From Chloroflexota bacterium (GTDB lineage Bacteria > Chloroflexota > Anaerolineae > Anaerolineales > UBA11579), in NCBI GenBank assembly GCA_018662365.1, contig JABJGH010000030.1:2270-66269 (forward strand): a DNA stretch of 64,000 bases, read 5' to 3'. The position numbers were made by a program, and so were the translations under genes. Of this stretch, positions 1-64,000 are shown piece by piece. A model generated the notes under the pieces. The model was not told where the DNA came from. It saw only the letters and a program-made list of their open reading frames with translations, and made no database searches. How positions within the stretch are numbered: the stretch's first letter is position 1; each line of letters opens with the position of its first letter.

Positions 1-738
1 CAGGTGTTACTGCCCGCCATTGAAGATATCCCTCTCCTTGACGTCAGTTATTTAACCGGTGAAGCCTTCCATTTGGTGGAAGTAATCACAGTAAATATCC
101 TTTGGCTATTAGTCATTTTAGTCGCTACCTACTTCTTGCTTCTTGATTGGACAAAGATTAAAAGATTTTTTACTAAATTGACCCCAGAAGAATATCAATC
201 TGATGCTCAGAGATTATATCGAGAGGTGGTTACTATTTGGAATAGTTATCTTCGGGGCAACCTGATTTTGATGTTTTTCACGGCGATAATTTTTATGGTT
301 GCCTGGTCGATCATAGGATTACCTGCCGGCATATTGCTGGGCTTAATGATGGGTTTATTGAAAATTATCCCTGATGTGGGGCCAATGTTTGCAGCGGGGG
401 CTTCAGTCTTAGTTGCATTTATAGAAGGGTCAACAGTTTTAGATATTCCAAATATGTGGTTCGCTGTGCTAGTTTTTGTTGTATATTTTGTTTTGATTAA
501 TATTATTACGATTTGGTTGCGGTCGGTTCTCTTTGGAAGAAGTGTGCATATGCACTCGGGTTTAGTTTTTATATTGATCATGCTCGCCGTTATTATCCAA
601 GGGATATTGGGAGCTGTGATCGTAATTCCGTTTGTTGCTTCTTCCTTTATTATTCTGCAATATGTTTTACGAAAGATTTACAAACAACCTGGTTTTCCTG
701 AGGAAATGGATGTGGTTGAAGAACTATTGAGTGATTAG
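1..738 (+). CDS. AI-2E family (PerM-like) transporter, 5'-truncated by window edge
   Basis: Hydrophobic multi-TM ORF with YLRG-N-L, IP-x-VGP and G-x-LG-A-VI-x-IP motifs typical of AI-2E/PerM permeases; frame open from the window start. Confidence 0.8.
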   Translation, partial: QVLLPAIEDIPLLDVSYLTGEAFHLVEVITVNILWLLVILVATYFLLLDWTKIKRFFTKLTPEEYQSDAQRLYREVVTIWNSYLRGNLILMFFTAIIFMVAWSIIGLPAGILLGLMMGLLKIIPDVGPMFAAGASVLVAFIEGSTVLDIPNMWFAVLVFVVYFVLINIITIWLRSVLFGRSVHMHSGLVFILIMLAVIIQGILGAVIVIPFVASSFIILQYVLRKIYKQPGFPEEMDVVEELLSD

Positions 739-768
739 GAAATAAGAATTATTTGTCTGTAATTTTAG

Positions 769-801
769 TCCCCTGATGAATCATTATCGGGGGATTTTTT
801 T
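769..801 (+). terminator. Intrinsic terminator
   Basis: TCCCCTGAT...ATCGGGGGA stem followed by a T run after the AI-2E gene. Confidence 0.7.
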
Positions 802-877
802 GTACTTATCGAGTAAATTTTATTTTAAACGAACCTAGGCACCAATTTAAACAAATTTAATAGTAAACTCTTTAATA

Positions 878-1366
878 ATGTTCTATTTTATAAATCAAAA
901 CTCTTATATATTAATTGCTGCATTTCTTTGGGCGGGCGTATCAGCCATGGCTCTCAAAAAGATGCCATCCCCCGCAAATTATTTCCTTATTATTGGGCTG
1001 GCGATTCTTTTAATTATCTTATTCAATTTCGTGCGACCCAAGCAGGCAAATCTCTCTAACGAAATGCCAATTGAAAATCAGATCGGATTGGGTCAGGTAG
1101 TTTTACTCGAAATGCAATCCCCCTATTGACTTGGATGTATCGCAATAGAGCCTGTCGTGAACAGGTTAGAAACTGAACTAGGAAATGAGATGTTGATCTT
1201 ACGGGTGGACATTCAAAGTGCCAATGGAAAAGAAATCTCCAAACTATATGCAAGCCGAATCACTCCTACTTTTATTTTGTTTGATCCCCAGGGAGAGGAA
1301 ATTTGGCGAAGCATTGGCAACTTAGATCCCGAAAAGGTTCGGGACTCTCTGAAAGACTATAATTAA
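878..1366 (+). CDS. Membrane-anchored thioredoxin-like selenoprotein (UxxC), 162 aa, UGA at 1127-1129 read as Sec
   Basis: ORFs 878-1129 and 1157-1366 share a frame and are separated only by TGA; read-through gives LLEMQSPY-U-LGC-IAIEPVVNRLE...TPTFILFD (thioredoxin fold, cis-Pro TP); two N-terminal hydrophobic helices. Confidence 0.88.
1149..1167 (+). promoter_or_regulatory. Candidate bacterial SECIS hairpin
   Basis: AGCCTGT-CGTGA-ACAGGTT stem-loop; loop starts 26 nt after the UGA and contains GU. Confidence 0.6.
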
Positions 1367-1385
1367 TATTCTTTAATAGGTCATT

Positions 1386-2279
1386 ATGAAAAAACAACTG
1401 AAGCAGATTTTCCTTTTTGTTTTTCTCCTGCTTGCTTTGATCATCACCATTTTAACAATCATCGCAAAACCAGCGGCGGATCATGTCTTCTTTTCCCAGT
1501 TTGACGATGATCAATATCCTTTGGTGATCGCACATGCGGGCTCTAAACTATACCCAACAGATACGCTATATGCACTAGAACAATATGCAAATATGGGCGT
1601 GGATATTTTGGAAATGGACATTCATCTCACCAAAGATGAGCATATCATTTTGATCCATGATGATACTGTAGATCGTACGACAAATGGCGAAGGTGATGTT
1701 CGGGAGATGACCCTTGCTGAGGTAAAAGAACTGGATGCTGGATATAAGTGGACAGATGATGAAGGGAGTACCTTTCCCTTCCGGGGTCAAGGGATCACGA
1801 TACCCACATTAGAAGAGGTTTTCAACACTTTCCCGGGCTATCCAATGATTGTGGAGATCAAACAAGAAAGCCCCTCTATGGGAATTGTATTATGCGAGTT
1901 ATTGCGCAAACATAATATGCAAGAAAAAGTGATGGTACCTTCATTTAGCGATGTTGCCATGACGGAGTTTCGGGAAGCGTGCCCGGAAACGTCGACTGCC
2001 GCGAGCACAAATGAAGTAAAAGATTTTGTTTATCGAAATTTTGCTTTTCTTGCAGGAACGATCAGTCCAAAATATCAGGCTTTACAGGTTCCCGAATCAC
2101 GGGATGGCATCCCAATTGTTACAAAAATACTTTTATGGGCTGCCCGGTTACAAAATGTAGAAGTACATATTTGGACGATCAATGACCCCGAAGATATGCA
2201 AAGATTTATTGATATGGGCGTTGATGGAATAATGACAGATAGGACTGACTTATTATTAGAAGTGCTGGGAAGAAACTAG
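1386..2279 (+). CDS. Glycerophosphodiester phosphodiesterase (GDPD family), N-terminal anchor
   Basis: IAHAG, LEMD, HD-x-x-VDRTTNG, EIK, WTIND and GIMTD motifs. Confidence 0.9.
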   Translation: MKKQLKQIFLFVFLLLALIITILTIIAKPAADHVFFSQFDDDQYPLVIAHAGSKLYPTDTLYALEQYANMGVDILEMDIHLTKDEHIILIHDDTVDRTTNGEGDVREMTLAEVKELDAGYKWTDDEGSTFPFRGQGITIPTLEEVFNTFPGYPMIVEIKQESPSMGIVLCELLRKHNMQEKVMVPSFSDVAMTEFREACPETSTAASTNEVKDFVYRNFAFLAGTISPKYQALQVPESRDGIPIVTKILLWAARLQNVEVHIWTINDPEDMQRFIDMGVDGIMTDRTDLLLEVLGRN

Positions 2280-2286
2280 CATATTT

Positions 2287-3162
2287 TTACTCTGGTGATT
2301 TTAATAGGACTCCGTTTTGAGAAGGGTCCTTTATCAAATAACCATCATCTCTTTTCTTTGTAACGAGGTTCGCTTTCTCTGCACGACTTAATACTATTTC
2401 TAAATCAGAAAAATTTGGTAATTCAACAGTAAAATGATCCAAGCCAACTGAATTGAGAGGTGGGGGAGTTGCACCTACACCGTTCCAAGTATTGATACCC
2501 AAATGATGATGATAGCCCCCAGAAGACATAAATGCAGCAGTCCTTCCCCATTCCATCATTAGATCCAGGCCAATAATATCTTTATAAAAATTGATACCAT
2601 TTGCTATTTGACTAATATGCAGATGCATATGCCCCAGAACGGTTCCCCCTGCCATTTTCTCCCAAGGGTCTCCCTTATCAAGTTCAGCCATGACACCATC
2701 CACATCTAGGGGAAGGTTAGCCATGCGGATATCTCCATTGGGTTCATACTGCCACTGCTCTTTGGGTTTATCGCGATAAACCTCGATGCCATTGCCATCG
2801 GGATCTGGTAAATAGATCGCTTCACTGACAATATGGTCTACCATTCCTTGAACCTGAGTTTGGGTATTGACCAGGTTTTGTAAAAATTGCCCCAGAGCCA
2901 AACGGGTGGGCACGAGCACTGCGAAATGATATAGACCCGAATTTCTATGGGGTAAGGTGGCATCTCGGATTTCAGTTAGAACCAGGAAATCTTTTTGGCC
3001 GGAGCCGAGATAGGCAGCTTTTCCCGCCTGCCGATGGACTTGTAAACCTAATGATCGTTGATAGAAGTTTAAGGAAGTTGATAGATTTGAAACTTTTAAA
3101 TGGACTAAACCCAAACGTGTGTTTTGGGGCAGGGGGTTTGGGATGGGGCTCGCAGTTTTCAT
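2287..3162 (-). CDS. VOC family protein, catechol-2,3-dioxygenase (CatE)-like
   Basis: GLYHFA, DH-x-VSEAIYL-x-DPDGNGIEVY, GHMHL and GGYHHHLG motifs. Confidence 0.85.
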   Translation of the reverse strand: MKTASPIPNPLPQNTRLGLVHLKVSNLSTSLNFYQRSLGLQVHRQAGKAAYLGSGQKDFLVLTEIRDATLPHRNSGLYHFAVLVPTRLALGQFLQNLVNTQTQVQGMVDHIVSEAIYLPDPDGNGIEVYRDKPKEQWQYEPNGDIRMANLPLDVDGVMAELDKGDPWEKMAGGTVLGHMHLHISQIANGINFYKDIIGLDLMMEWGRTAAFMSSGGYHHHLGINTWNGVGATPPPLNSVGLDHFTVELPNFSDLEIVLSRAEKANLVTKKRDDGYLIKDPSQNGVLLKSPE

Positions 3163-3343
3163 GCTATTTAGATGGAAATGAGAATTGTAATCTTACAAAA
3201 AAACGGCTCGCAAACACGCCAGGAGATTAATCGTATAAATTCTTTTGATCTGAATACAGCTGATATCCCAACTCGCGGCCTTATTTGAGAGGGATTTTTG
3301 ATCAGAATATTTTCAAATGAGGCAAGGTTTATTGGATTTTAAG

Positions 3344-3787
3344 CTATAAATCGCGTTCCATAATGATTGTCACAGGGCCATCATTATGAATCTCGACCAT
3401 CATATTTGCGCCAAATTTCCCGGTTTGGGTTTGGACACCTTGATATCTGAGCATTTCGGCGAACCTTTTTACTAAAGGTTCAGCAAGTTCTGGGGGGGCT
3501 GCATTAATAAAGGAAGGGCGACGGCCCTTGCGAGTATCGGCGTATAAGGTAAATTGAGATACCACGATTGCTTCCCCACCCACATCTAACAAAGAGAGAT
3601 TTGTTTTGCCTTGATCATCGGCAAATATTCGGAGGTTAGCGATCTTCTCGGCCAAATATTTTGCTTGGGGTTCTCCATCTTCGGGGCCAATGCCCACTAG
3701 AATCACAACACCGTGCCTGATCTCGGCCACGGTGCTTTCTTCTACAATTACTTTTCCATGCTGCACACGTTGAACAACAACTCGCAT
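3344..3787 (-). CDS. dtd: D-aminoacyl-tRNA deacylase
   Basis: [20 protein letters not shown] and NDGPVT signatures. Confidence 0.97.
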
Positions 3788-4846
3788 TTAAGAATTCCCT
3801 TTTTCCATTTTCTTGTTGTATTTTTCAGCTTTGCGACGAATGCGGTTCATTACACCTGTCAGCCCCATTGCCTTTTTCATCGCAAACAATGTCTGTTTCG
3901 TTTCCTCTCGGGCTTTGAGCGTCCCTTGGACTAAAATATCCTCCACCCGCCCGGTAACATCATAAATCTCCCGACGTTCTCTCATTGGATCAAGCAAATT
4001 ATTAATTGCGAGCGATAATTTATCTTTAACTTCCACATCCCCTACTTTTCCAGCACGATAACGAGTTTTCAGATCTTCGACTTCTTCTTTATTCGGATTG
4101 AAAGCATCATGGTAATCAAAAACCGGGTTGCCTTCCACAGTTCCGGGTACATCTGCACTCACTCGGTTAGGATCTGTATACATCCCCTTGACCTTCTTCA
4201 CAACCTCATCATTTGTGTCACTAAGATAAATGGCATTATTAAGGCTTTTGCTCATCTTGGCATTGTTATCTGTACCAACAAGAGTGGGCACTTCACCAAC
4301 CATGCCATCTGGCACTGGCAATGTTTCACCGTATAGGTGATTAAACCGGCGAGCGATTTCTCTAGTAACTTCAACGTGGGCAATATTATCTTTGCCGACA
4401 GGCACCAGATCTCCTCTCACACAGAGAATATCAGCGGCTTGAAGTACTGGATAGCCCAATAAGGCCAATGGCATTTCGATATTGGCATCTCTGGCCATAT
4501 CTTTCAAACTTGGTACTCGCTCTAAACGGGCAACACTGACCAAACTTTGAAAGAGGGTGTACATTTCGTTGATCTCTGGGATACCCGATTGCAAATAAAA
4601 GGTGACGATCTCAGGGTCGATTCCCGCTGCCAATTGATCTAGGACCATATCATGGGCGTTCTTGTCTACGAGGGCGATATGTTCAGGCTGGTTCTTGGTG
4701 GTAAGCATATGCAAATCAGCCACCAACAAAAAGGTTTCATATTGATGCTGGAGCCGGACGCGATTGTTGAGAGAGCCAACTAAATGGCCAAGGTGCAATT
4801 TCCCCGTGGGTCGATCCCCTGTGAGCAATCTTTTCTTCTCTGTCAT
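3788..4846 (-). CDS. trpS: Tryptophan--tRNA ligase
   Basis: [13 protein letters not shown] (HIGH), [16 protein letters not shown] and KMSKS motifs. Confidence 0.96.
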
Positions 4847-5100
4847 TTGACCTCTGAAATATATTTGCGTAGTGCTGCAGTCACTTCACCTTCTTCAGCA
4901 TGGCGACTTAGTTGCTTCTTTGAAAAGATTAAGTCTCCGTTCACACTAAACTCAAATCTACCTCCATCTGAAGGAACTAAGTTAAAACTTTCGATTTTTA
5001 TTTCTATGTCTTTATCAGCAAGAATCTCTTTCATCGTGCCAACGGCACGGTCGGTATAGTTTCAAGCTGCACAGTAAACTAGTTCGATGTTATATAGCAT
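4843..5100 (-). CDS. Rdx (SelT/SelW/SelH) family selenoprotein, CxxU, 85 aa, UGA at 5064-5062 read as Sec
   Basis: ATG at 5100 with upstream GGAG; reads [27 protein letters not shown]...[17 protein letters not shown] (Rdx signature GxFEx-V-G-LIFSK); the ORF track only caught the part after the UGA. Confidence 0.92.
5035..5049 (-). promoter_or_regulatory. Candidate bacterial SECIS hairpin
   Basis: Minus-strand CGTGCC-GTT-GGCACG perfect 6-bp stem starting 12 nt after the UGA; loop begins with GU. Confidence 0.65.
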
Positions 5101-5282
5101 TTCTCCATCTCCGGTATGGATTTTGTGCGTATATTATAGAGGAGTTCTAGGGACAATGCTAGGGAAGAAACAAATTTTTCGATTTAATGCAAACGCAAAC
5201 CTTAAAACATCGGATTATTTCATCAATGGTCCAACATAAAAACAAGGCCTGAGCCTACCTTTTCATCATTTCGCTTATAATC

Positions 5283-6041
5283 ATGTTCATGCCAACCCCT
5301 TTTTATCATCTCAGTTTGGCGCAAGAAATTTTGGTCCACCCTGAACTGCCATCCAGTGTTCGCCAATGGTTATTAGATAATCGCTGTGATTTTTTCCTTG
5401 GAAAAACTGCTCCTGACGTACAAACCATCTCCGGGCAGGACAGAGCCAGTACGCACTTCTTTAAATTGCCTTTGGGAGATCAACCTCCTGCTTGGGAAAC
5501 ATTTTTAAGAAAACATCCGGATTTATCTAATCCAATACAACTCTCTCCAGGACATGCGGCCTTTATCGCTGGGTATCTTTGCCATTTGCAAGCTGACGTC
5601 TATTGGATAAAAAAAATCTTTTGGCCAAATATTGCCGAACCCAAACCAAAATGGGAAAACCTCAAAGAAAGACTTTATCTTCATAATGTATTAAGAGCAT
5701 ATTTGGATGAACAGATTCTGAAAAATCTACAAGAAGATATGGATAGTTGTCTGGATCAAGTCCAATTCATTAATTGGCTGCCATTCGTAGAGGATAAATA
5801 CCTGATTGAATGGAGAAATTTATTATCCAAACAATTACAACCCAATGGAAAAAGTCAAACTGCGGAAGTGTTTGCAAAAAGAATGGGTGTAACAAAAGAT
5901 GGTATTGAAAGGATTATTCAATCAGAAGATCAAATGGAAGATAATATTTTTCGACATATTAATCGACAAGAATTGGTAAAATATCGAGAGTTGGTTATTT
6001 TTGAAAATATTCAATTTTTAAGCAATTACTTTAAGGATTAG
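5283..6041 (+). CDS. Zinc-dependent phospholipase C-like family protein
   Basis: N-terminal MP-x-P-x-x-H, LG-x-x-APD, TH, GYLCHL-x-AD and late H...D metal-ligand pattern. Confidence 0.7.
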   Translation: MFMPTPFYHLSLAQEILVHPELPSSVRQWLLDNRCDFFLGKTAPDVQTISGQDRASTHFFKLPLGDQPPAWETFLRKHPDLSNPIQLSPGHAAFIAGYLCHLQADVYWIKKIFWPNIAEPKPKWENLKERLYLHNVLRAYLDEQILKNLQEDMDSCLDQVQFINWLPFVEDKYLIEWRNLLSKQLQPNGKSQTAEVFAKRMGVTKDGIERIIQSEDQMEDNIFRHINRQELVKYRELVIFENIQFLSNYFKD

Positions 6042-6061
6042 TTTTTGGGTACATAAATAAA

Positions 6062-6793
6062 ATGAAACCATATTTATCAATTATCATCCCAGCATTTAAT
6101 GAAGAGACAAGGTTGAAATCGTCATTGATTAAAATTGCAAACTATTTAAATAAGCAATCTTACACCTATGAAGTTTTAATCATCGAAAATGGCAGTAATG
6201 ACCGTACCTTAGAGATCGCCCAAGATTTTTCTTATCAAAACCCACAGTTCATTGCAATCCATGAAGATCAAAATGGAAAAGGTCGTGCAGTTCGCCGTGG
6301 CATGTTGGAGGCAAAAGGAAACTATCGGTTTATGTGTGATGCCGATCTCTCCATGCCAATCGAGGAACTCTCTCGCTTTTTGCCCCCAGAAATAGATAAC
6401 CCATCGATTGTGATCGCCTCGAGGGAGGTTAAGGACGCTATCCGATATGATGAACCAGATTTTCGTCATTTGGGAGGACGATTAATCAATCTAATTATCC
6501 GGATTTTTGCTATCCCAGGCATTCAAGATACTCAATGTGGTTTCAAACTATTCGAAGAAGAGCTTGCAAAAGACCTTTTCGAGAAGCAGCGCATTATGGG
6601 TTGGGCAATGGATGTGGAATTACTTTATATTGCAAACAAGTTGGGGTATGAAATAATTGAACTTCCTATCCCCTGGTATTTTTCCCCCGACAGCAAGGTG
6701 AGTCCTGTCAAAGATAGCATACAGATGTTTATTGATATTCTAAAAATTCGGCGAAATTACCGAAAAGGTCTCTATGGCCAGAAAAAGATTTGA
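6062..6793 (+). CDS. GT2 glycosyltransferase, dolichyl-phosphate beta-glucosyltransferase-like
   Basis: SIIIPAFNEE, GKG-x-AV, DAD and DTQCGFKLF motifs. Confidence 0.9.
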   Translation: MKPYLSIIIPAFNEETRLKSSLIKIANYLNKQSYTYEVLIIENGSNDRTLEIAQDFSYQNPQFIAIHEDQNGKGRAVRRGMLEAKGNYRFMCDADLSMPIEELSRFLPPEIDNPSIVIASREVKDAIRYDEPDFRHLGGRLINLIIRIFAIPGIQDTQCGFKLFEEELAKDLFEKQRIMGWAMDVELLYIANKLGYEIIELPIPWYFSPDSKVSPVKDSIQMFIDILKIRRNYRKGLYGQKKI

Positions 6794-7436
6794 CCGATCC
6801 CTTATTCCAAAATCCCCAAACCTAAAATTTGAAAAGCAACTCTGGAAATCTGGATTGTCATTGGTCGCGGGGATAGATGAGGCAGGGCGAGGATGTTTAG
6901 CCGGACCGGTAGTGGCTGGGGCAGTGATTCTCGACCCCTCTGCAAAAAATCTTAAGTCTTTCAATGGGGTTCGAGATTCAAAAGAAATGAATGTTAAGAG
7001 CCGTCAACATTTTTTTGCCGAAATAAAGAATTTATCATTCGCGTGGGGGATTGGGTTTGCATCTGCTAAGGAAATTGATAAAAGAGGGATTGTGCCTGCC
7101 ACACAATTAGCAATGAAACGGGCCCTTAATAAACTTAATGAAACTCCCCAACACCTTTTGATTGACTATATATCACTACCAAAGGTTGACCTGCCCTCAA
7201 CCTCCCTTGTTAAGGGTGATGCGCGGTCATTGAGCATTGCCTGTGCTTCAATATTGGCCAAGGTTGAAAGGGATGGTCGTATGGTAAAAATGAATAAACA
7301 ATATCCTGAATACCAATTTGATAGAAATAAAGGATATGGTACGGCTGCTCATAGGAAGGTATTAGAAGATCTTGGCCCCACTCCGATCCACCGTCATAGT
7401 TTTGCCCCCCTCAGATTAACAGAAGAACATGCCTAA
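6774..7436 (+). CDS. rnhB: Ribonuclease HII
   Basis: GIDEAGRG, DSK, KGD...SIACASILAKV-x-RD and NKGYGT motifs; overlaps the GT2 gene by 20 nt. Confidence 0.96.
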   Translation: MARKRFDRSLIPKSPNLKFEKQLWKSGLSLVAGIDEAGRGCLAGPVVAGAVILDPSAKNLKSFNGVRDSKEMNVKSRQHFFAEIKNLSFAWGIGFASAKEIDKRGIVPATQLAMKRALNKLNETPQHLLIDYISLPKVDLPSTSLVKGDARSLSIACASILAKVERDGRMVKMNKQYPEYQFDRNKGYGTAAHRKVLEDLGPTPIHRHSFAPLRLTEEHA

Positions 7437-7496
7437 CTCTTTTAGCGATATTTAGTTATTAGACCCAAACAAATATAACGACTGAGCATACAGAAG

Positions 7497-8651
7497 TTAT
7501 ACCTTCACTTTTTGTAAGGAAGCCGTTAATAATGCGGCTATCAGGGCAATTCCAGCTGTAAAAGCAAACATGGTGGGAAAACCCCATAGATCTGCAAAAT
7601 AACCGCTCAGCAAGGCTCCTAATGCCCCACTGGCAAACATAAATCCAAGTATCAATCCAGAAGCGAAGGCCATGCCACTTGGGATGATCTTTTGGGCTAA
7701 AACAATGATGATGCTGTGCGTAGAACCCGTTAATACTCCAGTCAATGGAATCAACAAATAAAGCCAGTTGGACCACCCAATTGCTGCAATTATTGAAATT
7801 GGGAGTACTGCTAAGCCCAATGCAATTCCAGCCACCTTTCGTTTTCCAAATCGGTCAGCTGCCATTCCACCCAATACATTGCCAATGGCTGACCCCCCCA
7901 TGAACAGCGAGGTTAAGAAGCCATATTGTGCCGGGGTTTTTCCCATATCACTAAAATATTTGGGTAAATATGTAACCATATTCGCTTGGGTCCAAGCTTG
8001 AAAAGCAGCCAATAAAGCAAACATGACCAATACGCCGGAAAGTTGTTTTACCACTTTGGCTTTTTTTTCTTCTTTTAATTCTCCAGCTGATTTATCGTCT
8101 GTATTTGTTGGTTTAAGTACCTTTCCGCTAAGTAAAGCGATGGGCAAGATAAAAACCACAAGGTACAACAAACCTTGTGCACCTTGCTTATTCAAGAGCA
8201 GTCCTGCCGCCAATGGCCCAATAAAATGCCCGATTTGACCGAATAAGAAGAAGATTGAAGCCGAGAGAGTTTCACGCCCTTTGAAAAGTTTTTTTCCGAT
8301 CAAGGTGGCTTGCATTGTCCCTGCGGGATGAAATGCACCAGATCCAATACTCGCAATGATCAAAAATATTAAACCCGCAAAACCTGGTGTCATTAATCCA
8401 ATAGAGAAAAACACACCCATCCATAATAATCCCCCCACTATGGAAATTCGAGAGCCATATTTATCGGTGAGAAAACCAAAAAACGGCTGCATTAATGAAG
8501 TCGTAAAAATATATGCGGTGTTAAACAAGCCCAATTCAGTGTTGCTCAATTGCAATGGGACACTTAAGTAAGTAAACAGGACCGACCTGGTGCCATTCAG
8601 AATATCCACGCTAAAATGCCCTAAGAGTGATGCAACAAAAACTAATATCAT
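7497..8651 (-). CDS. MFS transporter, Fsr-like
   Basis: Multi-TM; H-x-x-VD, QP-x-FG-x-L-x-DKYG, G-x-G-x-FHP and ADRFGKR motifs. Confidence 0.85.
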   Translation of the reverse strand: MILVFVASLLGHFSVDILNGTRSVLFTYLSVPLQLSNTELGLFNTAYIFTTSLMQPFFGFLTDKYGSRISIVGGLLWMGVFFSIGLMTPGFAGLIFLIIASIGSGAFHPAGTMQATLIGKKLFKGRETLSASIFFLFGQIGHFIGPLAAGLLLNKQGAQGLLYLVVFILPIALLSGKVLKPTNTDDKSAGELKEEKKAKVVKQLSGVLVMFALLAAFQAWTQANMVTYLPKYFSDMGKTPAQYGFLTSLFMGGSAIGNVLGGMAADRFGKRKVAGIALGLAVLPISIIAAIGWSNWLYLLIPLTGVLTGSTHSIIIVLAQKIIPSGMAFASGLILGFMFASGALGALLSGYFADLWGFPTMFAFTAGIALIAALLTASLQKVKV

Positions 8652-8686
8652 ATGCTTACCTAAAAGATTTCTATCTCAATAATCGC

Positions 8687-9292
8687 TTATTGAGGTTTAT
8701 ATAACTCCCACTCTTGAATAACTTTCAATACTGGTTCCGGTAAATAATAACGATAGGGTCTTCCCTCTAAAGCTCTTTTTCTAATTTGTCTGGAAGAGAT
8801 TTCTAGTAATGGGGCGTCCATAAATTGAACCTTATCGATCAATCCAGGAATATTTTTTCCAATTTCATCTATGTCCACCTCATCCTTCGGTCGCCTCATT
8901 ACCCCAATGTAATCACATTCCACAACAAATTCCTTTGGGTGATACCAATCAATAGGAAGGTCTTTAAGTGAGTCTCCCCCCATTAGATATACCAGTTTAT
9001 CTTGAGGATAATCAGATCTCAATAATCGAACTGTATCCACAGCGTAATGTGGGCTAGGGCGATCGATCTCCACCCTGGAAAGTGAAAATAAAGGGTCATC
9101 CTTAATCATCGCTTGAACCATGGCTAGCCGAGCTTCCATATTTGTAATCGGTTGCTCTTTTTTATGAGGGGGATCGGGGGTGAGTACAAATAAAACTTTG
9201 TCTAAAGATAATTGGTGCCCAGCTTCTGCGGCTAAAATTAAATGGCCTAGATGGGGAGGGTCAAATGTGCCGCCAAATATACCAATTCGCAT
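8687..9292 (-). CDS. nadD: Nicotinate-nucleotide adenylyltransferase
   Basis: GGTFDPPHLGH, PPHK, MGGDS and ISS-x-x-IR motifs. Confidence 0.95.
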   Translation of the reverse strand: MRIGIFGGTFDPPHLGHLILAAEAGHQLSLDKVLFVLTPDPPHKKEQPITNMEARLAMVQAMIKDDPLFSLSRVEIDRPSPHYAVDTVRLLRSDYPQDKLVYLMGGDSLKDLPIDWYHPKEFVVECDYIGVMRRPKDEVDIDEIGKNIPGLIDKVQFMDAPLLEISSRQIRKRALEGRPYRYYLPEPVLKVIQEWELYKPQ

Positions 9293-9295
9293 GAT

Positions 9296-10558
9296 TTAAT
9301 CTTCCCATTCCAATTCAAACTCGCCAATATTGATCATATGCCCGGGCTTTACCCCAGCATCCCGAAGCGCTTGATCAATCCCAATTGCTTCCATAATTCG
9401 TTGGAACCTGCGAACCGATTGGTCATGTTCCCAATATGTCATTGCAGCCGCCCGTTCGATTGATTTTCCAACTACTCGCCAATCCCCTGTTTCTGTTCGT
9501 TCAATACTAAATTCATTCGGATCAGTTTCTGATCGATAGACAGGTAATTCGGCAACAGCGGGCATCTCGGGAGCTGTCGACAGCAATTTGGCAGCTTTAT
9601 ATAGCAATTCGCGAACATTCGTCCCGGCAACTGCTGAAATAATATAGGGTTCGTAGCCATGCTTTTTTAGATCGGCTTCCAGGATCGGCCATCTTTCGAC
9701 TACGTCGGGAATATCTGCTTTGTTCACGGCGACTACTTGTAATTTTTTACCTAGATGCTCATCAAAAAGGGAAAGCTCACTATTTATTTGAAAGAAATCG
9801 GCAATGGGGTCTTCTGCAGTACCGTCTAATAAGTGGATCAGCACACGGGTTCTTTGAATATGTCGTAAGAAGTCGTGACCTAAGCCTACCCCTTCATGGG
9901 CACCTTCAATTAATCCGGGAATATCGGCTAATACCAATGTGTTATATTCATCCAATTCAGCAACGCCCAAATTTGGTTGGATCGTCGTGAAGGGATAGGA
10001 AGCAATTTTAGGCTTCGCGTTGGTTACAGATGCTAAAAACGTGGATTTTCCAGCATTTGGGACACCTACAATGCCTACATCGGCGATCAATTTGAGTTCA
10101 AGACGAACCGACCGCTCTTCCCCCGGTTCCCCTTTCTCGGCAGTTCTAGGGGTTTTGTTTCTAGAATTTGCAAAATGTATGTTTCCACGCCCCGCGCGCC
10201 CACCATTTGCTACGATCAGCCTTTGACCATTTTCTACAAGATCTCCTACCACTTCCCCGGTTTCATCATCGTAAACAATTGTTCCGGCTGGTACTTCGAT
10301 AAGTAGGTCATTTGCAGAACGACCTGTTTTTTTACTGGTTCCCCCTTTACCTCCATCTTCTGCGCGATGAACTCTTTGATTTCTAAAAGCAAAAAGTGTA
10401 TTTACATGCGGATTAACAACAAAAACTACATCTCCGCCCTTTCCACCATCTCCACCATCTGGTCCACCTCTTGGGACAAATTTTTCCCTTCGAAAATGGA
10501 CAATTCCATCCCCCCCCCTTCCAGATTGGACTGTAACTTTTGCTTCATCAATGAACAT
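9296..10558 (-). CDS. obgE: GTPase ObgE/CgtA with C-terminal DUF1967-type domain
   Basis: MFIDEA...GGPDGGDGG, GVPNAGKST, YPFTT, DIPG and NKAD motifs. Confidence 0.97.
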   Translation of the reverse strand: MFIDEAKVTVQSGRGGDGIVHFRREKFVPRGGPDGGDGGKGGDVVFVVNPHVNTLFAFRNQRVHRAEDGGKGGTSKKTGRSANDLLIEVPAGTIVYDDETGEVVGDLVENGQRLIVANGGRAGRGNIHFANSRNKTPRTAEKGEPGEERSVRLELKLIADVGIVGVPNAGKSTFLASVTNAKPKIASYPFTTIQPNLGVAELDEYNTLVLADIPGLIEGAHEGVGLGHDFLRHIQRTRVLIHLLDGTAEDPIADFFQINSELSLFDEHLGKKLQVVAVNKADIPDVVERWPILEADLKKHGYEPYIISAVAGTNVRELLYKAAKLLSTAPEMPAVAELPVYRSETDPNEFSIERTETGDWRVVGKSIERAAAMTYWEHDQSVRRFQRIMEAIGIDQALRDAGVKPGHMINIGEFELEWED

Positions 10559-10682
10559 AATTTAACCTAAATCTAACAAATTTTCTTTCTCAAATGCGCC
10601 CAATTATATCACCAAGCGACTGTATAGTATTATCGGCAAGAACCCATATTACTGGTCTCTTCTCCTCCTATTTGTATCCTTA

Positions 10683-10721
10683 TTGTACGGGATTGCACAA
10701 ATAATCGAATTATGGTAAAGT
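10683..10721 (+). promoter_or_regulatory. rex promoter with overlapping Rex-like operator
   Basis: TTGTACGGGATTGCACAA (10683-10700) fits the TTGT-N10-ACAA Rex frame; overlaps -35 TTGCAC, 17-nt spacer, extended -10 TG-G-TAAAGT. Confidence 0.55.
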
Positions 10722-10763
10722 GAAACTTATACCAGTATAGAAATCTAGAGAGGAAAACACAAA

Positions 10764-11381
10764 ATGAAAAAACCTATCCCAGATATTGTGATTGGTCGTT
10801 TACCTGTATATTTAAGGGCATTGCAACATATGATGGATGCAGGACGCTCGGTAACATCGTCCCAGGAATTAGGGGAAAGATTGGGAATATCCGCCGCACA
10901 GATCCGAAAAGATTTATCTCAATTTGGTGAATTTGGTAAGCAAGGAACCGGTTATACGATCGAATTTTTAGCTCAACAAATTCAAGCTATTTTGAAAATT
11001 GAAAAGGTTTGGGAAATTGCTTTGATTGGTGCTGGTGATATGGGTAATGCGCTTGCCGCCTACCAGGGGTTTAACCAACGCGGTTTCCACATTTCAAAGA
11101 TCTTTGATAGCGATCCAAATAAAATTGGCAAACAGATTGGGGATTATAAAGTCCTCAATATTGAGTCAATGGAATCTGAGATCAAGAAAGCTAATATTAA
11201 GATCGCAATGCTGGCAGTTCCCGCCTCAGTTGCCCAAGAAGTGACTGATAAATTAGTAGATGCAGGAATCAAGGCGATCCTAAATTATGCCCCAGTGAGC
11301 ATCAATGTGCCAGAAGGTGTGCGAAAACAATATATTGATCCTGCGGTCCACCTTCAAAGAATGAGTTATTATCTAAAATAA
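10764..11381 (+). CDS. rex: Redox-sensing transcriptional repressor Rex
   Basis: RLPVYLR, IRKDLS-x-FGEFGKQG-x-GY, GAG-x-MG-x-AL and ILNYAP motifs. Confidence 0.96.
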   Translation: MKKPIPDIVIGRLPVYLRALQHMMDAGRSVTSSQELGERLGISAAQIRKDLSQFGEFGKQGTGYTIEFLAQQIQAILKIEKVWEIALIGAGDMGNALAAYQGFNQRGFHISKIFDSDPNKIGKQIGDYKVLNIESMESEIKKANIKIAMLAVPASVAQEVTDKLVDAGIKAILNYAPVSINVPEGVRKQYIDPAVHLQRMSYYLK

Positions 11382-11395
11382 AAACTTTTAAAAAT

Positions 11396-11430
11396 AAAAA
11401 GAGCTGACTTGATCAGCTCTTTTTTTATTT
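11396..11430. terminator. Bidirectional intrinsic terminator between rex and the mreB-like gene
   Basis: AAAAAGAGCTGA-CTTGA-TCAGCTCTTTTT with A/T runs on both sides, between convergent genes. Confidence 0.85.
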
Positions 11431-11455
11431 AATTCAAATTATATTTTTCTTGGAC

Positions 11456-12469
11456 TTAGTATCTTGGTAAATTACGCTGCAAGGCCGGGAAAATTTCTAG
11501 TGCTTTCACCGCACCTTCCACCACACATGTCACTGGATTATCCACCAAATATGTGGGAATCCCTAATTTTTGCGTGGTTAATTTATCTAACCCTCGTAAT
11601 AAGGCTCCGCCCCCACATAAGGCAATTCCTCTATCAATGATATCGGATGCTAATTCAGGAGGTGTTCTCTCTAATACTAAGCGGATTGATTCAAATATTT
11701 TATCTAAGGGTTCTTCGAGCGCTTCAACTACTTCGCTGGTGGTCAAGGTAAAGGGCTTTGGTAAACCGCTGACTTGGTCTTGCCCTTGAAGTTCCATACT
11801 TTTTTCTTCGTCTTGAGGAACAGCCGCACCAATTTGGATTTTAATTTGTTCAGCAGTGGGAGCGCCAATGATCAATCCATATTTTTTTCTCACATAGCTC
11901 ACAATGGCTTCATCTAAATTTAATCCACCCTCACGTAAGGTTTCCCCCGAAACAATATCATACATTGCTAAAACGGCAGATTGGGTACATCCGCCACCCA
12001 TGATGACGACCATATTGCCTGCAGGTGTGCCGATTGGTAAATCTATCCCTAAAGCCGCAGAGATTGGTTGAGGAACCATATGTGCAGAAGAATTTCTCCC
12101 TAATGCGACCAGAGTGGCTTCGTGAACCGCACGGCTTTCGACACTGGTAATGCCGTAGGGATGGGTAACCATGACTTGAGGTTTGAAAAACCTCAATTTT
12201 CCGGTTACTTGTTCGATCATCAATCTTAGAAAACTATGGGTATATTCGTAATATGCGACGACCCCATTTCTTAAAGGCCGGGCGATTTCCATGTTGTCAG
12301 AAACACGGCCAAGCATATTTAGAGCTGCCTGGCCTACTTCAACAATTTTTTGTTCTTCAATGTCTACAGCAACTACTGTGGGTTCTTGAAGCAAGACTTG
12401 GTCTCCCTCGGCAATCCGCGTAAACATAGTGCCGATGTCAATCCCAAGTTCTTTTGATAGTAAAGCCAT
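11456..12469 (-). CDS. MreB/Mbl-family actin homolog with degenerate ATPase motifs
   Basis: GID-x-GT, EPTVVA, RPL-x-x-GV, AEQIK-x-x-IG, LE-x-TPPEL-x-x-DIIDRGI-x-L-x-GGGALL; but EEP reads PQP and DIGGGTTE reads IMGGGCTQ. Confidence 0.88.
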   Translation of the reverse strand: MALLSKELGIDIGTMFTRIAEGDQVLLQEPTVVAVDIEEQKIVEVGQAALNMLGRVSDNMEIARPLRNGVVAYYEYTHSFLRLMIEQVTGKLRFFKPQVMVTHPYGITSVESRAVHEATLVALGRNSSAHMVPQPISAALGIDLPIGTPAGNMVVIMGGGCTQSAVLAMYDIVSGETLREGGLNLDEAIVSYVRKKYGLIIGAPTAEQIKIQIGAAVPQDEEKSMELQGQDQVSGLPKPFTLTTSEVVEALEEPLDKIFESIRLVLERTPPELASDIIDRGIALCGGGALLRGLDKLTTQKLGIPTYLVDNPVTCVVEGAVKALEIFPALQRNLPRY

Positions 12470-12472
12470 TAT

Positions 12473-12928
12473 TTAATTAGGGTCCTGGCGATCCATTTTT
12501 CGGAGTTGTGCACGTCCTGAACGATATTTGCGAACCGCTTCTAACCGAAGATTTGATCGCCTTAATGCAGATTCTAGCGCTAAATATTGATCGAGATCAC
12601 CCTCAGGTGCATCACCTTCAAGTCTTTCTTCCGCACGTCTTTTTGCCTCTTCCGCTCTGGCGAGGTCAATCTCTTCAACGCTTTCAGCTGCATCAGCTAA
12701 AATCGTAACAATGTCTGGCTGCACTTCAACCACGCCACCGGTAACCGTAAATACTTCCTCGGTATCATCTGTGCGCACTCTAATCACACCCAAGTTAAGT
12801 GTAGATAACAAAGGAGCGTGTTTTTCTAAGATACCCATTTCTCCATCAGTTCCAGGGAGAACGACGATATCTACATCACCTTCAAATACCAGGCGGTCTT
12901 GTGAGACGATCTCACACCGAATGGTCAT
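12473..12928 (-). CDS. atpC: F1 ATP synthase subunit epsilon
   Basis: GEMGIL-x-x-HAPL, V-x-GG-x-x-EV and ILADAAE...ID-x-x-RAEEA motifs. Confidence 0.95.
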   Translation of the reverse strand: MTIRCEIVSQDRLVFEGDVDIVVLPGTDGEMGILEKHAPLLSTLNLGVIRVRTDDTEEVFTVTGGVVEVQPDIVTILADAAESVEEIDLARAEEAKRRAEERLEGDAPEGDLDQYLALESALRRSNLRLEAVRKYRSGRAQLRKMDRQDPN

Positions 12929-12940
12929 GGGATACCTCTC

Positions 12941-15258
<2,318 letters not shown>

Positions 15259-15280
15259 AGTCTAGTCGCCTAGAAGGATA

Positions 15281-16936
15281 TTAGGACCAAGTGGAATTGA
15301 ATGCATCGAGAGCAGTATTCAATTTACTGGTCAATTCTTTTGATAATTTATTGCCCGTGGCAATTTCACTTACGATATTTGGGTGAGAAGTGTCCATGTA
15401 TCGGACCAAATCAGCTTCCCATTCTTTAATTCGTTCAACTTCAACATCGTCCGCATAACCATTGGTTCCTGCATAAATAGCAATAACCATATCTGCTAAG
15501 GATGTGGGTTGATATTGTGCTTGTTTTAGAATTTCCTGCATACGCTGGCCGTTATTCAATTGGTTTTGCGTTGCTTGATCGAGACTTGAACCAAATTGGG
15601 CAAAGGCTGCCAGTTCACGGAAGGCTGCCATTACCAAGCGCATACCACCTGCTACTTGCTTCATTGCAGGAGTTTGAGCGTCACCACCCACCCGGGAGAC
15701 AGACAACCCGGCGTTTACGGCTGGGCGAATACCGGCATTGAACAGGTTCCCTTCCAAATAGATCTGACCATCGGTGATGGAGATCACGTTGGTGGGCACA
15801 TAGGCCGAAACATCACCCAAAAGGGTTTCAATAATCGGCAAAGCGGTGAGTGAACCACCAGATCCAGCAAGCTTGACAAGTTTACCGTCGCCGCCTAAAG
15901 CTTCTAATGCTTCAGTGGCATAATGTTCTGCGACAGGGCCCGTATAGGCCTTGCCGTCTACGGAATCCTCTAGGGTAGCAGTATCACCGGAATAGTCTTT
16001 CTTGGTGAGCACATAATTATCTGCCAATCGGGCAGCTCTTTCTAATAATCGGGAATGGAGATAGAACACATCACCTGGATATGCTTCACGTCCTGGTGGG
16101 CGGCGTAGGAGCAATGAAACTTGGCGATAAGCCCAAGCATGCTTGGAAAGGTCATCATAAATAATCAGTGCATCGCGCCCAGTTTCCATGAACTCTTCAC
16201 CCATTGCACATCCAGCATAGGGGGCAATATATTGCAAGGCTGCGGGTTCATCAGCTGCGGCGATTAAGATGATCGTATTTTCCATAGCTCCGGCATCTTC
16301 TAAGATAGCCATTGTTCGAGCAATCGCAGCTTTCTTTTGACCGATCGCCACATAAATACAAACCAAGTCTTTATCTTTTTGATTGATGATCGTGTCAATT
16401 GCCAAGGCGGTTTTACCCGTTTGGCGATCTCCAATGATCAACTCACGTTGTCCACGTCCTACAGGTGTTAATGCGTCGATCGCCTTAATTCCAGTTTGAA
16501 CGGGTGTGTCCACATCTTTTCGTTGGATAACACCGGGAGCAATTCGCTCAATCGGTCTAAATCCGGTGGATTGAATGGGGCCTTTGCCATCGACTGGTTC
16601 ACCGAGAGCATTCACAACTCGTCCAAGTAGGCCATCGCCAACGGGAACGGAAGCAATTCGACCTGTGGAACGAACTGTCATACCTTCTTCAATTGCGGAA
16701 AATTCACCCATAATGATGATACCGACGTTGTCGGCTTCAAGGTTGAAGGCAATGCCCATCACACCATTTTCAAACTGAACCAACTCTTGGGCTTGGACTT
16801 CTTCCAAACCTGAAGCTAACGCAATTCCGTCACCGGCTTGCATAACGGTACCGACATCGCGCAGTTCTAAATCAGAAGAGAAGTCATCAATTTGTTTTTG
16901 CAGACTTGCAGAAATATCTTTGATCAGTTCAGACAT
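15281..16936 (-). CDS. atpA: F1 ATP synthase subunit alpha with large internal insertion
   Basis: [33 protein letters not shown] and VSRVGG motifs. Confidence 0.98.
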
Positions 16937-17138
16937 TTAGTTTCTCCGTACACGGTTTTTTGCTCTGAAAACCTTCGTAAAAGGTCTTTCAGGCAACCTA
17001 GATCAGAATTTTTTCGACCTAAGTGAGTGTTTACAGCAACAACCTATTTCACCGAAAACAATATAAACTTTTCGGTGAATAAAAGGCTTTTCTATATTAA
17101 ATATTGGCGTATGGGCCTTTGCAGACACATGCGCACAA

Positions 17139-17178
17139 ATCATACCTGAAAGGAGATTATTTGTCTAGCTTTTCACAA
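17139..17178 (-). promoter_or_regulatory. atpAGDC promoter with Rex-like operator over the -35
   Basis: Minus strand TTGTGAAAAGCTAGACAA (17178-17161; 2 mismatches to TTGTGAA-N4-TTCACAA), -35 TAGACA, 17-nt spacer, -10 TATGAT. Confidence 0.7.
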
Positions 17179-17220
17179 TTTCGAGGCTTCATAGAGACTT
17201 TTTTTAGTCCAAAAGTATGA

Positions 17221-17787
17221 TCAAAAGCCCTTGGGTTTATAATCAAATTTATCTGTTCGGTCAGAGGTTAATTCTTTCCCACTCCATTCATCAATTTCTA
17301 TTTTATACACACCTGTTCGAATGAGGTCTTCGGTTTGAATTGGCGAATAATCTTTTCCTGATTCATACATATAGAAGAATTTTTCCATCAACGCTTCCAA
17401 TCCTAATAGAATATCGGTTTTATCCGTTTGCTCGTTCGCTTTTCCAAATATAGTCACAGATTGGTAGTCTAAACCAAATTCCACTGCTTTTTCATCTGGC
17501 ACCAATTGCCCCATCTCAAAAACGTTCACACTTACCTGAGGATTCAGGTCAATATTTGCACGCAAACGCCCTACTTTTGCGCCATGGAAATATATGGCAT
17601 TTTTGTCTTCCACATATACAAAACTAATGGGTGTTGCGAATGCCTGATCTTGGTTCACACTGGCAATGGTTGCGATGGGTGTTCGGGTCAATAAACTTTT
17701 AATCCACTCTTCATTTTGGATTGCGGATTTTTCTCTTCGTACTTCAGACCGGCCTTTGCGAGAATATTTTTCTGTGTTTTTGTTCAT
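17221..17787 (-). CDS. Pyridoxamine 5'-phosphate oxidase-like / NimA-like flavin-binding protein
   Basis: P-x-SFVY, IYFHGA-x-x-GR, NP-x-V, Y-x-SV-x-IFG and WSGK motifs. Confidence 0.85.
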   Translation of the reverse strand: MNKNTEKYSRKGRSEVRREKSAIQNEEWIKSLLTRTPIATIASVNQDQAFATPISFVYVEDKNAIYFHGAKVGRLRANIDLNPQVSVNVFEMGQLVPDEKAVEFGLDYQSVTIFGKANEQTDKTDILLGLEALMEKFFYMYESGKDYSPIQTEDLIRTGVYKIEIDEWSGKELTSDRTDKFDYKPKGF

Positions 17788-17802
17788 AGTTCTCTACCCT
17801 AA

Positions 17803-18954
17803 TTATTTTTTAAGTGCTTTTTCCATTCTTTCTAAGGCTTCTTTTAATTGTGCTCTTGGACAACCAAAATTCAAACGCACGAACCCCTTGCCACCATTCC
17901 CAAACCATTCCCCATCATTTAGTTCCACCTTTGCATGTTGGTGAAAAAACTCCTTGGGATTTCCCTCAATATTAGCCTCGCGACAATCTAACCATGCCAA
18001 ATATGTACCCTGGGGCTTGGTCATCTTAATCCCGGCGAGTCTATTTTTGACAAATTCATAAGTATACTCACGGTTGGCTTCCAAATATAGGAGTAGCTCT
18101 TTTAGCCAAGACTCCCCCTTTTGATATGCAGCCACCAAGGCAGTATAACCAAAAGCATTGGTCCAGCTGACTAATCCGTGGGTCGAATTCTGAACTAATT
18201 CTCTTAATTCCTCATTCGGAATAATCGCGGTAGCCGCTTTGAGTCCAGCCAAATTAAATGTTTTGCTGGCAGCCATAAAAGTGATCGTAATTTTTGATAC
18301 TTCCTCACTTAATGTAGCAATCGGAATGTGGCTATTTCCAGGATAGACAAGGTCACTATGGACTTCATCCGAACAGATATAAATGCCGTTTTTCAAACAA
18401 ATTTCAGCTAAAGATTCTAATTCTTCTTTGGTAAAAACACGCCCAGTCGGATTATGGGGATTGCAAAGCATAAATATCTTGGTATTTGGTTTAATCGCTG
18501 ATTCAAATGCTTCGAGGTCTAAGATATATTGACCATCTTCCCCTTGAATCAGTTTCGCTTCATGTTGCTCCAATCCTGCATTCGCGGCAACCTCTAAAAA
18601 TGGGCCATAGGCCGGTGTCTGCAATAATATACCTTCACCTGGTTTGGTGACTGCTTGGGCTACCAAATTAAATCCGATCACTACGGAAGGCATCAACATT
18701 ATTTGCTCGGGGGAGACCTGCCAACGATGGTGTTTCCTGACCCAATTTGAAACGGCCAGTTGCCCTTCGTCGGTATCACATGGGTAACCAAATATGCCAT
18801 GATCTACAGAATTTGCCAGAGCTTCGCGAACTGCGGGCGGTGATTGAAAATCCATATCGGCAACCCACATGGGCAATATATCCTCAGAAAAATTATCCCA
18901 CTTAGCTGAGTTGGATCCCCTTCTTTCAATTTCTTTATCAAAATTGAATTTCAT
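17803..18954 (-). CDS. MalY/PatB family PLP-dependent cystathionine beta-lyase
   Basis: LPMWVADMDF, CNPHNPTG, SDEVH, SKTFNLAG, GTYLAWLD and RLNFGC motifs. Confidence 0.93.
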   Translation of the reverse strand: MKFNFDKEIERRGSNSAKWDNFSEDILPMWVADMDFQSPPAVREALANSVDHGIFGYPCDTDEGQLAVSNWVRKHHRWQVSPEQIMLMPSVVIGFNLVAQAVTKPGEGILLQTPAYGPFLEVAANAGLEQHEAKLIQGEDGQYILDLEAFESAIKPNTKIFMLCNPHNPTGRVFTKEELESLAEICLKNGIYICSDEVHSDLVYPGNSHIPIATLSEEVSKITITFMAASKTFNLAGLKAATAIIPNEELRELVQNSTHGLVSWTNAFGYTALVAAYQKGESWLKELLLYLEANREYTYEFVKNRLAGIKMTKPQGTYLAWLDCREANIEGNPKEFFHQHAKVELNDGEWFGNGGKGFVRLNFGCPRAQLKEALERMEKALKK

Positions 18955-18968
18955 TTAGGTGATTCCTA

Positions 18969-19814
18969 TTATTCACTCGAAGGAGCAGATGATTTCCCCT
19001 TTCCAAGAGCCACAGATTTTTCATATGCCGCCCAAACTGCTCGAGAAATTGCAGTTCGAAAACCAGCTTTTTCAAGGAAATAAATCGCCTCAGCAGATGT
19101 TCCTCCCGGAGAGGTGACCTGATTCCTAAGCCTTGCAAGATGTCGGTGTTCATCATGGAGGTCATAATAATTGACCGAGCCACGGATGGTTTCGATAACT
19201 AATTTTTCGGCTATTCTCCGGGAAAATCCCAAATGGACACCTGCATCCACCATGGCTTCCATAAATAAGTACACATAAGCTGGACCGGTTCCTGAGAGGG
19301 CGGTGGCCTTATCTAAAAATTCTTCCTCTTCCACATAAATTTCATCTCCTAACCCGGTGAGCATTTGACGAGCAAGCTCACGTTCTTCGTCGGAGACTGT
19401 AATGGAGGATGTCCAAACCGTGATTCCTTCTCCAATTCGAGCGGGCGTATTCGGCATCGCCCTTACTATATTTTCATGCCCCAATGCTTCTTTAATTTTT
19501 TGAATTGGTCCACCGGCAACGATTGAAATCACAAGTGCATTTTCTTGAATTGTTCCCTTAATACTATCCAGTGCTCTATCCAACCGCTGTGGTTTTACAG
19601 ATATCACCACTACTTCGGCATTTTTAGCCGCAAGGTCATTTTCGGTAAAGGGAAGAATCCCATAGCGCTCTTGTAATTCTTTTCCGCGCTCTTCTCGTGG
19701 CCCAGCCGCCAGCAGATCTTCAGCCTTTACAAGTTCTTTTTTTAGCATGCCCGCAATAATTGCCTGAGCCATCATTCCTGAGCCAATAAAGGCAATTTTT
19801 TTATTCAACAGCAT
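18969..19814 (-). CDS. proC: Pyrroline-5-carboxylate reductase
   Basis: FIG-x-G-x-MA, VKPQ, RAMPNTP, ALSG-x-GPAY and VTSPGGT motifs. Confidence 0.95.
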   Translation of the reverse strand: MLLNKKIAFIGSGMMAQAIIAGMLKKELVKAEDLLAAGPREERGKELQERYGILPFTENDLAAKNAEVVVISVKPQRLDRALDSIKGTIQENALVISIVAGGPIQKIKEALGHENIVRAMPNTPARIGEGITVWTSSITVSDEERELARQMLTGLGDEIYVEEEEFLDKATALSGTGPAYVYLFMEAMVDAGVHLGFSRRIAEKLVIETIRGSVNYYDLHDEHRHLARLRNQVTSPGGTSAEAIYFLEKAGFRTAISRAVWAAYEKSVALGKGKSSAPSSE

Positions 19815-20020
19815 CCTCTCACTCCTTCAAATTCTTTCATTAATGACCACATATTTCATTCTTATTCCAGAAATAAATATTCTTTCTATTATAAGGGAAT
19901 TCAAAAACTTATCCTATGATTTAGGGCGCATTGGATAAACTAAATATAAGAAATTATCCAGGGGGGCGATCTTTGAAAACATAAAATGCGATATAATTGT
20001 TGTTTGATATGTGAGCCCAT

Positions 20021-20869
20021 ATGACAAGCAAAAAACGACAAAAAAAATCAAACAATGGTAATAAATTCCTAATTGCGGACGATGAATTAACCAGATTGCG
20101 AATTAGGCTGAACAAAAAACAGGAATACATTGCGATCCTGGAACTTGAGCTATTTAACACTCGGGCAGCCCTCTACGAATATCAAATTCTATATAATGAA
20201 CGTATCCTTCCCATCGAAGAAAATTTGCGAAGGCTTCGCCGTTTCCTCTATGAAGCGCTAAATGCACAACAGAGCAATGGCTCCGAAGAGGAAAAACCTG
20301 ATTTCTCTGAAGAGGATGATGACGAATTCTATTACCAAGACAAAGCCGAGGAAGAATGGCGAAAGGTTGGGAAAGAAAATAAGGCAAAGGACCCACATAC
20401 CGAAGAAAAAATTCGTAAGCTCTTTCACGAATTGGCTAAACGATTTCACCCTGATCTTACAATAGACCCAGAAGAGAAAAAGTATCGTCAAGAGGTAATG
20501 ACTAAAGTAAATCAAGCCTACTCACAGCGAGACCTAAAATCTCTCCAAGCTTTGGCCGAACAACCCGACCGTCCAGCACCCTCTTCAATCCAATCCAAAG
20601 AAGACGAAATTGACACACTCAAAACAGAGTTGTTTAGGCTAGACGGGGTAATTGCTGAGTTGAAAGCTAGCATCCATCATTTAGAAGAATCCCCCGCCAT
20701 GAGATTAGTTTTAGAGGGCAGGGTTCAACGCAGAAATGGCAAAGATTTACTCACCGAAATGGAAAGTAAACTCAATGAGCAAGTGGCAGATCTACAAGAG
20801 CATCTCATTGTTCTTGGGGTGGATTTTGAATCCGTCTCTGAAGTTGATCAGGAACCTGCTGGGGATTAG
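20021..20869 (+). CDS. J-domain (HPD) protein flanked by coiled coils
   Basis: IRKLFHELAKRFHPDL...M-x-x-VNQAY core with heptad-rich flanks. Confidence 0.75.
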   Translation: MTSKKRQKKSNNGNKFLIADDELTRLRIRLNKKQEYIAILELELFNTRAALYEYQILYNERILPIEENLRRLRRFLYEALNAQQSNGSEEEKPDFSEEDDDEFYYQDKAEEEWRKVGKENKAKDPHTEEKIRKLFHELAKRFHPDLTIDPEEKKYRQEVMTKVNQAYSQRDLKSLQALAEQPDRPAPSSIQSKEDEIDTLKTELFRLDGVIAELKASIHHLEESPAMRLVLEGRVQRRNGKDLLTEMESKLNEQVADLQEHLIVLGVDFESVSEVDQEPAGD

Positions 20870-20907
20870 AAAGCGAAACAATACAATTGTTCAATATAAA
20901 ATAATAC

Positions 20908-20944
20908 AAAACGGGCTTGCTAAAATCTAAGCAAGCTCGTTTTT
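20908..20944. terminator. Bidirectional intrinsic terminator
   Basis: AAAACGGGCTTGC-loop-GCAAGCTCGTTTTT between convergent genes. Confidence 0.75.
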
Positions 20945-20968
20945 ACAAAGGAGGGAAGTTGTTAAATA

Positions 20969-22198
20969 TCAAATTGTATTTACAATAACCTTCTCAGATG
21001 CTTTATCTTTGGTAAATAGCCAGAGGTAACCGATGGTTGCTAATGTCCCCAGAATTCCAGCAAGATACCAAACCCAGTTAGGATCATAGTTATCCATGAT
21101 CAAACCCATCAGATAAGGCACAAACATATTTGGGATTGCATAACTAAACCCAAAAACCGCCAGATAACGCCCGCGCATATCTTCGGACGCATACTTAGCT
21201 GCCAAAGTTTGTCCGACAGGAGCAATAATCATTTCTCCCACAGTGATGATGATCATCACAACGATAAATAGAAATAATCCGGAAATAAAACCAAAAGCAG
21301 CGAAACCAATCGTATATAAAAACGCACCTAAAGCAGCCATCACCAATTGCGGATATTTACTTAACTTTCGGGTTAACCATAGCTGGAATATGACTACGAT
21401 TGCCGCATTCATGCTGAGTAACCCACCATAAACTTTAGGATCAAAATTATGGCTGTCCCGCATAAACACTGGGAGGGTGGAATTCATTTGCATATACACG
21501 CTGGATAATAATATCGAAACCAATATAAAAAGCATAAAGGCAGAGTTTTTAAACACCTTTGAATAACCTCCGACACTTTCAGCCATCGTCTCTTCTGGTG
21601 CATCCTCGGCCCTTTCAGGTTTGGTTTCTGGTAAATAAATCAATACAATCACTGCAGTAATCGCACTTAGGACAGCATCCCCAATAAATAATAGGTCGAA
21701 GGATCGAACAGCCATTATTCCACCAATCACAGGACCGATGGTCGCCGAAATATTAAAGGCAACCCTAAAAATACTATACCCCTCTGCATGTTGTTCTTCG
21801 GGGAGTAGATCTGCAATCATTGCCTGTCTAGCGGGGCCTCCAATATTTCCTAAAAGACCTACTAATGCGCCAACTCCATAAAAAAGATTGAGGTCATCTA
21901 CCAAAATAATGGAAATGCTTGTCAGGCCACTGATAAAAATTCCAAAGAGGACCATAGATTTTCGGCCGACCTTGTCCGCCAATGCACCACCTAAGACGCT
22001 ACCGAAAATGCCTGTAATTGTGAACACGGCAAAAAGTAAGCCAACTTCTGTCATCCCTACGCCAAAATGTTCTGTCATGTAGAGGGCAAAGAACGGGAAA
22101 ACCATAAATTGACCTGTTTGGTCGATAACCGTGGCACCGATCAATACCCAAAAAGGTTTTGGGAATTCTTCAAAGGTTTTTTTCATGTTGTTGATCAT
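20969..22198 (-). CDS. MFS transporter (MdtH/YitG-like)
   Basis: GG-x-LADKVGRK motif A, PA-x-x-AMIADL and RGRY motifs; about 12 TM. Confidence 0.88.
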   Translation of the reverse strand: MINNMKKTFEEFPKPFWVLIGATVIDQTGQFMVFPFFALYMTEHFGVGMTEVGLLFAVFTITGIFGSVLGGALADKVGRKSMVLFGIFISGLTSISIILVDDLNLFYGVGALVGLLGNIGGPARQAMIADLLPEEQHAEGYSIFRVAFNISATIGPVIGGIMAVRSFDLLFIGDAVLSAITAVIVLIYLPETKPERAEDAPEETMAESVGGYSKVFKNSAFMLFILVSILLSSVYMQMNSTLPVFMRDSHNFDPKVYGGLLSMNAAIVVIFQLWLTRKLSKYPQLVMAALGAFLYTIGFAAFGFISGLFLFIVVMIIITVGEMIIAPVGQTLAAKYASEDMRGRYLAVFGFSYAIPNMFVPYLMGLIMDNYDPNWVWYLAGILGTLATIGYLWLFTKDKASEKVIVNTI

Positions 22199-22279
22199 AA
22201 GTTATACCTGGCAATTCTTTTATTGAATTTCTTAACTTTAAGTAAATAATATTAATTTTCCCGACTGAATATATCAAAA

Positions 22280-22310
22280 ATTATACACTCAATATTGATT
22301 TTGTCAATAT
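22280..22310 (-). promoter_or_regulatory. Consensus sigma70 promoter with overlapping inverted repeat
   Basis: Minus strand TTGACA-N16-TATAAT; ATATTGA-N5-TCAATAT palindrome at 22292-22310 overlaps the -35. Confidence 0.65.
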
Positions 22311-22462
22311 ACTATTTGAATTACTTAAGCAACGTTTTGAAAATATTTAGAAATATTCGATTAAACTGATAAATAATTGAAAACAATTTTAACTATTGAT
22401 CATTTGCCCAATTAATAGCAAAAATCTTCATTTCCCCAAAAAAACTTATTCCATTATGCAGT

Positions 22463-23041
22463 TTAATTAGAAAAATAACTCAACGCGATTCGGATTCTTT
22501 CTTCTACAATTTCTGGGCTATCTTTTGGAATAAATTGAATCGCTGCTTGTGATTCAACGATGCTATATCCCAAAGAGGTCAGGGCTGCTAAAACCTCAGT
22601 ATCTGCATCATCCATTCCCCCCATTGGCTCTAAACCATCTACATTTTTGATCTTGTCGTGCAAATGAAGCACAATTCTTTGCGCCATTTTTTTCCCAATT
22701 CCAGGCACTTGGCTAAGCACATCCGCTTGTTCATTAAAAACGGCTCGGCGGATCGCGTTAGGATTTAGCGTTGAAAGAGTGGCAAGACCTAAACGCGGAC
22801 CAATTCCGCTCACACCGATCATCATATTGAAATATTCTCGATCTTCTTTGGTGGCAAAGCCATATAGCGATAATTCGGTTTCTCGGACGACTAAATGCGT
22901 GAATAGACTAACCATGTCACCGGCAACAGATTCGCCGATCAATGTGACCGGAGCAAAAACTTGAATGCCAATCCCGCCAATCTCAACAATCAAGTTATCT
23001 TCTTCAATATCCGCAATTCGTCCTGTCAAACTTGAGATCAT
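22463..23041 (-). CDS. ruvA: Holliday junction branch migration protein RuvA
   Basis: VRE...LYGF, VSGIGP, VPGIGKK-x-A-x-RI and AL-x-SLGY motifs. Confidence 0.96.
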   Translation of the reverse strand: MISSLTGRIADIEEDNLIVEIGGIGIQVFAPVTLIGESVAGDMVSLFTHLVVRETELSLYGFATKEDREYFNMMIGVSGIGPRLGLATLSTLNPNAIRRAVFNEQADVLSQVPGIGKKMAQRIVLHLHDKIKNVDGLEPMGGMDDADTEVLAALTSLGYSIVESQAAIQFIPKDSPEIVEERIRIALSYFSN

Positions 23042-23061
23042 TTACAACTCCACCTTTTAGT

Positions 23062-24324
23062 TTAGATCATTGAAATAGCAAAAATACTGGCAAGCAATAC
23101 CAAAACTGCACCAGGAATAATTGCCTTTTTTAAATTTTGAGAACCACTGATCAATACGATTGAGGCTTTTACTAGCGTATTTGCCAAGGTAGCAAAGATC
23201 AGCCCTTGACCGGCAAGTGTCAGATCTATTCCGCCAGTACTGCTGAGCTGTGCCAGGGACAGTGTGATCGCGGTCATATTTACCGATCCTGAAAGCACAC
23301 TTGATATTAAAACACCGGTATCTCCCCAATAAAATTGAGCAGCATTAGAGATGAGCAATACGATTGCATATACCAAACCAAATTTCAATGCGGTAGACAA
23401 ACTAAAGGGGTTGCCAAATTTCACATCCGCAAAATCTTCAGTTCGGTCTGAGAAGTATAAGTAAGCACTATATAAAACCCCGACTCCGGCTATGACCAAA
23501 ATTGGCAACCAAACAAGTTTTAGCAATTCCAGGTTTAGGACGCCGACCTCAACTAAGACACGGGCAAACATTACCATCCATGCCAACATGACAGCTTGGC
23601 CGATGCGTTTAGACTGTTGCGGGTTTTGGTTACTTCTTCCTGCAAAGCTCATTGTCACAGCTGTACTAGAAACGATACCGCCCAATAGGCCAGTGAGCCC
23701 AATCCCTCGGCTTGATCCCACGGCTTTTATCAGGACATATCCCAAAAAACTGATCGCAGAAATAAAGACAACCATTAACCAAATACTGAATGGGTTTAAT
23801 ATGTCAAATGGAGGAGGCAAAAAACTTTGGTTAGGCAAAATAGGCAAGACAATCACACTGATCACAGCCAATTGCAAAGCTGCGGCGATGTCTGCATTGG
23901 TGATCGCTTCAACAAATCGATCTGTCTGGATCTTAAGAGATAGCATCACTGTTGTGGCAATACCAATTGCCGCGGCCAATGTGAGGTAATTTAGGTAAGA
24001 AAGGGCACCAATCATAGTGGCGATTACGATTGCAATTTCAGTTGTAATCCCTGATCGTTCACTTTGTGAAACTTTTGCAAAATGTCCGGCAGTGATCAGC
24101 ATGCCAATGACGATCATGACACTCACTAAAATCCATGGTGAACCCATTTGGTCTGCTAACATTGTTGCTAAAAATCCGCCTAAAGCGATTAGAGAAAAGG
24201 TTCTTTCACCAGCGATAATATTACGACCTTCCCCGCCATAGGCATGCTCACGCTGCAATCCGATTAAAAATCCAATCGCCATTGATACACCCAAACGAAT
24301 AAATAGATCAAATTGTTCTGTCAT
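23062..24324 (-). CDS. MgtC/SapB-family membrane protein with DUF4010-type domain
   Basis: G-x-LIGLQRE, AG-x-RTF, GITTE, LPILP, W-x-MVV-x-IS, GG-x-VSSTA and NPF-x-L motifs. Confidence 0.85.
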   Translation of the reverse strand: MTEQFDLFIRLGVSMAIGFLIGLQREHAYGGEGRNIIAGERTFSLIALGGFLATMLADQMGSPWILVSVMIVIGMLITAGHFAKVSQSERSGITTEIAIVIATMIGALSYLNYLTLAAAIGIATTVMLSLKIQTDRFVEAITNADIAAALQLAVISVIVLPILPNQSFLPPPFDILNPFSIWLMVVFISAISFLGYVLIKAVGSSRGIGLTGLLGGIVSSTAVTMSFAGRSNQNPQQSKRIGQAVMLAWMVMFARVLVEVGVLNLELLKLVWLPILVIAGVGVLYSAYLYFSDRTEDFADVKFGNPFSLSTALKFGLVYAIVLLISNAAQFYWGDTGVLISSVLSGSVNMTAITLSLAQLSSTGGIDLTLAGQGLIFATLANTLVKASIVLISGSQNLKKAIIPGAVLVLLASIFAISMI

Positions 24325-24825
24325 TTAGACCTCTTCTTCATAGATCGTCTGATAGCGGACGCTATGAATATGGCAAATCGCAACTGCTAATCCATCTGCA
24401 GCATCATCAGGTCTTGGAATGTCATCTAAGCCTAATAGCATCTTCACCATTTCCTGAACCTGTTTTTTATCTGCAGCCCCATATCCGACCACCGCTTGTT
24501 TGATCTCGACTGGGGCGTATTCTGCGATGGGAATTTCGGCTTGAGCCAGGGAGAGCAATACAACTCCTCGACCTTGGCCAACTGAGATCCCAGTTTTTAC
24601 ATTTTTTGCGAAAAATAACTTCTCCACCGCACTAGAATCAGGGCGATGGAGCTTGATAACTTCGTTTAATTCTTTATAGATCCTTACCAAACGATCTGGC
24701 ATTGCCATTTTAGAAGAAGTGGTAATCGCGCCATGGGCAACTGCCAACAGGCTTCCGTCTTGAGCTTCTCTTACCAGCCCATAACCGGTGATCGCTGTAC
24801 CGGGGTCAATCCCTAGAACGAGCAT
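24325..24825 (-). CDS. ruvC: Crossover junction endodeoxyribonuclease RuvC
   Basis: LGIDPG, VE-x-x-FF, G-x-A-x-K-x-QV and DDAAD-x-LA-x-AICH motifs. Confidence 0.97.
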   Translation of the reverse strand: MLVLGIDPGTAITGYGLVREAQDGSLLAVAHGAITTSSKMAMPDRLVRIYKELNEVIKLHRPDSSAVEKLFFAKNVKTGISVGQGRGVVLLSLAQAEIPIAEYAPVEIKQAVVGYGAADKKQVQEMVKMLLGLDDIPRPDDAADGLAVAICHIHSVRYQTIYEEEV

Positions 24826-24828
24826 AGA

Positions 24829-25581
24829 TCAGATGGCAAACTTTTCTAATGCTTCGTCGGTAATCGCTAAGTTTGAATCCACTCTTTGAACATCATCAAG
24901 ATCTTCTAATTCTTCGATCACCTTTAATACTATTACAGTTTGATCTACTGGCAGCTCCATTTCTTGATTTGGGATCATTCGCAATGCTGCCTCTTCTGTT
25001 TTTATACTAGCAGCTCGCAGTTGGTCGCCTATCAATTTAAATGCGTTGGCTTCCCCAAAGATCTCGATTTCTTCACTATCAAATACGACATCATCTGCAC
25101 CGGCATCCACGGCTAGCTCAAATATCTCGTCGGGATCATGATCCCCCGTTGGAAATGCAAAATAAGATTTCATGGTGAATTGCCATGCCACGGAACCATT
25201 TTCACCCAGGCTGCCGCCATATTTGGTTAAGCCATGACGCAACGCACCCACCGTTCGGTTGCGATTATCAGTGACGGTTTCAATCACCAATGCAATTCCG
25301 TGGGGGGCATAGCCCTCATACACAATCTTTTCTAGTACTGCGCCGTCTTTGTCTTCACCGGTTCCCCGTTTAATTGCTCTCTCAATATTGTCTTTGGGCA
25401 TGTTGGCGCCACGAGCTTTTTCGATAGCAAGTCTTAATGTAAAGTTGACATCCGGATCCCCGCCGCCCTCGCGGGCTGCCATGGTGATGCCTCTTGATAA
25501 TTGTGTGAAGATCTTGCCACGTTTTGCATCCGCGGCACCTTTTTTATGTTTTATAGTCGACCATTTACTATGTCCAGACAT
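24829..25581 (-). CDS. yebC: YebC/PmpR family protein
   Basis: MSGHSKWSTIKHKKG, NMPKDNIERAI, YEGY and TDNRNRT motifs. Confidence 0.96.
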   Translation of the reverse strand: MSGHSKWSTIKHKKGAADAKRGKIFTQLSRGITMAAREGGGDPDVNFTLRLAIEKARGANMPKDNIERAIKRGTGEDKDGAVLEKIVYEGYAPHGIALVIETVTDNRNRTVGALRHGLTKYGGSLGENGSVAWQFTMKSYFAFPTGDHDPDEIFELAVDAGADDVVFDSEEIEIFGEANAFKLIGDQLRAASIKTEEAALRMIPNQEMELPVDQTVIVLKVIEELEDLDDVQRVDSNLAITDEALEKFAI

Positions 25582-25869
25582 TCAAAAACTCCTTAAACAC
25601 TTCCCGAATATTGAGAAAAGAGGTTTAAAAATTATACCATTTTCGGCCTATACCTCACAAATAATTATCCTCATATTGCCCTTTTTAATACCATTAGGGA
25701 ACTAATTACAATATAAATTCCTTGAAAAACCAAGGCTAATTGACCAAATGGAATATTTTGTGTTTTTTTGTCTCGGATGGTAGCATAATGCCTTCAAGGA
25801 AAATATTTAGATTAAGCTTGCTATAATACAGTTAAGACGTTTTAAATGATACTCTTGGAGAGTGAATTG

Positions 25870-27063
25870 ATGAAAAAATCCCGACAATTTTTCTTACTAA
25901 TACTTTTACTAATCGTTGTTTCAGCTTGCGGCTCTCCTAGCGGGAGCAATGAGAACAATCAAGCAAACATTCCTGCCAATGAATCAGGTGCAATCGTTGA
26001 AGACGAAACTCCAACTGAGGAACCTGTGCCCACAGCAGTGGATACACCCATCCCAACTGCTGAACCAGTAAGTCCTCCAATCATCATTTACCCACCTCCC
26101 TCACCCGGGACTGTAGCCTATGATTTCGTGGAACAAATATGTTCTGCCCAGTGGAGCAGCAGTATTAGTTTTTTCACTTGCCCTGGAGTGTCTGGCGCAG
26201 AAAACAGCATCAGCCGAGTGGATAATCCTGAATTAGCAAATGGCTTAACTGTCAATTTGCCAGCTTTACTTACTGTTCCAATGGAAAACAACGGTGTATT
26301 TGGACGTTACCCTGCTTTCACCGTCTCACCCGGAGATGAGATTCGAGCGTTGTTGGCATGCAAAGAACCCAGCCAAGAATGTACTGTGGAATTCTCCATT
26401 GAATATTATAAGAATGGTGAATTTTTCGGATACCCAAACGCGATTTTTCAACAACCAATACCCATTGGTCCCGACGGTTACCATGAACTAGTTGTTCCCT
26501 TGAATGGGCTGGTTGGGGAATCTGTTGAGTTTTTACTGTCATTGCGAGAACAGGGCGGCAATAAAAATCAGCAGGGTCTATGGATCTCTCCCTATATCTA
26601 CCGTGACCCAAATGCGGTTGTGATTGCGCCAGTGGCAACAAACCCACCTGATCAAAATAATCCTTCGCCAACCGCGACCCCCGAAGAAGAAAAAGACACC
26701 ACCCCTGGTGTTGTTTCTGGATGGGTTGATTTCACTTCCTCCCCAGGAAATGTGACTAATGGACAAGCTGTAACCGTGATGTTCTTCAATCAGGAGGATT
26801 TCACTTGGTGGTGGGTTGGAACAGCATTTGGAAATTCAAATTTCCAAATGACCATGCCACCTGGCCCCTATGTAGTGACCGCATATACTTCGGTTAGTGG
26901 TGGCTCTATCTCAGTGGGTTATACCGGCGGTGGACAAACTTGTGGATCAGGACTTGCCTTGGTTAATTTGGAACCCAATGGACGAGTGGAAAATCTTGTC
27001 GTTACAGATTGGTGTAACCCAGGGAGCTGGCCTTCAAGACCAGGCGGCGTCCCGCTTCCCTAA
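25870..27063 (+). CDS. Hypothetical lipoprotein with Pro/Thr linkers and two extracellular domains
   Basis: ATG at 25870 after GGAG; basic N-terminus, hydrophobic core, lipobox VSAC; PT-rich spacers; paired cysteines. Confidence 0.7.
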   Translation: MKKSRQFFLLILLLIVVSACGSPSGSNENNQANIPANESGAIVEDETPTEEPVPTAVDTPIPTAEPVSPPIIIYPPPSPGTVAYDFVEQICSAQWSSSISFFTCPGVSGAENSISRVDNPELANGLTVNLPALLTVPMENNGVFGRYPAFTVSPGDEIRALLACKEPSQECTVEFSIEYYKNGEFFGYPNAIFQQPIPIGPDGYHELVVPLNGLVGESVEFLLSLREQGGNKNQQGLWISPYIYRDPNAVVIAPVATNPPDQNNPSPTATPEEEKDTTPGVVSGWVDFTSSPGNVTNGQAVTVMFFNQEDFTWWWVGTAFGNSNFQMTMPPGPYVVTAYTSVSGGSISVGYTGGGQTCGSGLALVNLEPNGRVENLVVTDWCNPGSWPSRPGGVPLP

Positions 27064-27081
27064 TAATTACTAATAAATATT

Positions 27082-27122
27082 AAAAAAACAGGAACGATTA
27101 TAAAATCGTTCCTGTTTTTTTT
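27082..27122. terminator. Bidirectional intrinsic terminator
   Basis: AAAAAAACAGGAACGATT-loop-AATCGTTCCTGTTTTTTT between convergent genes. Confidence 0.88.
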
Positions 27123-27135
27123 ACTCCACATGAAA

Positions 27136-27906
27136 TTACCTGATTTGCCCGGTTACTTCCCCCTCTACTTTGTCAGCCCAGGGCCATAGCTCTGTCCCAG
27201 CAGCAGCTTCGCGAACAGCGGGGTCATCAGAATAATGCCCTCGGCTTTCGGGAGGCAACAAAACAGCAATCCTACGCATGATCTCATGTCCAATTTCATC
27301 TAATTCTTCACGCCGACCTTTTCCGGTTTTTGTGACTTCAAATGGACCAAAGGACTCTCCAATTCGGATCGTAAGTTTAGCTCGCCGAAATCTAGCCAAT
27401 GAGGGGAAGATCTTCGTGGCTCCTTCTATCCCGATGGGCAAGATCTTTGCTTTTGTTCGGTTTGCTAAAAATGCAGCTCCTGGTCTGGCAGGTCGGAGAA
27501 CCTCAGCCCAGTTACCACCCTCGGGAAAAATCGCGATAATGCCCCCCTCATCTATAATTTTTTCGGCCTGCTTTAGAGCAAAAGTTGAACCTGTGCCACG
27601 CTTCAATGGCAAATAGCCCCATAATATGGGAATTATTTTTAAGATTCCGGGGGCGTGAGGAAATTGATCACCACCCACAAAGTCAATCAGCCAAGGGGAA
27701 ACCCGAACCAAAGTCGTTGGGTCGACAAAACTAAAATGATTGGCAACGATGATCAGAGGGCCACTTTCGGGCAAATTTTCTTCCCCCTCAATTGTGAGAT
27801 TCGTCAACAGTTTAAATGCGGGGTATGCCAACCAATTTAAAAACTGACGGATTGGTCTGCGTTTTTGAAAATCTACTGCTTGCGTCTGAGGATCAACCGT
27901 CATCAT
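27136..27906 (-). CDS. Lysophospholipid acyltransferase (PlsC family)
   Basis: NH-x4-D (NHFSFVD) and FPEG motifs. Confidence 0.9.
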   Translation of the reverse strand: MMTVDPQTQAVDFQKRRPIRQFLNWLAYPAFKLLTNLTIEGEENLPESGPLIIVANHFSFVDPTTLVRVSPWLIDFVGGDQFPHAPGILKIIPILWGYLPLKRGTGSTFALKQAEKIIDEGGIIAIFPEGGNWAEVLRPARPGAAFLANRTKAKILPIGIEGATKIFPSLARFRRAKLTIRIGESFGPFEVTKTGKGRREELDEIGHEIMRRIAVLLPPESRGHYSDDPAVREAAAGTELWPWADKVEGEVTGQIR

Positions 27907-29234
27907 TAATCTCCAGAACCAGAGGTGTCTTCTACTATGGATAGTTTTCGCCCTTCTTCTTCATTCACTCGCTGCAATAAGATCAAACCAAGCACAAGGA
28001 AAACCACAATAGATATGATGGCTTGTTTATGGCCGAGAATTTCCGCTTCGGCTAATATCATCCCTTGCATTGCATAAAAGTCGACCAGTTTATCGGCAAG
28101 GTAGCCAAACACAAATGGGCCAATGAAAGAAGAGGTGCGGCCTACCATGCCAAAGAAGCCAAAAAATTCTGCACTTTGGCCGGGAGGAGCAAAAGCCCCG
28201 ATCATCGTTCGGCTAAGGGATTGCACACCGGTTAAGGCAAATCCAGCAACACCACCGATGATGAAGAAACCAGTTAGACCAGAATTAAAATAAATCCCTA
28301 CAACCGCGGCGATCATTAATAATAAGGATTGGATCAAACCACGCTTGAATCCAAAACGTTCACCGATCAGGGCATAAATATAAGCGCCCAAGACGCTGAA
28401 GACTTGCACAATGATCATAAATATAATCAATTGCTGCTGTTCCATACCAAACAAAACAGCACCAAGAATAGCTGCAAAATCCATCGCGGCGAGAATGCCA
28501 TCGTTGTAGATAAGATAAGCAAGCATAAAACGTAAAAATTGCTTGTAATCTTTTACAGATTTGAATGTTTTTTTCAATTTCCTGATTGCTAACCCCAGAT
28601 AGTTCTCCCCAACCTCTAGGCTTTTTGGTACAGCTTTTTCCTTAATCCAAAATACTAAAGGAATAGTAGAGAGGGCATAGAAAATAGCGGTGATTACAAA
28701 TGATAATCGAACGACAAATGTACCTTCAAATGACAAGATCAATCCAAGTACGATCACTAAACAAAGAATTCCGCCTGCTGACCCGATTGCCCACCCCTTG
28801 CCAGATACCGCAGCTATTTCTTTCTGGGTGGCAATCTCTGGTAATAAGGAATTATAAAAAACTTGTCCACCACGATATCCGATCTCAGCCAAGATAAAGA
28901 ATAACATTCCGGTAAACACACTACCTTTTTCAACAAAAAATAATAATGCCGTAAATATAATTGAAAGAGATGTCATTGCCAATAATAATGGTTTCTTTTT
29001 ACCAGAATGGTCTGCGATCGTTCCTAAGATAGGAGAGATTATTCCAGCAACCACCATGGCGATACCAATTGCAATGCCCCATAATCGCGTACCGTCGGAT
29101 CCTCCAACAACCTCCCCTTGAAAATATGCTGAATAAATGGCTAATAAAACAACTGCTGCATAGGCCGAATTCCCAAAATCGTAGAAATACCAAGCCCATT
29201 GCTCCCGGTTACTTTTATGTTTTTCATTTTTCAT
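27906..29234 (-). CDS. MFS transporter, UMF1/Atg22 family
   Basis: W-x-x-YDFGNSAY, SP-x-LG-x-IAD, FYNSLL, YNDG, QSLSR and EFFGF motifs; ATG at 29234 after GGAG. Confidence 0.88.
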   Translation of the reverse strand: MKNEKHKSNREQWAWYFYDFGNSAYAAVVLLAIYSAYFQGEVVGGSDGTRLWGIAIGIAMVVAGIISPILGTIADHSGKKKPLLLAMTSLSIIFTALLFFVEKGSVFTGMLFFILAEIGYRGGQVFYNSLLPEIATQKEIAAVSGKGWAIGSAGGILCLVIVLGLILSFEGTFVVRLSFVITAIFYALSTIPLVFWIKEKAVPKSLEVGENYLGLAIRKLKKTFKSVKDYKQFLRFMLAYLIYNDGILAAMDFAAILGAVLFGMEQQQLIIFMIIVQVFSVLGAYIYALIGERFGFKRGLIQSLLLMIAAVVGIYFNSGLTGFFIIGGVAGFALTGVQSLSRTMIGAFAPPGQSAEFFGFFGMVGRTSSFIGPFVFGYLADKLVDFYAMQGMILAEAEILGHKQAIISIVVFLVLGLILLQRVNEEEGRKLSIVEDTSGSGD

Positions 29235-29330
29235 ATCTTTCTCCAATGCATAGGTTAAATAAAAAATTCTCTCTCAGCAGTTTAAACACTTTATTTTGTT
29301 GAGGATGCGATAAATATAAAATTAAAATTA

Positions 29331-30869
29331 TTAACCAGTTGGTAAAAATGGCATATCAGGACCATCTATTTCTAAAAGTTCGGATAATCCAGCCCGCATG
29401 GCAATCCGATCATCCCATGGGTATTCAGTTTCGATAAAGCACATGGACTGCTCATGGCCTTTTCCTAAAACCAAGACAATATCATTTGGTTGCGCTTCGG
29501 ATAACGCAAAACGAATGGCTTCCCTTCTGTCAGGTATTCTGAAGAAGGATTCCCCTTCGATTCCCCCCCTACTTTTTGCACCCTCCGCCATCTCCTCTAA
29601 AATTCCTAGTAAAGATTCTGTGCGCGGATCTTCCGCAGTTAAGATGGTTAGGTCCGCATGCTCACTTGAAATTTCTGCCATCATACGCCGTTTTTCTTTG
29701 TCCCGTAACCCGGCAGATCCAAACAGGGCGATCACCCTTCCTGCCGTAAGGTCTTGCCCCGTTTTCAAGGCTGCTTCAAGTGCAAATGGAGTGTGGGCAA
29801 AATCTACCAACGCCAAAAACTCTTGCCCCAAGGAAATGCGTTCCATCCTGCCTGGTACACCATGAAGCGCTTTTATCCCTTCCTGCACCTGTTCTGGTTT
29901 AATGCCCAGTCCAATAATTGTGGCACTGATCGCAGCAAGACAATTTGCAACATTATAATTTCCAATGAGGGAGGTCTCGATGGGTATTTCAAACCCGGGG
30001 CCATGTGCAATAAATTTAAGGGATTCGGGATTGTTGATCACATTTGTGGCATAGATATCTGCTTTTGTGTCCAAGCCATAACTAATTCGAGATACTTTCG
30101 ACCTTTTTGTCAAATCGCTATAAGATCGGTCATCAATGTTCAAAACAACTAGAGGCTCTATAGACTGTTTTGATTTGGATGTGGCAAGGCTCTCGAATAA
30201 CTTTGCTTTTGCATCAAAATATCCTTGATAAGAACCATGATAATCAAGATGCTCGTGGGTGATGTTGGTAACCACACCGATGTCAAAAACATCCCCTAAT
30301 ACTCTTTTTGCGGCCAGTCCATGAGAAGTAGTCTCTAATACAGCGTGGGTTAATCCAGCATCGACCATTTGTCGCAAATATTTTTGCAGGTCAAATACCT
30401 CAGGGCTGGTGACATGCAGGCCGGTGTCCATTTCTTCATCCCCAATGATTGCATTTACCGTGGAAATCATTCCCGCCTTAATGCCTGCTTCTTTCAATAT
30501 CTGATAAATAAAATTTACCGTTGTTGTTTTTCCATCTGTCCCGGTGACCCCGATTAATATTATTTGATTGGCGGGGTGATCATAAAATTCGGCTGAAATC
30601 TGTGCCATGGCATCTCTAGCGTCTCCCACCCGGACATAGGGCACTTCTAAACCTTCCATTTCTTTTGTGCCCATCACCGCAGCTGCTCCATTTTCAATAG
30701 CCATAGGAATATAGCCATGACCGTCAATTCGATCGCTAGTGGCAACAAAAAGATCGCCGGGTACTACCTCTCGGGAATCTACTGCAATACCTGTCACTAT
30801 TCCTTCAGGAATAGGATTGAAGGTCGGATAATTTTGAAATAGTTCGGCAAGTGTTTTTTTGGGCATCAA
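29331..30869 (-). CDS. murE: UDP-MurNAc-tripeptide synthetase
   Basis: GVTGTDGKTTT, E-x-TSHGL, TNITHEHLDYH, VPGRME, VDFAHTP and GKGHE motifs. Confidence 0.93.
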   Translation of the reverse strand: MMPKKTLAELFQNYPTFNPIPEGIVTGIAVDSREVVPGDLFVATSDRIDGHGYIPMAIENGAAAVMGTKEMEGLEVPYVRVGDARDAMAQISAEFYDHPANQIILIGVTGTDGKTTTVNFIYQILKEAGIKAGMISTVNAIIGDEEMDTGLHVTSPEVFDLQKYLRQMVDAGLTHAVLETTSHGLAAKRVLGDVFDIGVVTNITHEHLDYHGSYQGYFDAKAKLFESLATSKSKQSIEPLVVLNIDDRSYSDLTKRSKVSRISYGLDTKADIYATNVINNPESLKFIAHGPGFEIPIETSLIGNYNVANCLAAISATIIGLGIKPEQVQEGIKALHGVPGRMERISLGQEFLALVDFAHTPFALEAALKTGQDLTAGRVIALFGSAGLRDKEKRRMMAEISSEHADLTILTAEDPRTESLLGILEEMAEGAKSRGGIEGESFFRIPDRREAIRFALSEAQPNDIVLVLGKGHEQSMCFIETEYPWDDRIAMRAGLSELLEIDGPDMPFLPTG

Positions 30870-30964
30870 AATGTTTCTTTATTAAAAATATTTTGCTATT
30901 TTCTTGTTTGGGTTCAAGCTAAAAAACATTGAAACGAGGAACTTGCATATTTTATCAGATATAT

Positions 30965-30998
30965 AAAAAAAGACGCCCAAGGATAGCCCGGGGCGTCT
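30965..30998 (-). terminator. Intrinsic terminator after atpF
   Basis: AGACGCCC...GGGCGTCT stem followed on the minus strand by a T7 run. Confidence 0.75.
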
Positions 30999-31020
30999 GT
31001 CTTGTTTTTCTAAAGAGGCC

Positions 31021-31731
31021 TTATTTTACATTTTGGCGCATTGTATCTAATTTGCTAGCGACTGAGCCATCAAGCACTTTATCACCAACTCGAATGACCA
31101 ATCCACCTAAAATGGTGGGGTCAACCTTAAACTCTATCGAGCCTTTAACAGTTCCTTCCACAGATTTCTTTTCGCCATCTGTAAGAGGGAGCGCACTGGT
31201 TACTACAGCATCGCCTTCAGCACCATCTGCGATGACAACTTTACCATCTTTAACACCAGAGAAGAATTCATCGATCAAGGCGTGTTGTCGTTTTTCATCC
31301 AAATTCTCACCAAGGAGTTTTTGGGTGGCGGACATTGCCAACACTGCAATCTGACCACGAACTTCACCTAAGAGGGCATCACGTTCTTCTGCCACACCCG
31401 CTCGAGCTTCATTGGCGGCTTCGCCAGCAAACTTTTCGGCAGCGGCTTTGATGTCACGGGCAACTTCCTCAGCACGCTGTGAAGCTTCTCGAACCACCTG
31501 GGCAGCCTCAGACTGAGCATCTGCTACGATCTTTTCTGCCTCAGTTTCGGCGTTTGCACGGGCTTCAGCAGCCACACGGGCATCTTCCATACCTTGGGCG
31601 ATCTTCTCACGTCGGTCTTCGAGCATCTTGATGATTGGGCCATAGACCCAAGCCTTCAAGATCACGAAAAGGACTAAGAAGTTGAAAAGCTGTACAAAGA
31701 AATAACCTAAATTAATTCCTAATGCTTCCAA
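31021..31731 (-). CDS. atpF: Fo subunit b fused to the C-terminal domain of delta
   Basis: N-terminal TM and coiled coil of b (P-x-x-x-ML-x-x-R-x-x-KI), then delta/OSCP C-terminal signature AVVTSALPL...VDPTILGGLVIRVGDKVLDGSV-x-x-KL. Confidence 0.9.
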   Translation of the reverse strand: MEALGINLGYFFVQLFNFLVLFVILKAWVYGPIIKMLEDRREKIAQGMEDARVAAEARANAETEAEKIVADAQSEAAQVVREASQRAEEVARDIKAAAEKFAGEAANEARAGVAEERDALLGEVRGQIAVLAMSATQKLLGENLDEKRQHALIDEFFSGVKDGKVVIADGAEGDAVVTSALPLTDGEKKSVEGTVKGSIEFKVDPTILGGLVIRVGDKVLDGSVASKLDTMRQNVK

Positions 31732-31749
31732 GAGATTACTCCTTTGTTA

Positions 31750-31992
31750 TTAATTTCCAACCACAAACAAGATCAAGAGAGCAACCACCAAACAGTAAAT
31801 AGCGACTGCTTCAGCGAATGCAATTCCCAAGATCATGTTGGTCTGAATTGTTCCAGTTACATCGGGGTTGCGTCCCATGGCCTGTACTGCACCACTGACA
31901 ACGATTCCGATTCCAGCGCCAGCGCCGATCGCGCCGATCATAGCCAATCCTGCGCCAATAAGTTTAGCTGCAATTACGATACTACCTTCCAT
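31750..31992 (-). CDS. atpE: Fo subunit c (80 aa)
   Basis: ATG at 31992 after GGAGG; GAGAGIG, RNP loop and conserved Glu in AEAVAIY. Confidence 0.96.
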   Translation of the reverse strand: MEGSIVIAAKLIGAGLAMIGAIGAGAGIGIVVSGAVQAMGRNPDVTGTIQTNMILGIAFAEAVAIYCLVVALLILFVVGN

Positions 31993-32058
31993 GATTATTA
32001 AGCCTCCAATACTTTTATTTAGACGGGATCTCCGTCTCAAACCTATTTAATAAATTTA

Positions 32059-33075
32059 TTAATGATCGTCGCCATGGGATTCGGTTGCCTGTGACATAAA
32101 CACCATCGTGAGCATACCGAATACGATTGCTTGGATCAGACCCACAAAGAACTCGAGCATTAAGAATGCGCTTTGAGCTACAACAGGTACTAATGTACCG
32201 ATAACAAATAACAATACCGACCCAGCGAAGATATTTCCAAATAGACGGAAGCTAAACGAAAGGATCTTTGCGAATTCACCGATCAATTCGAGTAAACCGA
32301 CTGCAAAGTCGATCACACCGAAGATCGGCACGCTAAAGAGCGTTTTGGTATTGAAAAATTTAGTCAAATATTTTGGACCTAAAGCCTTGAAACCCATCCA
32401 TTGCACCGCAACAACTGCGATAACCGCAAGAGCAAGGGTAAAATTTAGATCCGTTGATGCCACCCTAATAAAAGGCACGATTAAATAACCGTTGGAAGCC
32501 TCATGAGAGTCTTCAGCATGTACATCGTCAGCAACCACTGCCTCATCGGATTCAACAATGGTGTAAAAACCAGACCAAAGTTCTTCCTTTTCAAAACCAT
32601 GAACCTCACCATGAGCAGGTTCGAGCCAACCAATGCTATCCACACCGGGGATCAATTCGGTCCAGTTCCATACAAGTACACTAAGGGTAATTGTTGCAAA
32701 AACCGGGAAAATGAACTTTGTCCATTTCCCTGCAGTTCCCTCGGTGAGATTGTAGAGACCTTCTAACAGACCTTCAACTGCACCAGAAATGCCTTTGGGG
32801 AGAGCATCGGGATTCATAGATGCTCGTTTAATAGCAATTGCAATCAATATAATGATCACATCGGCTAATAACATCGCCAAAATGGTATTGGTGATATAAA
32901 ATGGCTGACCGAAAAATGTTAGTCCTGTTTCAAAGACGTTTTCGGCTGGTAGCTGAATATGCGGTTGAATTGGGGGGTAAGCCTTTGCAGCATAAAACCC
33001 AATAATGATGAAAGCAAGTACCCACCAGCGATGAACCCCCCAACGCCAGCCAGTTTTCTTTTCAGTTTGCTCCAC
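32059..33075 (-). CDS. atpB: Fo subunit a
   Basis: TDLN-x-T and SFSFRLFGNIFAG (essential Arg), E-x-FVG-x-IQA motifs; GTG start after AGGAGG. Confidence 0.96.
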   Translation of the reverse strand: MEQTEKKTGWRWGVHRWWVLAFIIIGFYAAKAYPPIQPHIQLPAENVFETGLTFFGQPFYITNTILAMLLADVIIILIAIAIKRASMNPDALPKGISGAVEGLLEGLYNLTEGTAGKWTKFIFPVFATITLSVLVWNWTELIPGVDSIGWLEPAHGEVHGFEKEELWSGFYTIVESDEAVVADDVHAEDSHEASNGYLIVPFIRVASTDLNFTLALAVIAVVAVQWMGFKALGPKYLTKFFNTKTLFSVPIFGVIDFAVGLLELIGEFAKILSFSFRLFGNIFAGSVLLFVIGTLVPVVAQSAFLMLEFFVGLIQAIVFGMLTMVFMSQATESHGDDH

Positions 33076-33367
33076 TGTCTGCGTCCTCCTGTAATTTTTT
33101 TTCTTCAGCAGTCTCGTTTTCAGAATTTAGACTAAAACGGGATGTCGTAAATCGGACAGCCCATAATAAGCCTGCGATCGTCGCCGGAATACTCAAGATT
33201 ATTAAACCAATTGTAAAAAGGTGCTTTGCGCTATCAAAAACTTTATCTAAATATAGACCCAGAAATACCGCAACAGCAATAATCAAGACTGTTACACAAC
33301 CCGGAATACCAATCCCAGCAAAAACGAGTTTAAAAGTATTCGCTTGATCGTTCTTTTGTTGTGTCAT
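33062..33367 (-). CDS. AtpZ/AtpI-family two-TM ATP synthase accessory protein
   Basis: G-x-x-LD...FTIGL pattern with two TM helices; overlaps the atpB start. Confidence 0.75.
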   Translation of the reverse strand: MTQQKNDQANTFKLVFAGIGIPGCVTVLIIAVAVFLGLYLDKVFDSAKHLFTIGLIILSIPATIAGLLWAVRFTTSRFSLNSENETAEEKKLQEDADSGAN

Positions 33368-33388
33368 ATCAATCTTGATTAAACGTGA

Positions 33389-33418
33389 GCATTATATCAT
33401 AAAGAGATAATGCGTCAA
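33389..33418 (-). promoter_or_regulatory. Internal promoter for the Fo genes with overlapping inverted repeat
   Basis: Minus strand TTGACG-N16-TATAAT with TG extension; GCATTAT...ATAATGC palindrome at 33389-33413. Confidence 0.65.
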
Positions 33419-33486
33419 TAAATGAGACATTTTCTGCAAAATTAGCTTATTCTTTGATGCTAATTTTGCTAAATCTCAATAAAACC

Positions 33487-34917
33487 TTAGAAAAATGAAC
33501 TCGCCACTTTTTGAGCAAGCTCAAACATTGGCGCCATGATCACACCCAAGAAAGTAACGCCTAGGACACAGATAATGATAGCCAAACTTTGTGACTTTGC
33601 TACTGGGAATGGGACTTCGTCCCCTTCTTGGCGACGGAGGTATACAAATTTAATGACCGTCAAATAATAGTAAAGGGCGATCACAGCATTCAACACACCG
33701 ACAACTGCCAACCAGACCATATCGGCTTGAATAGCTGCTGAAAAGACGAGTAACTTACCGAAAAAGCCGCCTAGTGGAGGAATTCCACCAAGGGATAAGA
33801 AAGTAAATAACATCGCAAAAGCTAAGCCTGGGCTACGTCGGCTAAATCCAGCATAATCTTCAATCTCATCTGATCCGGTTTGCTTATAATAAATGGCCAC
33901 AAAACCGAAAGCAGCCAAGTTTGTGAGCAAATATGCGGCAATATAATAAACTACACTGATCACCCCTAATGATGAGGCTGCTGCCACGCCCATGAGGATA
34001 TAGCCTGCATGTCCAATAGAAGAATAGGCGAGCATTCGTTTGATGTTCGTTTGACGTAAAGCAACCAAGTTTCCAACGGTCATGGTGATCGCAGAAAGGA
34101 TCGCCAACAGTGTCTGCCATTCAACGGTTACAGATGGGAAGGCTACCAACATTACTCGAACCAACACTGCGAACCCAGCCGCTTTGGAAGCCGTGGACAA
34201 GAAGCCGGTTACAGGAGTAGGTGCGCCTTCATATACATCTGGTGACCAGAAATGAAAGGGGAACATGGAGATTTTAAAACCAAAACCGACAAGTACCAAA
34301 ATAATACTTGTCATCAATGGCAATGTGGGCACGTTTCCAGCAGCAATTGCATCTGCCAGAGCATAAATATCGGTGGTGCCACCAAAACCAAAGAGAAGGC
34401 TGAAACCGTACATCATTACGGCGGAAGTCATCGCTCCAAATAATAAATATTTAAAACCGGCCTCTGCAGATTTACCGTCTTTGGTTGAGAATCCAGCCAT
34501 GATATACAGTGGAATTGATGCTGTTTCGATCGCCAATAAGAGCATGACGAGATCGCCTGCAGCACCCATCAGGGTCATTCCTAAAGTGGAAAGGACCAAT
34601 AAGCCATAGAATTCACCGCGATCGCCGATCGCTTCCCAGCCACGTGAGAAGACCACCGTAAAAGCTGCGCCAGCAATAAAGACCAATCTAAAGACAAAAG
34701 CCATCCAATCATGGCGGAGCATGCCGCCCCAGATCACTTCTTCTTCCCCTGGTTGAGCTAAGAGGATGGTTAATACAAAAGTAATCACCAATCCAAACAG
34801 TGCAATCCAGTTAAGGGTATCTTTGCCTTCTTCTTTCAATCTAATGTCAACCAATAGTAAGATCGCGGCCAGCACCAATAATGCAATTTCAGGGAGTATC
34901 GCTAAATAATCTACCAT
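33487..34917 (-). CDS. nuoN: NADH-quinone oxidoreductase subunit N
   Basis: EAGFKY, GFKIS-x-x-PFHFW-x-PDVYEGAP, SKAAG, KRMLAYSSI-x-HAG and GFFGK motifs. Confidence 0.95.
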   Translation of the reverse strand: MVDYLAILPEIALLVLAAILLLVDIRLKEEGKDTLNWIALFGLVITFVLTILLAQPGEEEVIWGGMLRHDWMAFVFRLVFIAGAAFTVVFSRGWEAIGDRGEFYGLLVLSTLGMTLMGAAGDLVMLLLAIETASIPLYIMAGFSTKDGKSAEAGFKYLLFGAMTSAVMMYGFSLLFGFGGTTDIYALADAIAAGNVPTLPLMTSIILVLVGFGFKISMFPFHFWSPDVYEGAPTPVTGFLSTASKAAGFAVLVRVMLVAFPSVTVEWQTLLAILSAITMTVGNLVALRQTNIKRMLAYSSIGHAGYILMGVAAASSLGVISVVYYIAAYLLTNLAAFGFVAIYYKQTGSDEIEDYAGFSRRSPGLAFAMLFTFLSLGGIPPLGGFFGKLLVFSAAIQADMVWLAVVGVLNAVIALYYYLTVIKFVYLRRQEGDEVPFPVAKSQSLAIIICVLGVTFLGVIMAPMFELAQKVASSFF

Positions 34918-34920
34918 TTC

Positions 34921-36453
34921 CTAACCTCCCACGCCTAGAACAGCCAAAACTGTTTTGACCCCGGTTTCCATCATTGGAACCATCACCGATGGGAAAATAC
35001 CAATGCCAACCAAGAATAAACAGAGCAGACCAAGAGCAAACTTTTCGCTTGGTTTCACATCTTTTATATGCCCTTCAAGTTCTTTGGGCAGATCTCCGAA
35101 GAAAACTCGCACGATCAATCGAATAATATATGCGGCAGTGATCACGATTGAGATCGCTGCAACGATTGCAATCCAACTTTTATTTCCTAGACCAGCCCAT
35201 GCAGGACCTGCCCAGGCCGCTTTCTCGCCCCAGAGACCCATGAAGATCGGGAACTCGGCGACAAAACCAGAAAAACCAGGCATACCCATCGAGACAAGAC
35301 CACCGATAATAAAGGCTAGAGTGGGGATCGGCATAAATTTAGCGATACCTCCCAGCTTCGATAGGTCTCTAGTATGCGCTTGATCGTAGATCATACCGAC
35401 CACGGCAAAGAAGAGAGCCGTCATAACACCGTGGGATACCATCTGAACACTTGCACCCACCATACCGTCATGGTTGAGTGTAGCAAAACCCATCACTACT
35501 AATCCCATATGGGAAACGGATGAGAATCCGATTACATATTTCATGTCGGTTTGGACCATAGCGATATAAGCACCATAGACCACATTGACAAGAGTGAGGA
35601 AGATCATCCAGGGCATATGGAACTTTGCACCCTCAGGGAGAAGCATAATGCCCACCCGTAAAGCAGCAAAAGCACCCAATTTCATCAACACGCCCGCATG
35701 GAACATAGACACTGCGGTGGGTGCTGCCACGTGACCATCGGGAGACCAGTTATGGAAGGGGAAAATACCGCCCAAAATGGCAAAACCGATAAAGACAAAG
35801 GGGAACCAAAGTTTTTGGAATTCAACGGGGAAGCTCACATCTTGCATAGCGATCATATCGAAACTTGGAACACCAGTGGATTCCCAAGCATAGAAGAACA
35901 TTGCAAGCGCACCAACCAAGGCGACCACCGAACCGATCACCAAATAAAGGGTCAACTTCATCGCTGCGTATTCTCTCGTTTCTTTCCATCCCCAAACAGC
36001 AATCAAAATATACATCGGGAACACTGCAATCTCATAAAAGAAAAACAAAACGAACATATCCAGCGAGACAAATACACCGAAAACGCCGGTGGCTAATAAA
36101 AAGAGAAAGGCAAAAAATTCTCTGGGTCTGTCATCGATGCGTTGAGAAATGATCACACCGGTGAACATCACCAACCCAGTCAATAAGACTAGTGGAGCAG
36201 AAATGCCGTCCACAGCCACATAATAATTGATGCCCAATGCAGGAAGCCATTCAAATTGATCGATCATTTGATATCCAGCAGCATCTATATCGTAGCTAAC
36301 AAAAACCACGACGGAAAGCAGGAATGTGATTAAGCCGATTACCAAGGCTATTTTATAAAAGAGTTTCTTCTTATAGCCTGGAATCAGCATCATCAACAAC
36401 CCAGAAACTGCCGGGAGAAAAACGATGATACTAATAATATAAGGAATTTCCAT
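34921..36453 (-). CDS. nuoM: NADH-quinone oxidoreductase subunit M (second copy, divergent TM7)
   Basis: VDGIS, FYE, PFHNWSPDGH, VLMKLG, SSVSHMG and GFVAEF motifs. Confidence 0.9.
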   Translation of the reverse strand: MEIPYIISIIVFLPAVSGLLMMLIPGYKKKLFYKIALVIGLITFLLSVVVFVSYDIDAAGYQMIDQFEWLPALGINYYVAVDGISAPLVLLTGLVMFTGVIISQRIDDRPREFFAFLFLLATGVFGVFVSLDMFVLFFFYEIAVFPMYILIAVWGWKETREYAAMKLTLYLVIGSVVALVGALAMFFYAWESTGVPSFDMIAMQDVSFPVEFQKLWFPFVFIGFAILGGIFPFHNWSPDGHVAAPTAVSMFHAGVLMKLGAFAALRVGIMLLPEGAKFHMPWMIFLTLVNVVYGAYIAMVQTDMKYVIGFSSVSHMGLVVMGFATLNHDGMVGASVQMVSHGVMTALFFAVVGMIYDQAHTRDLSKLGGIAKFMPIPTLAFIIGGLVSMGMPGFSGFVAEFPIFMGLWGEKAAWAGPAWAGLGNKSWIAIVAAISIVITAAYIIRLIVRVFFGDLPKELEGHIKDVKPSEKFALGLLCLFLVGIGIFPSVMVPMMETGVKTVLAVLGVGG

Positions 36454-36470
36454 TCGTCACCTCTGCTTGG

Positions 36471-38039
36471 CTAACCAAGCATCTCCAAGAGAGCCATACT
36501 GGCCTTATTGATCACGTCTAGCAACCAACCTGGCCAAACCCCCAACCAGAGCATCATCACCATTAAGGGGACGATTACAAATAGCTCTCGCTTGTTGATC
36601 TCGGTCAAATGATCAGAATGTTTTTCATTGACCGGGCCGTGCAAAGTTTTGCCGATCCCTTTAAGGACATAAGCGCCAGTAAAGAGCAATCCGATCATGC
36701 TCAGGGCAGTCCAAAATGTGAAGATCGGCCAGGAGCCTCGTACTACCAGGAACTCGGAAACAAAGCCATTCAGGCCGGGCAAACCGAGAGAAGCCATGGA
36801 GACGAAAATCAAGATTCCGCCATAAATTGGAACGAGTGGGAAATAGCCACCCATTTCATCCAAGTCGCGGGTATGTATACGTTCATAAATAACACCGACA
36901 AGGAAGAACATCCCGGCGGCGGAAAGACCGTGGTTGAACATTTGCAGCACAGCACCATTGAGGGCGATGACTGCGTCTTCTGTTCCTGCCATTTTGGCAG
37001 CGGCAGCAATACCGAGCAGCACAAAACCCATATGATTTACTGAGGAGTAAGCCACAAGTCGTTTGAAGTCTTTTTGACCAAAAGCGGCGAATGCACCAAA
37101 GATGATCGCAGCTGTTGCGAGCCCTGCAATAATATTCGCACTAGCAGCGGCTTCAGCTGGATAGAGCGGAAGCACAAAGCGGAGGAAACCATAGGCACCT
37201 AATTTTAGCAATACACCAGCCAAGATCATTGAGCCAGCTGTAGGAGCTTCGGTATGGGCATCTGGTAACCAAGTGTGGAAAGGCCAGATGGGAACTTTGA
37301 CTGCGAATGCAATTGCAAAAGCCCAGAAGGCAACTTTCTTTGCTGTGGCGACCGTGACCCAACCAAGGATTATTTCTTCCCCACCCATTGCATTCCAACC
37401 TGCGACAATTTCAGGCAAGTTGAAGGTGTGGAAAACCACGCCTAACATCTGGATGGCGAGCAGTAATCCTAAAGAGCCAGCCATGGTATAGATCATAAAT
37501 TTGAAGGAAGCATAGGTGCGATTTGCAACCGTGATGCCACCCCATAATTTTCTTTCACCCTTGGGGCTGCCCCATTGGTTGATCAAGAAATACATAGGAA
37601 CCAAACCAATTTCCCAGAAAACGAAGAAGATCAAGAGGTCTTGGGACATGAAGACACCCAACATGCCAACTTCCAAGAAAAGGAAGAGTGCCATATAAGC
37701 TTTGACTCGATCGGTAATGCTGAAAGAAGCCAAAATAGCGAAGGGGGTCAACAATGTAGTTAGGAGTACCATTGTCATGGAGAGACCATCTACACCGACA
37801 TAGAAGGTGGAGTTGATCGCCTCATACCAAACAAATTCTTGTGCGAACTTCAATCCATCCGCATTTGCAACTGCACCGTCAAATCCAACCCAAAGAATAA
37901 TCGCCATAACCAAAGAAATGAGGCTGACGACTAAGGCCACGATGCGAGTTGTTTTCTTGTTTTTCCCGGGCAGCAGGGCAATAATTAATGCACCCACTAA
38001 TGGGGTAAACAATATTGAGGTAAGCAAGTTTATGTCCAT
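36471..38039 (-). CDS. nuoM: NADH-quinone oxidoreductase subunit M (first copy)
   Basis: VDGLS, FWE, VKVPIWPFHTWLPDAH, LLKLG, AYSSVNHMG and GFVSEF motifs. Confidence 0.93.
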   Translation of the reverse strand: MDINLLTSILFTPLVGALIIALLPGKNKKTTRIVALVVSLISLVMAIILWVGFDGAVANADGLKFAQEFVWYEAINSTFYVGVDGLSMTMVLLTTLLTPFAILASFSITDRVKAYMALFLFLEVGMLGVFMSQDLLIFFVFWEIGLVPMYFLINQWGSPKGERKLWGGITVANRTYASFKFMIYTMAGSLGLLLAIQMLGVVFHTFNLPEIVAGWNAMGGEEIILGWVTVATAKKVAFWAFAIAFAVKVPIWPFHTWLPDAHTEAPTAGSMILAGVLLKLGAYGFLRFVLPLYPAEAAASANIIAGLATAAIIFGAFAAFGQKDFKRLVAYSSVNHMGFVLLGIAAAAKMAGTEDAVIALNGAVLQMFNHGLSAAGMFFLVGVIYERIHTRDLDEMGGYFPLVPIYGGILIFVSMASLGLPGLNGFVSEFLVVRGSWPIFTFWTALSMIGLLFTGAYVLKGIGKTLHGPVNEKHSDHLTEINKRELFVIVPLMVMMLWLGVWPGWLLDVINKASMALLEMLG

Positions 38040-38049
38040 AACCTCGCTC

Positions 38050-40224
38050 CTAGTTTAATGTCATCCAGAAGGCAAAGAGCGCAACAAAGGCTCCGAGCAC
38101 AGCGATGATCATATATTGTTGAATATTGCCGGACTGGATCTTGCGGATCTTTTCGCCAAACCATTGGGTCATTGCGGCAGTGCCATCACCGAAGAACTCA
38201 TTAATCACTGGTAAGTCGAATTTTTCGCGGAAGATCGTTCCCAAGGAGAAAGTTAGCTCTGCAACCTTATGCAGGAAGCCATCAATTACCTTGCGGTCCA
38301 TAAATTCATAAACTACTTTTTCTGAGAAAACGGCTAAAGGTTTTACTAAAACTTTGTCGTATAGCTCATCGAAGTAGTATTTATTCTTTAATAGGGTGTG
38401 GACCGGGCCTAATAGTTTCTTGATCGGATCATTTTCAGCGGTGGTCGCATTGCGATATACCAACCATCCGGTGAGAAGTCCACCTAATGCCACAACCAAC
38501 GATGTGATCAATGGGGTCCAGCTAAAGTGAATTGTCTCAAAGTGAATGAATGAGGGCAATCCATGGGCAATAAAGTCATGGAACCAATTAGGCAATATGC
38601 CGCCGATTCCAGGGAAATGTTCAGGAACACCAACCCACCCGAAACCAATCGCAAAGATTGCTAAGACGATTAATGGAGTAGTCATTGTTGCCGGGGTTTC
38701 ATGTGCGTGCTCAGCTTCTTTTGTGCGAGCTTTGCCGAGGAAGGTCAAGGTGATCTGGCGCATTGTATAGAAAGCAGTAAGGAAAGCAGCAATTGCTAAA
38801 GTCCAAAATACGCCCATATGTCCATTTGCAAAAGCATCAGCTAAAATTTCATCTTTCGACCAGAAGCCTGCGGTTATAAGGGGGAAACCAGAGAGGGCAA
38901 AACCTCCAATCAAGAATGTCCAAAAAGTTTTGGGCATTTTTTTGCTTAGGCCGCCCATGTTGTACATATCTTGGGGATCAACCTTGTGATTGCCTGTATG
39001 TAAAACCCCATGTTCCATGCCATGAATGACTGAGCCAGAACCGAGGAATAAGAGCGCTTTGAAAAATGCGTGAGTTACTAAATGGAACACTGCAGCCACA
39101 TAAGCACCAATGCCTAGAGCGGCGACCATAAAGCCTAATTGGGATATGGTGGAATATGCTAAGACCCGCTTGACATCATTTTGGGCGACCGCGATCGTTG
39201 CGGCAAATAGCGCCGTGATCGAACCGATGACCGCCAAAACTGTCATGGCAGTGGTCAACTCTCCGTGTCCACCAGCTTGAAGCAATGGGAACATACGGAT
39301 GACCATATATACACCGGCAGAAACCATTGTGGCTGCGTGGATCATTGCGGAAACTGGTGTGGGTCCTTCCATTGCATCGGGCAACCAGACGTGGAGCGGG
39401 AACTGAGCTGATTTTCCAACCGTACCAATGAAAAGTAATATTCCAGCCAGACCAGCCACAGATAGACCAGGAATGTAGGAATCAGCATGGGCCAAATGAG
39501 AAATCATTTCTTCGGTGAAGATCGCCTTGAAACTTAGCGTCCCTGCCTCGGTGAAGAGATAAGAGATACCTAGAAGCATGAAGACGTCCCCAACGCGGGT
39601 GGTCATGAAGGCCTTCTTGGCTGCATTCTTCGCGGAATCTTTTCCAAACCAGAAACCGATCAATAAGTAAGAACAGAGCCCCATGATCTCCCAACCGACA
39701 AATAATGTCAGTAAGTTATCGGAGACCACCAAGGTAAACATTCCAAATGCGAATAATCCAATAAACGCAAAGAATCGAGCATACATCGGCTCGATAGAAA
39801 GAACTGTGTGCCCATCTTGGGCAGCGCCATGAGGGGGGAACCCTTTCTTGTCATGGTCACCTTTGGGTTGACCGTAGTTATGATAACCAATACTGTAAAT
39901 GAAGATCATCAATACTGTTATGGCAACAAAGAATAAGACAATGGCAGAAAGAGGATCGATCATTACCCCGATTTCGAAGGGTTTATCGCCCAAGTTCAGC
40001 CAGGTGATCGCATTGCCAAATGGGTGTTCAGCGAAATGATTGGTTGTAAGTGCCTGATAAAAAACATACATGGCACCTAAGAATGAGAGGCCTGCGCCAC
40101 CTACTGCAATGCTGTGACTCAACTTATTGTTCTTGTTCGTAAACAAGACAATAAAGAAGAAGGCCAACAACGGCGGGAGTGGGATCAGCCAGATGATGAG
40201 ATTAGTTAATTCCATAGTTTCCAC
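38050..40224 (-). CDS. nuoL: NADH-quinone oxidoreductase subunit L with elongated lateral helix
   Basis: GWE-x-MGLCSY, GKSAQFPLHVWLPDAMEGPTPVSA, HAFFKALLFL and GFWSKD motifs. Confidence 0.96.
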   Translation of the reverse strand: METMELTNLIIWLIPLPPLLAFFFIVLFTNKNNKLSHSIAVGGAGLSFLGAMYVFYQALTTNHFAEHPFGNAITWLNLGDKPFEIGVMIDPLSAIVLFFVAITVLMIFIYSIGYHNYGQPKGDHDKKGFPPHGAAQDGHTVLSIEPMYARFFAFIGLFAFGMFTLVVSDNLLTLFVGWEIMGLCSYLLIGFWFGKDSAKNAAKKAFMTTRVGDVFMLLGISYLFTEAGTLSFKAIFTEEMISHLAHADSYIPGLSVAGLAGILLFIGTVGKSAQFPLHVWLPDAMEGPTPVSAMIHAATMVSAGVYMVIRMFPLLQAGGHGELTTAMTVLAVIGSITALFAATIAVAQNDVKRVLAYSTISQLGFMVAALGIGAYVAAVFHLVTHAFFKALLFLGSGSVIHGMEHGVLHTGNHKVDPQDMYNMGGLSKKMPKTFWTFLIGGFALSGFPLITAGFWSKDEILADAFANGHMGVFWTLAIAAFLTAFYTMRQITLTFLGKARTKEAEHAHETPATMTTPLIVLAIFAIGFGWVGVPEHFPGIGGILPNWFHDFIAHGLPSFIHFETIHFSWTPLITSLVVALGGLLTGWLVYRNATTAENDPIKKLLGPVHTLLKNKYYFDELYDKVLVKPLAVFSEKVVYEFMDRKVIDGFLHKVAELTFSLGTIFREKFDLPVINEFFGDGTAAMTQWFGEKIRKIQSGNIQQYMIIAVLGAFVALFAFWMTLN

Positions 40225-40243
40225 ACACCTAGGTTCTAAAGAT

Positions 40244-40552
40244 TTACCATTTCATCAGGTTGATTTCATCAGCAGAAACAGTGTCTCGCCGACGATAAAC
40301 CGTCATGATTAAGGCAATACCAACTGCCACCTCGGCAGCGGCTACCACGAATACCATAGCAGCAAATACCTGGCCACTCACATTTTCAGGAGTCAGGTAT
40401 CGCCAAAAAGCTACCAAATTAATATTGACCGCATTAAGCATCAGCTCAATACCCATCAAGATCATGATCGCATTCTTTCGAGCTAAAACTGCGTAAAGCC
40501 CAATAGAAAACAATCCGGCAGCGACGATCAAATAATTACTGAGAGGGATCAT
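40244..40552 (-). CDS. nuoK: NADH-quinone oxidoreductase subunit K
   Basis: IELMLNAVNIN and GQVF...AAAE-x-AVG motifs; ATG at 40552 fits the GAGG spacing. Confidence 0.95.
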   Translation of the reverse strand: MIPLSNYLIVAAGLFSIGLYAVLARKNAIMILMGIELMLNAVNINLVAFWRYLTPENVSGQVFAAMVFVVAAAEVAVGIALIMTVYRRRDTVSADEINLMKW

Positions 40553-40566
40553 ATGCAATACCTCGC

Positions 40567-41082
40567 CTATTCTTTCTGACGGGCGACAAATATCGCACCG
40601 ACCAATGGGATCAATAGCAGCACGGATGCTGTCATTGTTGCAAGTAGATAAACTGGCTGGCCATCCTCTTCAACGAAAAAGGCGGTACCCAAATTGCTGA
40701 TCGCGGCAGCTGTATCTGCTTCTGGAGCAACTGCAGAAAATTCAGGCCAGACGCTTAGAGCGAGGTATAGTCCAATGAATACCAATATAGACATCACTAA
40801 AGCCAAGCTCGCATGTTTGTTAAAAAGTTGACCCGGATTGGTGACTTGCCGGGTAAGCATGACGGCGAATATCACCAAAATGGCGATCGCGCCGATATAC
40901 ACCAGGATTTGAACAACTGCAAGAAAACTGGCCTCGAGCAATACATAATAGACCGCTACACCAAAAAGGGTAACGATCAAGAATAATGCGGCGTGCACCA
41001 AATTTCGGCGAGTAACCATCATTATTGCTGAGATCAATATTACTGCAGATGCAATCCAGAAAATAACTTCTAAGGGGGTCAT
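40567..41082 (-). CDS. nuoJ: NADH-quinone oxidoreductase subunit J
   Basis: N-x-VHAAL and FLA-x-x-QILVY-x-GAI-x-IL-x-x-F-x-VML motifs. Confidence 0.93.
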   Translation of the reverse strand: MTPLEVIFWIASAVILISAIMMVTRRNLVHAALFLIVTLFGVAVYYVLLEASFLAVVQILVYIGAIAILVIFAVMLTRQVTNPGQLFNKHASLALVMSILVFIGLYLALSVWPEFSAVAPEADTAAAISNLGTAFFVEEDGQPVYLLATMTASVLLLIPLVGAIFVARQKE

Positions 41083-41100
41083 TATTGCTCCTTCCGCAGC

Positions 41101-42309
41101 CTAAGCTGCAACCTCTTCAGTCTCTTCTTTTGGAGGAACAGCCACTGCACGTTCAGGGAATCGAACGCGATCTGGTTCGCTCTTTTTTATCGCTCGGCCT
41201 GCAACCACAATGGCACCTATGAGCAGTACCATATTAAGACCAAAATGAGCGTACATTCTTGTGGCCCCAAGATCTTTGACAAAATAATCTAAAAGGGGCA
41301 CAGTCATTAAGAGAATAATATTAAGAGGCACAATGAACTTCCAGTTCATTGCCATCATATGGTCAATACGAATGCGGGGCAAAGTCAAGCGAATCCACAT
41401 GATCACGAAATAAAAGAAGGTGGTTTTGGCAAAGAAAACCACCGCACCTAACCAAGGGCTTGCTGCGGGCTGCCATCCGCCAAAGAATAAAATACTGATC
41501 AGAGCAGCCGAGGCAAATGAGTGTGCAAATTCACCGGCTTGGAAAAGACCAAATTTCATGCCGGAATATTCAACATGATATCCAGCAACGATCTCAGATT
41601 CAGCCTCGAGAAGGTCGAAGGGAGTGCGGCCAATTTCCGCTAAATTACTAATAAAGAAAATCACAAAAGCTAAGGGGGCAAAAACGATGAACCAACCCAC
41701 ATCCCCTTGTTTTCCAATGATCTCATTCAAATTCATGGATCGGGCTAAGAAAACCGGAATTACCAAGGAGAGTAATAACGGCACTTCATAGGAGATAAGT
41801 TGTGCAACACCACGGAAGGCACCCAATAATGCATATTTATTATTAGAGGACCACCCTGCCATCAACACTGCCAACACGCCAAAGGAACCGACGGCACCGA
41901 TATAAAGCACGCCGACATCCAGGTCCGTACCCACCCAGGTACTGGAATATGGGACCACACCCCAGATCATCAAAACAGCGAAGACTGCCATGACCGGTGC
42001 GATGTTATATGAAACTTTATCTGCACTCTCGGGTGTTGTATCTTCCTTGGTGACCATTTTTAATGCATCGGCTATTGGTTGAAGTAAACCAAAGGGGCCC
42101 ACACGATTAGGACCAAAACGGTCTTGCATTCGACCAGCCACTTTTCGTTCTAACCAAGTTTGGAGAATAAAAATTCCCAAAGCCAATCCAGCCACAACTA
42201 CGGCACCGATCAATTTCAAGATCACGGTCGCAAAATCATCTGACAAGTTCCAAGATGTAAGAAGCTCTCGTAACCATTCCGCAAAAATTGCAATAGGATC
42301 ATAATTCAT
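41101..42309 (-). CDS. nuoH: NADH-quinone oxidoreductase subunit H
   Basis: ERK-x-x-x-RMQDR-x-GPNRVGP-x-GLLQPIAD-x-x-K, SNNKY and R-x-PFDL-x-EAESE motifs; ATG at 42309 after AGGAG. Confidence 0.96.
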   Translation of the reverse strand: MNYDPIAIFAEWLRELLTSWNLSDDFATVILKLIGAVVVAGLALGIFILQTWLERKVAGRMQDRFGPNRVGPFGLLQPIADALKMVTKEDTTPESADKVSYNIAPVMAVFAVLMIWGVVPYSSTWVGTDLDVGVLYIGAVGSFGVLAVLMAGWSSNNKYALLGAFRGVAQLISYEVPLLLSLVIPVFLARSMNLNEIIGKQGDVGWFIVFAPLAFVIFFISNLAEIGRTPFDLLEAESEIVAGYHVEYSGMKFGLFQAGEFAHSFASAALISILFFGGWQPAASPWLGAVVFFAKTTFFYFVIMWIRLTLPRIRIDHMMAMNWKFIVPLNIILLMTVPLLDYFVKDLGATRMYAHFGLNMVLLIGAIVVAGRAIKKSEPDRVRFPERAVAVPPKEETEEVAA

Positions 42310-42360
42310 CAAACTACTCCTATCTCACAGCGCTGCAATCAGCAACTGTTTTTGTAATTA

Positions 42361-42397
42361 AACAAATAAAAAGCTGATGAGCATGCTCGCCAGCTTT
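42361..42397 (-). terminator. Terminator-like hairpin between nuoA and nuoH
   Basis: Minus strand AAAGCTGGCGAGC-AT-GCTCATCAGCTTT followed by TTATTTGTT. Confidence 0.5.
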
Positions 42398-42414
42398 CAA
42401 TATATTATTTGAGT

Positions 42415-42771
42415 TTATTTCCACTCCAGCGCACCTTTTCGCCAGGCGTAAACCAGGCCATCTCCTAATAAGAAGATGAAAAGCACTCCGGCAATCACTC
42501 CGAGCAATGGCATCTGATCAAAAGATACTGCCCAGGGATATAAGAAAATGATTTCTACATCAAAAACGAGAAAGACCAAAGCGTAAACGTAGTATTGCAT
42601 TTTAAATTGAACCCAAGTTTCGCCCACTGTTTCCATGCCACATTCATAGGTTTCCATCTTTTGGGCATTCGGTTTTCTGGGTGCTAAAATTCGAGCTACT
42701 ACGATTGGCAGGGTTGGCAGTGCAACCGCGACGATAACCAATAAGCCGATAAACATCCAATTATCCAGCAT
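42415..42771 (-). CDS. nuoA: NADH-quinone oxidoreductase subunit A
   Basis: K-x-x-x-YECG, FLVFDVE-x-x-FLYPWA and Y-x-WRKGALEW motifs. Confidence 0.96.
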   Translation of the reverse strand: MLDNWMFIGLLVIVAVALPTLPIVVARILAPRKPNAQKMETYECGMETVGETWVQFKMQYYVYALVFLVFDVEIIFLYPWAVSFDQMPLLGVIAGVLFIFLLGDGLVYAWRKGALEWK

Positions 42772-43131
42772 TATTTCTCCTCAAAATATCGAAGAATTAC
42801 AACTAAAACCCGACCATTCTACCGACAGTTTTCGATTGAATGTCCAAATTTTTTTGTTCTAATTTCGCAGGGCAGATTGTACCATAAAACACTTATTTTT
42901 CAGTTAATAAGGCATAAATTAATAGGGGGGGGAAATAAGGCAATTCATATAGGGAAAATTTAATTTAATGGGATTTTATAAAATCTTATTTATTGGGTAG
43001 TCCCTAGACCTTAAAATTATTCCATTGTAAACTTAGTTCCCAAAAACTACCCATATATAATGGAAGAAGCCCATTTTTTATGGGTAAAAATTGAAAAAAG
43101 ACAGTACCTTCTCTACCTTAGGCAATAACGA

Positions 43132-45630
43132 ATGATAAAGGAACCTCCAATAAAAAATCAATCAAGGCTTTGGGATTCGTCGGCTGTGATTTTATTTATC
43201 ATGGCTTTATATATCACTTCTAGGCGATTGATAATAACAGAGTGGACAGATCACCTCTATATCATTCGAATTGTGATGTTAATTGCGGGGATCAGTGGGC
43301 TTGCACTTGGTTATAGTCAGTTCAGAACTCGCACGATCCTTTTGTTTGGGTTCGTCTATGGTTCCTTTTTGATTACCTTGCAATTAGGCCTAACTTTAGG
43401 TCGGGGGATTTTGTGGACAGAAAGATTGACAAGTTTATTTGGCCGTTTGGTATCAACAGCCAAGGACTTAAGCGCGAATGCTGTCATTTCGGATCCTTTA
43501 TTATTCCTGATCAGTATGTCGATATTATTCTGGATCATCGGGGTGACCGCTGGCTATAATTTGACTCGAAAGGCAAACCCTTGGGGGCTAATCGTTCCTG
43601 CGGGGATTACCATTGTGATCTTACATACCTATGATTTTTCGATCGAATCTAGAATATGGATCTTGGCAGAATTCCTGTTTATTAGTCTCATCTTGTTAGC
43701 GCGGGTTTATTATTTAGAGAATAGAAGGTTATGGAAATTAGAAAAAACTCAAGTTCCAATTTATGCGGCTTTGAATATGCTTCCGCTTACATTAGGCGTG
43801 ATTATCGTTTTGGTGTTAACAGCATGGGGAGCACCAGCAATTGCAAAGGCTTTCGATCCAGCAGAAAGAGCATGGGAGAAATTAATTGAACCTTGGAATG
43901 AAATTCGCGATGAATTCGAACGCGCATTCAATTCCCTCCGTTCTCCAGCAGTCGGCTTCTCAGATACCTATGGGGATAGTCTGCCTTTGGGGCAGGGAAA
44001 CCCCCAAGGAGAAACCGTTGTATTGACGATTGAGTCTCCTCTTCGACCTTCTCCCGATATGCGGTTTTATTGGCGTGCAAGAACCTATGATTATTATAAT
44101 CCCACTGCCCTAGGTTGGGAAATCACATTAGACGAGAAGCAGTTATTCCTCCCCGAGGGGGAAAACTTTATTTCAGTTGAGAGTTCTGCTCGCTGGGAGG
44201 GTCTTTTTAAAGTCACTGTCTTTAAACCACTTTCCATTTTATATACTGCTCCTGAACCCATTTGGGTGAGTCGGACCTCCAATCTTTTCCCTAGACCACT
44301 TTTTGAAGCAGCCGAAAAAGATATTGCTTTTATCCAATCCGAAAATGCTCTTTTAAATGGAGAGACCTATCAGTTTAAAGCATCGGTTGCCAATGCAACA
44401 ATTCAAGACCTGAGTTTTGCAAGCACAGAATACCCTGAGTGGATCATAGACAAATATTTGCAAATTCCAGAAAATATTACCGAACGCACTCGACTCCTCG
44501 CAGAATCTATCGCTGGGGAATTAGAGACTCCCTATGAAATTGCAGAAGCGATCACCCATTATCTTCGAAATAATATTCAATATACAGATACTGTGCCCCC
44601 CATACCTGAAGATCAAGACCCTATAGATTGGATCTTGTTTGATCTTAAACAAGGGTTTTGTAACTATTTTGCAACCGCAGAAGTGGTCATGCTCCGCTCC
44701 TTAGGAATTCCCGCCAGGCTTGGGGTCGGCTATTCCCAGGGAGAATTTAGTTATGTGATCCAAGAATCTGCGGGTGTCGAAGCCACCCCAGTGATTGATC
44801 CTCTAAATAGGCAACTGGAAGAGGCTCCGCTCACCGGGGAAAGTTATATTGTTCGACAGAGTGACCTTCATGCCTGGCCAGAGGTTTTCTTTCCAGGGAT
44901 CGGTTGGGTAGAATTTGAACCCACTACAAATCAAGACCCTTTAGAAAGACGTGAAGGTGATTTGGCTTTTATTTCCGATTCACTACTTAATTCCGAAAAT
45001 GATGAGCTTAATAAAATCGAAGATCTACCAGAAGACGAACCACTGCTTTTGAAAGATTTTAGTGACGAGGGCTTTTTAAATGGCGAGGCTGATTCCCAAA
45101 ATATTATTAATTCAACGAGCATTAGTATTATCATCGTCGTACTCCTCCTGATCATATTGTTCGTTGTCAACCAAAATAGTTCTGAAACAAAATACCTTAC
45201 CCCAATCCCCGTGCTGATCGAAAAAGGGTTGATTCGTTTGAATATACAACCCCCCAAATTTATTCTCAGATGGTCCCGATCTGCGCAGCTTTCAAGTTTG
45301 GCTCAGTCATATATGGAGATCAACAAAAGTCTTCGGCGATTGGATATTCCAATCGGACTGGAATCAACTCCTAAAGAAAGAGCGGATGTATTGGCAACGT
45401 TACTCCCCAGACTTTCCAAGCCAATAAATGATCTATTACATCAATATCAAACGGGTGAATATAGTATGGCGGAGGGCGATTTGAAATTAGCCAAATCTGC
45501 TAGCCAAGAAATTGGTAAGTTGACCAGAAGGTTTTGGATGCAGAGGATTATCTTCCAAGCACGATACTTCTGGAGAAAAAATAAAATTTGGAAAATTAAT
45601 CAATATGATTCTGGATACTTTAAGAAATAA
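43132..45630 (+). CDS. Membrane-bound transglutaminase-like protein (TgpA/DUF3488 type)
   Basis: Multi-TM N-terminus, YWR-x-x-x-YD, GFC-x-YFA (Cys), GIPARL-x-x-GY, HAWPEV and GWVEFEPT motifs. Confidence 0.88.
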   Translation: MIKEPPIKNQSRLWDSSAVILFIMALYITSRRLIITEWTDHLYIIRIVMLIAGISGLALGYSQFRTRTILLFGFVYGSFLITLQLGLTLGRGILWTERLTSLFGRLVSTAKDLSANAVISDPLLFLISMSILFWIIGVTAGYNLTRKANPWGLIVPAGITIVILHTYDFSIESRIWILAEFLFISLILLARVYYLENRRLWKLEKTQVPIYAALNMLPLTLGVIIVLVLTAWGAPAIAKAFDPAERAWEKLIEPWNEIRDEFERAFNSLRSPAVGFSDTYGDSLPLGQGNPQGETVVLTIESPLRPSPDMRFYWRARTYDYYNPTALGWEITLDEKQLFLPEGENFISVESSARWEGLFKVTVFKPLSILYTAPEPIWVSRTSNLFPRPLFEAAEKDIAFIQSENALLNGETYQFKASVANATIQDLSFASTEYPEWIIDKYLQIPENITERTRLLAESIAGELETPYEIAEAITHYLRNNIQYTDTVPPIPEDQDPIDWILFDLKQGFCNYFATAEVVMLRSLGIPARLGVGYSQGEFSYVIQESAGVEATPVIDPLNRQLEEAPLTGESYIVRQSDLHAWPEVFFPGIGWVEFEPTTNQDPLERREGDLAFISDSLLNSENDELNKIEDLPEDEPLLLKDFSDEGFLNGEADSQNIINSTSISIIIVVLLLIILFVVNQNSSETKYLTPIPVLIEKGLIRLNIQPPKFILRWSRSAQLSSLAQSYMEINKSLRRLDIPIGLESTPKERADVLATLLPRLSKPINDLLHQYQTGEYSMAEGDLKLAKSASQEIGKLTRRFWMQRIIFQARYFWRKNKIWKINQYDSGYFKK

Positions 45631-45641
45631 TCTTATCTATT

Positions 45642-46400
45642 TCATTTCTTATTAAATGAATATGCTTTTTCAGAAGGAAGGAAAATTTGACCTTCTTTCT
45701 CATCCCCCACAACCTCTATATCCTCTGGTTTATTATTTTTTGCCCAGGCGATATAGGCAATTGCTAAGACTTGAAGTTCAAATGAATTAAATAGATGTTC
45801 CTCGGGTAAAACCCCCTGAAGAATCCTAAATCGAGTGATCTCTTCGAAATACATCATTGGATCGGGGATGTCTAAGCCAAGATCAAACAATACCAATTGT
45901 CGCTGTAACCTGCCCTCTAGGCTCCGTTGTCCAAATAAGGGATGCCCTAGCCAAACCTGATAGCATACATCTGCCGACGCCTCGATCATTTCCAGATCTT
46001 CACTTCCATAACCTAGACTTTGCAATCTTTTTGTTAGATTGAAGGCTAAGCGCAGCCAAGGTTTTGCTTTTTCTTCCTTAGCGGGGGTATGATAAATCGG
46101 CAAATTTCTAACCTGCAGTAAATATTCAGCCAAACGCAAATTGTCCGATCGCCCCGGTTTTGGTGGAATTGCCAATTTTTCTCTAATTTCATCAGATTTC
46201 ATCAATCCCTGATTGACATTCCCGGGACCATTTATAGCAACTACGGCTTGATGTTGCCCCCCCATAAAAGCCAATACTTCATCTAGTTCACCGATTCCTA
46301 AAGCCATTAAACGCAAATTACCATCAATTGCAGCGTAGGCAATTGATTTTGGTCCGGCTGTTGGATCTATACCAATATATGCTGTCTGGGTGAATAACAT
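45642..46400 (-). CDS. DUF429-like protein (RNase H-fold predicted)
   Basis: YIGID N-terminus, VAIN-x-P, R-x-AE and G-x-x-x-EG-x-I-x-LP C-terminus; ATG at 46400 after GGAG. Confidence 0.65.
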   Translation of the reverse strand: MLFTQTAYIGIDPTAGPKSIAYAAIDGNLRLMALGIGELDEVLAFMGGQHQAVVAINGPGNVNQGLMKSDEIREKLAIPPKPGRSDNLRLAEYLLQVRNLPIYHTPAKEEKAKPWLRLAFNLTKRLQSLGYGSEDLEMIEASADVCYQVWLGHPLFGQRSLEGRLQRQLVLFDLGLDIPDPMMYFEEITRFRILQGVLPEEHLFNSFELQVLAIAYIAWAKNNKPEDIEVVGDEKEGQIFLPSEKAYSFNKK

Positions 46401-46565
46401 ACTGCACTCCTGGGACCACCTCTCAATCGTCCCAATAGATTTAGTATACTTCCACATTTCTTAGAATGGGATATTTTTAGGGGATTAAATAAATATTTCT
46501 AGCATCTAGGCACCTTTAATCCAATAATTATAGAGGTAAGGATTCTTCGTTAACAAAACTCTATT

Positions 46566-46594
46566 TTGACGAAGGCATAAGCCCGCGTTATACT
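46566..46594 (+). promoter_or_regulatory. Sigma70-type promoter
   Basis: TTGACG-N17-TATACT about 60 nt upstream of the aldehyde dehydrogenase ATG. Confidence 0.65.
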
Positions 46595-46656
46595 ATGAAA
46601 AATATTATTGATAATATTTGTGCTAATTATCTAATTAATAATCCAGGAAAATAAAA

Positions 46657-48234
46657 ATGACTGAACAAACTTTTAGACTCACGTATTCAACCATGTATGA
46701 TCCCCCAGAGGAATTGCACACAAACTTCGAAGCTGAAGTTGCAAAGATCAAAGCCAATTTGGGAAATGAATTTGGCATGATCATTGATAACCAAGATGTT
46801 TTTACCGACGAAAAATTCGAGGATCATTCCCCGATCAATACTGACATGGTATTAGGAATTTTTCAGGAAGGTGGGAAAAAATATGCCGATGAAGCCTTGG
46901 CTTCGTCTAGACGCGCTGCAAAAAGTTGGAATAAAACTCCCTGGCAAGAACGTGTGGCTTTAGTGCGTGCTGCTGGTAATCGGATTAATGAAAGGGTTTA
47001 TGAATTAGGTGCCGTAATCTCCCTTGAGGTTGGAAAGAACCGTATGGAAGCCCTGGCAGATGCTGCAGAAACTGCAGATCTTATGCTTTATGCCGCAGAT
47101 CAGGTGGAAGAAAATAATGGCTTCGTAGTCAAGATGGGACAAGATCCCATTGTTGGATATACTGCGACAAATTATTCAATTTTAAAACCTTACGGTGTAT
47201 GGGTGGTGATTAGCCCCTTTAATTTCCCTGGGGCATTGACTGGTGGACCCGTGGGAGCAGCCCTTGTAGCGGGCAATACCGTTGTAATGAAACCAGCCAC
47301 AGACACTTCTTGGACTGCCCGAATCATCGCAGAATGTTTTCGTGAAGCAGGCTTCCCAGATGGAGTAGTTAATTTTGTTTCAGGCCGTGGGAGTACGACC
47401 GGACAAGCGCTAATTGATAACCCAGAAGTTGATGGTGTTACCTTCACTGGCTCATATGATGTGGGAATGAAAATATTTAGGCAGTTTGCTAATGGAGAAT
47501 ATCCGCGTCCCACAATATTGGAAATGGGTGGAAAGAACCCAGCCATCATTTCAAAAAACGCCGATCTTGACCGAGCCGCCCAAGGGGTTTACCGATCTGC
47601 ATTTGGGCTACAAGGGCAAAAATGCTCAGCCACCTCAAGAGTTTATGTGGAAGAGCAAGTTTATGATGAGTTGACCAGTAAATTGGAAGCCCTGACAAAA
47701 AATACTATCCTGGATGACCCCACAAAACAGGCTACCTTCATGGGGCCAGTGGCAAACAAATATGCATACCAAGATTTCAAAACCTTCACTGAAGAACTTT
47801 CCCAGGCTGGTGAATTTTTAGCGGGGGGAAAGGTTCGAACGGAGGGTGAATATGGAAAAGGTTATTATTGTGAGCCCACAATTGCTACCAATGTTCCTTT
47901 AGATCATCGGCTTTGGAAACAAGAAATGTTCTTACCGATCACCATGTTAGCTAAAGTAAAAAACCTGGACGAAGCGATGAAGGAAGCCAATGATGTGGCT
48001 TACGGATTGACTGCGGGTTTTTATGGCAACAAAGAGGAAACTCAATGGTTCTTCGAAAATATTGAAGCGGGGGTCACTTATGCCAATCGCCCACAAGGTG
48101 CAACGACAGGTGCATGGCCTGGATTCCAACCCTTTGGGGGCTGGAAAGGCTCTGGCTCTAGCGGCAAGAATGCTGGCGGCCATTATTATGTTCAACTTTA
48201 TATGCATGAACAAGTAAATACAGTCATTGAATAG
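46657..48234 (+). CDS. Aldehyde dehydrogenase, 1-pyrroline-5-carboxylate dehydrogenase-like
   Basis: SPFNFP, FTGS, EMGGKN, GQKCSA (P5CDH-type), E-x-F-x-P and QPFGG-x-K-x-SG motifs. Confidence 0.85.
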   Translation: MTEQTFRLTYSTMYDPPEELHTNFEAEVAKIKANLGNEFGMIIDNQDVFTDEKFEDHSPINTDMVLGIFQEGGKKYADEALASSRRAAKSWNKTPWQERVALVRAAGNRINERVYELGAVISLEVGKNRMEALADAAETADLMLYAADQVEENNGFVVKMGQDPIVGYTATNYSILKPYGVWVVISPFNFPGALTGGPVGAALVAGNTVVMKPATDTSWTARIIAECFREAGFPDGVVNFVSGRGSTTGQALIDNPEVDGVTFTGSYDVGMKIFRQFANGEYPRPTILEMGGKNPAIISKNADLDRAAQGVYRSAFGLQGQKCSATSRVYVEEQVYDELTSKLEALTKNTILDDPTKQATFMGPVANKYAYQDFKTFTEELSQAGEFLAGGKVRTEGEYGKGYYCEPTIATNVPLDHRLWKQEMFLPITMLAKVKNLDEAMKEANDVAYGLTAGFYGNKEETQWFFENIEAGVTYANRPQGATTGAWPGFQPFGGWKGSGSSGKNAGGHYYVQLYMHEQVNTVIE

Positions 48235-48254
48235 GTGATATAGATATTATTGTC

Positions 48255-48289
48255 AAAGCAGGGTTCAATATTGAACCCTGCTTTTTTTT
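48255..48289 (+). terminator. Intrinsic terminator
   Basis: Perfect 30-bp palindrome AAAGCAGGGTTCAATATTGAACCCTGCTTT followed by a T run. Confidence 0.85.
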
Positions 48290-48378
48290 ATCATTCAGGA
48301 ACTAAGTGGCAAAAATAACTGCAAACCTGAATAATTCATATAAAATTAATATAGCTTAATACTTTGGTAAAGGTGTTT

Positions 48379-48645
48379 ATGCGAAATTTCAAAAATCGTT
48401 TCGGAAAATTTATTGCTCTAATTGGGTTTGTGATTACCCTTCTGTTTTTTGCATCCGATTTTAGTGGGAGCCCAGATTACCGGTTTCTTTTTGCCGGGGT
48501 TATTAGCCTTTGGTTAGGAATAAAGATGAGCCGCAGCTCAAAACCCCCCGCTAAAAAGGCAGACCGATTTAGGATGATGCGAAGAAATTTTAATCGCGAG
48601 AAATATTACGCCGAACAAGAGGAGGAAGATCAAGACCAATATTGA
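48379..48645 (+). CDS. Small hypothetical two-TM protein with basic/acidic tail
   Basis: Two hydrophobic helices then a charged tail; ATG at 48379 after AAGGTG. Confidence 0.6.
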   Translation: MRNFKNRFGKFIALIGFVITLLFFASDFSGSPDYRFLFAGVISLWLGIKMSRSSKPPAKKADRFRMMRRNFNREKYYAEQEEEDQDQY

Positions 48646-48800
48646 TTTTTTATTAATTCATTTTTGTATTTCCAATTAGTTTGCTTGTTTTTAACCCCCT
48701 TTTACTCTCCATCGTTTAAATCCCCTGCCTTGAGAAGATTGAATAAACCAGATATAATTTGTGCCTGATGTTCTAACTTTGAAAAAAAGGCATAAATATT

Positions 48801-49550
48801 ATGAGTTCCACTAGTAAAAAATCTCTTGTCGTTTTGCTTATACTGTTATTTGTTTTGAGCGCGTGCTCAAGCAACAACGCCACTCCTGATCCAGGTCAGG
48901 TATTGACCCAAGCTGCCCAATTGGCCTCTGAAGGATCGACCCTTACAGCAATTGCTCAGCCAGCCACTGCAACTGATTCCCCCACTTCTACGAGCACCCC
49001 GACACTTGAGCCTGTGCCAAGTGCAACCTCGGAAATAATTCCAACAAATGCCCTCACTGAACCCATTGTTGATCCAAATCAGACTCCAGTGGCCACCCAA
49101 GAATCCATTGCGACCCAACCAGCGCCCACAAGTGTTCCTGTTGGAAACTTCAGCCCCGATTGTTATGTTGCTGGGTTTACCTATGATGGCCCTCCTTGGG
49201 ATTACACCCATTTTCATGGCACTGTAAGCTTTGTGAAAGAGTGGCGGTTACAGAATATTGGCACCTGCAGTTGGACCTCGGATGTCTATCTCATTCATTT
49301 CGCAACAACCATTATTGAAAATGAGAAAGAGGTCCGGGATTCTAATGAAACCTTTGGTCAAGACACCGAAATCGTCGTGATTACAGATCCTATTCCACCA
49401 GGTGGATATTTAGATCTAGCGATTGAATTCACTGCCCCCCCTACAGGAAATGACACCTATAAAGTTTATTTCAAATTATATGGACCTGGAGGCGTGATCG
49501 ATATTGGTGGGGGTTCAATTTGGTTTATCTTAGATATAACACCTCCGTAA
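48801..49550 (+). CDS. Lipoprotein with Pro/Thr linker and NBR1-Ig-like domain
   Basis: Lipobox LSAC; F-x-K-x-WRL-x-N-x-GTC-x-W and I-x-PG...F-x-AP motifs. Confidence 0.8.
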   Translation: MSSTSKKSLVVLLILLFVLSACSSNNATPDPGQVLTQAAQLASEGSTLTAIAQPATATDSPTSTSTPTLEPVPSATSEIIPTNALTEPIVDPNQTPVATQESIATQPAPTSVPVGNFSPDCYVAGFTYDGPPWDYTHFHGTVSFVKEWRLQNIGTCSWTSDVYLIHFATTIIENEKEVRDSNETFGQDTEIVVITDPIPPGGYLDLAIEFTAPPTGNDTYKVYFKLYGPGGVIDIGGGSIWFILDITPP

Positions 49551-49573
49551 ACCGAATTTTAAGATTGAATTTT

Positions 49574-49618
49574 AAAAAGAAGTTATTTGTGACAAAAAAC
49601 CAAATAGCTTCTTTTTTT
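49574..49618 (+). terminator. Intrinsic terminator
   Basis: AAAAAGAAGTTATTTG-loop-CAAATAGCTTCTTTTT. Confidence 0.7.
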
Positions 49619-49705
49619 ATTTAATTTGTTGGGATTTATCACTTTTATGGAGAACAACAGCCCAAATTTCACGCAGCAAAAATAAGTTCCTGCTACAATT
49701 ACGAT

Positions 49706-49776
49706 ACAGGGTTATTCACACATATCCCACCAATATCCCCTGGTATTTCACATAGATATCCACAGGTTTATTCACA
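49706..49776 (+). repeat. Phased array of DnaA-box-like 9-mers
   Basis: TTATTCACA (49712), ATATCCACA (49756), TTATTCACA (49768) plus weaker units near 49722, 49733 and 49744; 15-mer ACAGG(G/T)TTATTCACA repeated at 49706 and 49762. Confidence 0.65.
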
Positions 49777-50796
49777 ATGGCAAAAACAACCGAGATATTG
49801 ATCACCCTTCCCCTAAACGAGCAACAACTCGATAGTCTTCATCAGCTATCTGAAAATATTTCTATTAGCCATATTCCTACCAGCGATCCTGAAGATATTT
49901 CTTCAGAAATCTGGGAGAAAACTGAAGTGCTGTATTCGGATTCCATTTTCCCCGAAAGTGATCAGGCACCCTTACTGCGCTGGATTCAATGTTTGGCTGA
50001 GAAAAAAGACTGCCCGCCAGATAATCTAATTCTTGAAAGGGATGAGATTAAAGTCACCACCGTTGAAGGCCTCAACGCCATCCAAGTTGCTGAACATACA
50101 GTTGGTTTGCTATTAGCTCTATCTCGAAAACTGCCTGATCTTTTCAACCTTCAGGAAAATAATGAATGGCTCAATAATAGACCAAAAGGTTACGCGCCTC
50201 TAGATATATTTGGCAGTACGGTAGGGATTGTAGGTTACAACAGAATTGGTAGACAGATTGCCCGATTACTTAAAGGGTTTGGCTGCACCATTCTTGCCAG
50301 TAAACAGAATGCGATGTCTCCAAAGAATGTTGGCTTTGTGCCTAAAGGGACCGGGGACCCAGATGGTGAGTATTTTACCCGGCTTTATCCCCATCAAGCA
50401 ATTAGATCCATGTTTAAAGAAAGTAATAGTGTGATCATAACAACAGCTTTTTCGGAACTCACACGAAATTTAGTTGGAGAGAAACAACTTGAGGTACTCA
50501 AGCCTACCGCAATGTTAGTGGATGTATCCGAAGGTGGTGTCTTAAACCTTGAAGCCTTAACTGATCATTTAGCGGATAATCGCATTGCTGGTGCTGCACT
50601 AGATGCTTTCCCCACTGTGCCATTGCCCTCCGACAGCTTACTCTGGTCATTGCCCAATGTAATTATTTCGCCTGACATAGCTGGGTATAGCAATAATCAA
50701 TCTCAACGCAATTTTAATCTTTTCGCGAAAAATCTTTCCAAATATTTGGATGGTCAAGAACTTTTTAATCAGATGTCTCCAAGGGCAGGAAAATAG
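49777..50796 (+). CDS. D-2-hydroxyacid dehydrogenase homolog with substituted catalytic residues
   Basis: Family fold (VAEH, TVGIVG-x-x-x-IG, IAGAALD, LW-x-x-PNVIISP) but GxGxxG reads GYNRIG and the Arg/Glu/His triad reads Glu/Val/Asp. Confidence 0.8.
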   Translation: MAKTTEILITLPLNEQQLDSLHQLSENISISHIPTSDPEDISSEIWEKTEVLYSDSIFPESDQAPLLRWIQCLAEKKDCPPDNLILERDEIKVTTVEGLNAIQVAEHTVGLLLALSRKLPDLFNLQENNEWLNNRPKGYAPLDIFGSTVGIVGYNRIGRQIARLLKGFGCTILASKQNAMSPKNVGFVPKGTGDPDGEYFTRLYPHQAIRSMFKESNSVIITTAFSELTRNLVGEKQLEVLKPTAMLVDVSEGGVLNLEALTDHLADNRIAGAALDAFPTVPLPSDSLLWSLPNVIISPDIAGYSNNQSQRNFNLFAKNLSKYLDGQELFNQMSPRAGK

Positions 50797-50798
50797 CA

Positions 50799-51545
50799 AT
50801 GGCAAACTATAAAGCTGTTCTTTTCGATCTTGGAAATACCCTTTTGTATTTTAATGGGTCTTGGCCTCAGGTCTTTGCCCAATCAGATCTTGAGGTTTTG
50901 AATTTTCTGAAAACCTCTGGATTAGATATTGATGAAATGGTTTTTTTACAAGAATTTCGAAACCGGATCAATGAATATCATAAACGACGTGAGATAGAGT
51001 TTATCGAAATTACCATTGCATACCTTTTAAGGGATCTTCTAAAAGATCTAGGTTATCCCAACACAAGCGAAGAGACTATTCGGACTGCGCTACAAAAAAT
51101 GTATCAGGTGTCGCAATCTCACTGGCTCATTGAAAAAGATTGTTTGGATACCCTTGATAAATTAAAATCAAGGGATTATAAAATTGGCATTATCTCAAAT
51201 GCAAGCGATGATGCCGATGTACAAAAATTAGTGGGTGATTCTCAGATTAAAGAGTATGTAGATTTTGCGCTTTCTTCTGCTGCTTGCGGTATTCGAAAAC
51301 CTGACCCCCGCATTTTTTCAATTGCTCTATCCTATTGGGATTTTACAAATGAAGAAGTCATTATGGTTGGGGATACATTGAATGCAGATATATTGGGGGC
51401 AAAAAATTCAAATATCAAAAGCGTTTGGATCAAAAGAAGAGCCAATATTCCGAACAATTTAGATTCCGATGAAAAGTTGATGCCAGATGAGACTATTGAA
51501 ACCCTGTCTGAGCTTCCTGATTTGTTAGATAAACTTACTAACTAA
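50799..51545 (+). CDS. HAD-family hydrolase
   Basis: FDLGNTL, ISN, RKPDPRIF and VGDT-x-x-ADI-x-GA motifs. Confidence 0.9.
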   Translation: MANYKAVLFDLGNTLLYFNGSWPQVFAQSDLEVLNFLKTSGLDIDEMVFLQEFRNRINEYHKRREIEFIEITIAYLLRDLLKDLGYPNTSEETIRTALQKMYQVSQSHWLIEKDCLDTLDKLKSRDYKIGIISNASDDADVQKLVGDSQIKEYVDFALSSAACGIRKPDPRIFSIALSYWDFTNEEVIMVGDTLNADILGAKNSNIKSVWIKRRANIPNNLDSDEKLMPDETIETLSELPDLLDKLTN

Positions 51546-51558
51546 TTGGAAAACCAGA

Positions 51559-52377
51559 TTATTTCTTAACTATCAGGACAGCGCATTTTGCCTGCTTGAT
51601 CACATGCCGGGTTACATCCCCCAAAAATATCCCCTTTAATCCCTTATTTCTTCCTGACTCTCCCACTACAACCAGGTCATAAACTTCTTCTTCGATTTCT
51701 TGTAAGATTTGGTCAGCGACATCCCCATACCTCAATTTTATTTCGGTTGATACGTGGTGGTGCTCGAGATCTTCCATACTTTCATGCAAATGATTGGAAA
51801 GCGGCGTTGTAGTTTCCATTACTTCATCGATCGTATTGTCTACCATTTCAGTTCCTGCATACATACCGGGCATTGAACTACCTACATGAAGCAGGGTTGC
51901 TTTCAATCCAGCGGCTTCAGCTAAATTGGCACTTAGTTGAACAACAGGTTTGGAAATACTTAAACCTCCGGTACAGATCAATATCTTATCTAACTTAATA
52001 TTTGCATGCCGAAGTAATAATACCGGGATGGGGGATTTGTGGATAATTTTATGGATCAAGGCTTGTTGATCATCATCAATGATATTTTTTTGTCGTCTTA
52101 ATTCAAGTACGACAAAATCGTAATCTTCATTATCAATTTCATTTTTGAATACTTCAAGGGCTTTCCCATGGCGAAGTAGATCATGCACATCTACACCGTC
52201 AGCAATATGATCCTCTGCTTCTGCTAAAATCGCTTTTCCACTATCAAGACCCTGTTTTCTTTCGGCAACATATAAAAGATTTACCTCAGCCCCTGTCTTT
52301 TGAGCCAGTGTTCGAATAAATGCTGTTCCAGAGAGCGCGTAGGATTGATTGATCGCTAAGTATAGTAGTTTCATCAT
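51559..52377 (-). CDS. Universal stress protein (tandem USP domains)
   Basis: Two USP repeats; SPIPVLLLR and DLVVVG...LGDVT-x-x-V-x-x-x-A-x-CAVLIVK motifs. Confidence 0.85.
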   Translation of the reverse strand: MMKLLYLAINQSYALSGTAFIRTLAQKTGAEVNLLYVAERKQGLDSGKAILAEAEDHIADGVDVHDLLRHGKALEVFKNEIDNEDYDFVVLELRRQKNIIDDDQQALIHKIIHKSPIPVLLLRHANIKLDKILICTGGLSISKPVVQLSANLAEAAGLKATLLHVGSSMPGMYAGTEMVDNTIDEVMETTTPLSNHLHESMEDLEHHHVSTEIKLRYGDVADQILQEIEEEVYDLVVVGESGRNKGLKGIFLGDVTRHVIKQAKCAVLIVKK

Positions 52378-52395
52378 TCTCTCACCTTAAAAATT

Positions 52396-53295
52396 TCACA
52401 AAGCCAATATGCCCAATAATTTTAATATCACCATAATTGCTCCAATTAAGGGTAACACGGAGAAAAACAAACGAATTCGAGGGCCAGCAAAGTATTGCGT
52501 AGATGTTGCACCAATTCGGGCACCAATAACTGCGCCTACCTGCATCACCAAAGCCATCAAAATATCCACATTTCCCTTTAAAGCATGTGTAATTGTTCCA
52601 AAACCAGCAGAAAAAATAATTTCAAACAAATCGGTGCCGACCGCGACATGAGTGGGCATTCCTAAAACATAAATAAAGACCGGCATTCGGATAAACCCAC
52701 CACCAACCCCCAACATTCCCGTCACAAATCCCGTGAAAACTCCTGCCCCTAATACAATCCAAAGTGAAATTCTTTTTATTCCAGAGTTGGGGAAAGACAA
52801 CATTGGTGGAAGTTCAATTTTTTGGATTTTTTCAGCAAAACCTTGAAAACCAGAAACATCTTTTGTTGATTCACTTCCTTTCAAAAGGCGAATCGCTTTT
52901 ATGCTTTCATATGCTGTAAATGCACTAACCATTAATAACAAGGAGATATATATCATCCCAACAACCATATCAACCGAATTGGCTGATTCTAATTTCTCAA
53001 TAATCCTTGCGCCTGCCTCAACACCAATGACAGTACCAGCAACCATCACAATCCCTAGTCGAACGTCGACATGTCCAAGCGTTCGGTGACGGCGAACTGC
53101 AATGATCGAATTACCGGTGATATGGGCGAGATCAGTGCCAATTACAAAATTCATTGGTACCCCAGACAAAAACATAAATGGACCCGCCAAAAAACCGCCT
53201 CCCACACCGAAGAAACCACCTAGAATACCCACAATGAATCCTATACTTGTCAGTATTAAGGGGTTTATGGTTACACCAGCGATAGGGAAAAACAT
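52396..53295 (-). CDS. Sulfite exporter TauE/SafE family membrane protein
   Basis: Duplicated G-x-x-GVGGGF-x-x-x-P and GTDL motifs. Confidence 0.9.
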   Translation of the reverse strand: MFFPIAGVTINPLILTSIGFIVGILGGFFGVGGGFLAGPFMFLSGVPMNFVIGTDLAHITGNSIIAVRRHRTLGHVDVRLGIVMVAGTVIGVEAGARIIEKLESANSVDMVVGMIYISLLLMVSAFTAYESIKAIRLLKGSESTKDVSGFQGFAEKIQKIELPPMLSFPNSGIKRISLWIVLGAGVFTGFVTGMLGVGGGFIRMPVFIYVLGMPTHVAVGTDLFEIIFSAGFGTITHALKGNVDILMALVMQVGAVIGARIGATSTQYFAGPRIRLFFSVLPLIGAIMVILKLLGILAL

Positions 53296-53303
53296 TAATT
53301 CTC

Positions 53304-53564
53304 CTACTTACGCGGCCAACGAAGGCCTAAGCTATTCACAATTAATGAAATAATTGCTTCCAGAATTAGAGCTTGAACTAAAATCACCCCAACACTAAAA
53401 ACAGCAAACAATTTCAAATCAGAATCAAATAGCTCTGCAGTGAAATTTGTTAATAATTGCAACCCAAATTTGTAATAGAAATATGCGACACCCCCATAAA
53501 TTATCGTCTCAATAAGATAATTTCGAAGCATTGCCTGAAAGGGCTTTTTTTGATTTTGTTTCAT
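53304..53564 (-). CDS. Small hypothetical two-TM membrane protein
   Basis: Likely start MKQNQKK at 53564; two hydrophobic helices; ends 8 nt before the TauE start. Confidence 0.55.
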   Translation of the reverse strand: MKQNQKKPFQAMLRNYLIETIIYGGVAYFYYKFGLQLLTNFTAELFDSDLKLFAVFSVGVILVQALILEAIISLIVNSLGLRWPRK

Positions 53565-53776
53565 AAGAAATCCGGGAGAATAAAAATTTAAATAGCTATA
53601 ACAATATTGTACATTCCATTTAATTATATGCAATACCGTTTTTTATAACTATCGAATTTTACTATTAAATTCATTCAGGTCGAAAATGTTATTACAAAAA
53701 CAACATTCTTTTGGTATAAAAAGTAAAAACGATTACAATTAAGCAATATTTTGATTAATGAAATAGGAAAGATTTA

Positions 53777-54724
53777 ATGTCTATAAAAGAAACACTCGCT
53801 CAATTTAACATACCCGATAAAAAGCTCAAGGGGTTACAAGAGCTTCCAAATTCGTTGCAGGACCAAAAAACATTTGCCTTACTAATTTTCAGTTTGATCG
53901 AAGACCTTTCAGTAAATATGGAAGAAGAGGATTTGGATAGCTTATACCTCAGTGGTGACATCACCAGCATCTCCACCATTAATAAAGATAAAGTATTAAC
54001 GGGCAAGATCACTGCAAAACAAGACGGTGTTATCGCAGGATTGCCTGTCGCAAAAGCAATTTTTAGATTAGTGAGTCCTGAAATTGAATTTTCTCCTCTC
54101 ATTAATGATGGCACCAAGGTAAGCGAGGGTGAGATCGTTGCTGAGGTACAAGGTCCTGGCAGGGCAATCTTAACAGCAGAACGTCCAGCGCTTAATTTTC
54201 TGGGTCGGATGAGTGGCACTGCAAGTTTGACCAGGGAGTTTGTTGATAAAGTCAAAAATACGAACGCTGTGATCTTGGACACTCGGAAAACAGCGCCCGG
54301 GTTTAGAAAATTAGATAAGTATGCGGTTCGAATGGGTGGCGGGAAGAATCATCGAATGGGTTTATTCGATATGGCCCTCATTAAAGATAATCATATTGAT
54401 GGAGCAGGGAGCATAGAAGCCGCCGTGAGTGGGGTCCGGAAAAAATATGGCGACCAATTTCCCATCGAAGTTGAAGTTAAAGACTTGGAAGAATTACAGA
54501 TCGCTTTACGTCTAGATGTAGAGAGAATTATGCTCGATAATATGGATATGAATAAGATGAAGGAAGCAGTTGTGATCACACATGGACGAACTCCCTTAGA
54601 AGCCTCGGGAAATGTGTCTTTGGAGCGAATTCGAGATATTGCGGAAACTGGTGTAGATTTTATATCTATTGGAGTGTTAACTCATTCAGCCCCAGCCTTC
54701 GACCTCAGCATGAGATTGCTATAA
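53777..54724 (+). CDS. nadC: Nicotinate-nucleotide diphosphorylase (QAPRTase)
   Basis: ER-x-ALN, DTRKT-x-PG, NHRMGL, LIKDNH, IMLDN and EASG motifs. Confidence 0.96.
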   Translation: MSIKETLAQFNIPDKKLKGLQELPNSLQDQKTFALLIFSLIEDLSVNMEEEDLDSLYLSGDITSISTINKDKVLTGKITAKQDGVIAGLPVAKAIFRLVSPEIEFSPLINDGTKVSEGEIVAEVQGPGRAILTAERPALNFLGRMSGTASLTREFVDKVKNTNAVILDTRKTAPGFRKLDKYAVRMGGGKNHRMGLFDMALIKDNHIDGAGSIEAAVSGVRKKYGDQFPIEVEVKDLEELQIALRLDVERIMLDNMDMNKMKEAVVITHGRTPLEASGNVSLERIRDIAETGVDFISIGVLTHSAPAFDLSMRLL

Positions 54725-54745
54725 CCCCTACAAAAAAGGTGAATT

Positions 54746-55783
54746 ATGACCTCTGTCAATGAACTCTATCAAACAATGCATGAAAAATTAAAAGACGTAG
54801 TACCCGATGTGGAACTCAAATATAAGGCTGAAATTGCGTATGAGATCAACCGATTAAAAGTTGAAAAGAACGCGGTGATTTTGGGACATAATTATATGGA
54901 ACCCGCCCTTTTTCACTCCATCCCCGATATTACAGGTGATTCATTGGCCCTAAGTCGTGAAGCCGCCAAAACCGAAAAAGACATCATCGTTTTTTGTGGT
55001 GTTCAGTTTATGGCCGAAACCGCAAAAATCCTCAACCCCAACAAAAAAGTGCTGATCCCCTCTGATAAAGCAGGGTGCTCCTTAGCAGAAAGTATTTCAG
55101 CTGCCGACGTGCGGTTACTACGAGAACGTTTTCCTGGCGTGCCAATCGTTGCCTATGTCAATACATATGCTGATGTGAAAGCTGAAGTGGATATTTGCTG
55201 CACCTCAGGGAATGCGGTGGCAGTAGTGAATTCATTGGACAGCGATTCGATCATCTTTTTGCCCGATCAATATTTAGCGCATAATATTGCCAATGAAACC
55301 GGGAAAAAGATTATTTTCCCGGAAGTTGTAAACAATACCTTACAGGTTCCAGATGGAGATTTTCAAATGATCGGTTGGACAGGGAAATGTGAGGTACATG
55401 AGAAATTTACTGTGTCTGATATTGACACGGTTCGGGCGCAGTTCCCAGAAGTTGTGATTGTCACCCATCCCGAATGTAGCCCCGAAGTTGTAGCTGCCTC
55501 CGATTTTTCAGGGAGCACCACAGCAATGATCAATTATGTGGAGCAAAGTAATGCCCCCCATTATTTGGTGCTTACAGAATGTTCAATGGGCGATAATATT
55601 GCGGCTGCCAATCCTGACAAAGATCTTCTTAGACTTTGCATGGTGCGCTGCCCACATATGAATACGATCACCATGGAAGATACACTTGCCGCATTAAGAA
55701 ATGAACAATATGAAGTCGAAGTTCCAGAAGATATTCGAATTCGGGCAGCAAGATCTGTAGAACGAATGATTGCAATCGGATAA
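54746..55783 (+). CDS. nadA: Quinolinate synthase
   Basis: HNY, GDSL, FCGV-x-FMAE, AGCSLA, YVN, C-x-VH, HPEC and C-x-HM motifs. Confidence 0.96.
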   Translation: MTSVNELYQTMHEKLKDVVPDVELKYKAEIAYEINRLKVEKNAVILGHNYMEPALFHSIPDITGDSLALSREAAKTEKDIIVFCGVQFMAETAKILNPNKKVLIPSDKAGCSLAESISAADVRLLRERFPGVPIVAYVNTYADVKAEVDICCTSGNAVAVVNSLDSDSIIFLPDQYLAHNIANETGKKIIFPEVVNNTLQVPDGDFQMIGWTGKCEVHEKFTVSDIDTVRAQFPEVVIVTHPECSPEVVAASDFSGSTTAMINYVEQSNAPHYLVLTECSMGDNIAAANPDKDLLRLCMVRCPHMNTITMEDTLAALRNEQYEVEVPEDIRIRAARSVERMIAIG

Positions 55784-55787
55784 ACCT

Positions 55788-57359
55788 ATGCAAACAGATG
55801 TGTTGATCATCGGTTCAGGAATCGCAGGAGCAATTAGTGCCCTGCAATTAGCTAAGGATTCACAACGTCAGATCACAGTATTGACTTTGGTAGAAGATGC
55901 ATTAGAGTCTAACTCGCGATATGCACAGGGGGGAATTGTTGGCCGAGGAATTCAAGACTCAGCTAAACTATTAAAAGAAGACATAATAAAAGCGGGGGCT
56001 GGTCTAAGTAATCCCCCTGCTGTTGATCAACTTGCAAACCTTGGCCCCAAACTTTTAGAAAAAATATTAATTGATGAGATTGATGTTCCTTTTGATAGAG
56101 ATGATCAAGGGGATTTGGTGTTTGGTTTAGAGGCGGCGCATTCGAAACAACGTATCATCCATGTCAGCGATATGACAGGCAAATCGATCATGACTACATT
56201 GCTAAACAAACTAGAAGAAAAAAGCAATGTCACCCTATTGAGAAATCACACTGCAATTGACCTGATCACCTTTCCCCACCATGCGGTCGACCCGCTTAAA
56301 ATATATGAGTCCCCAATCTGTCTTGGAGCATATACCTATAACCAAAATGAGAAAAAGGTCATCCGAATCCTGGCCAATCAAACCATATTGGCAACAGGTG
56401 GATTAGGGCAAATCTTTCAGAACACCACCAATCCAACGACCTCTCGTGGAGATGGTTTAGCAATGGCCTACAGAGCTGGTGCCCGCATTCTTAATGCAGA
56501 GTACATCCAGTTTCACCCGACTGCCCTTTATAACCCTGGACCCACACGCTTTCTGATCAGTGAGGCCGTAAGGGGCGAGGGTGCGGTGTTATTGACCCCG
56601 AATGGGGATTCATTCATTGAAAAGTACGCCCCAGAATGGAAAGAGCTTGCCCCGCGTGATGTGGTTGCCAGGGCGATCTATTGGGAAATGCTACATAATG
56701 ATTATCCTCATGTCTTTTTAGATATTTCTTCAATCAAAAAACCCGGCGAGATCAAGAACCGTTTCCCACAGATCTATGAAAATTGTTTGAAATTTAATAT
56801 CGATATTTCTTCTCAACCGATACCGGTTGTACCTGCTGCACATTATTTTTGTGGTGGGGTGCAGGTTGACCTAAATGGTCAAAGTTCCATCCCGGGGTTA
56901 TATGCGATTGGCGAGGTTTCATGCACTGGCGTACATGGTGCCAATCGGTTAGCGAGTACCTCTTTGTTGGAAGGCTTGGTCTGGGGACATCAGGCTGCCG
57001 AACATATTCGATCGTTGCCCAATAAAAATGGTTTTTCTGAGAAGGATGTTCCTAAATGGTTCAGTGACAATTTGAGATATGAACCCGACCCTGCATTAAT
57101 TCAGGTGGATATGGCAAGTATCCGCAATTTGATGTGGCATTATGTGGGTCTAATCAGGAACCAATATCAGATCAATCGCGCAATTCGTGATCTGACAAAT
57201 TTGCGCTCGGAGATCGAGAACTTTTATAGAAAAACTCTTTTAAGTGATGGCCTTATTGGATTACGCAATGGGATCCAAGCTGCCCAGATCGTGACGCATG
57301 CGGCAAGCCAAAACAGAACCAGTCGTGGGGCTCACTATCGGGAAGATACAAAAATATAA
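55788..57359 (+). CDS. nadB: L-aspartate oxidase
   Basis: IG-x-G-x-AG, AQGGI, QFHPT, SEAVRGEG, ELAPRD, HGANRLAS-x-SL and SRGAH motifs; ATG at 55788 just after the nadA stop. Confidence 0.95.
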   Translation: MQTDVLIIGSGIAGAISALQLAKDSQRQITVLTLVEDALESNSRYAQGGIVGRGIQDSAKLLKEDIIKAGAGLSNPPAVDQLANLGPKLLEKILIDEIDVPFDRDDQGDLVFGLEAAHSKQRIIHVSDMTGKSIMTTLLNKLEEKSNVTLLRNHTAIDLITFPHHAVDPLKIYESPICLGAYTYNQNEKKVIRILANQTILATGGLGQIFQNTTNPTTSRGDGLAMAYRAGARILNAEYIQFHPTALYNPGPTRFLISEAVRGEGAVLLTPNGDSFIEKYAPEWKELAPRDVVARAIYWEMLHNDYPHVFLDISSIKKPGEIKNRFPQIYENCLKFNIDISSQPIPVVPAAHYFCGGVQVDLNGQSSIPGLYAIGEVSCTGVHGANRLASTSLLEGLVWGHQAAEHIRSLPNKNGFSEKDVPKWFSDNLRYEPDPALIQVDMASIRNLMWHYVGLIRNQYQINRAIRDLTNLRSEIENFYRKTLLSDGLIGLRNGIQAAQIVTHAASQNRTSRGAHYREDTKI

Positions 57360-57407
57360 TTAGTTTAATTAATTGAAAAAGCCTGTTATTTCATCGGTAG
57401 GTCTATA

Positions 57408-58838
57408 TTATCTTTTGCTTTTCGCCCCTGTAGATTTATGTTTTTGCTTCAAATTGGTAATTTCCTCTTCGGTCATGTCAGGAAGATAGTCCGAATCTTT
57501 AATCCCCAAAGCTTTTCGCTGGGCTTCCCGCCACATTTCTAATCTTTCCCCAATCTGCAACTCATAACCCTGATTCGAGGGAGTATAAAAATACGTGCCT
57601 AACACCTCTTTTGGTAAATATTGCTGTGGCAGATAATGATCAGGGGCATCATGTGGATATTGATAGCCTTTCCCATGGCCCAGGGCATAGGCATCTCGAT
57701 TGCCATCTTTTAGATGATCGGGGACGGTTACCTTTCCCTCATCTTCAATTAATTTGAACGCTTTAAAATAGGACGTGGTGGTATTAGATTTTGGCGCAGT
57801 GGCTAGATATAGCACCGCATTTACGATTGGGAAAATTCCCTCCGGCAAACCAATATAATCAAAAGCTTGGGCAGCGGCGTTTACCACAACCAAACCATTT
57901 GGGTCTGCAAGTCCGATATCTTCAGAGGCCAGGATAATCAACCGTCTCAATATAAAACGCGGATCTTCGCCTGCATAGAGCATCTTCGCCAGCCAATAAA
58001 GGGAAGCATCTGGGTCAGATCCTCGCACAGATTTGATGAATGCTGATATCGTGTCATAATGCGAATCGCCATCTTTATCGTAAAGCACCGCCCGTCGCTG
58101 GATCGATTCTTGGGCAACATCTATGGTCACCTGTATAACGCCATCCTTATCTGCGGGGGTGGATTCAACCGCCAGTTCAAGGGCATTTAGTGCATTGCGC
58201 GCATCCCCCCCGGCGACATTGATCAGATGATCATAGGATTCTTGGGGAATATTCACCTGGTATTGGCCTAATCCCCTTTCTTTATCAGTCAAGGCAGCGT
58301 CTAACACTTTGCGAACATCTTCTGGTTCCAGATGCTGAAGTTGGAAAATACGGGAGCGTGAGAGCAGAGCCGAATTGACCTCGAAATAGGGATTTTCGGT
58401 GGTTGCGCCGATGAGGGTGACCGTGCCATTCTCCACATGAGGTAATAGGGCATCTTGTTGGGCTTTATTCCAACGGTGTACTTCATCTACAAAGAGAATT
58501 GTTTGTTTGTTGTAAAGCTTTCTGCGTTCAATTGCTTCAGCCACGACTTCACGCAGTTTCGCTTTGCCATCCAACACCGCTGATAGGGTTACAAAATAGC
58601 TCTCAGTTTGATTGGCGATCACCATCGCCAATGTGGTTTTACCTGTTCCTGGAGGTCCCCATAATAGGATTGAAGAAAACAGACGGTCTGCTTCGATGGC
58701 CCGGCGAAGTAGTTTTCCCTCGCCCAAAATTTCTTCCTGACCGGCATATTCATCCAAATTCCGTGGCCGCATGCGAGCGGCAAGCGGTGCCTCAGTCGCA
58801 AGGGATTTATTCATGGCGTGGTCGAATAAGTCGGTCAT
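57408..58838 (-). CDS. rarA: Replication-associated recombination protein A (MgsA/RarA)
   Basis: PLAARMRP, GPPGTGKTT, DEVHR-x-NKAQQD, GATTENP and SAFIKSVRGSDPD motifs. Confidence 0.95.
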   Translation of the reverse strand: MTDLFDHAMNKSLATEAPLAARMRPRNLDEYAGQEEILGEGKLLRRAIEADRLFSSILLWGPPGTGKTTLAMVIANQTESYFVTLSAVLDGKAKLREVVAEAIERRKLYNKQTILFVDEVHRWNKAQQDALLPHVENGTVTLIGATTENPYFEVNSALLSRSRIFQLQHLEPEDVRKVLDAALTDKERGLGQYQVNIPQESYDHLINVAGGDARNALNALELAVESTPADKDGVIQVTIDVAQESIQRRAVLYDKDGDSHYDTISAFIKSVRGSDPDASLYWLAKMLYAGEDPRFILRRLIILASEDIGLADPNGLVVVNAAAQAFDYIGLPEGIFPIVNAVLYLATAPKSNTTTSYFKAFKLIEDEGKVTVPDHLKDGNRDAYALGHGKGYQYPHDAPDHYLPQQYLPKEVLGTYFYTPSNQGYELQIGERLEMWREAQRKALGIKDSDYLPDMTEEEITNLKQKHKSTGAKSKR

Positions 58839-58972
58839 TATAGGTGAATTATAGCATGAACGGTTGTTCTAACATTATTAGCACATCGAAACTAAGTACA
58901 ACTGCCTATTCCCAATTATAAAAAATAATTGTATCCTGATATTTGGGTAAATCTATAGAAGGAGAGAAAATT

Positions 58973-61135
58973 ATGAAAATTATAATCAACAAACTTAAAA
59001 AAGAGGAGATTTTTACAGAATCTTTCCTAGAATTAAATGAAAATAATGTAATCGATTTCCCTAATTCAGGCATTGCGATCATATATGGACCAAATGGAGC
59101 TGGAAAAACCTCATTTGCAAACATACTTGGGAATGAGTCTAATACGGAATTTTCAATTGAATTCAATGACAGATCAATAACTAACGAAAATTCTGAAAAC
59201 ATTTTTCATAATATCAGTGATCAAAACACAAGAAATATTATTCAGGGGAATACTGAGGATTTTATTTTAGGCGATAATATCAAATTAGAATACAAGTTAA
59301 AAAATGAAATTGATTCAAGTTTTTCTAATTTATTTGGAAACAGTTTAAAAACAATATTAAACAAGGATTTTGAAATTTCTGCAAAAAACAGTCCATTAAT
59401 AACAATTATTTCAAATAAATTATTGAAAGGTTTTGTTGAAAGCATTGTGAATGTTAGGGACAAAGGGAGGGGAATCGACAGGACTAATTTTATAAGTACA
59501 ATAGACTCATTAAAAACGATGAAACCCATCGATTTTGATGAAATAAAATATAAATATATTATTGGTGAATATAAAAATAAAAAATCAATTATTTCACAAA
59601 TCAATAAATTAGTGGAAACTGATTTTCAGAAAAACGAGTCTGTTCGACGAATTGAAGAAAACAAGGATGCGGTATACATTCTAGAAAAATATGATTATTT
59701 AAACGATTGTTTGGTTTGCGACAATGATATTGAAAGGAAGAAACTCCTCGAGGAAAAAATTAATAGCAAAGAGGAAACTTTCAGATCTCTCGATGATAAG
59801 ACAAAAAAAATACTTGAAGAAATCGTGAACAAAATCACCGCCAATGACCCTCTAAAAATTAAAGATGTGATCTTAGACACAATTATCAGCGGAGATTTTG
59901 CAAGGATACTTGTTCTAAAAACAGAAATTGATAAAGCATTTGAGATTTTCAATATTGATCTTAATAACCAATTCAAAGAATGTCTAAACGAAATTAATTT
60001 GAAATCAGATTTCAACGATTATGAAGAGCTGATAAAAGATAAGCCAATTTTAGAAAATGAAGATATATTATTTGTTCAAGGCTTAATTAATGATTACCTC
60101 GATAAGAAGATTGAGCTAATAAGAGACTTTAATGGCAATTTAAATTTGGTTCTTGCAAATAAAGATTTTCTAGGTATTGATAGAAAAGAATTACTGTTAA
60201 GCAATGGTGAGCAAAATTTTATTTCTTTATCCTTTGAATTATTAAAAGCAAAAAAATTAGAAACTCCAATTATTGTTCTAGATGACCCAATTTCAAGCTT
60301 TGATTCAATATATAAAAACAAAATTGCATATTCGATTTTGAAATTTTTGGAGAATAAAAAACAAATTATTCTTACTCACAATATTGATTTAATTAGATTG
60401 CTTACACACCAACGGCCAAATTCATTTAATTTATTTTTATTAAACAATACTTTAGGGGAAAAAAACGGTTTTATAAAAGTGTCCCAAGATGAAATAAAAT
60501 TGCTTCTTTATACTCATGAAATAATAAATTTTTTTAGAGATGCAGTATTTCGAGAAATTTTAGAGGAGAAAACCTTCCTCATTTCAACAATACCCTTCAT
60601 GAGAGGGTTTTCAATGCTAATAAATAATATTGAAATAAAAAACAAATTAACAAATCTTATGCATGGCTATAAAACTGAAATTGAAGATATCGCAGATTTA
60701 TATAACAAGTTGTTTGAACCTAAAATACCCTTAACCTCAATTAAAATTTCCGCTCAAGATATATTAAATATTGACCTTAATAATTTAGATATAGTAAATA
60801 AAGAAAAATATCCTCTCTTGAATAAATCTCTTGTTCACACCATAAATTATTTATTTATAAGATTAAAAGTAGAAAAGGTGCTCGTAGATAAATTTACTGT
60901 TGTAATTGAAGATTATGACACATTATACAAAATAATTAAAAAAGCTTTTGCCAATGGAACAGATAGCAATATAAAGTCGAGGAATTTTCTTTTATCAAGA
61001 AAAACATTATTAAATGAATTTAACCACTGTGAATTTGATTTAAACATTTTTCAACCAGCCATAGACATTACAAACTCCGCGCTAAATAAAGAAAAAACAG
61101 AAATTCTAGAGTTTCTTGACGAAATAAGTCAATAG
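58973..61135 (+). CDS. Rad50/RloC-like (AAA_13-type) ABC-ATPase with zinc hook and uncharacterised C-terminal domain
   Basis: Walker A YGPNGAGKTS, CLVC hook in the coiled coil, LSNGE signature, Walker B IVLDDPISSFD, LTHN; ATG at 58973 after GGAG; strongly AT-rich. Confidence 0.8.
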   Translation: MKIIINKLKKEEIFTESFLELNENNVIDFPNSGIAIIYGPNGAGKTSFANILGNESNTEFSIEFNDRSITNENSENIFHNISDQNTRNIIQGNTEDFILGDNIKLEYKLKNEIDSSFSNLFGNSLKTILNKDFEISAKNSPLITIISNKLLKGFVESIVNVRDKGRGIDRTNFISTIDSLKTMKPIDFDEIKYKYIIGEYKNKKSIISQINKLVETDFQKNESVRRIEENKDAVYILEKYDYLNDCLVCDNDIERKKLLEEKINSKEETFRSLDDKTKKILEEIVNKITANDPLKIKDVILDTIISGDFARILVLKTEIDKAFEIFNIDLNNQFKECLNEINLKSDFNDYEELIKDKPILENEDILFVQGLINDYLDKKIELIRDFNGNLNLVLANKDFLGIDRKELLLSNGEQNFISLSFELLKAKKLETPIIVLDDPISSFDSIYKNKIAYSILKFLENKKQIILTHNIDLIRLLTHQRPNSFNLFLLNNTLGEKNGFIKVSQDEIKLLLYTHEIINFFRDAVFREILEEKTFLISTIPFMRGFSMLINNIEIKNKLTNLMHGYKTEIEDIADLYNKLFEPKIPLTSIKISAQDILNIDLNNLDIVNKEKYPLLNKSLVHTINYLFIRLKVEKVLVDKFTVVIEDYDTLYKIIKKAFANGTDSNIKSRNFLLSRKTLLNEFNHCEFDLNIFQPAIDITNSALNKEKTEILEFLDEISQ

Positions 61136-61431
61136 ACAGGGATTTTCCATTATTTGTCAAAGAGTTATTTGGTTATTATTTTTCCCAAATAAGGAAAAAA
61201 ACAATAAGTTTTCTTAACATCATAAGCCTCCAATTTTAGCAAGAAATAAATAAGCAATCAAAAGAATTTAAGAAAAAACTTATACCGCCTCTGGTATGGC
61301 CACCCCATCTGCCAGCACTTGTGCCTAGGATTTGACCGATATAAAAATTTCCCCAATTTAAAATCGTTTTTCTATTATTAAACTTATGATATATTACCCC
61401 CTTAGTCAATATTGTATTCCTAGAGCAATAA

Positions 61432-61974
61432 ATGCATAATCTCAGACCTATTCACTCAATTGAAGATATTCCAACCAAATACCAAAACACACCGATTGGA
61501 TTGTTATTAGAATTTCACAATTTAAATAAAAAACCAGCCCTCTTTGAAGATGCTCAATTATTGATCGGGATGTGTATTGATAATCGGAAGCAATTAAACC
61601 TTCCTGAAAATTTTGCTTACGTACTTCGTTCTCCCGGCGCAAATTTTGATCAAGATGCTTTCGCAATATCGTATGCAGTCTTGGTGGGAGAAGTCCGGTA
61701 TATTGCTCTAATTGGACATAATGATTGCGGAATGGTGCAATTAGCCCATAAAAGGGAAACCTTTTTAAAGGGTTTGGAAGAAGTGGGGAATTGGGAAAAG
61801 GGAAAGGCTATCGAATTTTACGAGTCCAACCTAATTGAATATGGGCTTGAAAATGAAATTGACATATTAATTAGGCAAGCCACAGAGTTCAGGGGTTTAT
61901 ATCCGAAGGTCATCACGGTACCCATGCTATATCGGGTGGAAGACAAAAAACTTTTTTTGATCGAAAATAATTAG
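61432..61974 (+). CDS. Beta-class carbonic anhydrase
   Basis: C-x-D-x-R (CIDNR) and H-x-x-C (HNDCG) zinc ligands. Confidence 0.85.
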   Translation: MHNLRPIHSIEDIPTKYQNTPIGLLLEFHNLNKKPALFEDAQLLIGMCIDNRKQLNLPENFAYVLRSPGANFDQDAFAISYAVLVGEVRYIALIGHNDCGMVQLAHKRETFLKGLEEVGNWEKGKAIEFYESNLIEYGLENEIDILIRQATEFRGLYPKVITVPMLYRVEDKKLFLIENN

Positions 61975-62100
61975 CCCCCCAATCCCAACCATATTTTTTT
62001 AACCCGAAAAAATCACTAGGTAATTCCAGGCTTTTTAGCTTCGTACATATTTAAAAGAAAAATCAATTTCCCTTAAAGAATCTGGGGGGTAGAGAAAAAA

Positions 62101-62586
62101 ATGAATATCGTATTCGATTTTCTTAGTATGGATCAGTGGCTGGCGGTTTTACATATAGGTTTGGGTTTATGGTGGATAAAGTCCGTTTTACACAAACCGT
62201 ACCCCCATTTCCTCAAAGGTCAAATGGCAGATTGGACGATTGTTTTGGCTGAGAATCATCCCTTCCCCTTCTTGGCAATGCCGATCGCGGTAATGGTACA
62301 TAAAAGCCGATCTTGGTTTCCATGTTTACTTGTATTTGGGGAATTGTCCGCAGGAATTGGCTTAACCTTTGGCTTATTTACCCCCATCGCCCTAGTTGTG
62401 GCAATCCTACTCAATTTAAACTATCTGGATTTGGCGGGGGTACGCCCGAGGGATATCACCGTCAATAAAACCTATCAGTGTGAGCAAGGGCAAAATTGGA
62501 ATATGATCGTCCCCCAATTTGTCTTATTGGCACTTGGGGCGTGGGGTACTTGGAGTCTCGATTCGGTTTTCGGATTATTTTTGTAA
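62101..62586 (+). CDS. DoxX/DoxD-family membrane protein
   Basis: GEL-x-x-G-x-x-L-x-x-GL-x-T and G-x-WSLD motifs; four hydrophobic segments. Confidence 0.7.
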   Translation: MNIVFDFLSMDQWLAVLHIGLGLWWIKSVLHKPYPHFLKGQMADWTIVLAENHPFPFLAMPIAVMVHKSRSWFPCLLVFGELSAGIGLTFGLFTPIALVVAILLNLNYLDLAGVRPRDITVNKTYQCEQGQNWNMIVPQFVLLALGAWGTWSLDSVFGLFL

Positions 62587-62636
62587 GGGAAAAAATTTCA
62601 ACTTAGAAGTCTCGCGAAAAATCTTCATCACCTAAT

Positions 62637-62963
62637 TTAATTCCAGTCAGCTCCATCATAATATCGAGTACCACGATGTCCTTGACGTGGCACAGGTAAA
62701 CCTATTCGCTTCCCGGGAATTTCCACATAGATCAAGCTTCGGGGCTTACCAGACATCGGATTTACTGCACCTGTCTCAATCCGCGTAATCTTTAATCGGC
62801 CGACCAACATGTCTTTCCAAATCGTATATACATAATCTCCCACAGCCAATCTAGACGGTTTGCCAGCCATGTGGAATTCAAATTCTCCAGCACCCCCCTC
62901 ATACAAACTATCTACAGCCTCTTGACCATGTTTTTGCGGAATTGTTTTTGTAATACCACTCAT
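62637..62963 (-). CDS. Hypothetical protein, possible PUA/ASCH/EVE-like fold
   Basis: P-x-x-L-x-x-GD-x-VY...VG-x-x-x-I and terminal QG-x-RG-x-RY pattern; starts 1 nt after the deaminase stop. Confidence 0.5.
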   Translation of the reverse strand: MSGITKTIPQKHGQEAVDSLYEGGAGEFEFHMAGKPSRLAVGDYVYTIWKDMLVGRLKITRIETGAVNPMSGKPRSLIYVEIPGKRIGLPVPRQGHRGTRYYDGADWN

Positions 62964-62964
62964 C

Positions 62965-63408
62965 TTAGTTCACCTCAGTTTCCAGGTCGATTTCAATTTG
63001 TTTTAATTCTATCCCAGCCCCTTCAAAAAATGCCATCGCATTATCATCCACCCGATAACTATTCACATAAACCACCCGGGCAACCCCCGCATTGATCAAG
63101 GTCTTAGTACATTGAATGCATGGAAAATGAGTCACATAGCATGTTGCCCCTTTGGTTGAGACCCCATGCAAAGCAGCCTGAATGATCGCATTGGTTTCCG
63201 CATGAATGGTGCGCACACAATGACCATCTACCAATAAATGCCCCTCATTATCACAATGACCTTGACCGCTCGGAGATCCATTAAACCCGGTGGTTAATAT
63301 ACGCTTATCGATCACCATCACCGCCCCTACATGGGCTCGATCACAGGTGCTTCTTTCGGCGACTGCCAAAGAAATCTTTATAAAATAATCATCCCAGCTT
63401 GGTCTCAT
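62965..63408 (-). CDS. dCMP deaminase (ComEB family)
   Basis: RPSWD-x-YF, RSTC, G-x-NG-x-P, HAE-x-NA and PC-x-x-C motifs. Confidence 0.92.
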   Translation of the reverse strand: MRPSWDDYFIKISLAVAERSTCDRAHVGAVMVIDKRILTTGFNGSPSGQGHCDNEGHLLVDGHCVRTIHAETNAIIQAALHGVSTKGATCYVTHFPCIQCTKTLINAGVARVVYVNSYRVDDNAMAFFEGAGIELKQIEIDLETEVN

Positions 63409-63438
63409 CAGCTCACCTCGTATTGAATTATTGGCTTT

Positions 63439-63594
63439 CTATGAATTTAAAAAAGGCAAAACAAAAATGCTTATCCCGAAAATGATTAATAATGTTGCCA
63501 TATACCGAATTAATAAAGTCTTCTCTTCTTTATTTCTTATCAAATAGAGAATGATGGCTCCAAGTAATGCAAACCCTAACCCATAAAATGCCAT
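63439..63594 (-). CDS. Small 51-aa two-TM membrane protein (below the ORF-track cutoff)
   Basis: AGGAG-N5-ATG; MAFYGLGFALLGAIILYLIRNKEEKTLLIRYMATLLIIFGISIFVLPFLNS-TAG. Confidence 0.6.
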   Translation of the reverse strand: MAFYGLGFALLGAIILYLIRNKEEKTLLIRYMATLLIIFGISIFVLPFLNS

Positions 63595-63713
63595 AATTTC
63601 TCCTATAATTGATCAATGCTGAAAAAAACCTTGTTTTGATTATACTGATAAACCCAATTTATGGCGGGTATACTTAGTAAAAAATCATCTCTTTTTCAAA
63701 AGAGGAGTTTAAA

Positions 63714-64000
63714 ATGCAATATGCAGACTCATTAATCGATCTCATAGGCAAGACACCCCTGCTAAAACTTGGTCGCCTTTTTCCAAATGAGCAAGTTTTT
63801 GCTAAATGCGAGTTTATGAACCCAATGAGTGTAAAAGATCGCCCGGTACTTCAGATCATTTCGGATGCCGAGGAAGCGGGTCTTTTGAAACCCGGTGGGA
63901 CTTTAATAGAAACAACCAGCGGCAACACGGGGATGGCGGTCGCCTATATTTCTGCAATTAAGGGGTATAAAGCGATATTAGTCATGTCTGAAATTCAAAG
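63714..64000 (+). CDS. Cysteine synthase family (PLP), 3'-truncated by window edge
   Basis: GAGGAG RBS; IG-x-TPL, K-x-E-x-x-NP-x-SVKDR (PLP Lys) and TSGNTG motifs; absent from the ORF track. Confidence 0.9.
   Translation, partial: MQYADSLIDLIGKTPLLKLGRLFPNEQVFAKCEFMNPMSVKDRPVLQIISDAEEAGLLKPGGTLIETTSGNTGMAVAYISAIKGYKAILVMSEIQ

Follow-up and report, generated by a model that had tools for sequence, protein, structure and literature searches.

In the accounts given in PMC9312934 and PMC13188914, the selenocysteine (Sec, U) form of thioredoxin (Trx, PF00085, UxxC) is an experimentally verified prokaryotic selenoprotein, for which both cite the work of Kim et al. 2015 on Treponema denticola; the main texts of the two papers make no mention of 'Chloroflex' or 'transmembrane'. 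By the rule used in these papers, which combines the domain with the Sec motif, the protein described here falls under the same entry (Trx, PF00085, UxxC). Thioredoxin selenoproteins had already been counted in bacterial genomes in 2006 (PMC1794560), and surveys of marine DNA report 11 'Thioredoxin' selenoprotein sequences from the Sargasso Sea (PMC1088965) and the group 'Trx-like 1' (COG0526, UxxC), with 321 selenoprotein sequences in 42 GOS samples (PMC2398784). Among curated thioredoxin-like selenoprotein families, PMC13188914 lists SaoT (NF040730), HUIPC-motif (NF047660), and VPGUxxT (NF041383). BSepDB gathers members of reported families by homology from more than 64,000 genomes (PMC13326102) and may already include the Chloroflexota genes discussed below. 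Our literature search, made over main texts, found no account of a membrane-anchored thioredoxin selenoprotein from Chloroflexota or Anaerolineae.

We analysed a window of 64,000 nucleotides from a Chloroflexota bacterium (assembly GCA_018662365.1, contig JABJGH010000030.1); all positions given here refer to this whole stretch. Our analysis of sequence, homologs, and predicted structure indicates, with a probability that we put at about 0.92, that positions 878 to 1366 encode a single selenoprotein, a membrane-anchored thioredoxin-like redox protein of 162 residues in which the UGA at 1127-1129 would be read as selenocysteine.

The read-through frame, its fold and its homologs

The frame contains 162 codons and only one in-frame TGA (Table 1). 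Genetic code table 11 divides it into an ORF of 83 aa (878-1129) and an ORF of 69 aa (1157-1366). The assignment of the start to the ATG at 878 is backed by a conserved N-terminus, with N6 present in at least 90% of 18 orthologs and S9 invariant. When the TGA is read through, the motif S-P-Y-U84-L-G-C87 is obtained, and alignments to solved thioredoxins place U84 at the first Cys of WCGPC and Pro130 at the conserved thioredoxin Pro. The residues that are invariant in the 18 orthologs are S9, L76, S81, U/C84, C87, T129, P130, F132, and G139.

Table 1. Positions of the features of the locus and of its flanking genes in the window.
Feature	Position (nt)	Residues	Strand	Basis or detail
Upstream AI-2E-family transporter ORF	4-738			PF01594
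Terminator-like hairpin	767-796		+	13-pair stem followed by a T-run, past the transporter gene
Whole candidate selenoprotein gene	878-1366	162 aa	+	ATG 878, Sec-TGA 1127-1129, stop TAA 1364-1366
Predicted membrane anchor, whole	902-1033		+	helix 1, short K/R-rich turn, helix 2
Predicted membrane anchor, helix 1	902-961	9-28	+	AlphaFold model; hydrophobic segments and charge counts, 18 orthologs
Predicted membrane anchor, helix 2	971-1033	32-52	+	AlphaFold model; hydrophobic segments and charge counts, 18 orthologs
Thioredoxin-fold domain	1070-1360	65-161	+	PF00085, Foldseek, PDB sequence matches
UGA, proposed selenocysteine, attacking residue of U-L-G-C	1127-1129	U84	+	TGA/Cys column; thioredoxin alignment
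Codon of the resolving Cys	1136-1138	Cys87	+
Candidate bacterial SECIS hairpin inside the coding sequence	1149-1167		+	stem 1149-1155/1161-1167, loop CGUGA 1156-1160
Cis-proline loop of the thioredoxin fold	1262-1267	Thr129-Pro130	+	invariant in 18 orthologs; PDB alignment
Downstream glycerophosphodiester phosphodiesterase (GDPD) gene	1386-2279		+	PF03009, E 4.1e-39
Weaker terminator-like hairpin	2262-2282			overlapping with the GDPD 3' end

An AlphaFold2 model computed from an 18-row alignment (pLDDT 90.7, pTM 0.82) predicts helices at residues 9-28 and 32-52, followed by a strand (74-80), a helix (85-104), a strand (105-111), a helix (115-124), two further strands (131-135 and 141-146), and a C-terminal helix (151-161). 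The predicted structure is a thioredoxin fold that includes the Pro loop and whose redox motif caps the N-terminus of the first long helix: U84 occupies the N-cap, and Cys87 follows a turn further on. T129-P130 was assigned as the cis-Pro by position and alignment. A Foldseek search against the PDB gave thioredoxins as best matches (E 1.5e-07 and weaker), with target TM-scores of 0.66-0.81 among the first ten rows. The initial annotation had described a lone TGA splitting two in-frame ORFs exactly at the first Cys of a CxxC, a resolving Cys after the Sec (U-L-G-C), a fold running on to the cis-Pro (TP), and, taken together, a 162-aa Sec redoxin with two TM helices; the frame, the alignments, and the model bear out each of these points.

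Family models place the protein in the thioredoxin domain family and in none of the narrower curated families. Residues 73-158 match PF00085 (Thioredoxin) at E 7.6e-07, with 29.5 bits against a gathering cut-off of 23.5, and the protein thus belongs to this Pfam family. The NCBIfam thioredoxin equivalog TIGR01068 (TrxA) scores 33.1 bits against a cut-off of 96.8, and WCGPC is absent, which places the protein outside that equivalog. It also stands outside the TlpA/ResA/DsbE group, with no match to the Redoxin or AhpC-TSA Pfam domains at E values up to 0.01, 12.5 bits for TIGR00385 (DsbE; cut-off 123.15), and 20.4 bits for PF13098 (cut-off 27). The NCBIfam selenoprotein models NF040730, NF047660, and NF041383 gave no match at E values up to 1, and no curated NCBIfam model reaches its cut-off for this protein.

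A search for related loci with the single window protein yielded only 2 loci. A six-frame search in which stops were read through, made in 61 related genomes, found full-length relatives, and 18 loci were translated. A TGA occupies exactly the same column in 14 of these 18 order-level loci, and the remaining four have Cys there, in the motifs SPYCLAC, SEYCVGC, SDYCAGC, and SDYCAAC. When 301 genomes sampled from the class were searched with a profile, 121 gave matches at E values up to 1e-15; the matched places number 137, of which by hand count 108 contain a single TGA and 29 contain no TGA, the column itself having been checked at the loci whose sequences were retrieved. In a further set of 32 loci (L035-L066), drawn from the single-protein and the profile searches, which takes in the window gene again and one duplicate, the first UxxC position is U in 26 and Cys in 6. 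The non-redundant loci (n = 48) comprise 39 Sec (TGA) and 9 Cys forms, which is the Sec/Cys pairing at an in-frame UGA expected of a bacterial selenoprotein with SelB/SECIS-dependent UGA recoding. In a sample of the whole phylum, 40 of 301 genomes matched at E values up to 1e-20, 25 of them from other classes, and 33 of the 45 matched places carry one TGA (again a hand count). The named relatives are Chloroflexota MAGs, and NCBI labels the N-terminal fragment of a genome from the same family 'Anaerolineales bacterium'; the tallies take in one unpublished genome (G393), on which no claim rests.

At the column in question, the homologs examined thus have either TGA or Cys, and a natural Trp, which would have spoken against the Sec reading, was seen in none of them. 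The public protein P0033, which has Cys at the Sec column, is at least 90% identical to the N-terminal fragment of one ortholog (L013). A family tree made by a quick search over 92 columns is poorly resolved, good support being limited to 6 of its 45 inner branches. It implies 6 changes between Sec and Cys, whereas the well-supported branches by themselves require no more than 1.

The hairpin that follows the TGA has a 7-bp stem and a 5-nt loop with G in second position followed by U, and the spacing from UGA to loop is 26 nt; its coordinates agree with the 7-bp hairpin that the initial annotation had placed 19-38 nt past the TGA. In the bSECIS model quoted in PMC13188914, the apical loop measures 3-9 nt and the upper stem 4-16 bp, the first two loop positions contain G, as a rule with G or U next to it, the UGA stands 16-37 nt from the loop, and the MFE is at most -7.5 kcal/mol; the hairpin lies within all four constraints as quoted there. 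Folded alone, its 23 nt reach -7.9 kcal/mol (z -2.9), a value equalled by 3 of 200 shuffles. For the 64 nt that begin with the TGA, folding is no stronger than in shuffled sequence (z 0.07), and the folding energy of this longer stretch is therefore not taken as evidence. A search of Rfam with positions 800-1500 returned no matching family; its two hits were snoRNA-like, below their gathering scores, and due to chance.

Covariation was assessed in 14 Sec orthologs, whose first 60 nt from the TGA onward were aligned without gaps. The hairpin is paired in 96.9% of 98 cells, and three of its seven pairs change on both sides (A-U/G-C 7:7; C-G/U-A; A-U/G-C/U-A), giving 14 such cells. Its covariation score was matched by none of 500 shuffles, and sliding the 3' partner by 1-3 columns lowered the pairing to 11-48%. 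In the four Cys orthologs the same columns are paired in only 53.6% of cells, and most Sec loci of the class-wide sample show the same hairpin past their TGA. Among the compensatory changes are some that alter an amino acid on one side (Gly to Arg here) and are synonymous on the other, indicating that RNA structure constrains the coding sequence. It is this comparative evidence, the TGA/Cys column together with the covarying hairpin, that is decisive and that takes the Sec reading beyond chance.

Gene neighbourhood, membrane orientation and redox role

The terminator-like hairpin past the transporter gene suggests that the redoxin gene begins a new transcription unit. The GDPD protein encoded downstream has a hydrophobic N-terminus and a stop codon at 2277-2279. 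The distance of 19 nt between the two genes, given in the initial annotation, is confirmed by the redoxin stop and the GDPD start. No terminator-like site was found between the redoxin and GDPD genes. Given the 19-nt gap, the lack of an intervening terminator-like site, and the presence of flanking ones before the redoxin gene and at the end of the GDPD gene, it is plausible that both genes would lie in the same transcript.

None of the other loci examined showed the redoxin paired with a GDPD gene, and an analysis of the neighbourhoods of the 48 loci found no neighbour shared with this genome. In 12 of the 48 loci, and these 12 come from six families, the next gene downstream on the same strand encodes a small class-I SAM-dependent methyltransferase; at 3 more loci such a gene is nearby and divergent. 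This methyltransferase has no specific NCBIfam match (best 51 bits against a cut-off of 180), and its ortholog in the present genome is unlinked, on contig C42. The linkage was set aside as a clue to function.

The orientation of the protein in the membrane was approached through its charges. The mean number of K+R in the 18 orthologs is 2.7 in the turn between the helices and 0.3 in the N-tail, and the 15 residues past helix 2 hold on average 1.6 K+R and 1.9 D+E. The window protein itself has 2 K/R in the turn and 2 K/R past helix 2, and with equal numbers on either side of this helix the call of topology leans on the orthologs. Positively charged loops face the cytoplasm (the positive-inside rule), which would put the K/R-rich turn on the cytoplasmic side and both N-tail and redox domain outside, and we consider this orientation fairly likely. 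More distant members of the class, from other orders, match only from helix 2 onward and have a positively charged short N-tail, one helix, and an acidic linker; these single-helix relatives look like N-in/C-out anchors, which agrees with an outward-facing redox domain.

The alternative that deserves most weight is the opposite orientation (N-in, turn-out, C-in), in which a membrane-tethered thioredoxin would face the cytoplasm and be recycled by thioredoxin reductase. It is compatible with the nearest matches in sequence and fold, which are cytoplasmic-type thioredoxins and not redoxins of the TlpA/ResA/DsbE type, with the nil charge difference across helix 2 in the window protein, and with the methyltransferase gene that follows in 12 of 48 loci, whose product is presumably cytoplasmic. 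The ortholog means for turn and N-tail, the net acidic linker past helix 2, and the N-in/C-out appearance of the single-helix relatives argue against it, as does the unlinked position of the methyltransferase in this genome, and we therefore regard a cytoplasmic redox domain as rather unlikely, though well worth keeping in mind.

In the mechanism that we propose, the mRNA hairpin would recruit SelB carrying Sec-tRNA(Sec), and the UGA would not be read as a stop, selenocysteine being inserted as residue 84. The two-helix hairpin would anchor the protein in the cytoplasmic membrane, with the thioredoxin-fold domain behind it. The U84 selenolate would attack a substrate disulfide, Cys87 would resolve the mixed intermediate, and the resulting selenenylsulfide would be re-reduced by a partner. 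With selenocysteine at a CxxC site the redox potential is lower, and reductase chemistry is favoured. A role as reductant is preferred here because of this chemistry and the thioredoxin-type fold, and we give roughly even odds that the protein acts in this way and is fed through the membrane by the CcdA/DsbD-type protein of the genome.

The genome does encode a CcdA/DsbD_TM protein (71 bits), and its gene is followed by a TlpA/ResA-like redoxin of its own, with WCAPC, a finding that we count against feeding of the selenoprotein by CcdA. A VKOR-family gene (89.5 bits), too, counts against the reductant, and would serve an outer-face, DsbA-like oxidant that is re-oxidised by the VKOR homolog; DsbB was not found in the genome, which is 93.95% complete. 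Such an oxidant is improbable in our view, given that the model shows a thioredoxin fold without the inserted helical domain of DsbA, that the best matches are thioredoxins, that Sec in CxxC favours reductase chemistry, and that no redoxin is linked to the VKOR locus over about 1.5 kb in each direction. The presence of CcdA and VKOR and the absence of DsbB do not by themselves settle the choice between reductant and oxidant.

A broader and distinctly speculative reading, to which we attach little credence, would see the window gene as the local copy of a phylum-wide system of outward-facing Sec-thioredoxins, with Sec as the usual form. Its original partner would be the SAM methyltransferase, in an undescribed pathway of redox plus methylation, and in this marine lineage it would have been re-paired with an exported glycerophosphodiesterase. 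If true, the redox-plus-methylation pathway would handle, for example, chalcogen or thiol compounds at the membrane.

The UGA codon in the genome, in independent data and in public records

The genome (93.95% complete, 66 contigs) has the machinery for Sec decoding that the initial annotation had named as a check. SelA (436 bits), SelB (wing domain, 67 bits), and SelD (364 bits, with a single in-frame TGA of its own) are encoded, and aragorn predicted a tRNA-Sec (selC) with anticodon tca, so that selA, selB, selD, and selC are all present. Among 1967 frames in this genome that run from stop to stop over at least 200 codons, 324 end in TGA. The same codon closes the ORF itself in 8 of the 13 Sec orthologs other than the window gene and in 3 of the 4 Cys orthologs. 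TGA is an ordinary stop elsewhere, and only the hairpin-followed TGA is predicted to be read through.

The stretch was found in many seawater metagenome runs, and the contigs of four of them were aligned to it. A contig from a DNA run that is not flagged as a possible source (X7) covers 700-1162 with 0 differences, and a 158-nt contig from a metatranscriptome library (X19) covers 1045-1202, including the TGA and the hairpin, likewise with 0 differences. A sequencing error at this codon had been raised initially as a way in which the Sec reading could fail, and both the independent DNA contig and the RNA-library contig keep the TGA unchanged. Run X8 has no contig across 1088-1221, a gap that carries no weight either way, and the RNA library of run X18 has contigs over 700-843 and 1686-1950 only. 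Contigs from RNA libraries by themselves prove neither transcription nor co-transcription, and in the runs examined none of them bridges the junction of redoxin and GDPD.

In public gene calls the two halves are kept as separate proteins, just as the initial annotation had anticipated for standard annotation. By exact look-up, the 83-aa N-terminal fragment is a stand-alone protein on 59 contigs; the C-terminal fragment is likewise filed separately, at 69 aa in three sequences that differ slightly (64 contigs for the commonest) and at 58 aa in two forms, on 12 and 2 contigs. Four orthologs also have their N-terminal fragments on file as proteins in their own right, one under the name 'hypothetical protein'. 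A 162-aa public entry (P0028) has W at position 84 and is otherwise identical to the window protein. It comes from only 4 contigs, each of at most 1115 bases, and appears to be the output of a gene caller using a table in which TGA is Trp; the aligned contigs read TGA, not TGG, at codon 84.

These records bear on a very improbable reading, in which the TGA is a true stop and the locus a pseudogene, two separate small genes, or the product of an assembly or sequencing error. The two ORFs obtained with table 11 and the halves filed separately on 59 and 64 contigs fit it, and the gap in run X8, which proves nothing, could be added to them. It is already contradicted by the data, since 39 of the 48 loci, drawn from many families, share the TGA column and have conserved sequence to either side of it, the thioredoxin domain spans the codon (strand 74-80 before it, helix from residue 85 after it), the hairpin covaries in the TGA forms only, and an independent contig has the identical TGA. 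Least probable of all, and also contradicted already, is decoding of the TGA as Trp or Gly through a changed genetic code or plain read-through, for which P0028 could be cited; it is opposed by the restriction of that entry to four short contigs that fit a TGA=Trp gene-calling table, by the frames and ortholog ORFs that end in TGA, by Cys and not Trp in the TGA-less homologs, and by the full Sec machinery in the genome.

Public protein sets record the gene as a membrane peptide of 83 aa and a fragment of 58 or 69 aa, as if these were unrelated, and also in a version with Trp at the active site; the correction recovers from them a redox enzyme. The family is common, being found in 121 of the 301 class genomes and in 25 genomes of other classes, mostly in the Sec form, and the mis-call therefore recurs widely. 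In this way some of the use that Chloroflexota abundant in the environment make of selenium goes unnoticed. Our understanding of Sec decoding and of thioredoxins is unchanged by these results, and their main value lies in the correction of the annotation.

Comparison with described thioredoxin systems

The window protein resembles the described Sec thioredoxin in matching PF00085 above the cut-off, in having a UxxC motif with Sec as the predicted attacking residue, in its thioredoxin fold with a cis-Pro, and in the position of the candidate SECIS just past the UGA. It differs from it in the two-helix membrane anchor, with a redox domain that probably faces outward, in its active site S-P-Y-U-L-G-C, which is not of the W-C/U-G-P-C type, and in scoring far below the cut-off of the NCBIfam equivalog; the T. 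denticola protein was compared by description only.

With the marine groups 'Trx-like 1' and 'Thioredoxin', the window protein shares the origin in seawater, a thioredoxin-type domain, and UxxC. This comparison, too, is by description only, as the surveys (PMC2398784 and PMC1088965) class reads by domain and motif, and the term 'transmembrane' has 0 occurrences in the texts as available to us.

The likeness to redoxins of the TlpA/ResA/DsbE type lies in a thioredoxin-fold domain that is predicted to be tethered at the outer face, and in the presence of CcdA in the genome. Unlike these redoxins, the window protein has no match to Redoxin or AhpC-TSA, remains below the cut-offs of DsbE and PF13098, and has as its predicted anchor a helical hairpin and not one helix or a lipid. 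The class of UxxC thioredoxin selenoproteins is well known, and what our findings add to it is a membrane-anchored clade that probably faces outward.

Predicted selenoprotein genes of the window and its genome

Besides the membrane-anchored U-L-G-C redoxin gene, the window contains a second predicted split selenoprotein gene, which belongs to the already known SelW/Rdx family. An in-frame TGA lies at 5062-5064, the gene's own stop at 4843-4845 is likewise TGA, and the ORF listing under Table 11, in which TGA is read as stop, retains only a 63-aa C-terminal piece; the product obtained with read-through matches PF10262 (E 3.5e-13). The selenophosphate synthetase SelD of the same genome is probably itself a selenoprotein because its own gene holds one in-frame TGA, as is the case in many Sec users.

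Among public proteins, one entry (P0028) carries Trp at the Sec position and is otherwise identical to the product of the redoxin gene. None of the contigs from which it derives is longer than 1115 bases, and the entry is probably the output of a gene-calling table in which TGA encodes Trp.

Locations of the features discussed
Feature	Location	Strand	Details
Putative split SelW/Rdx-family selenoprotein gene	window 4843-5100	-	85 residues, CxxU motif
SelD gene	contig C52:21463-22398 of the window's genome, locus L003	-	364 bits
CcdA/DsbD-type gene	L067 1480-2394		locus L067 is contig C46:16562-20200 of the window's genome
Thioredoxin-domain protein	L064:1925-2506	-	193 aa; PF00085, E 3.9e-30 (strong); no TGA
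Methyltransferase directly downstream of redoxin gene	L009, L014, L016-L018, L020, L022, L039-L041, L043, L046		
Methyltransferase divergent from redoxin gene	L055, L061, L064		

Redoxin gene neighbourhoods in related genomes

A gene encoding a class-I SAM-dependent methyltransferase of about 185 aa accompanies the Sec or Cys redoxin gene at 15 of the 48 non-redundant loci, and this pairing is spread over several families and orders. None of the curated family models compared with the methyltransferase fits it, the CpaM and TehB models being among the weak matches. In the window's own genome, the ortholog (43% identity) is located on another contig, C42, unlinked to the redoxin gene.

Other arrangements were also found. 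Five genomes of family f110, which represents another class of the phylum (G431, G480, G516, G534, and G559), have two neighbouring copies of the redoxin gene, approximately 160-320 bases apart and each counted as having one in-frame TGA. At L064, the locus of a single-helix relative, the Sec redoxin gene is closely preceded by the thioredoxin-domain gene, which has the same orientation.

The CcdA/DsbD-type locus

In the window's genome, the CcdA/DsbD-type gene is directly followed by a gene for a TlpA/ResA-like redoxin of 165 aa, which has a WCAPC site and whose N-terminus resembles that of a lipoprotein. The third gene in order encodes a protein with an N-terminal, glutaredoxin-like CxxC start. 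Together, these genes look like a conventional outer-face reducing pathway.

Follow-up and report, generated by a model that had tools for sequence, protein, structure and literature searches.

The DNA analysed here, a window of 64,000 nucleotides from a Chloroflexota bacterium of the Anaerolineales, sits inside a contig of 215,586 bp without N and carries a cluster of eight nuo genes (Table 1). All eight are intact ORFs with strong Pfam matches and, as an earlier reading made from the sequence alone (the sequence-only reading) had proposed, they encode membrane subunits of complex I only, in the order nuoA-H-J-K-L-M-M-N. The four consecutive PF00361 genes are nuoL, two copies of nuoM and nuoN, and NuoH has N- and C-terminal extensions when compared to its canonical paralogue. 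Neither the ORF list nor Pfam yielded a B-, C-, D-, E-, F-, G- or I-like ORF within the cluster, and the spacers from which nuoB to nuoG and nuoI are missing measured 102 nt between nuoA and nuoH and 18 nt between nuoH and nuoJ. The peripheral-arm docking motifs named in the same reading were found in NuoH (ERKVAGRMQDR, residues 55-65, and PFDLLEAESE, residues 231-240) and in NuoA (YECG, residues 42-45), and the head-docking and quinone-site loops of both proteins are invariant in 16 aligned sequences. The order of the cluster is no assembly artefact: a break at either junction, which had been considered, is ruled out by the recurrence of the same junctions in 20 of 20 loci from relatives, three of which come from genomes listed with a single contig.

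Table 1. Genes and putative regulatory features in the window, with the basis of each assignment.
Feature	Position	Strand	Basis
nuoA (118 aa), first gene of cluster	42415..42771	(-)	PF00507, 127.6 bits
Terminator-like hairpin (A-tract, GCTG...CAGC stem, T-run), nuoA-nuoH spacer	42363..42397	(-)	sequence read
nuoH (403 aa)	41101..42312	(-)	PF00146, 382.6 bits, residues 38-337; NF004741, 343 bits
nuoJ (171 aa)	40567..41082	(-)	PF00499, 110.4 bits
nuoK (104 aa)	40244..40558	(-)	PF00420, 94.6 bits
nuoL (724 aa)	38050..40224	(-)	PF00361, 270.3 bits
nuoM copy 1, L-proximal (522 aa)	36471..38039	(-)	PF00361, 204.2 bits
nuoM copy 2, N-proximal (510 aa)	34921..36453	(-)	PF00361, 194.5 bits
nuoN (476 aa), last nuo gene	33487..34917	(-)	PF00361, 256.5 bits
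Terminator-like hairpin at nuoN end, T-run reaching stop codon	33496..33523	(-)	consensus scan, sequence read
Near-consensus sigma-70-type promoter (TTGACG, 16 nt, TG-extended TATAAT), 119-nt nuoN-atpZ spacer	33391..33418	(-)	11/12 hexamer matches
atpZ/atpI-like small membrane protein, first Fo-unit gene	33062..33367	(-)	PF09527, 24.6 bits (cut-off 26.6)
atpB, Fo subunit a	32059..33075	(-)	PF00119, 121.8 bits, residues 66-328; longest ORF, true start may be later
atpE, Fo subunit c	31750..32040	(-)	PF00137, 67.3 bits
atpF, b subunit fused to C-terminal part of delta	31021..31731	(-)	PF00430, 80.1 bits; PF00213, 49.9 bits, residues 169-234
Terminator-like hairpin between atpF and murE	30976..30992	(-)	consensus scan
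atpA	15281-16936	(-)	Pfam
atpG	14362-15258	(-)	Pfam
atpD	12941-14353	(-)	Pfam
atpC	12473-12928	(-)	Pfam

Downstream of nuoN the cluster runs into genes for the Fo sector, the first of which is AtpZ/AtpI-like and falls just under the PF09527 cut-off. PF00119, PF00137 and PF00430 all matched above cut-off, showing that Fo subunits a, c and b are present. The gene that had been called atpF does encode the b subunit, to which a C-terminal portion of delta is fused; the genome has no other PF00213 match and no other delta-like sequence. After atpF comes murE. The F1 genes atpA-G-D-C (12473-16936) are 14.1 kb away from atpF, close to the 14 kb estimated before. We found the order nuoN-atpZ-atpB-atpE-atpF in all 18 relatives whose contig reaches that far and also in 16 named loci, and there are three named loci (L076, L085 and L091) in which the split cluster is followed by no Fo gene. 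The neighbourhood of the two membrane sectors, which the sequence-only reading had stressed, is real and conserved, but the Fo genes carry a promoter of their own, the motif of which recurs within the same spacer in 15 of the 18 relatives. Our literature search, which did not reach Chadwick et al. 2018 or supplements, found no printed description of this adjacency.

The hairpin in the nuoA-nuoH spacer occupies the place where unsplit operons have nuoB-C-D. Spacers from the window and from 20 relatives were folded with RNAfold, and an alignment of 17 spacers gave nine predicted pairs, four of them with compensatory changes, including one pair that is G-C in 10 spacers and A-U in 7. Rfam gave no match anywhere in the window. 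Four metatranscriptome runs from at least three studies contain short contigs that match nuo and Fo genes at 100% identity, although carry-over of DNA is possible in such libraries. One such contig, from run X18 (33371-33600), begins inside nuoN, crosses the spacer and ends 4 nt before the atpZ start; no such contig fell on 29000-31003 or 43028-44000.

The missing head genes are located on another contig of the same genome, which is 94% complete. Contig C40 carries an operon for NuoB (210 aa), a NuoCD fusion (581 aa; PF00329 and PF00346) and NuoI (216 aa), and a third contig, C39, carries a complete canonical nuoA-N operon, i.e. an ordinary 14-subunit complex I. Neither the window cluster nor the surroundings of the C40 head contain nuoE, nuoF or nuoG, and the C39 operon is the only nuo operon that does. 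In a genome-wide profile search the NuoD family (PF00346) matched on C39 and C40 only, and the three matches of the NuoB family were the C39 and C40 proteins and a [NiFe] hydrogenase small subunit encoded on C15. The genome has two NuoH genes; of its antiporter-like genes, four lie in the window and three on C39, and C42 has a single weak orphan. PF00374 exceeded its cut-off only in the C15 hydrogenase, the third match, below cut-off, being the C39 NuoD; neither a NuoH nor an antiporter gene was found beside this hydrogenase, and a group-4 hydrogenase was not found in the genome. Judged by the patterns that we take to mark NiFe, N2-cysteine and 4Fe-4S sites, the C40 NuoCD lacks NiFe-binding cysteine motifs, NuoB has the four N2 cysteines, two of them as the tandem CC, and NuoI has two CxxCxxCxxxCP motifs. 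NuoCD scored 474.8 bits against the NuoD model TIGR01962 (cut-off 459.35). On these features the C40 head is complete as a predicted quinone reductase and is not a group-4 hydrogenase.

C40-type NuoI proteins end in a conserved K/A/E-rich tail (30/30). Lysine-rich FpoI tails are said to bind ferredoxin; our literature search found no published support for this. The operon usually continues with a small Cys4 protein and then an ApbC/Mrp iron-sulfur carrier. We considered the 104-aa Cys4 protein after the C40 nuoI as an extra Nuo subunit and rejected it: its profile is present in 49 of 60 relatives, three of them without the 2M enzyme, it is missing from six enzyme-bearing genomes of 95-100% completeness, and, of 10 further loci, 5 have it directly before ApbC/Mrp without nuo genes. 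It also matched no Pfam or NCBIfam family and gave no fold match (Foldseek best E 2.3; VIA-align best Z 4.8), and its Atlas neighbours are unnamed Chloroflexota proteins.

Trees of NuoD and NuoH (51 rows each) place the canonical type on one side of a branch with SH-aLRT values of 97 and 98, respectively, and the C39 copies group with canonical Anaerolineae copies. The split type forms a clade (SH-aLRT 100 and 99), and the clusters among which it nests are unsplit 11-subunit ones from Dehalococcoidia, Bacillota and Ignavibacteriota. The C40 head and the window arm are thereby assigned to one and the same 11-subunit lineage, to which the canonical operon does not belong. The same split is widespread in relatives. 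The order nuoA-H-J-K-L without a B, C, D or I match was present in 20 of 20 loci, and it continues as M-M-N in 19, the twentieth stopping at a contig end within nuoL; two further loci agree. Head genes followed the order nuoB-nuoCD-nuoI in 29 of 29 loci. Among 80 named loci, 34 have the split, with the labels Anaerolineaceae, Anaerolineales, Anaerolineae, Chloroflexota, Thermoflexus or Caldilineaceae. Across the order, the ORFs of the cluster are all intact and 45-79% identical. A survey of 60 relatives found the 2M-type NuoH together with a fused NuoCD in 47, NuoH only in seven, NuoCD only in one and neither in five. In five of the seven arm-bearing relatives without a detectable dedicated head (7/54) a NuoB search found the canonical NuoB alone, and two of the seven are 97% and 90% complete with intact arm clusters; bases 1-3200 of contig C28 in genome G009 contained no nuo gene. 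Adding up by hand (1 - completeness) over the 54 arm-bearing genomes gives about 5.5 expected misses, and the seven cases can therefore be explained by incompleteness. They are compatible with it and provide no evidence for a shared head, and real loss is possible.

We also analysed the C-terminal region of NuoL, using alignments to solved NuoL/NdhF chains and a survey of tails, and the origin of the two NuoM copies. In the window NuoL, 108 residues separate the YFDELY motif from the C-terminus. Of 33 L-M-M-N loci measured, 30 have tails of 104-111 residues and three gave no motif match; among the 27 single-M loci with a value, 19 have tails of 75-87 residues, and seven single-M loci elsewhere have 101-109 residues. 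The canonical NuoL on C39, from an operon with one nuoM, also has a tail of 106 residues, and a long canonical NuoL together with a single nuoM in the operon was seen in 18 of 19 relatives. The 2M cluster is not alone in having the long predicted lateral-helix region. For the canonical NuoL, an AlphaFold model suggests helical segments at 606-630, 633-656 and 662-685, with the length of the lateral helix being unreadable because pLDDT is below 50 at 630-712. In the NuoM tree, the L-proximal copy 1 groups with NuoM of canonical 14-subunit operons and the N-proximal copy 2 with NuoM from unsplit 11-subunit clusters of the Dehalococcoidia type, which have only one. Both retain all 12 charged columns that are each kept in at least 90% of 26 reference NuoM sequences (copy 1 has E for D in one of them), and both are predicted to be competent as pumps. 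The pairing of a long canonical NuoL with one nuoM, the canonical ancestry of the 'extra' L-proximal NuoM, and head genes uncoupled from the arm with a conserved terminator-like hairpin after nuoA would each be compatible with an exchange of membrane parts between the two Anaerolineales complex I enzymes. If this were true, more than one head could obtain a fourth pump, or an entire arm, from the cluster, and pump number would be adjustable; we regard such an exchange as quite unlikely.

Taken together, the window very probably encodes the membrane arm of an 11-plus-1-subunit 2M complex I without NuoEFG, the head of which is encoded on C40. Gene content, synteny, co-occurrence and phylogeny support this reading, and from it we infer the assembly, stoichiometry and electron donor of the enzyme. 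The head of NuoB, NuoCD and NuoI would be made and loaded with clusters in the cytoplasm and would then dock onto the loops of NuoH and NuoA. Quinone reduction at the NuoB/D/H interface would drive the four antiporter-like pumps, which the lengthened lateral helix of NuoL may tie together. A low-potential carrier, e.g. ferredoxin, is the usual guess as donor for enzymes without NuoEFG and could perhaps serve here. The Fo genes are conserved neighbours with a promoter of their own and lie outside the enzyme. For the 2M enzyme, one proton more per cycle than for ordinary complex I is predicted in the literature.

The sequence-only reading had offered two explanations, a split operon or a shared pumping platform. 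The first is borne out by the dedicated nuoB/nuoCD/nuoI operon, which is of the arm's lineage and accompanies it in most relatives. According to the second, the arm would accept more than one head, be it the dedicated NuoB-CD-I, the canonical NuoBCDI with or without EFG, or a hydrogenase- or formate-dehydrogenase-like module. The presence of two heads and two arms in one genome, the arm-bearing relatives in which only a canonical NuoB turned up, a canonical NuoL whose C-terminal region is also of four-pump size and the canonical lineage of the L-proximal NuoM are all in keeping with this idea, as are soluble NuoE/F-like genes on C14 and beside a selenocysteine formate dehydrogenase on C64. However, the surroundings of the latter genes are those usual for soluble enzymes and include no NuoB, NuoD or NuoH partner, the relatives without a head fit incompleteness, and head and arm share a lineage distinct from that of the canonical operon. 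With two NuoD loci, and neither a group-4 hydrogenase nor any other NuoD-like docking subunit beyond C39 and C40, hydrogenase- or formate-dehydrogenase-like heads find no support, and we consider a shared platform very unlikely.

It is also unlikely that the membrane sectors nuoA-N and atpZ-B-E-F are transcribed as one functional unit from which pump and Fo channel are made together. The conserved gene order and the X18 contig spanning the nuoN end and the spacer would agree with such a unit, but a contig over two genes is no proof of a single transcript, the spacer holds a terminator-like hairpin and the recurrent promoter motif, the Fo genes are absent behind nuoN in three split clusters, and the F1 genes are far off. 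That no head gene lies in the cluster might further suggest that it is a stand-alone Mrp-like cation/proton antiporter that uses no redox head, or else a decaying remnant. Against this, the cluster retains NuoH and NuoA, neither of which belongs to an antiporter, with their head-docking and quinone-site loops invariant, every ORF is intact across the order, the dedicated head co-occurs with the cluster and RNA-library contigs map to it, making this explanation most improbable. For work on cultured Anaerolineae, several additions from this analysis provide handles: the conserved Fo promoter, the conserved hairpin at the old nuoBCD site, the long canonical NuoL, the two NuoM copies from different lineages and the iron-sulfur carrier beside the head genes.

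Group-4 [NiFe] hydrogenases and formate hydrogenlyase have a homologous modular build, in which a NuoB/D/I-like head sits on a base of NuoH-like and antiporter-like subunits. They differ in the NiFe motifs, which the C40 NuoCD does not have; the genome has no further NuoD-like or NuoH-like genes, and its only [NiFe] hydrogenase, on C15, stands without a membrane partner. The 11-subunit complex I without the N-module, reported in Chloroflexi, Firmicutes and others (Moparthi and Hagerhall 2011, PMC3144371), shares with the window system the subunits A, B, C, D, H, I, J, K, L, M and N and the absence of E, F and G, whereas our system has an extra NuoM and genes at two loci. In the excerpted description of PMC6606698, the Nitrospira 2M enzyme (clade 3) likewise combines a duplicated NuoM and a lengthened NuoL, by 26 residues according to PMC9040806, with the lack of an NADH module, and it is proposed either to move an additional proton or to operate in reverse, towards ferredoxin; its genes form one cluster, in contrast to head genes on another contig. 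Within the same phylum, Chloroflexus aggregans has a 12-gene 2M cluster with two nuoM (nuoABCDHJKLMMN) that coexists with a 14-gene canonical cluster, both being transcribed (PMC8004040); there B, C and D lie within the cluster, whereas B, CD and I are all outside it in our system. The closest match is the Chloroflexi-type 2M complex I that PMC7117926 credits to Chadwick, Hemp, Fischer and Orphan 2018 (ISME J 12:2668), with Anaerolinea thermophila and a Lost City MAG as examples. The accessible passages, which come from papers citing that work, make no mention of conserved Fo/murE neighbours, the nuoA hairpin, the long canonical NuoL or the NuoM lineages, points that the original may contain. 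The enzyme as summarised by citing papers has a second nuoM between nuoL and nuoN, no nuoEFG, a lengthened NuoL, and nuoBCDI separated from the operon with nuoCD fused, and on that description nothing essential differs from the window. A single ordinary nuoBCDI set elsewhere in the genome, with a split that is common and already described in relatives, had been named as a finding that would refute the sequence-only reading, and this is essentially what we found, except that the set is not single, a full canonical operon being present too. The split layout is ordinary for Anaerolineae because it is typical there and already known, and the odd-looking membrane-only cluster is settled as the normal, published layout of their four-pump, NuoEFG-less complex I.

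The membrane-arm cluster in the window (nuoA-H-J-K-L-M-M-N) is part of a ‘2M’ complex I, a variant of the NuoEFG-less 11-subunit type in which NuoM is present twice and NuoL is lengthened. ORF listing and Pfam searches bore out the cluster as the sequence-only reading had described it, and the NuoH and NuoA motifs quoted there were found in the sequences; the spacers measure 102 nt between nuoA and nuoH and 18 nt between nuoH and nuoJ. That reading had also considered an assembly break at either junction, which falls away because the window is internal to a 215,586-bp contig that contains no N.

Features of the window and of the nuoB-nuoCD-nuoI locus on contig C40 (L008)
Feature	Position	Strand	Basis or remark
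nuoA	42415-42771	-	ORF list and Pfam
Hairpin with T-run	42363-42397		directly 3' of nuoA stop codon
nuoH	41101-42312	-	ORF list and Pfam
nuoJ	40567-41082	-	ORF list and Pfam
nuoK	40244-40558	-	ORF list and Pfam
nuoL (724 aa)	38050-40224	-	ORF list and Pfam
nuoM, L-proximal	36471-38039	-	ORF list and Pfam
nuoM, N-proximal	34921-36453	-	ORF list and Pfam
nuoN	33487-34917	-	ORF list and Pfam
atpF	31021-31731		
atpA-G-D-C (F1)	12473-16936		Pfam
nuoI, split-head	L008:10671-11321		
Cys4 protein (104 aa)	L008:11405-11719		between nuoI and the ApbC/Mrp gene
ApbC/Mrp iron-sulfur carrier gene	L008:11743-12831		

Across the genome (66 contigs, 94% complete), the NuoD family is found in only two places, contigs C39 and C40. 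C39 harbours a full canonical operon, nuoA-B-C-D-E-F-G-H-I-J-K-L-M-N with a single nuoM, while C40 encodes a dedicated set of NuoB, a NuoCD fusion and NuoI (210, 581 and 216 aa, respectively), with a 104-aa ORF and then the gene for an ApbC/Mrp iron-sulfur carrier downstream; the genome-wide check for nuoB/C/D/I that the sequence-only reading had proposed thus returned both. A third match to the NuoB family, on C15, is a [NiFe] hydrogenase small subunit; no NuoH-like or antiporter-like neighbours were found at that locus. NuoH is present in two copies (window and C39). The window has four antiporter-like genes, C39 has three and C42 a single weak orphan. A motif check did not find NiFe cysteine pairs in the C40 NuoCD; the C40 NuoB has four cysteines, a tandem pair among them, and NuoI two 4Fe-4S motifs. 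Judged by these motifs, the head on C40 is quinone reductase-like, not hydrogenase-like.

Further contigs encode related proteins. The C42 orphan (L170:3554-5062; PF00361, 48.8 bits) is a weakly antiporter-like membrane protein surrounded by three ORFs without a Pfam match. On C64, NuoE-like and NuoF-like genes precede a formate-dehydrogenase alpha gene whose product starts with a NuoG-like region (L172:4512-9728); an in-frame TGA that interrupts this gene within the motif HCARL-U-HSS is probably a selenocysteine codon. The end of C14 encodes a NuoE-NuoF-like fusion of 570 aa (L171:4556-6800) and then a NuoG-like or hydrogenase-like ORF truncated at the contig end.

Two explanations had been offered for the missing hydrophilic subunits, namely a split operon, or a shared pumping platform docking interchangeable soluble heads. 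The former is correct and the latter is unsupported. Three lines of evidence, synteny, co-occurrence and phylogeny, say that the C40 head is the predicted partner of the window's arm. The comparison across relatives revealed the order nuoA-H-J-K-L without any B/C/D/I match in 20/20 arm loci, with M-M-N continuing after nuoL in 19 and the twentieth stopping at a contig end within nuoL, and the order nuoB-nuoCD-nuoI in 29/29 head loci. In a set of 60 relatives from the same family or order, 2M-type NuoH and fused NuoCD occurred together in 47 and were both missing in five; NuoH occurred without fused NuoCD in seven and fused NuoCD without NuoH in one. The seven NuoH-only genomes are 67-97% complete, and adding up 1 - completeness by hand for the 54 genomes with an arm gives about 5.5 expected misses. 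In five of the seven a NuoB search found canonical NuoB alone, and two (G009 and G039) have an intact arm; real loss of the head in these seven relatives is possible, yet not needed to account for the counts.

Quick maximum-likelihood trees were built with 51 rows each for NuoD and NuoH. In both, the canonical 14-subunit type forms one side of a branch (SH-aLRT 97 for NuoD and 98 for NuoH), and split-type sequences form a clade (100 and 99, respectively) that nests among 11-subunit clusters without a split from Dehalococcoidia, Bacillota and Ignavibacteriota. The genome's own C39 copies fall with canonical Anaerolineae copies. With the split clade standing apart from the canonical one in both trees, the sequences argue that head and arm have a single shared history, distinct from that of the same cell's canonical operon. 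Two individual loci were also observed. In one relative (G040, contig C30; L050 and L166), the nuoB-CD-I operon shares a contig with nuoA-H and lies only about 7 kb upstream of it. In another, which lacks the 2M enzyme (G054), a split-type nuoI fragment covering residues 125-184 (L173:2751-2927) lies a short way upstream of the genes for the Cys4 protein and ApbC and seems to be what is left of a head operon since lost.

The product of the 104-aa ORF after the C40 nuoI, hereafter Cys4 protein, has four invariant cysteines arranged as two CxxC motifs with 10 residues between them, and no family match and no solved-fold match were found for it. Its gene follows nuoI in 25/29 relatives' loci and adjoins ApbC/Mrp also in genomes without the 2M enzyme. 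Complex prediction of the Cys4 protein with ApbC/Mrp gave an ipSAE of 0.33 (runs 0.40, 0.00 and 0.33) and 0.00 for the best of three controls, with between-run contact agreement of at least 0% and partner pLDDT of at least 74. Of the solved complexes 58/80, and of the mismatched pairs 2/110, attained the pass mark, and scores of 0.60 or less comprised 7/80 solved complexes and both mismatched pairs that passed; the prediction hints weakly that the Cys4 protein might bind ApbC/Mrp. A lysine/alanine/glutamate-rich tail is present in 30/30 split-head NuoI sequences (the C40 copy and L141-L169), and canonical NuoI has no room for it, because it measures 174 aa as against 198-225 aa for the split-head protein.

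The window's NuoL extends 108 residues from the YFDELY-type motif to its end. Of 33 L-M-M-N loci that were measured, 30 have a length of 104-111 residues here and three have no motif match; it is 75-87 residues in 19 of the 27 single-M loci with a value. Canonical NuoL is long as well, with 106 residues in our genome (C39, L007:611-2749) and 106-109 in 18/19 relatives (L183-L202 set), all in operons with a single nuoM; it aligns almost gap-free with the window's NuoL over the C-terminal region, which is of low certainty in a structure model of canonical NuoL. Both NuoM copies (34921-38039) keep 12/12 conserved charged columns. In a quick tree of 45 rows without a mixture model, the N-proximal copy falls, with support 100, next to the single NuoM encoded in 11-subunit clusters of the Dehalococcoidia type, and the L-proximal copy, with support 98, next to NuoM of the canonical type and of Ignavibacteria, which provisionally suggests different lineages rather than a recent tandem duplicate. 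Among named Anaerolineae, Anaerolineales and Caldilineaceae records, L089, L091 and L095 carry a canonical nuo operon head-to-head with a nuoA-H-J-K-L(-M-N) cluster, and in L088 the head-to-head genes best match canonical A and B and C40-type CD. L089 and L091, which are long enough to tell, have a single nuoM in the nuoA-H-J-K-L cluster, and NuoL of L091 is still long despite this.

The terminator-like hairpin behind nuoA occupies the site of nuoB-C-D in unsplit operons and was seen, judging RNAfold output by eye, in the window and 19/20 relatives. An alignment of 17 of the 21 spacers (L050, L057, L058 and L059 omitted) has nine predicted pairs, four with compensatory changes. A consensus scan found no promoter between hairpin and nuoH, and the hairpin may act as an attenuator or stabiliser.

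Downstream of nuoN come an AtpZ/AtpI-like ORF just under the Pfam cut-off, atpB, atpE and atpF, with murE behind them. All 18 relatives with a contig that extends there share the order nuoN-atpZ-atpB-atpE-atpF, with murE next in 16 of them, as do 16 named loci; in the named loci L076, L085 and L091 no Fo genes were found after nuoN. The 119-nt nuoN-atpZ spacer contains a terminator-like hairpin and a promoter matching 11/12 consensus positions with a TG extension, the promoter motif recurring in the same spacer of 15/18 relatives, and the consensus scan placed another terminator-like hairpin after atpF; with these signals the Fo genes appear to form a separate transcription unit. Some nuo-to-Fo read-through is possible, because one RNA-library contig covers part of nuoN and the spacer up to 4 nt short of atpZ. 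The window's DNA occurs almost in full in metagenome runs from marine and seawater samples, and four metatranscriptome runs from at least three studies yielded short, 100% identical contigs on both nuo and Fo genes, which may reflect expression or, alternatively, DNA carry-over.

The distance of F1 from Fo, remarked on earlier, measures 14.1 kb; separate Fo and F1 gene sites are common in bacteria. In four Bacillota records (L096, L104, L105 and L121), an 11-subunit nuo cluster that is not split is preceded by atp genes on its upstream side, and atp-nuo linkage is therefore not unique to Anaerolineae. AtpF is subunit b fused with the C-terminal part of delta, and no other delta (OSCP) match was found genome-wide; a passage of PMC8129789 describes some Chloroflexota without a prototypical delta.

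The split is thus a known layout of a known enzyme variant and is already in print, a circumstance that the sequence-only reading had itself named as counting against its proposal: PMC7117926, in the passage concerned, credits Chadwick et al. 2018 for the Chloroflexi 2M layout with nuoBCDI split off and nuoCD fused, and describes the same layout, on two contigs, in a Lost City MAG. The nuoA hairpin, the long canonical NuoL and the two NuoM lineages may be details new to print. We found the same split in 34/80 named loci, Thermoflexus and Caldilineaceae among them; the closest named loci carry the labels Anaerolineaceae, Anaerolineales, Anaerolineae or Chloroflexota. Passages of the respective papers document 11-subunit complex I in Chloroflexi and elsewhere (PMC3144371), in Chloroflexus aggregans a 2M cluster of 12 genes next to a canonical one of 14, both of them transcribed (PMC8004040), the same curiosity of a long canonical NuoL in Manganitrophaceae (PMC9040806), and a 2M enzyme in Nitrospira, together with the idea that it operates with ferredoxin (PMC6606698).
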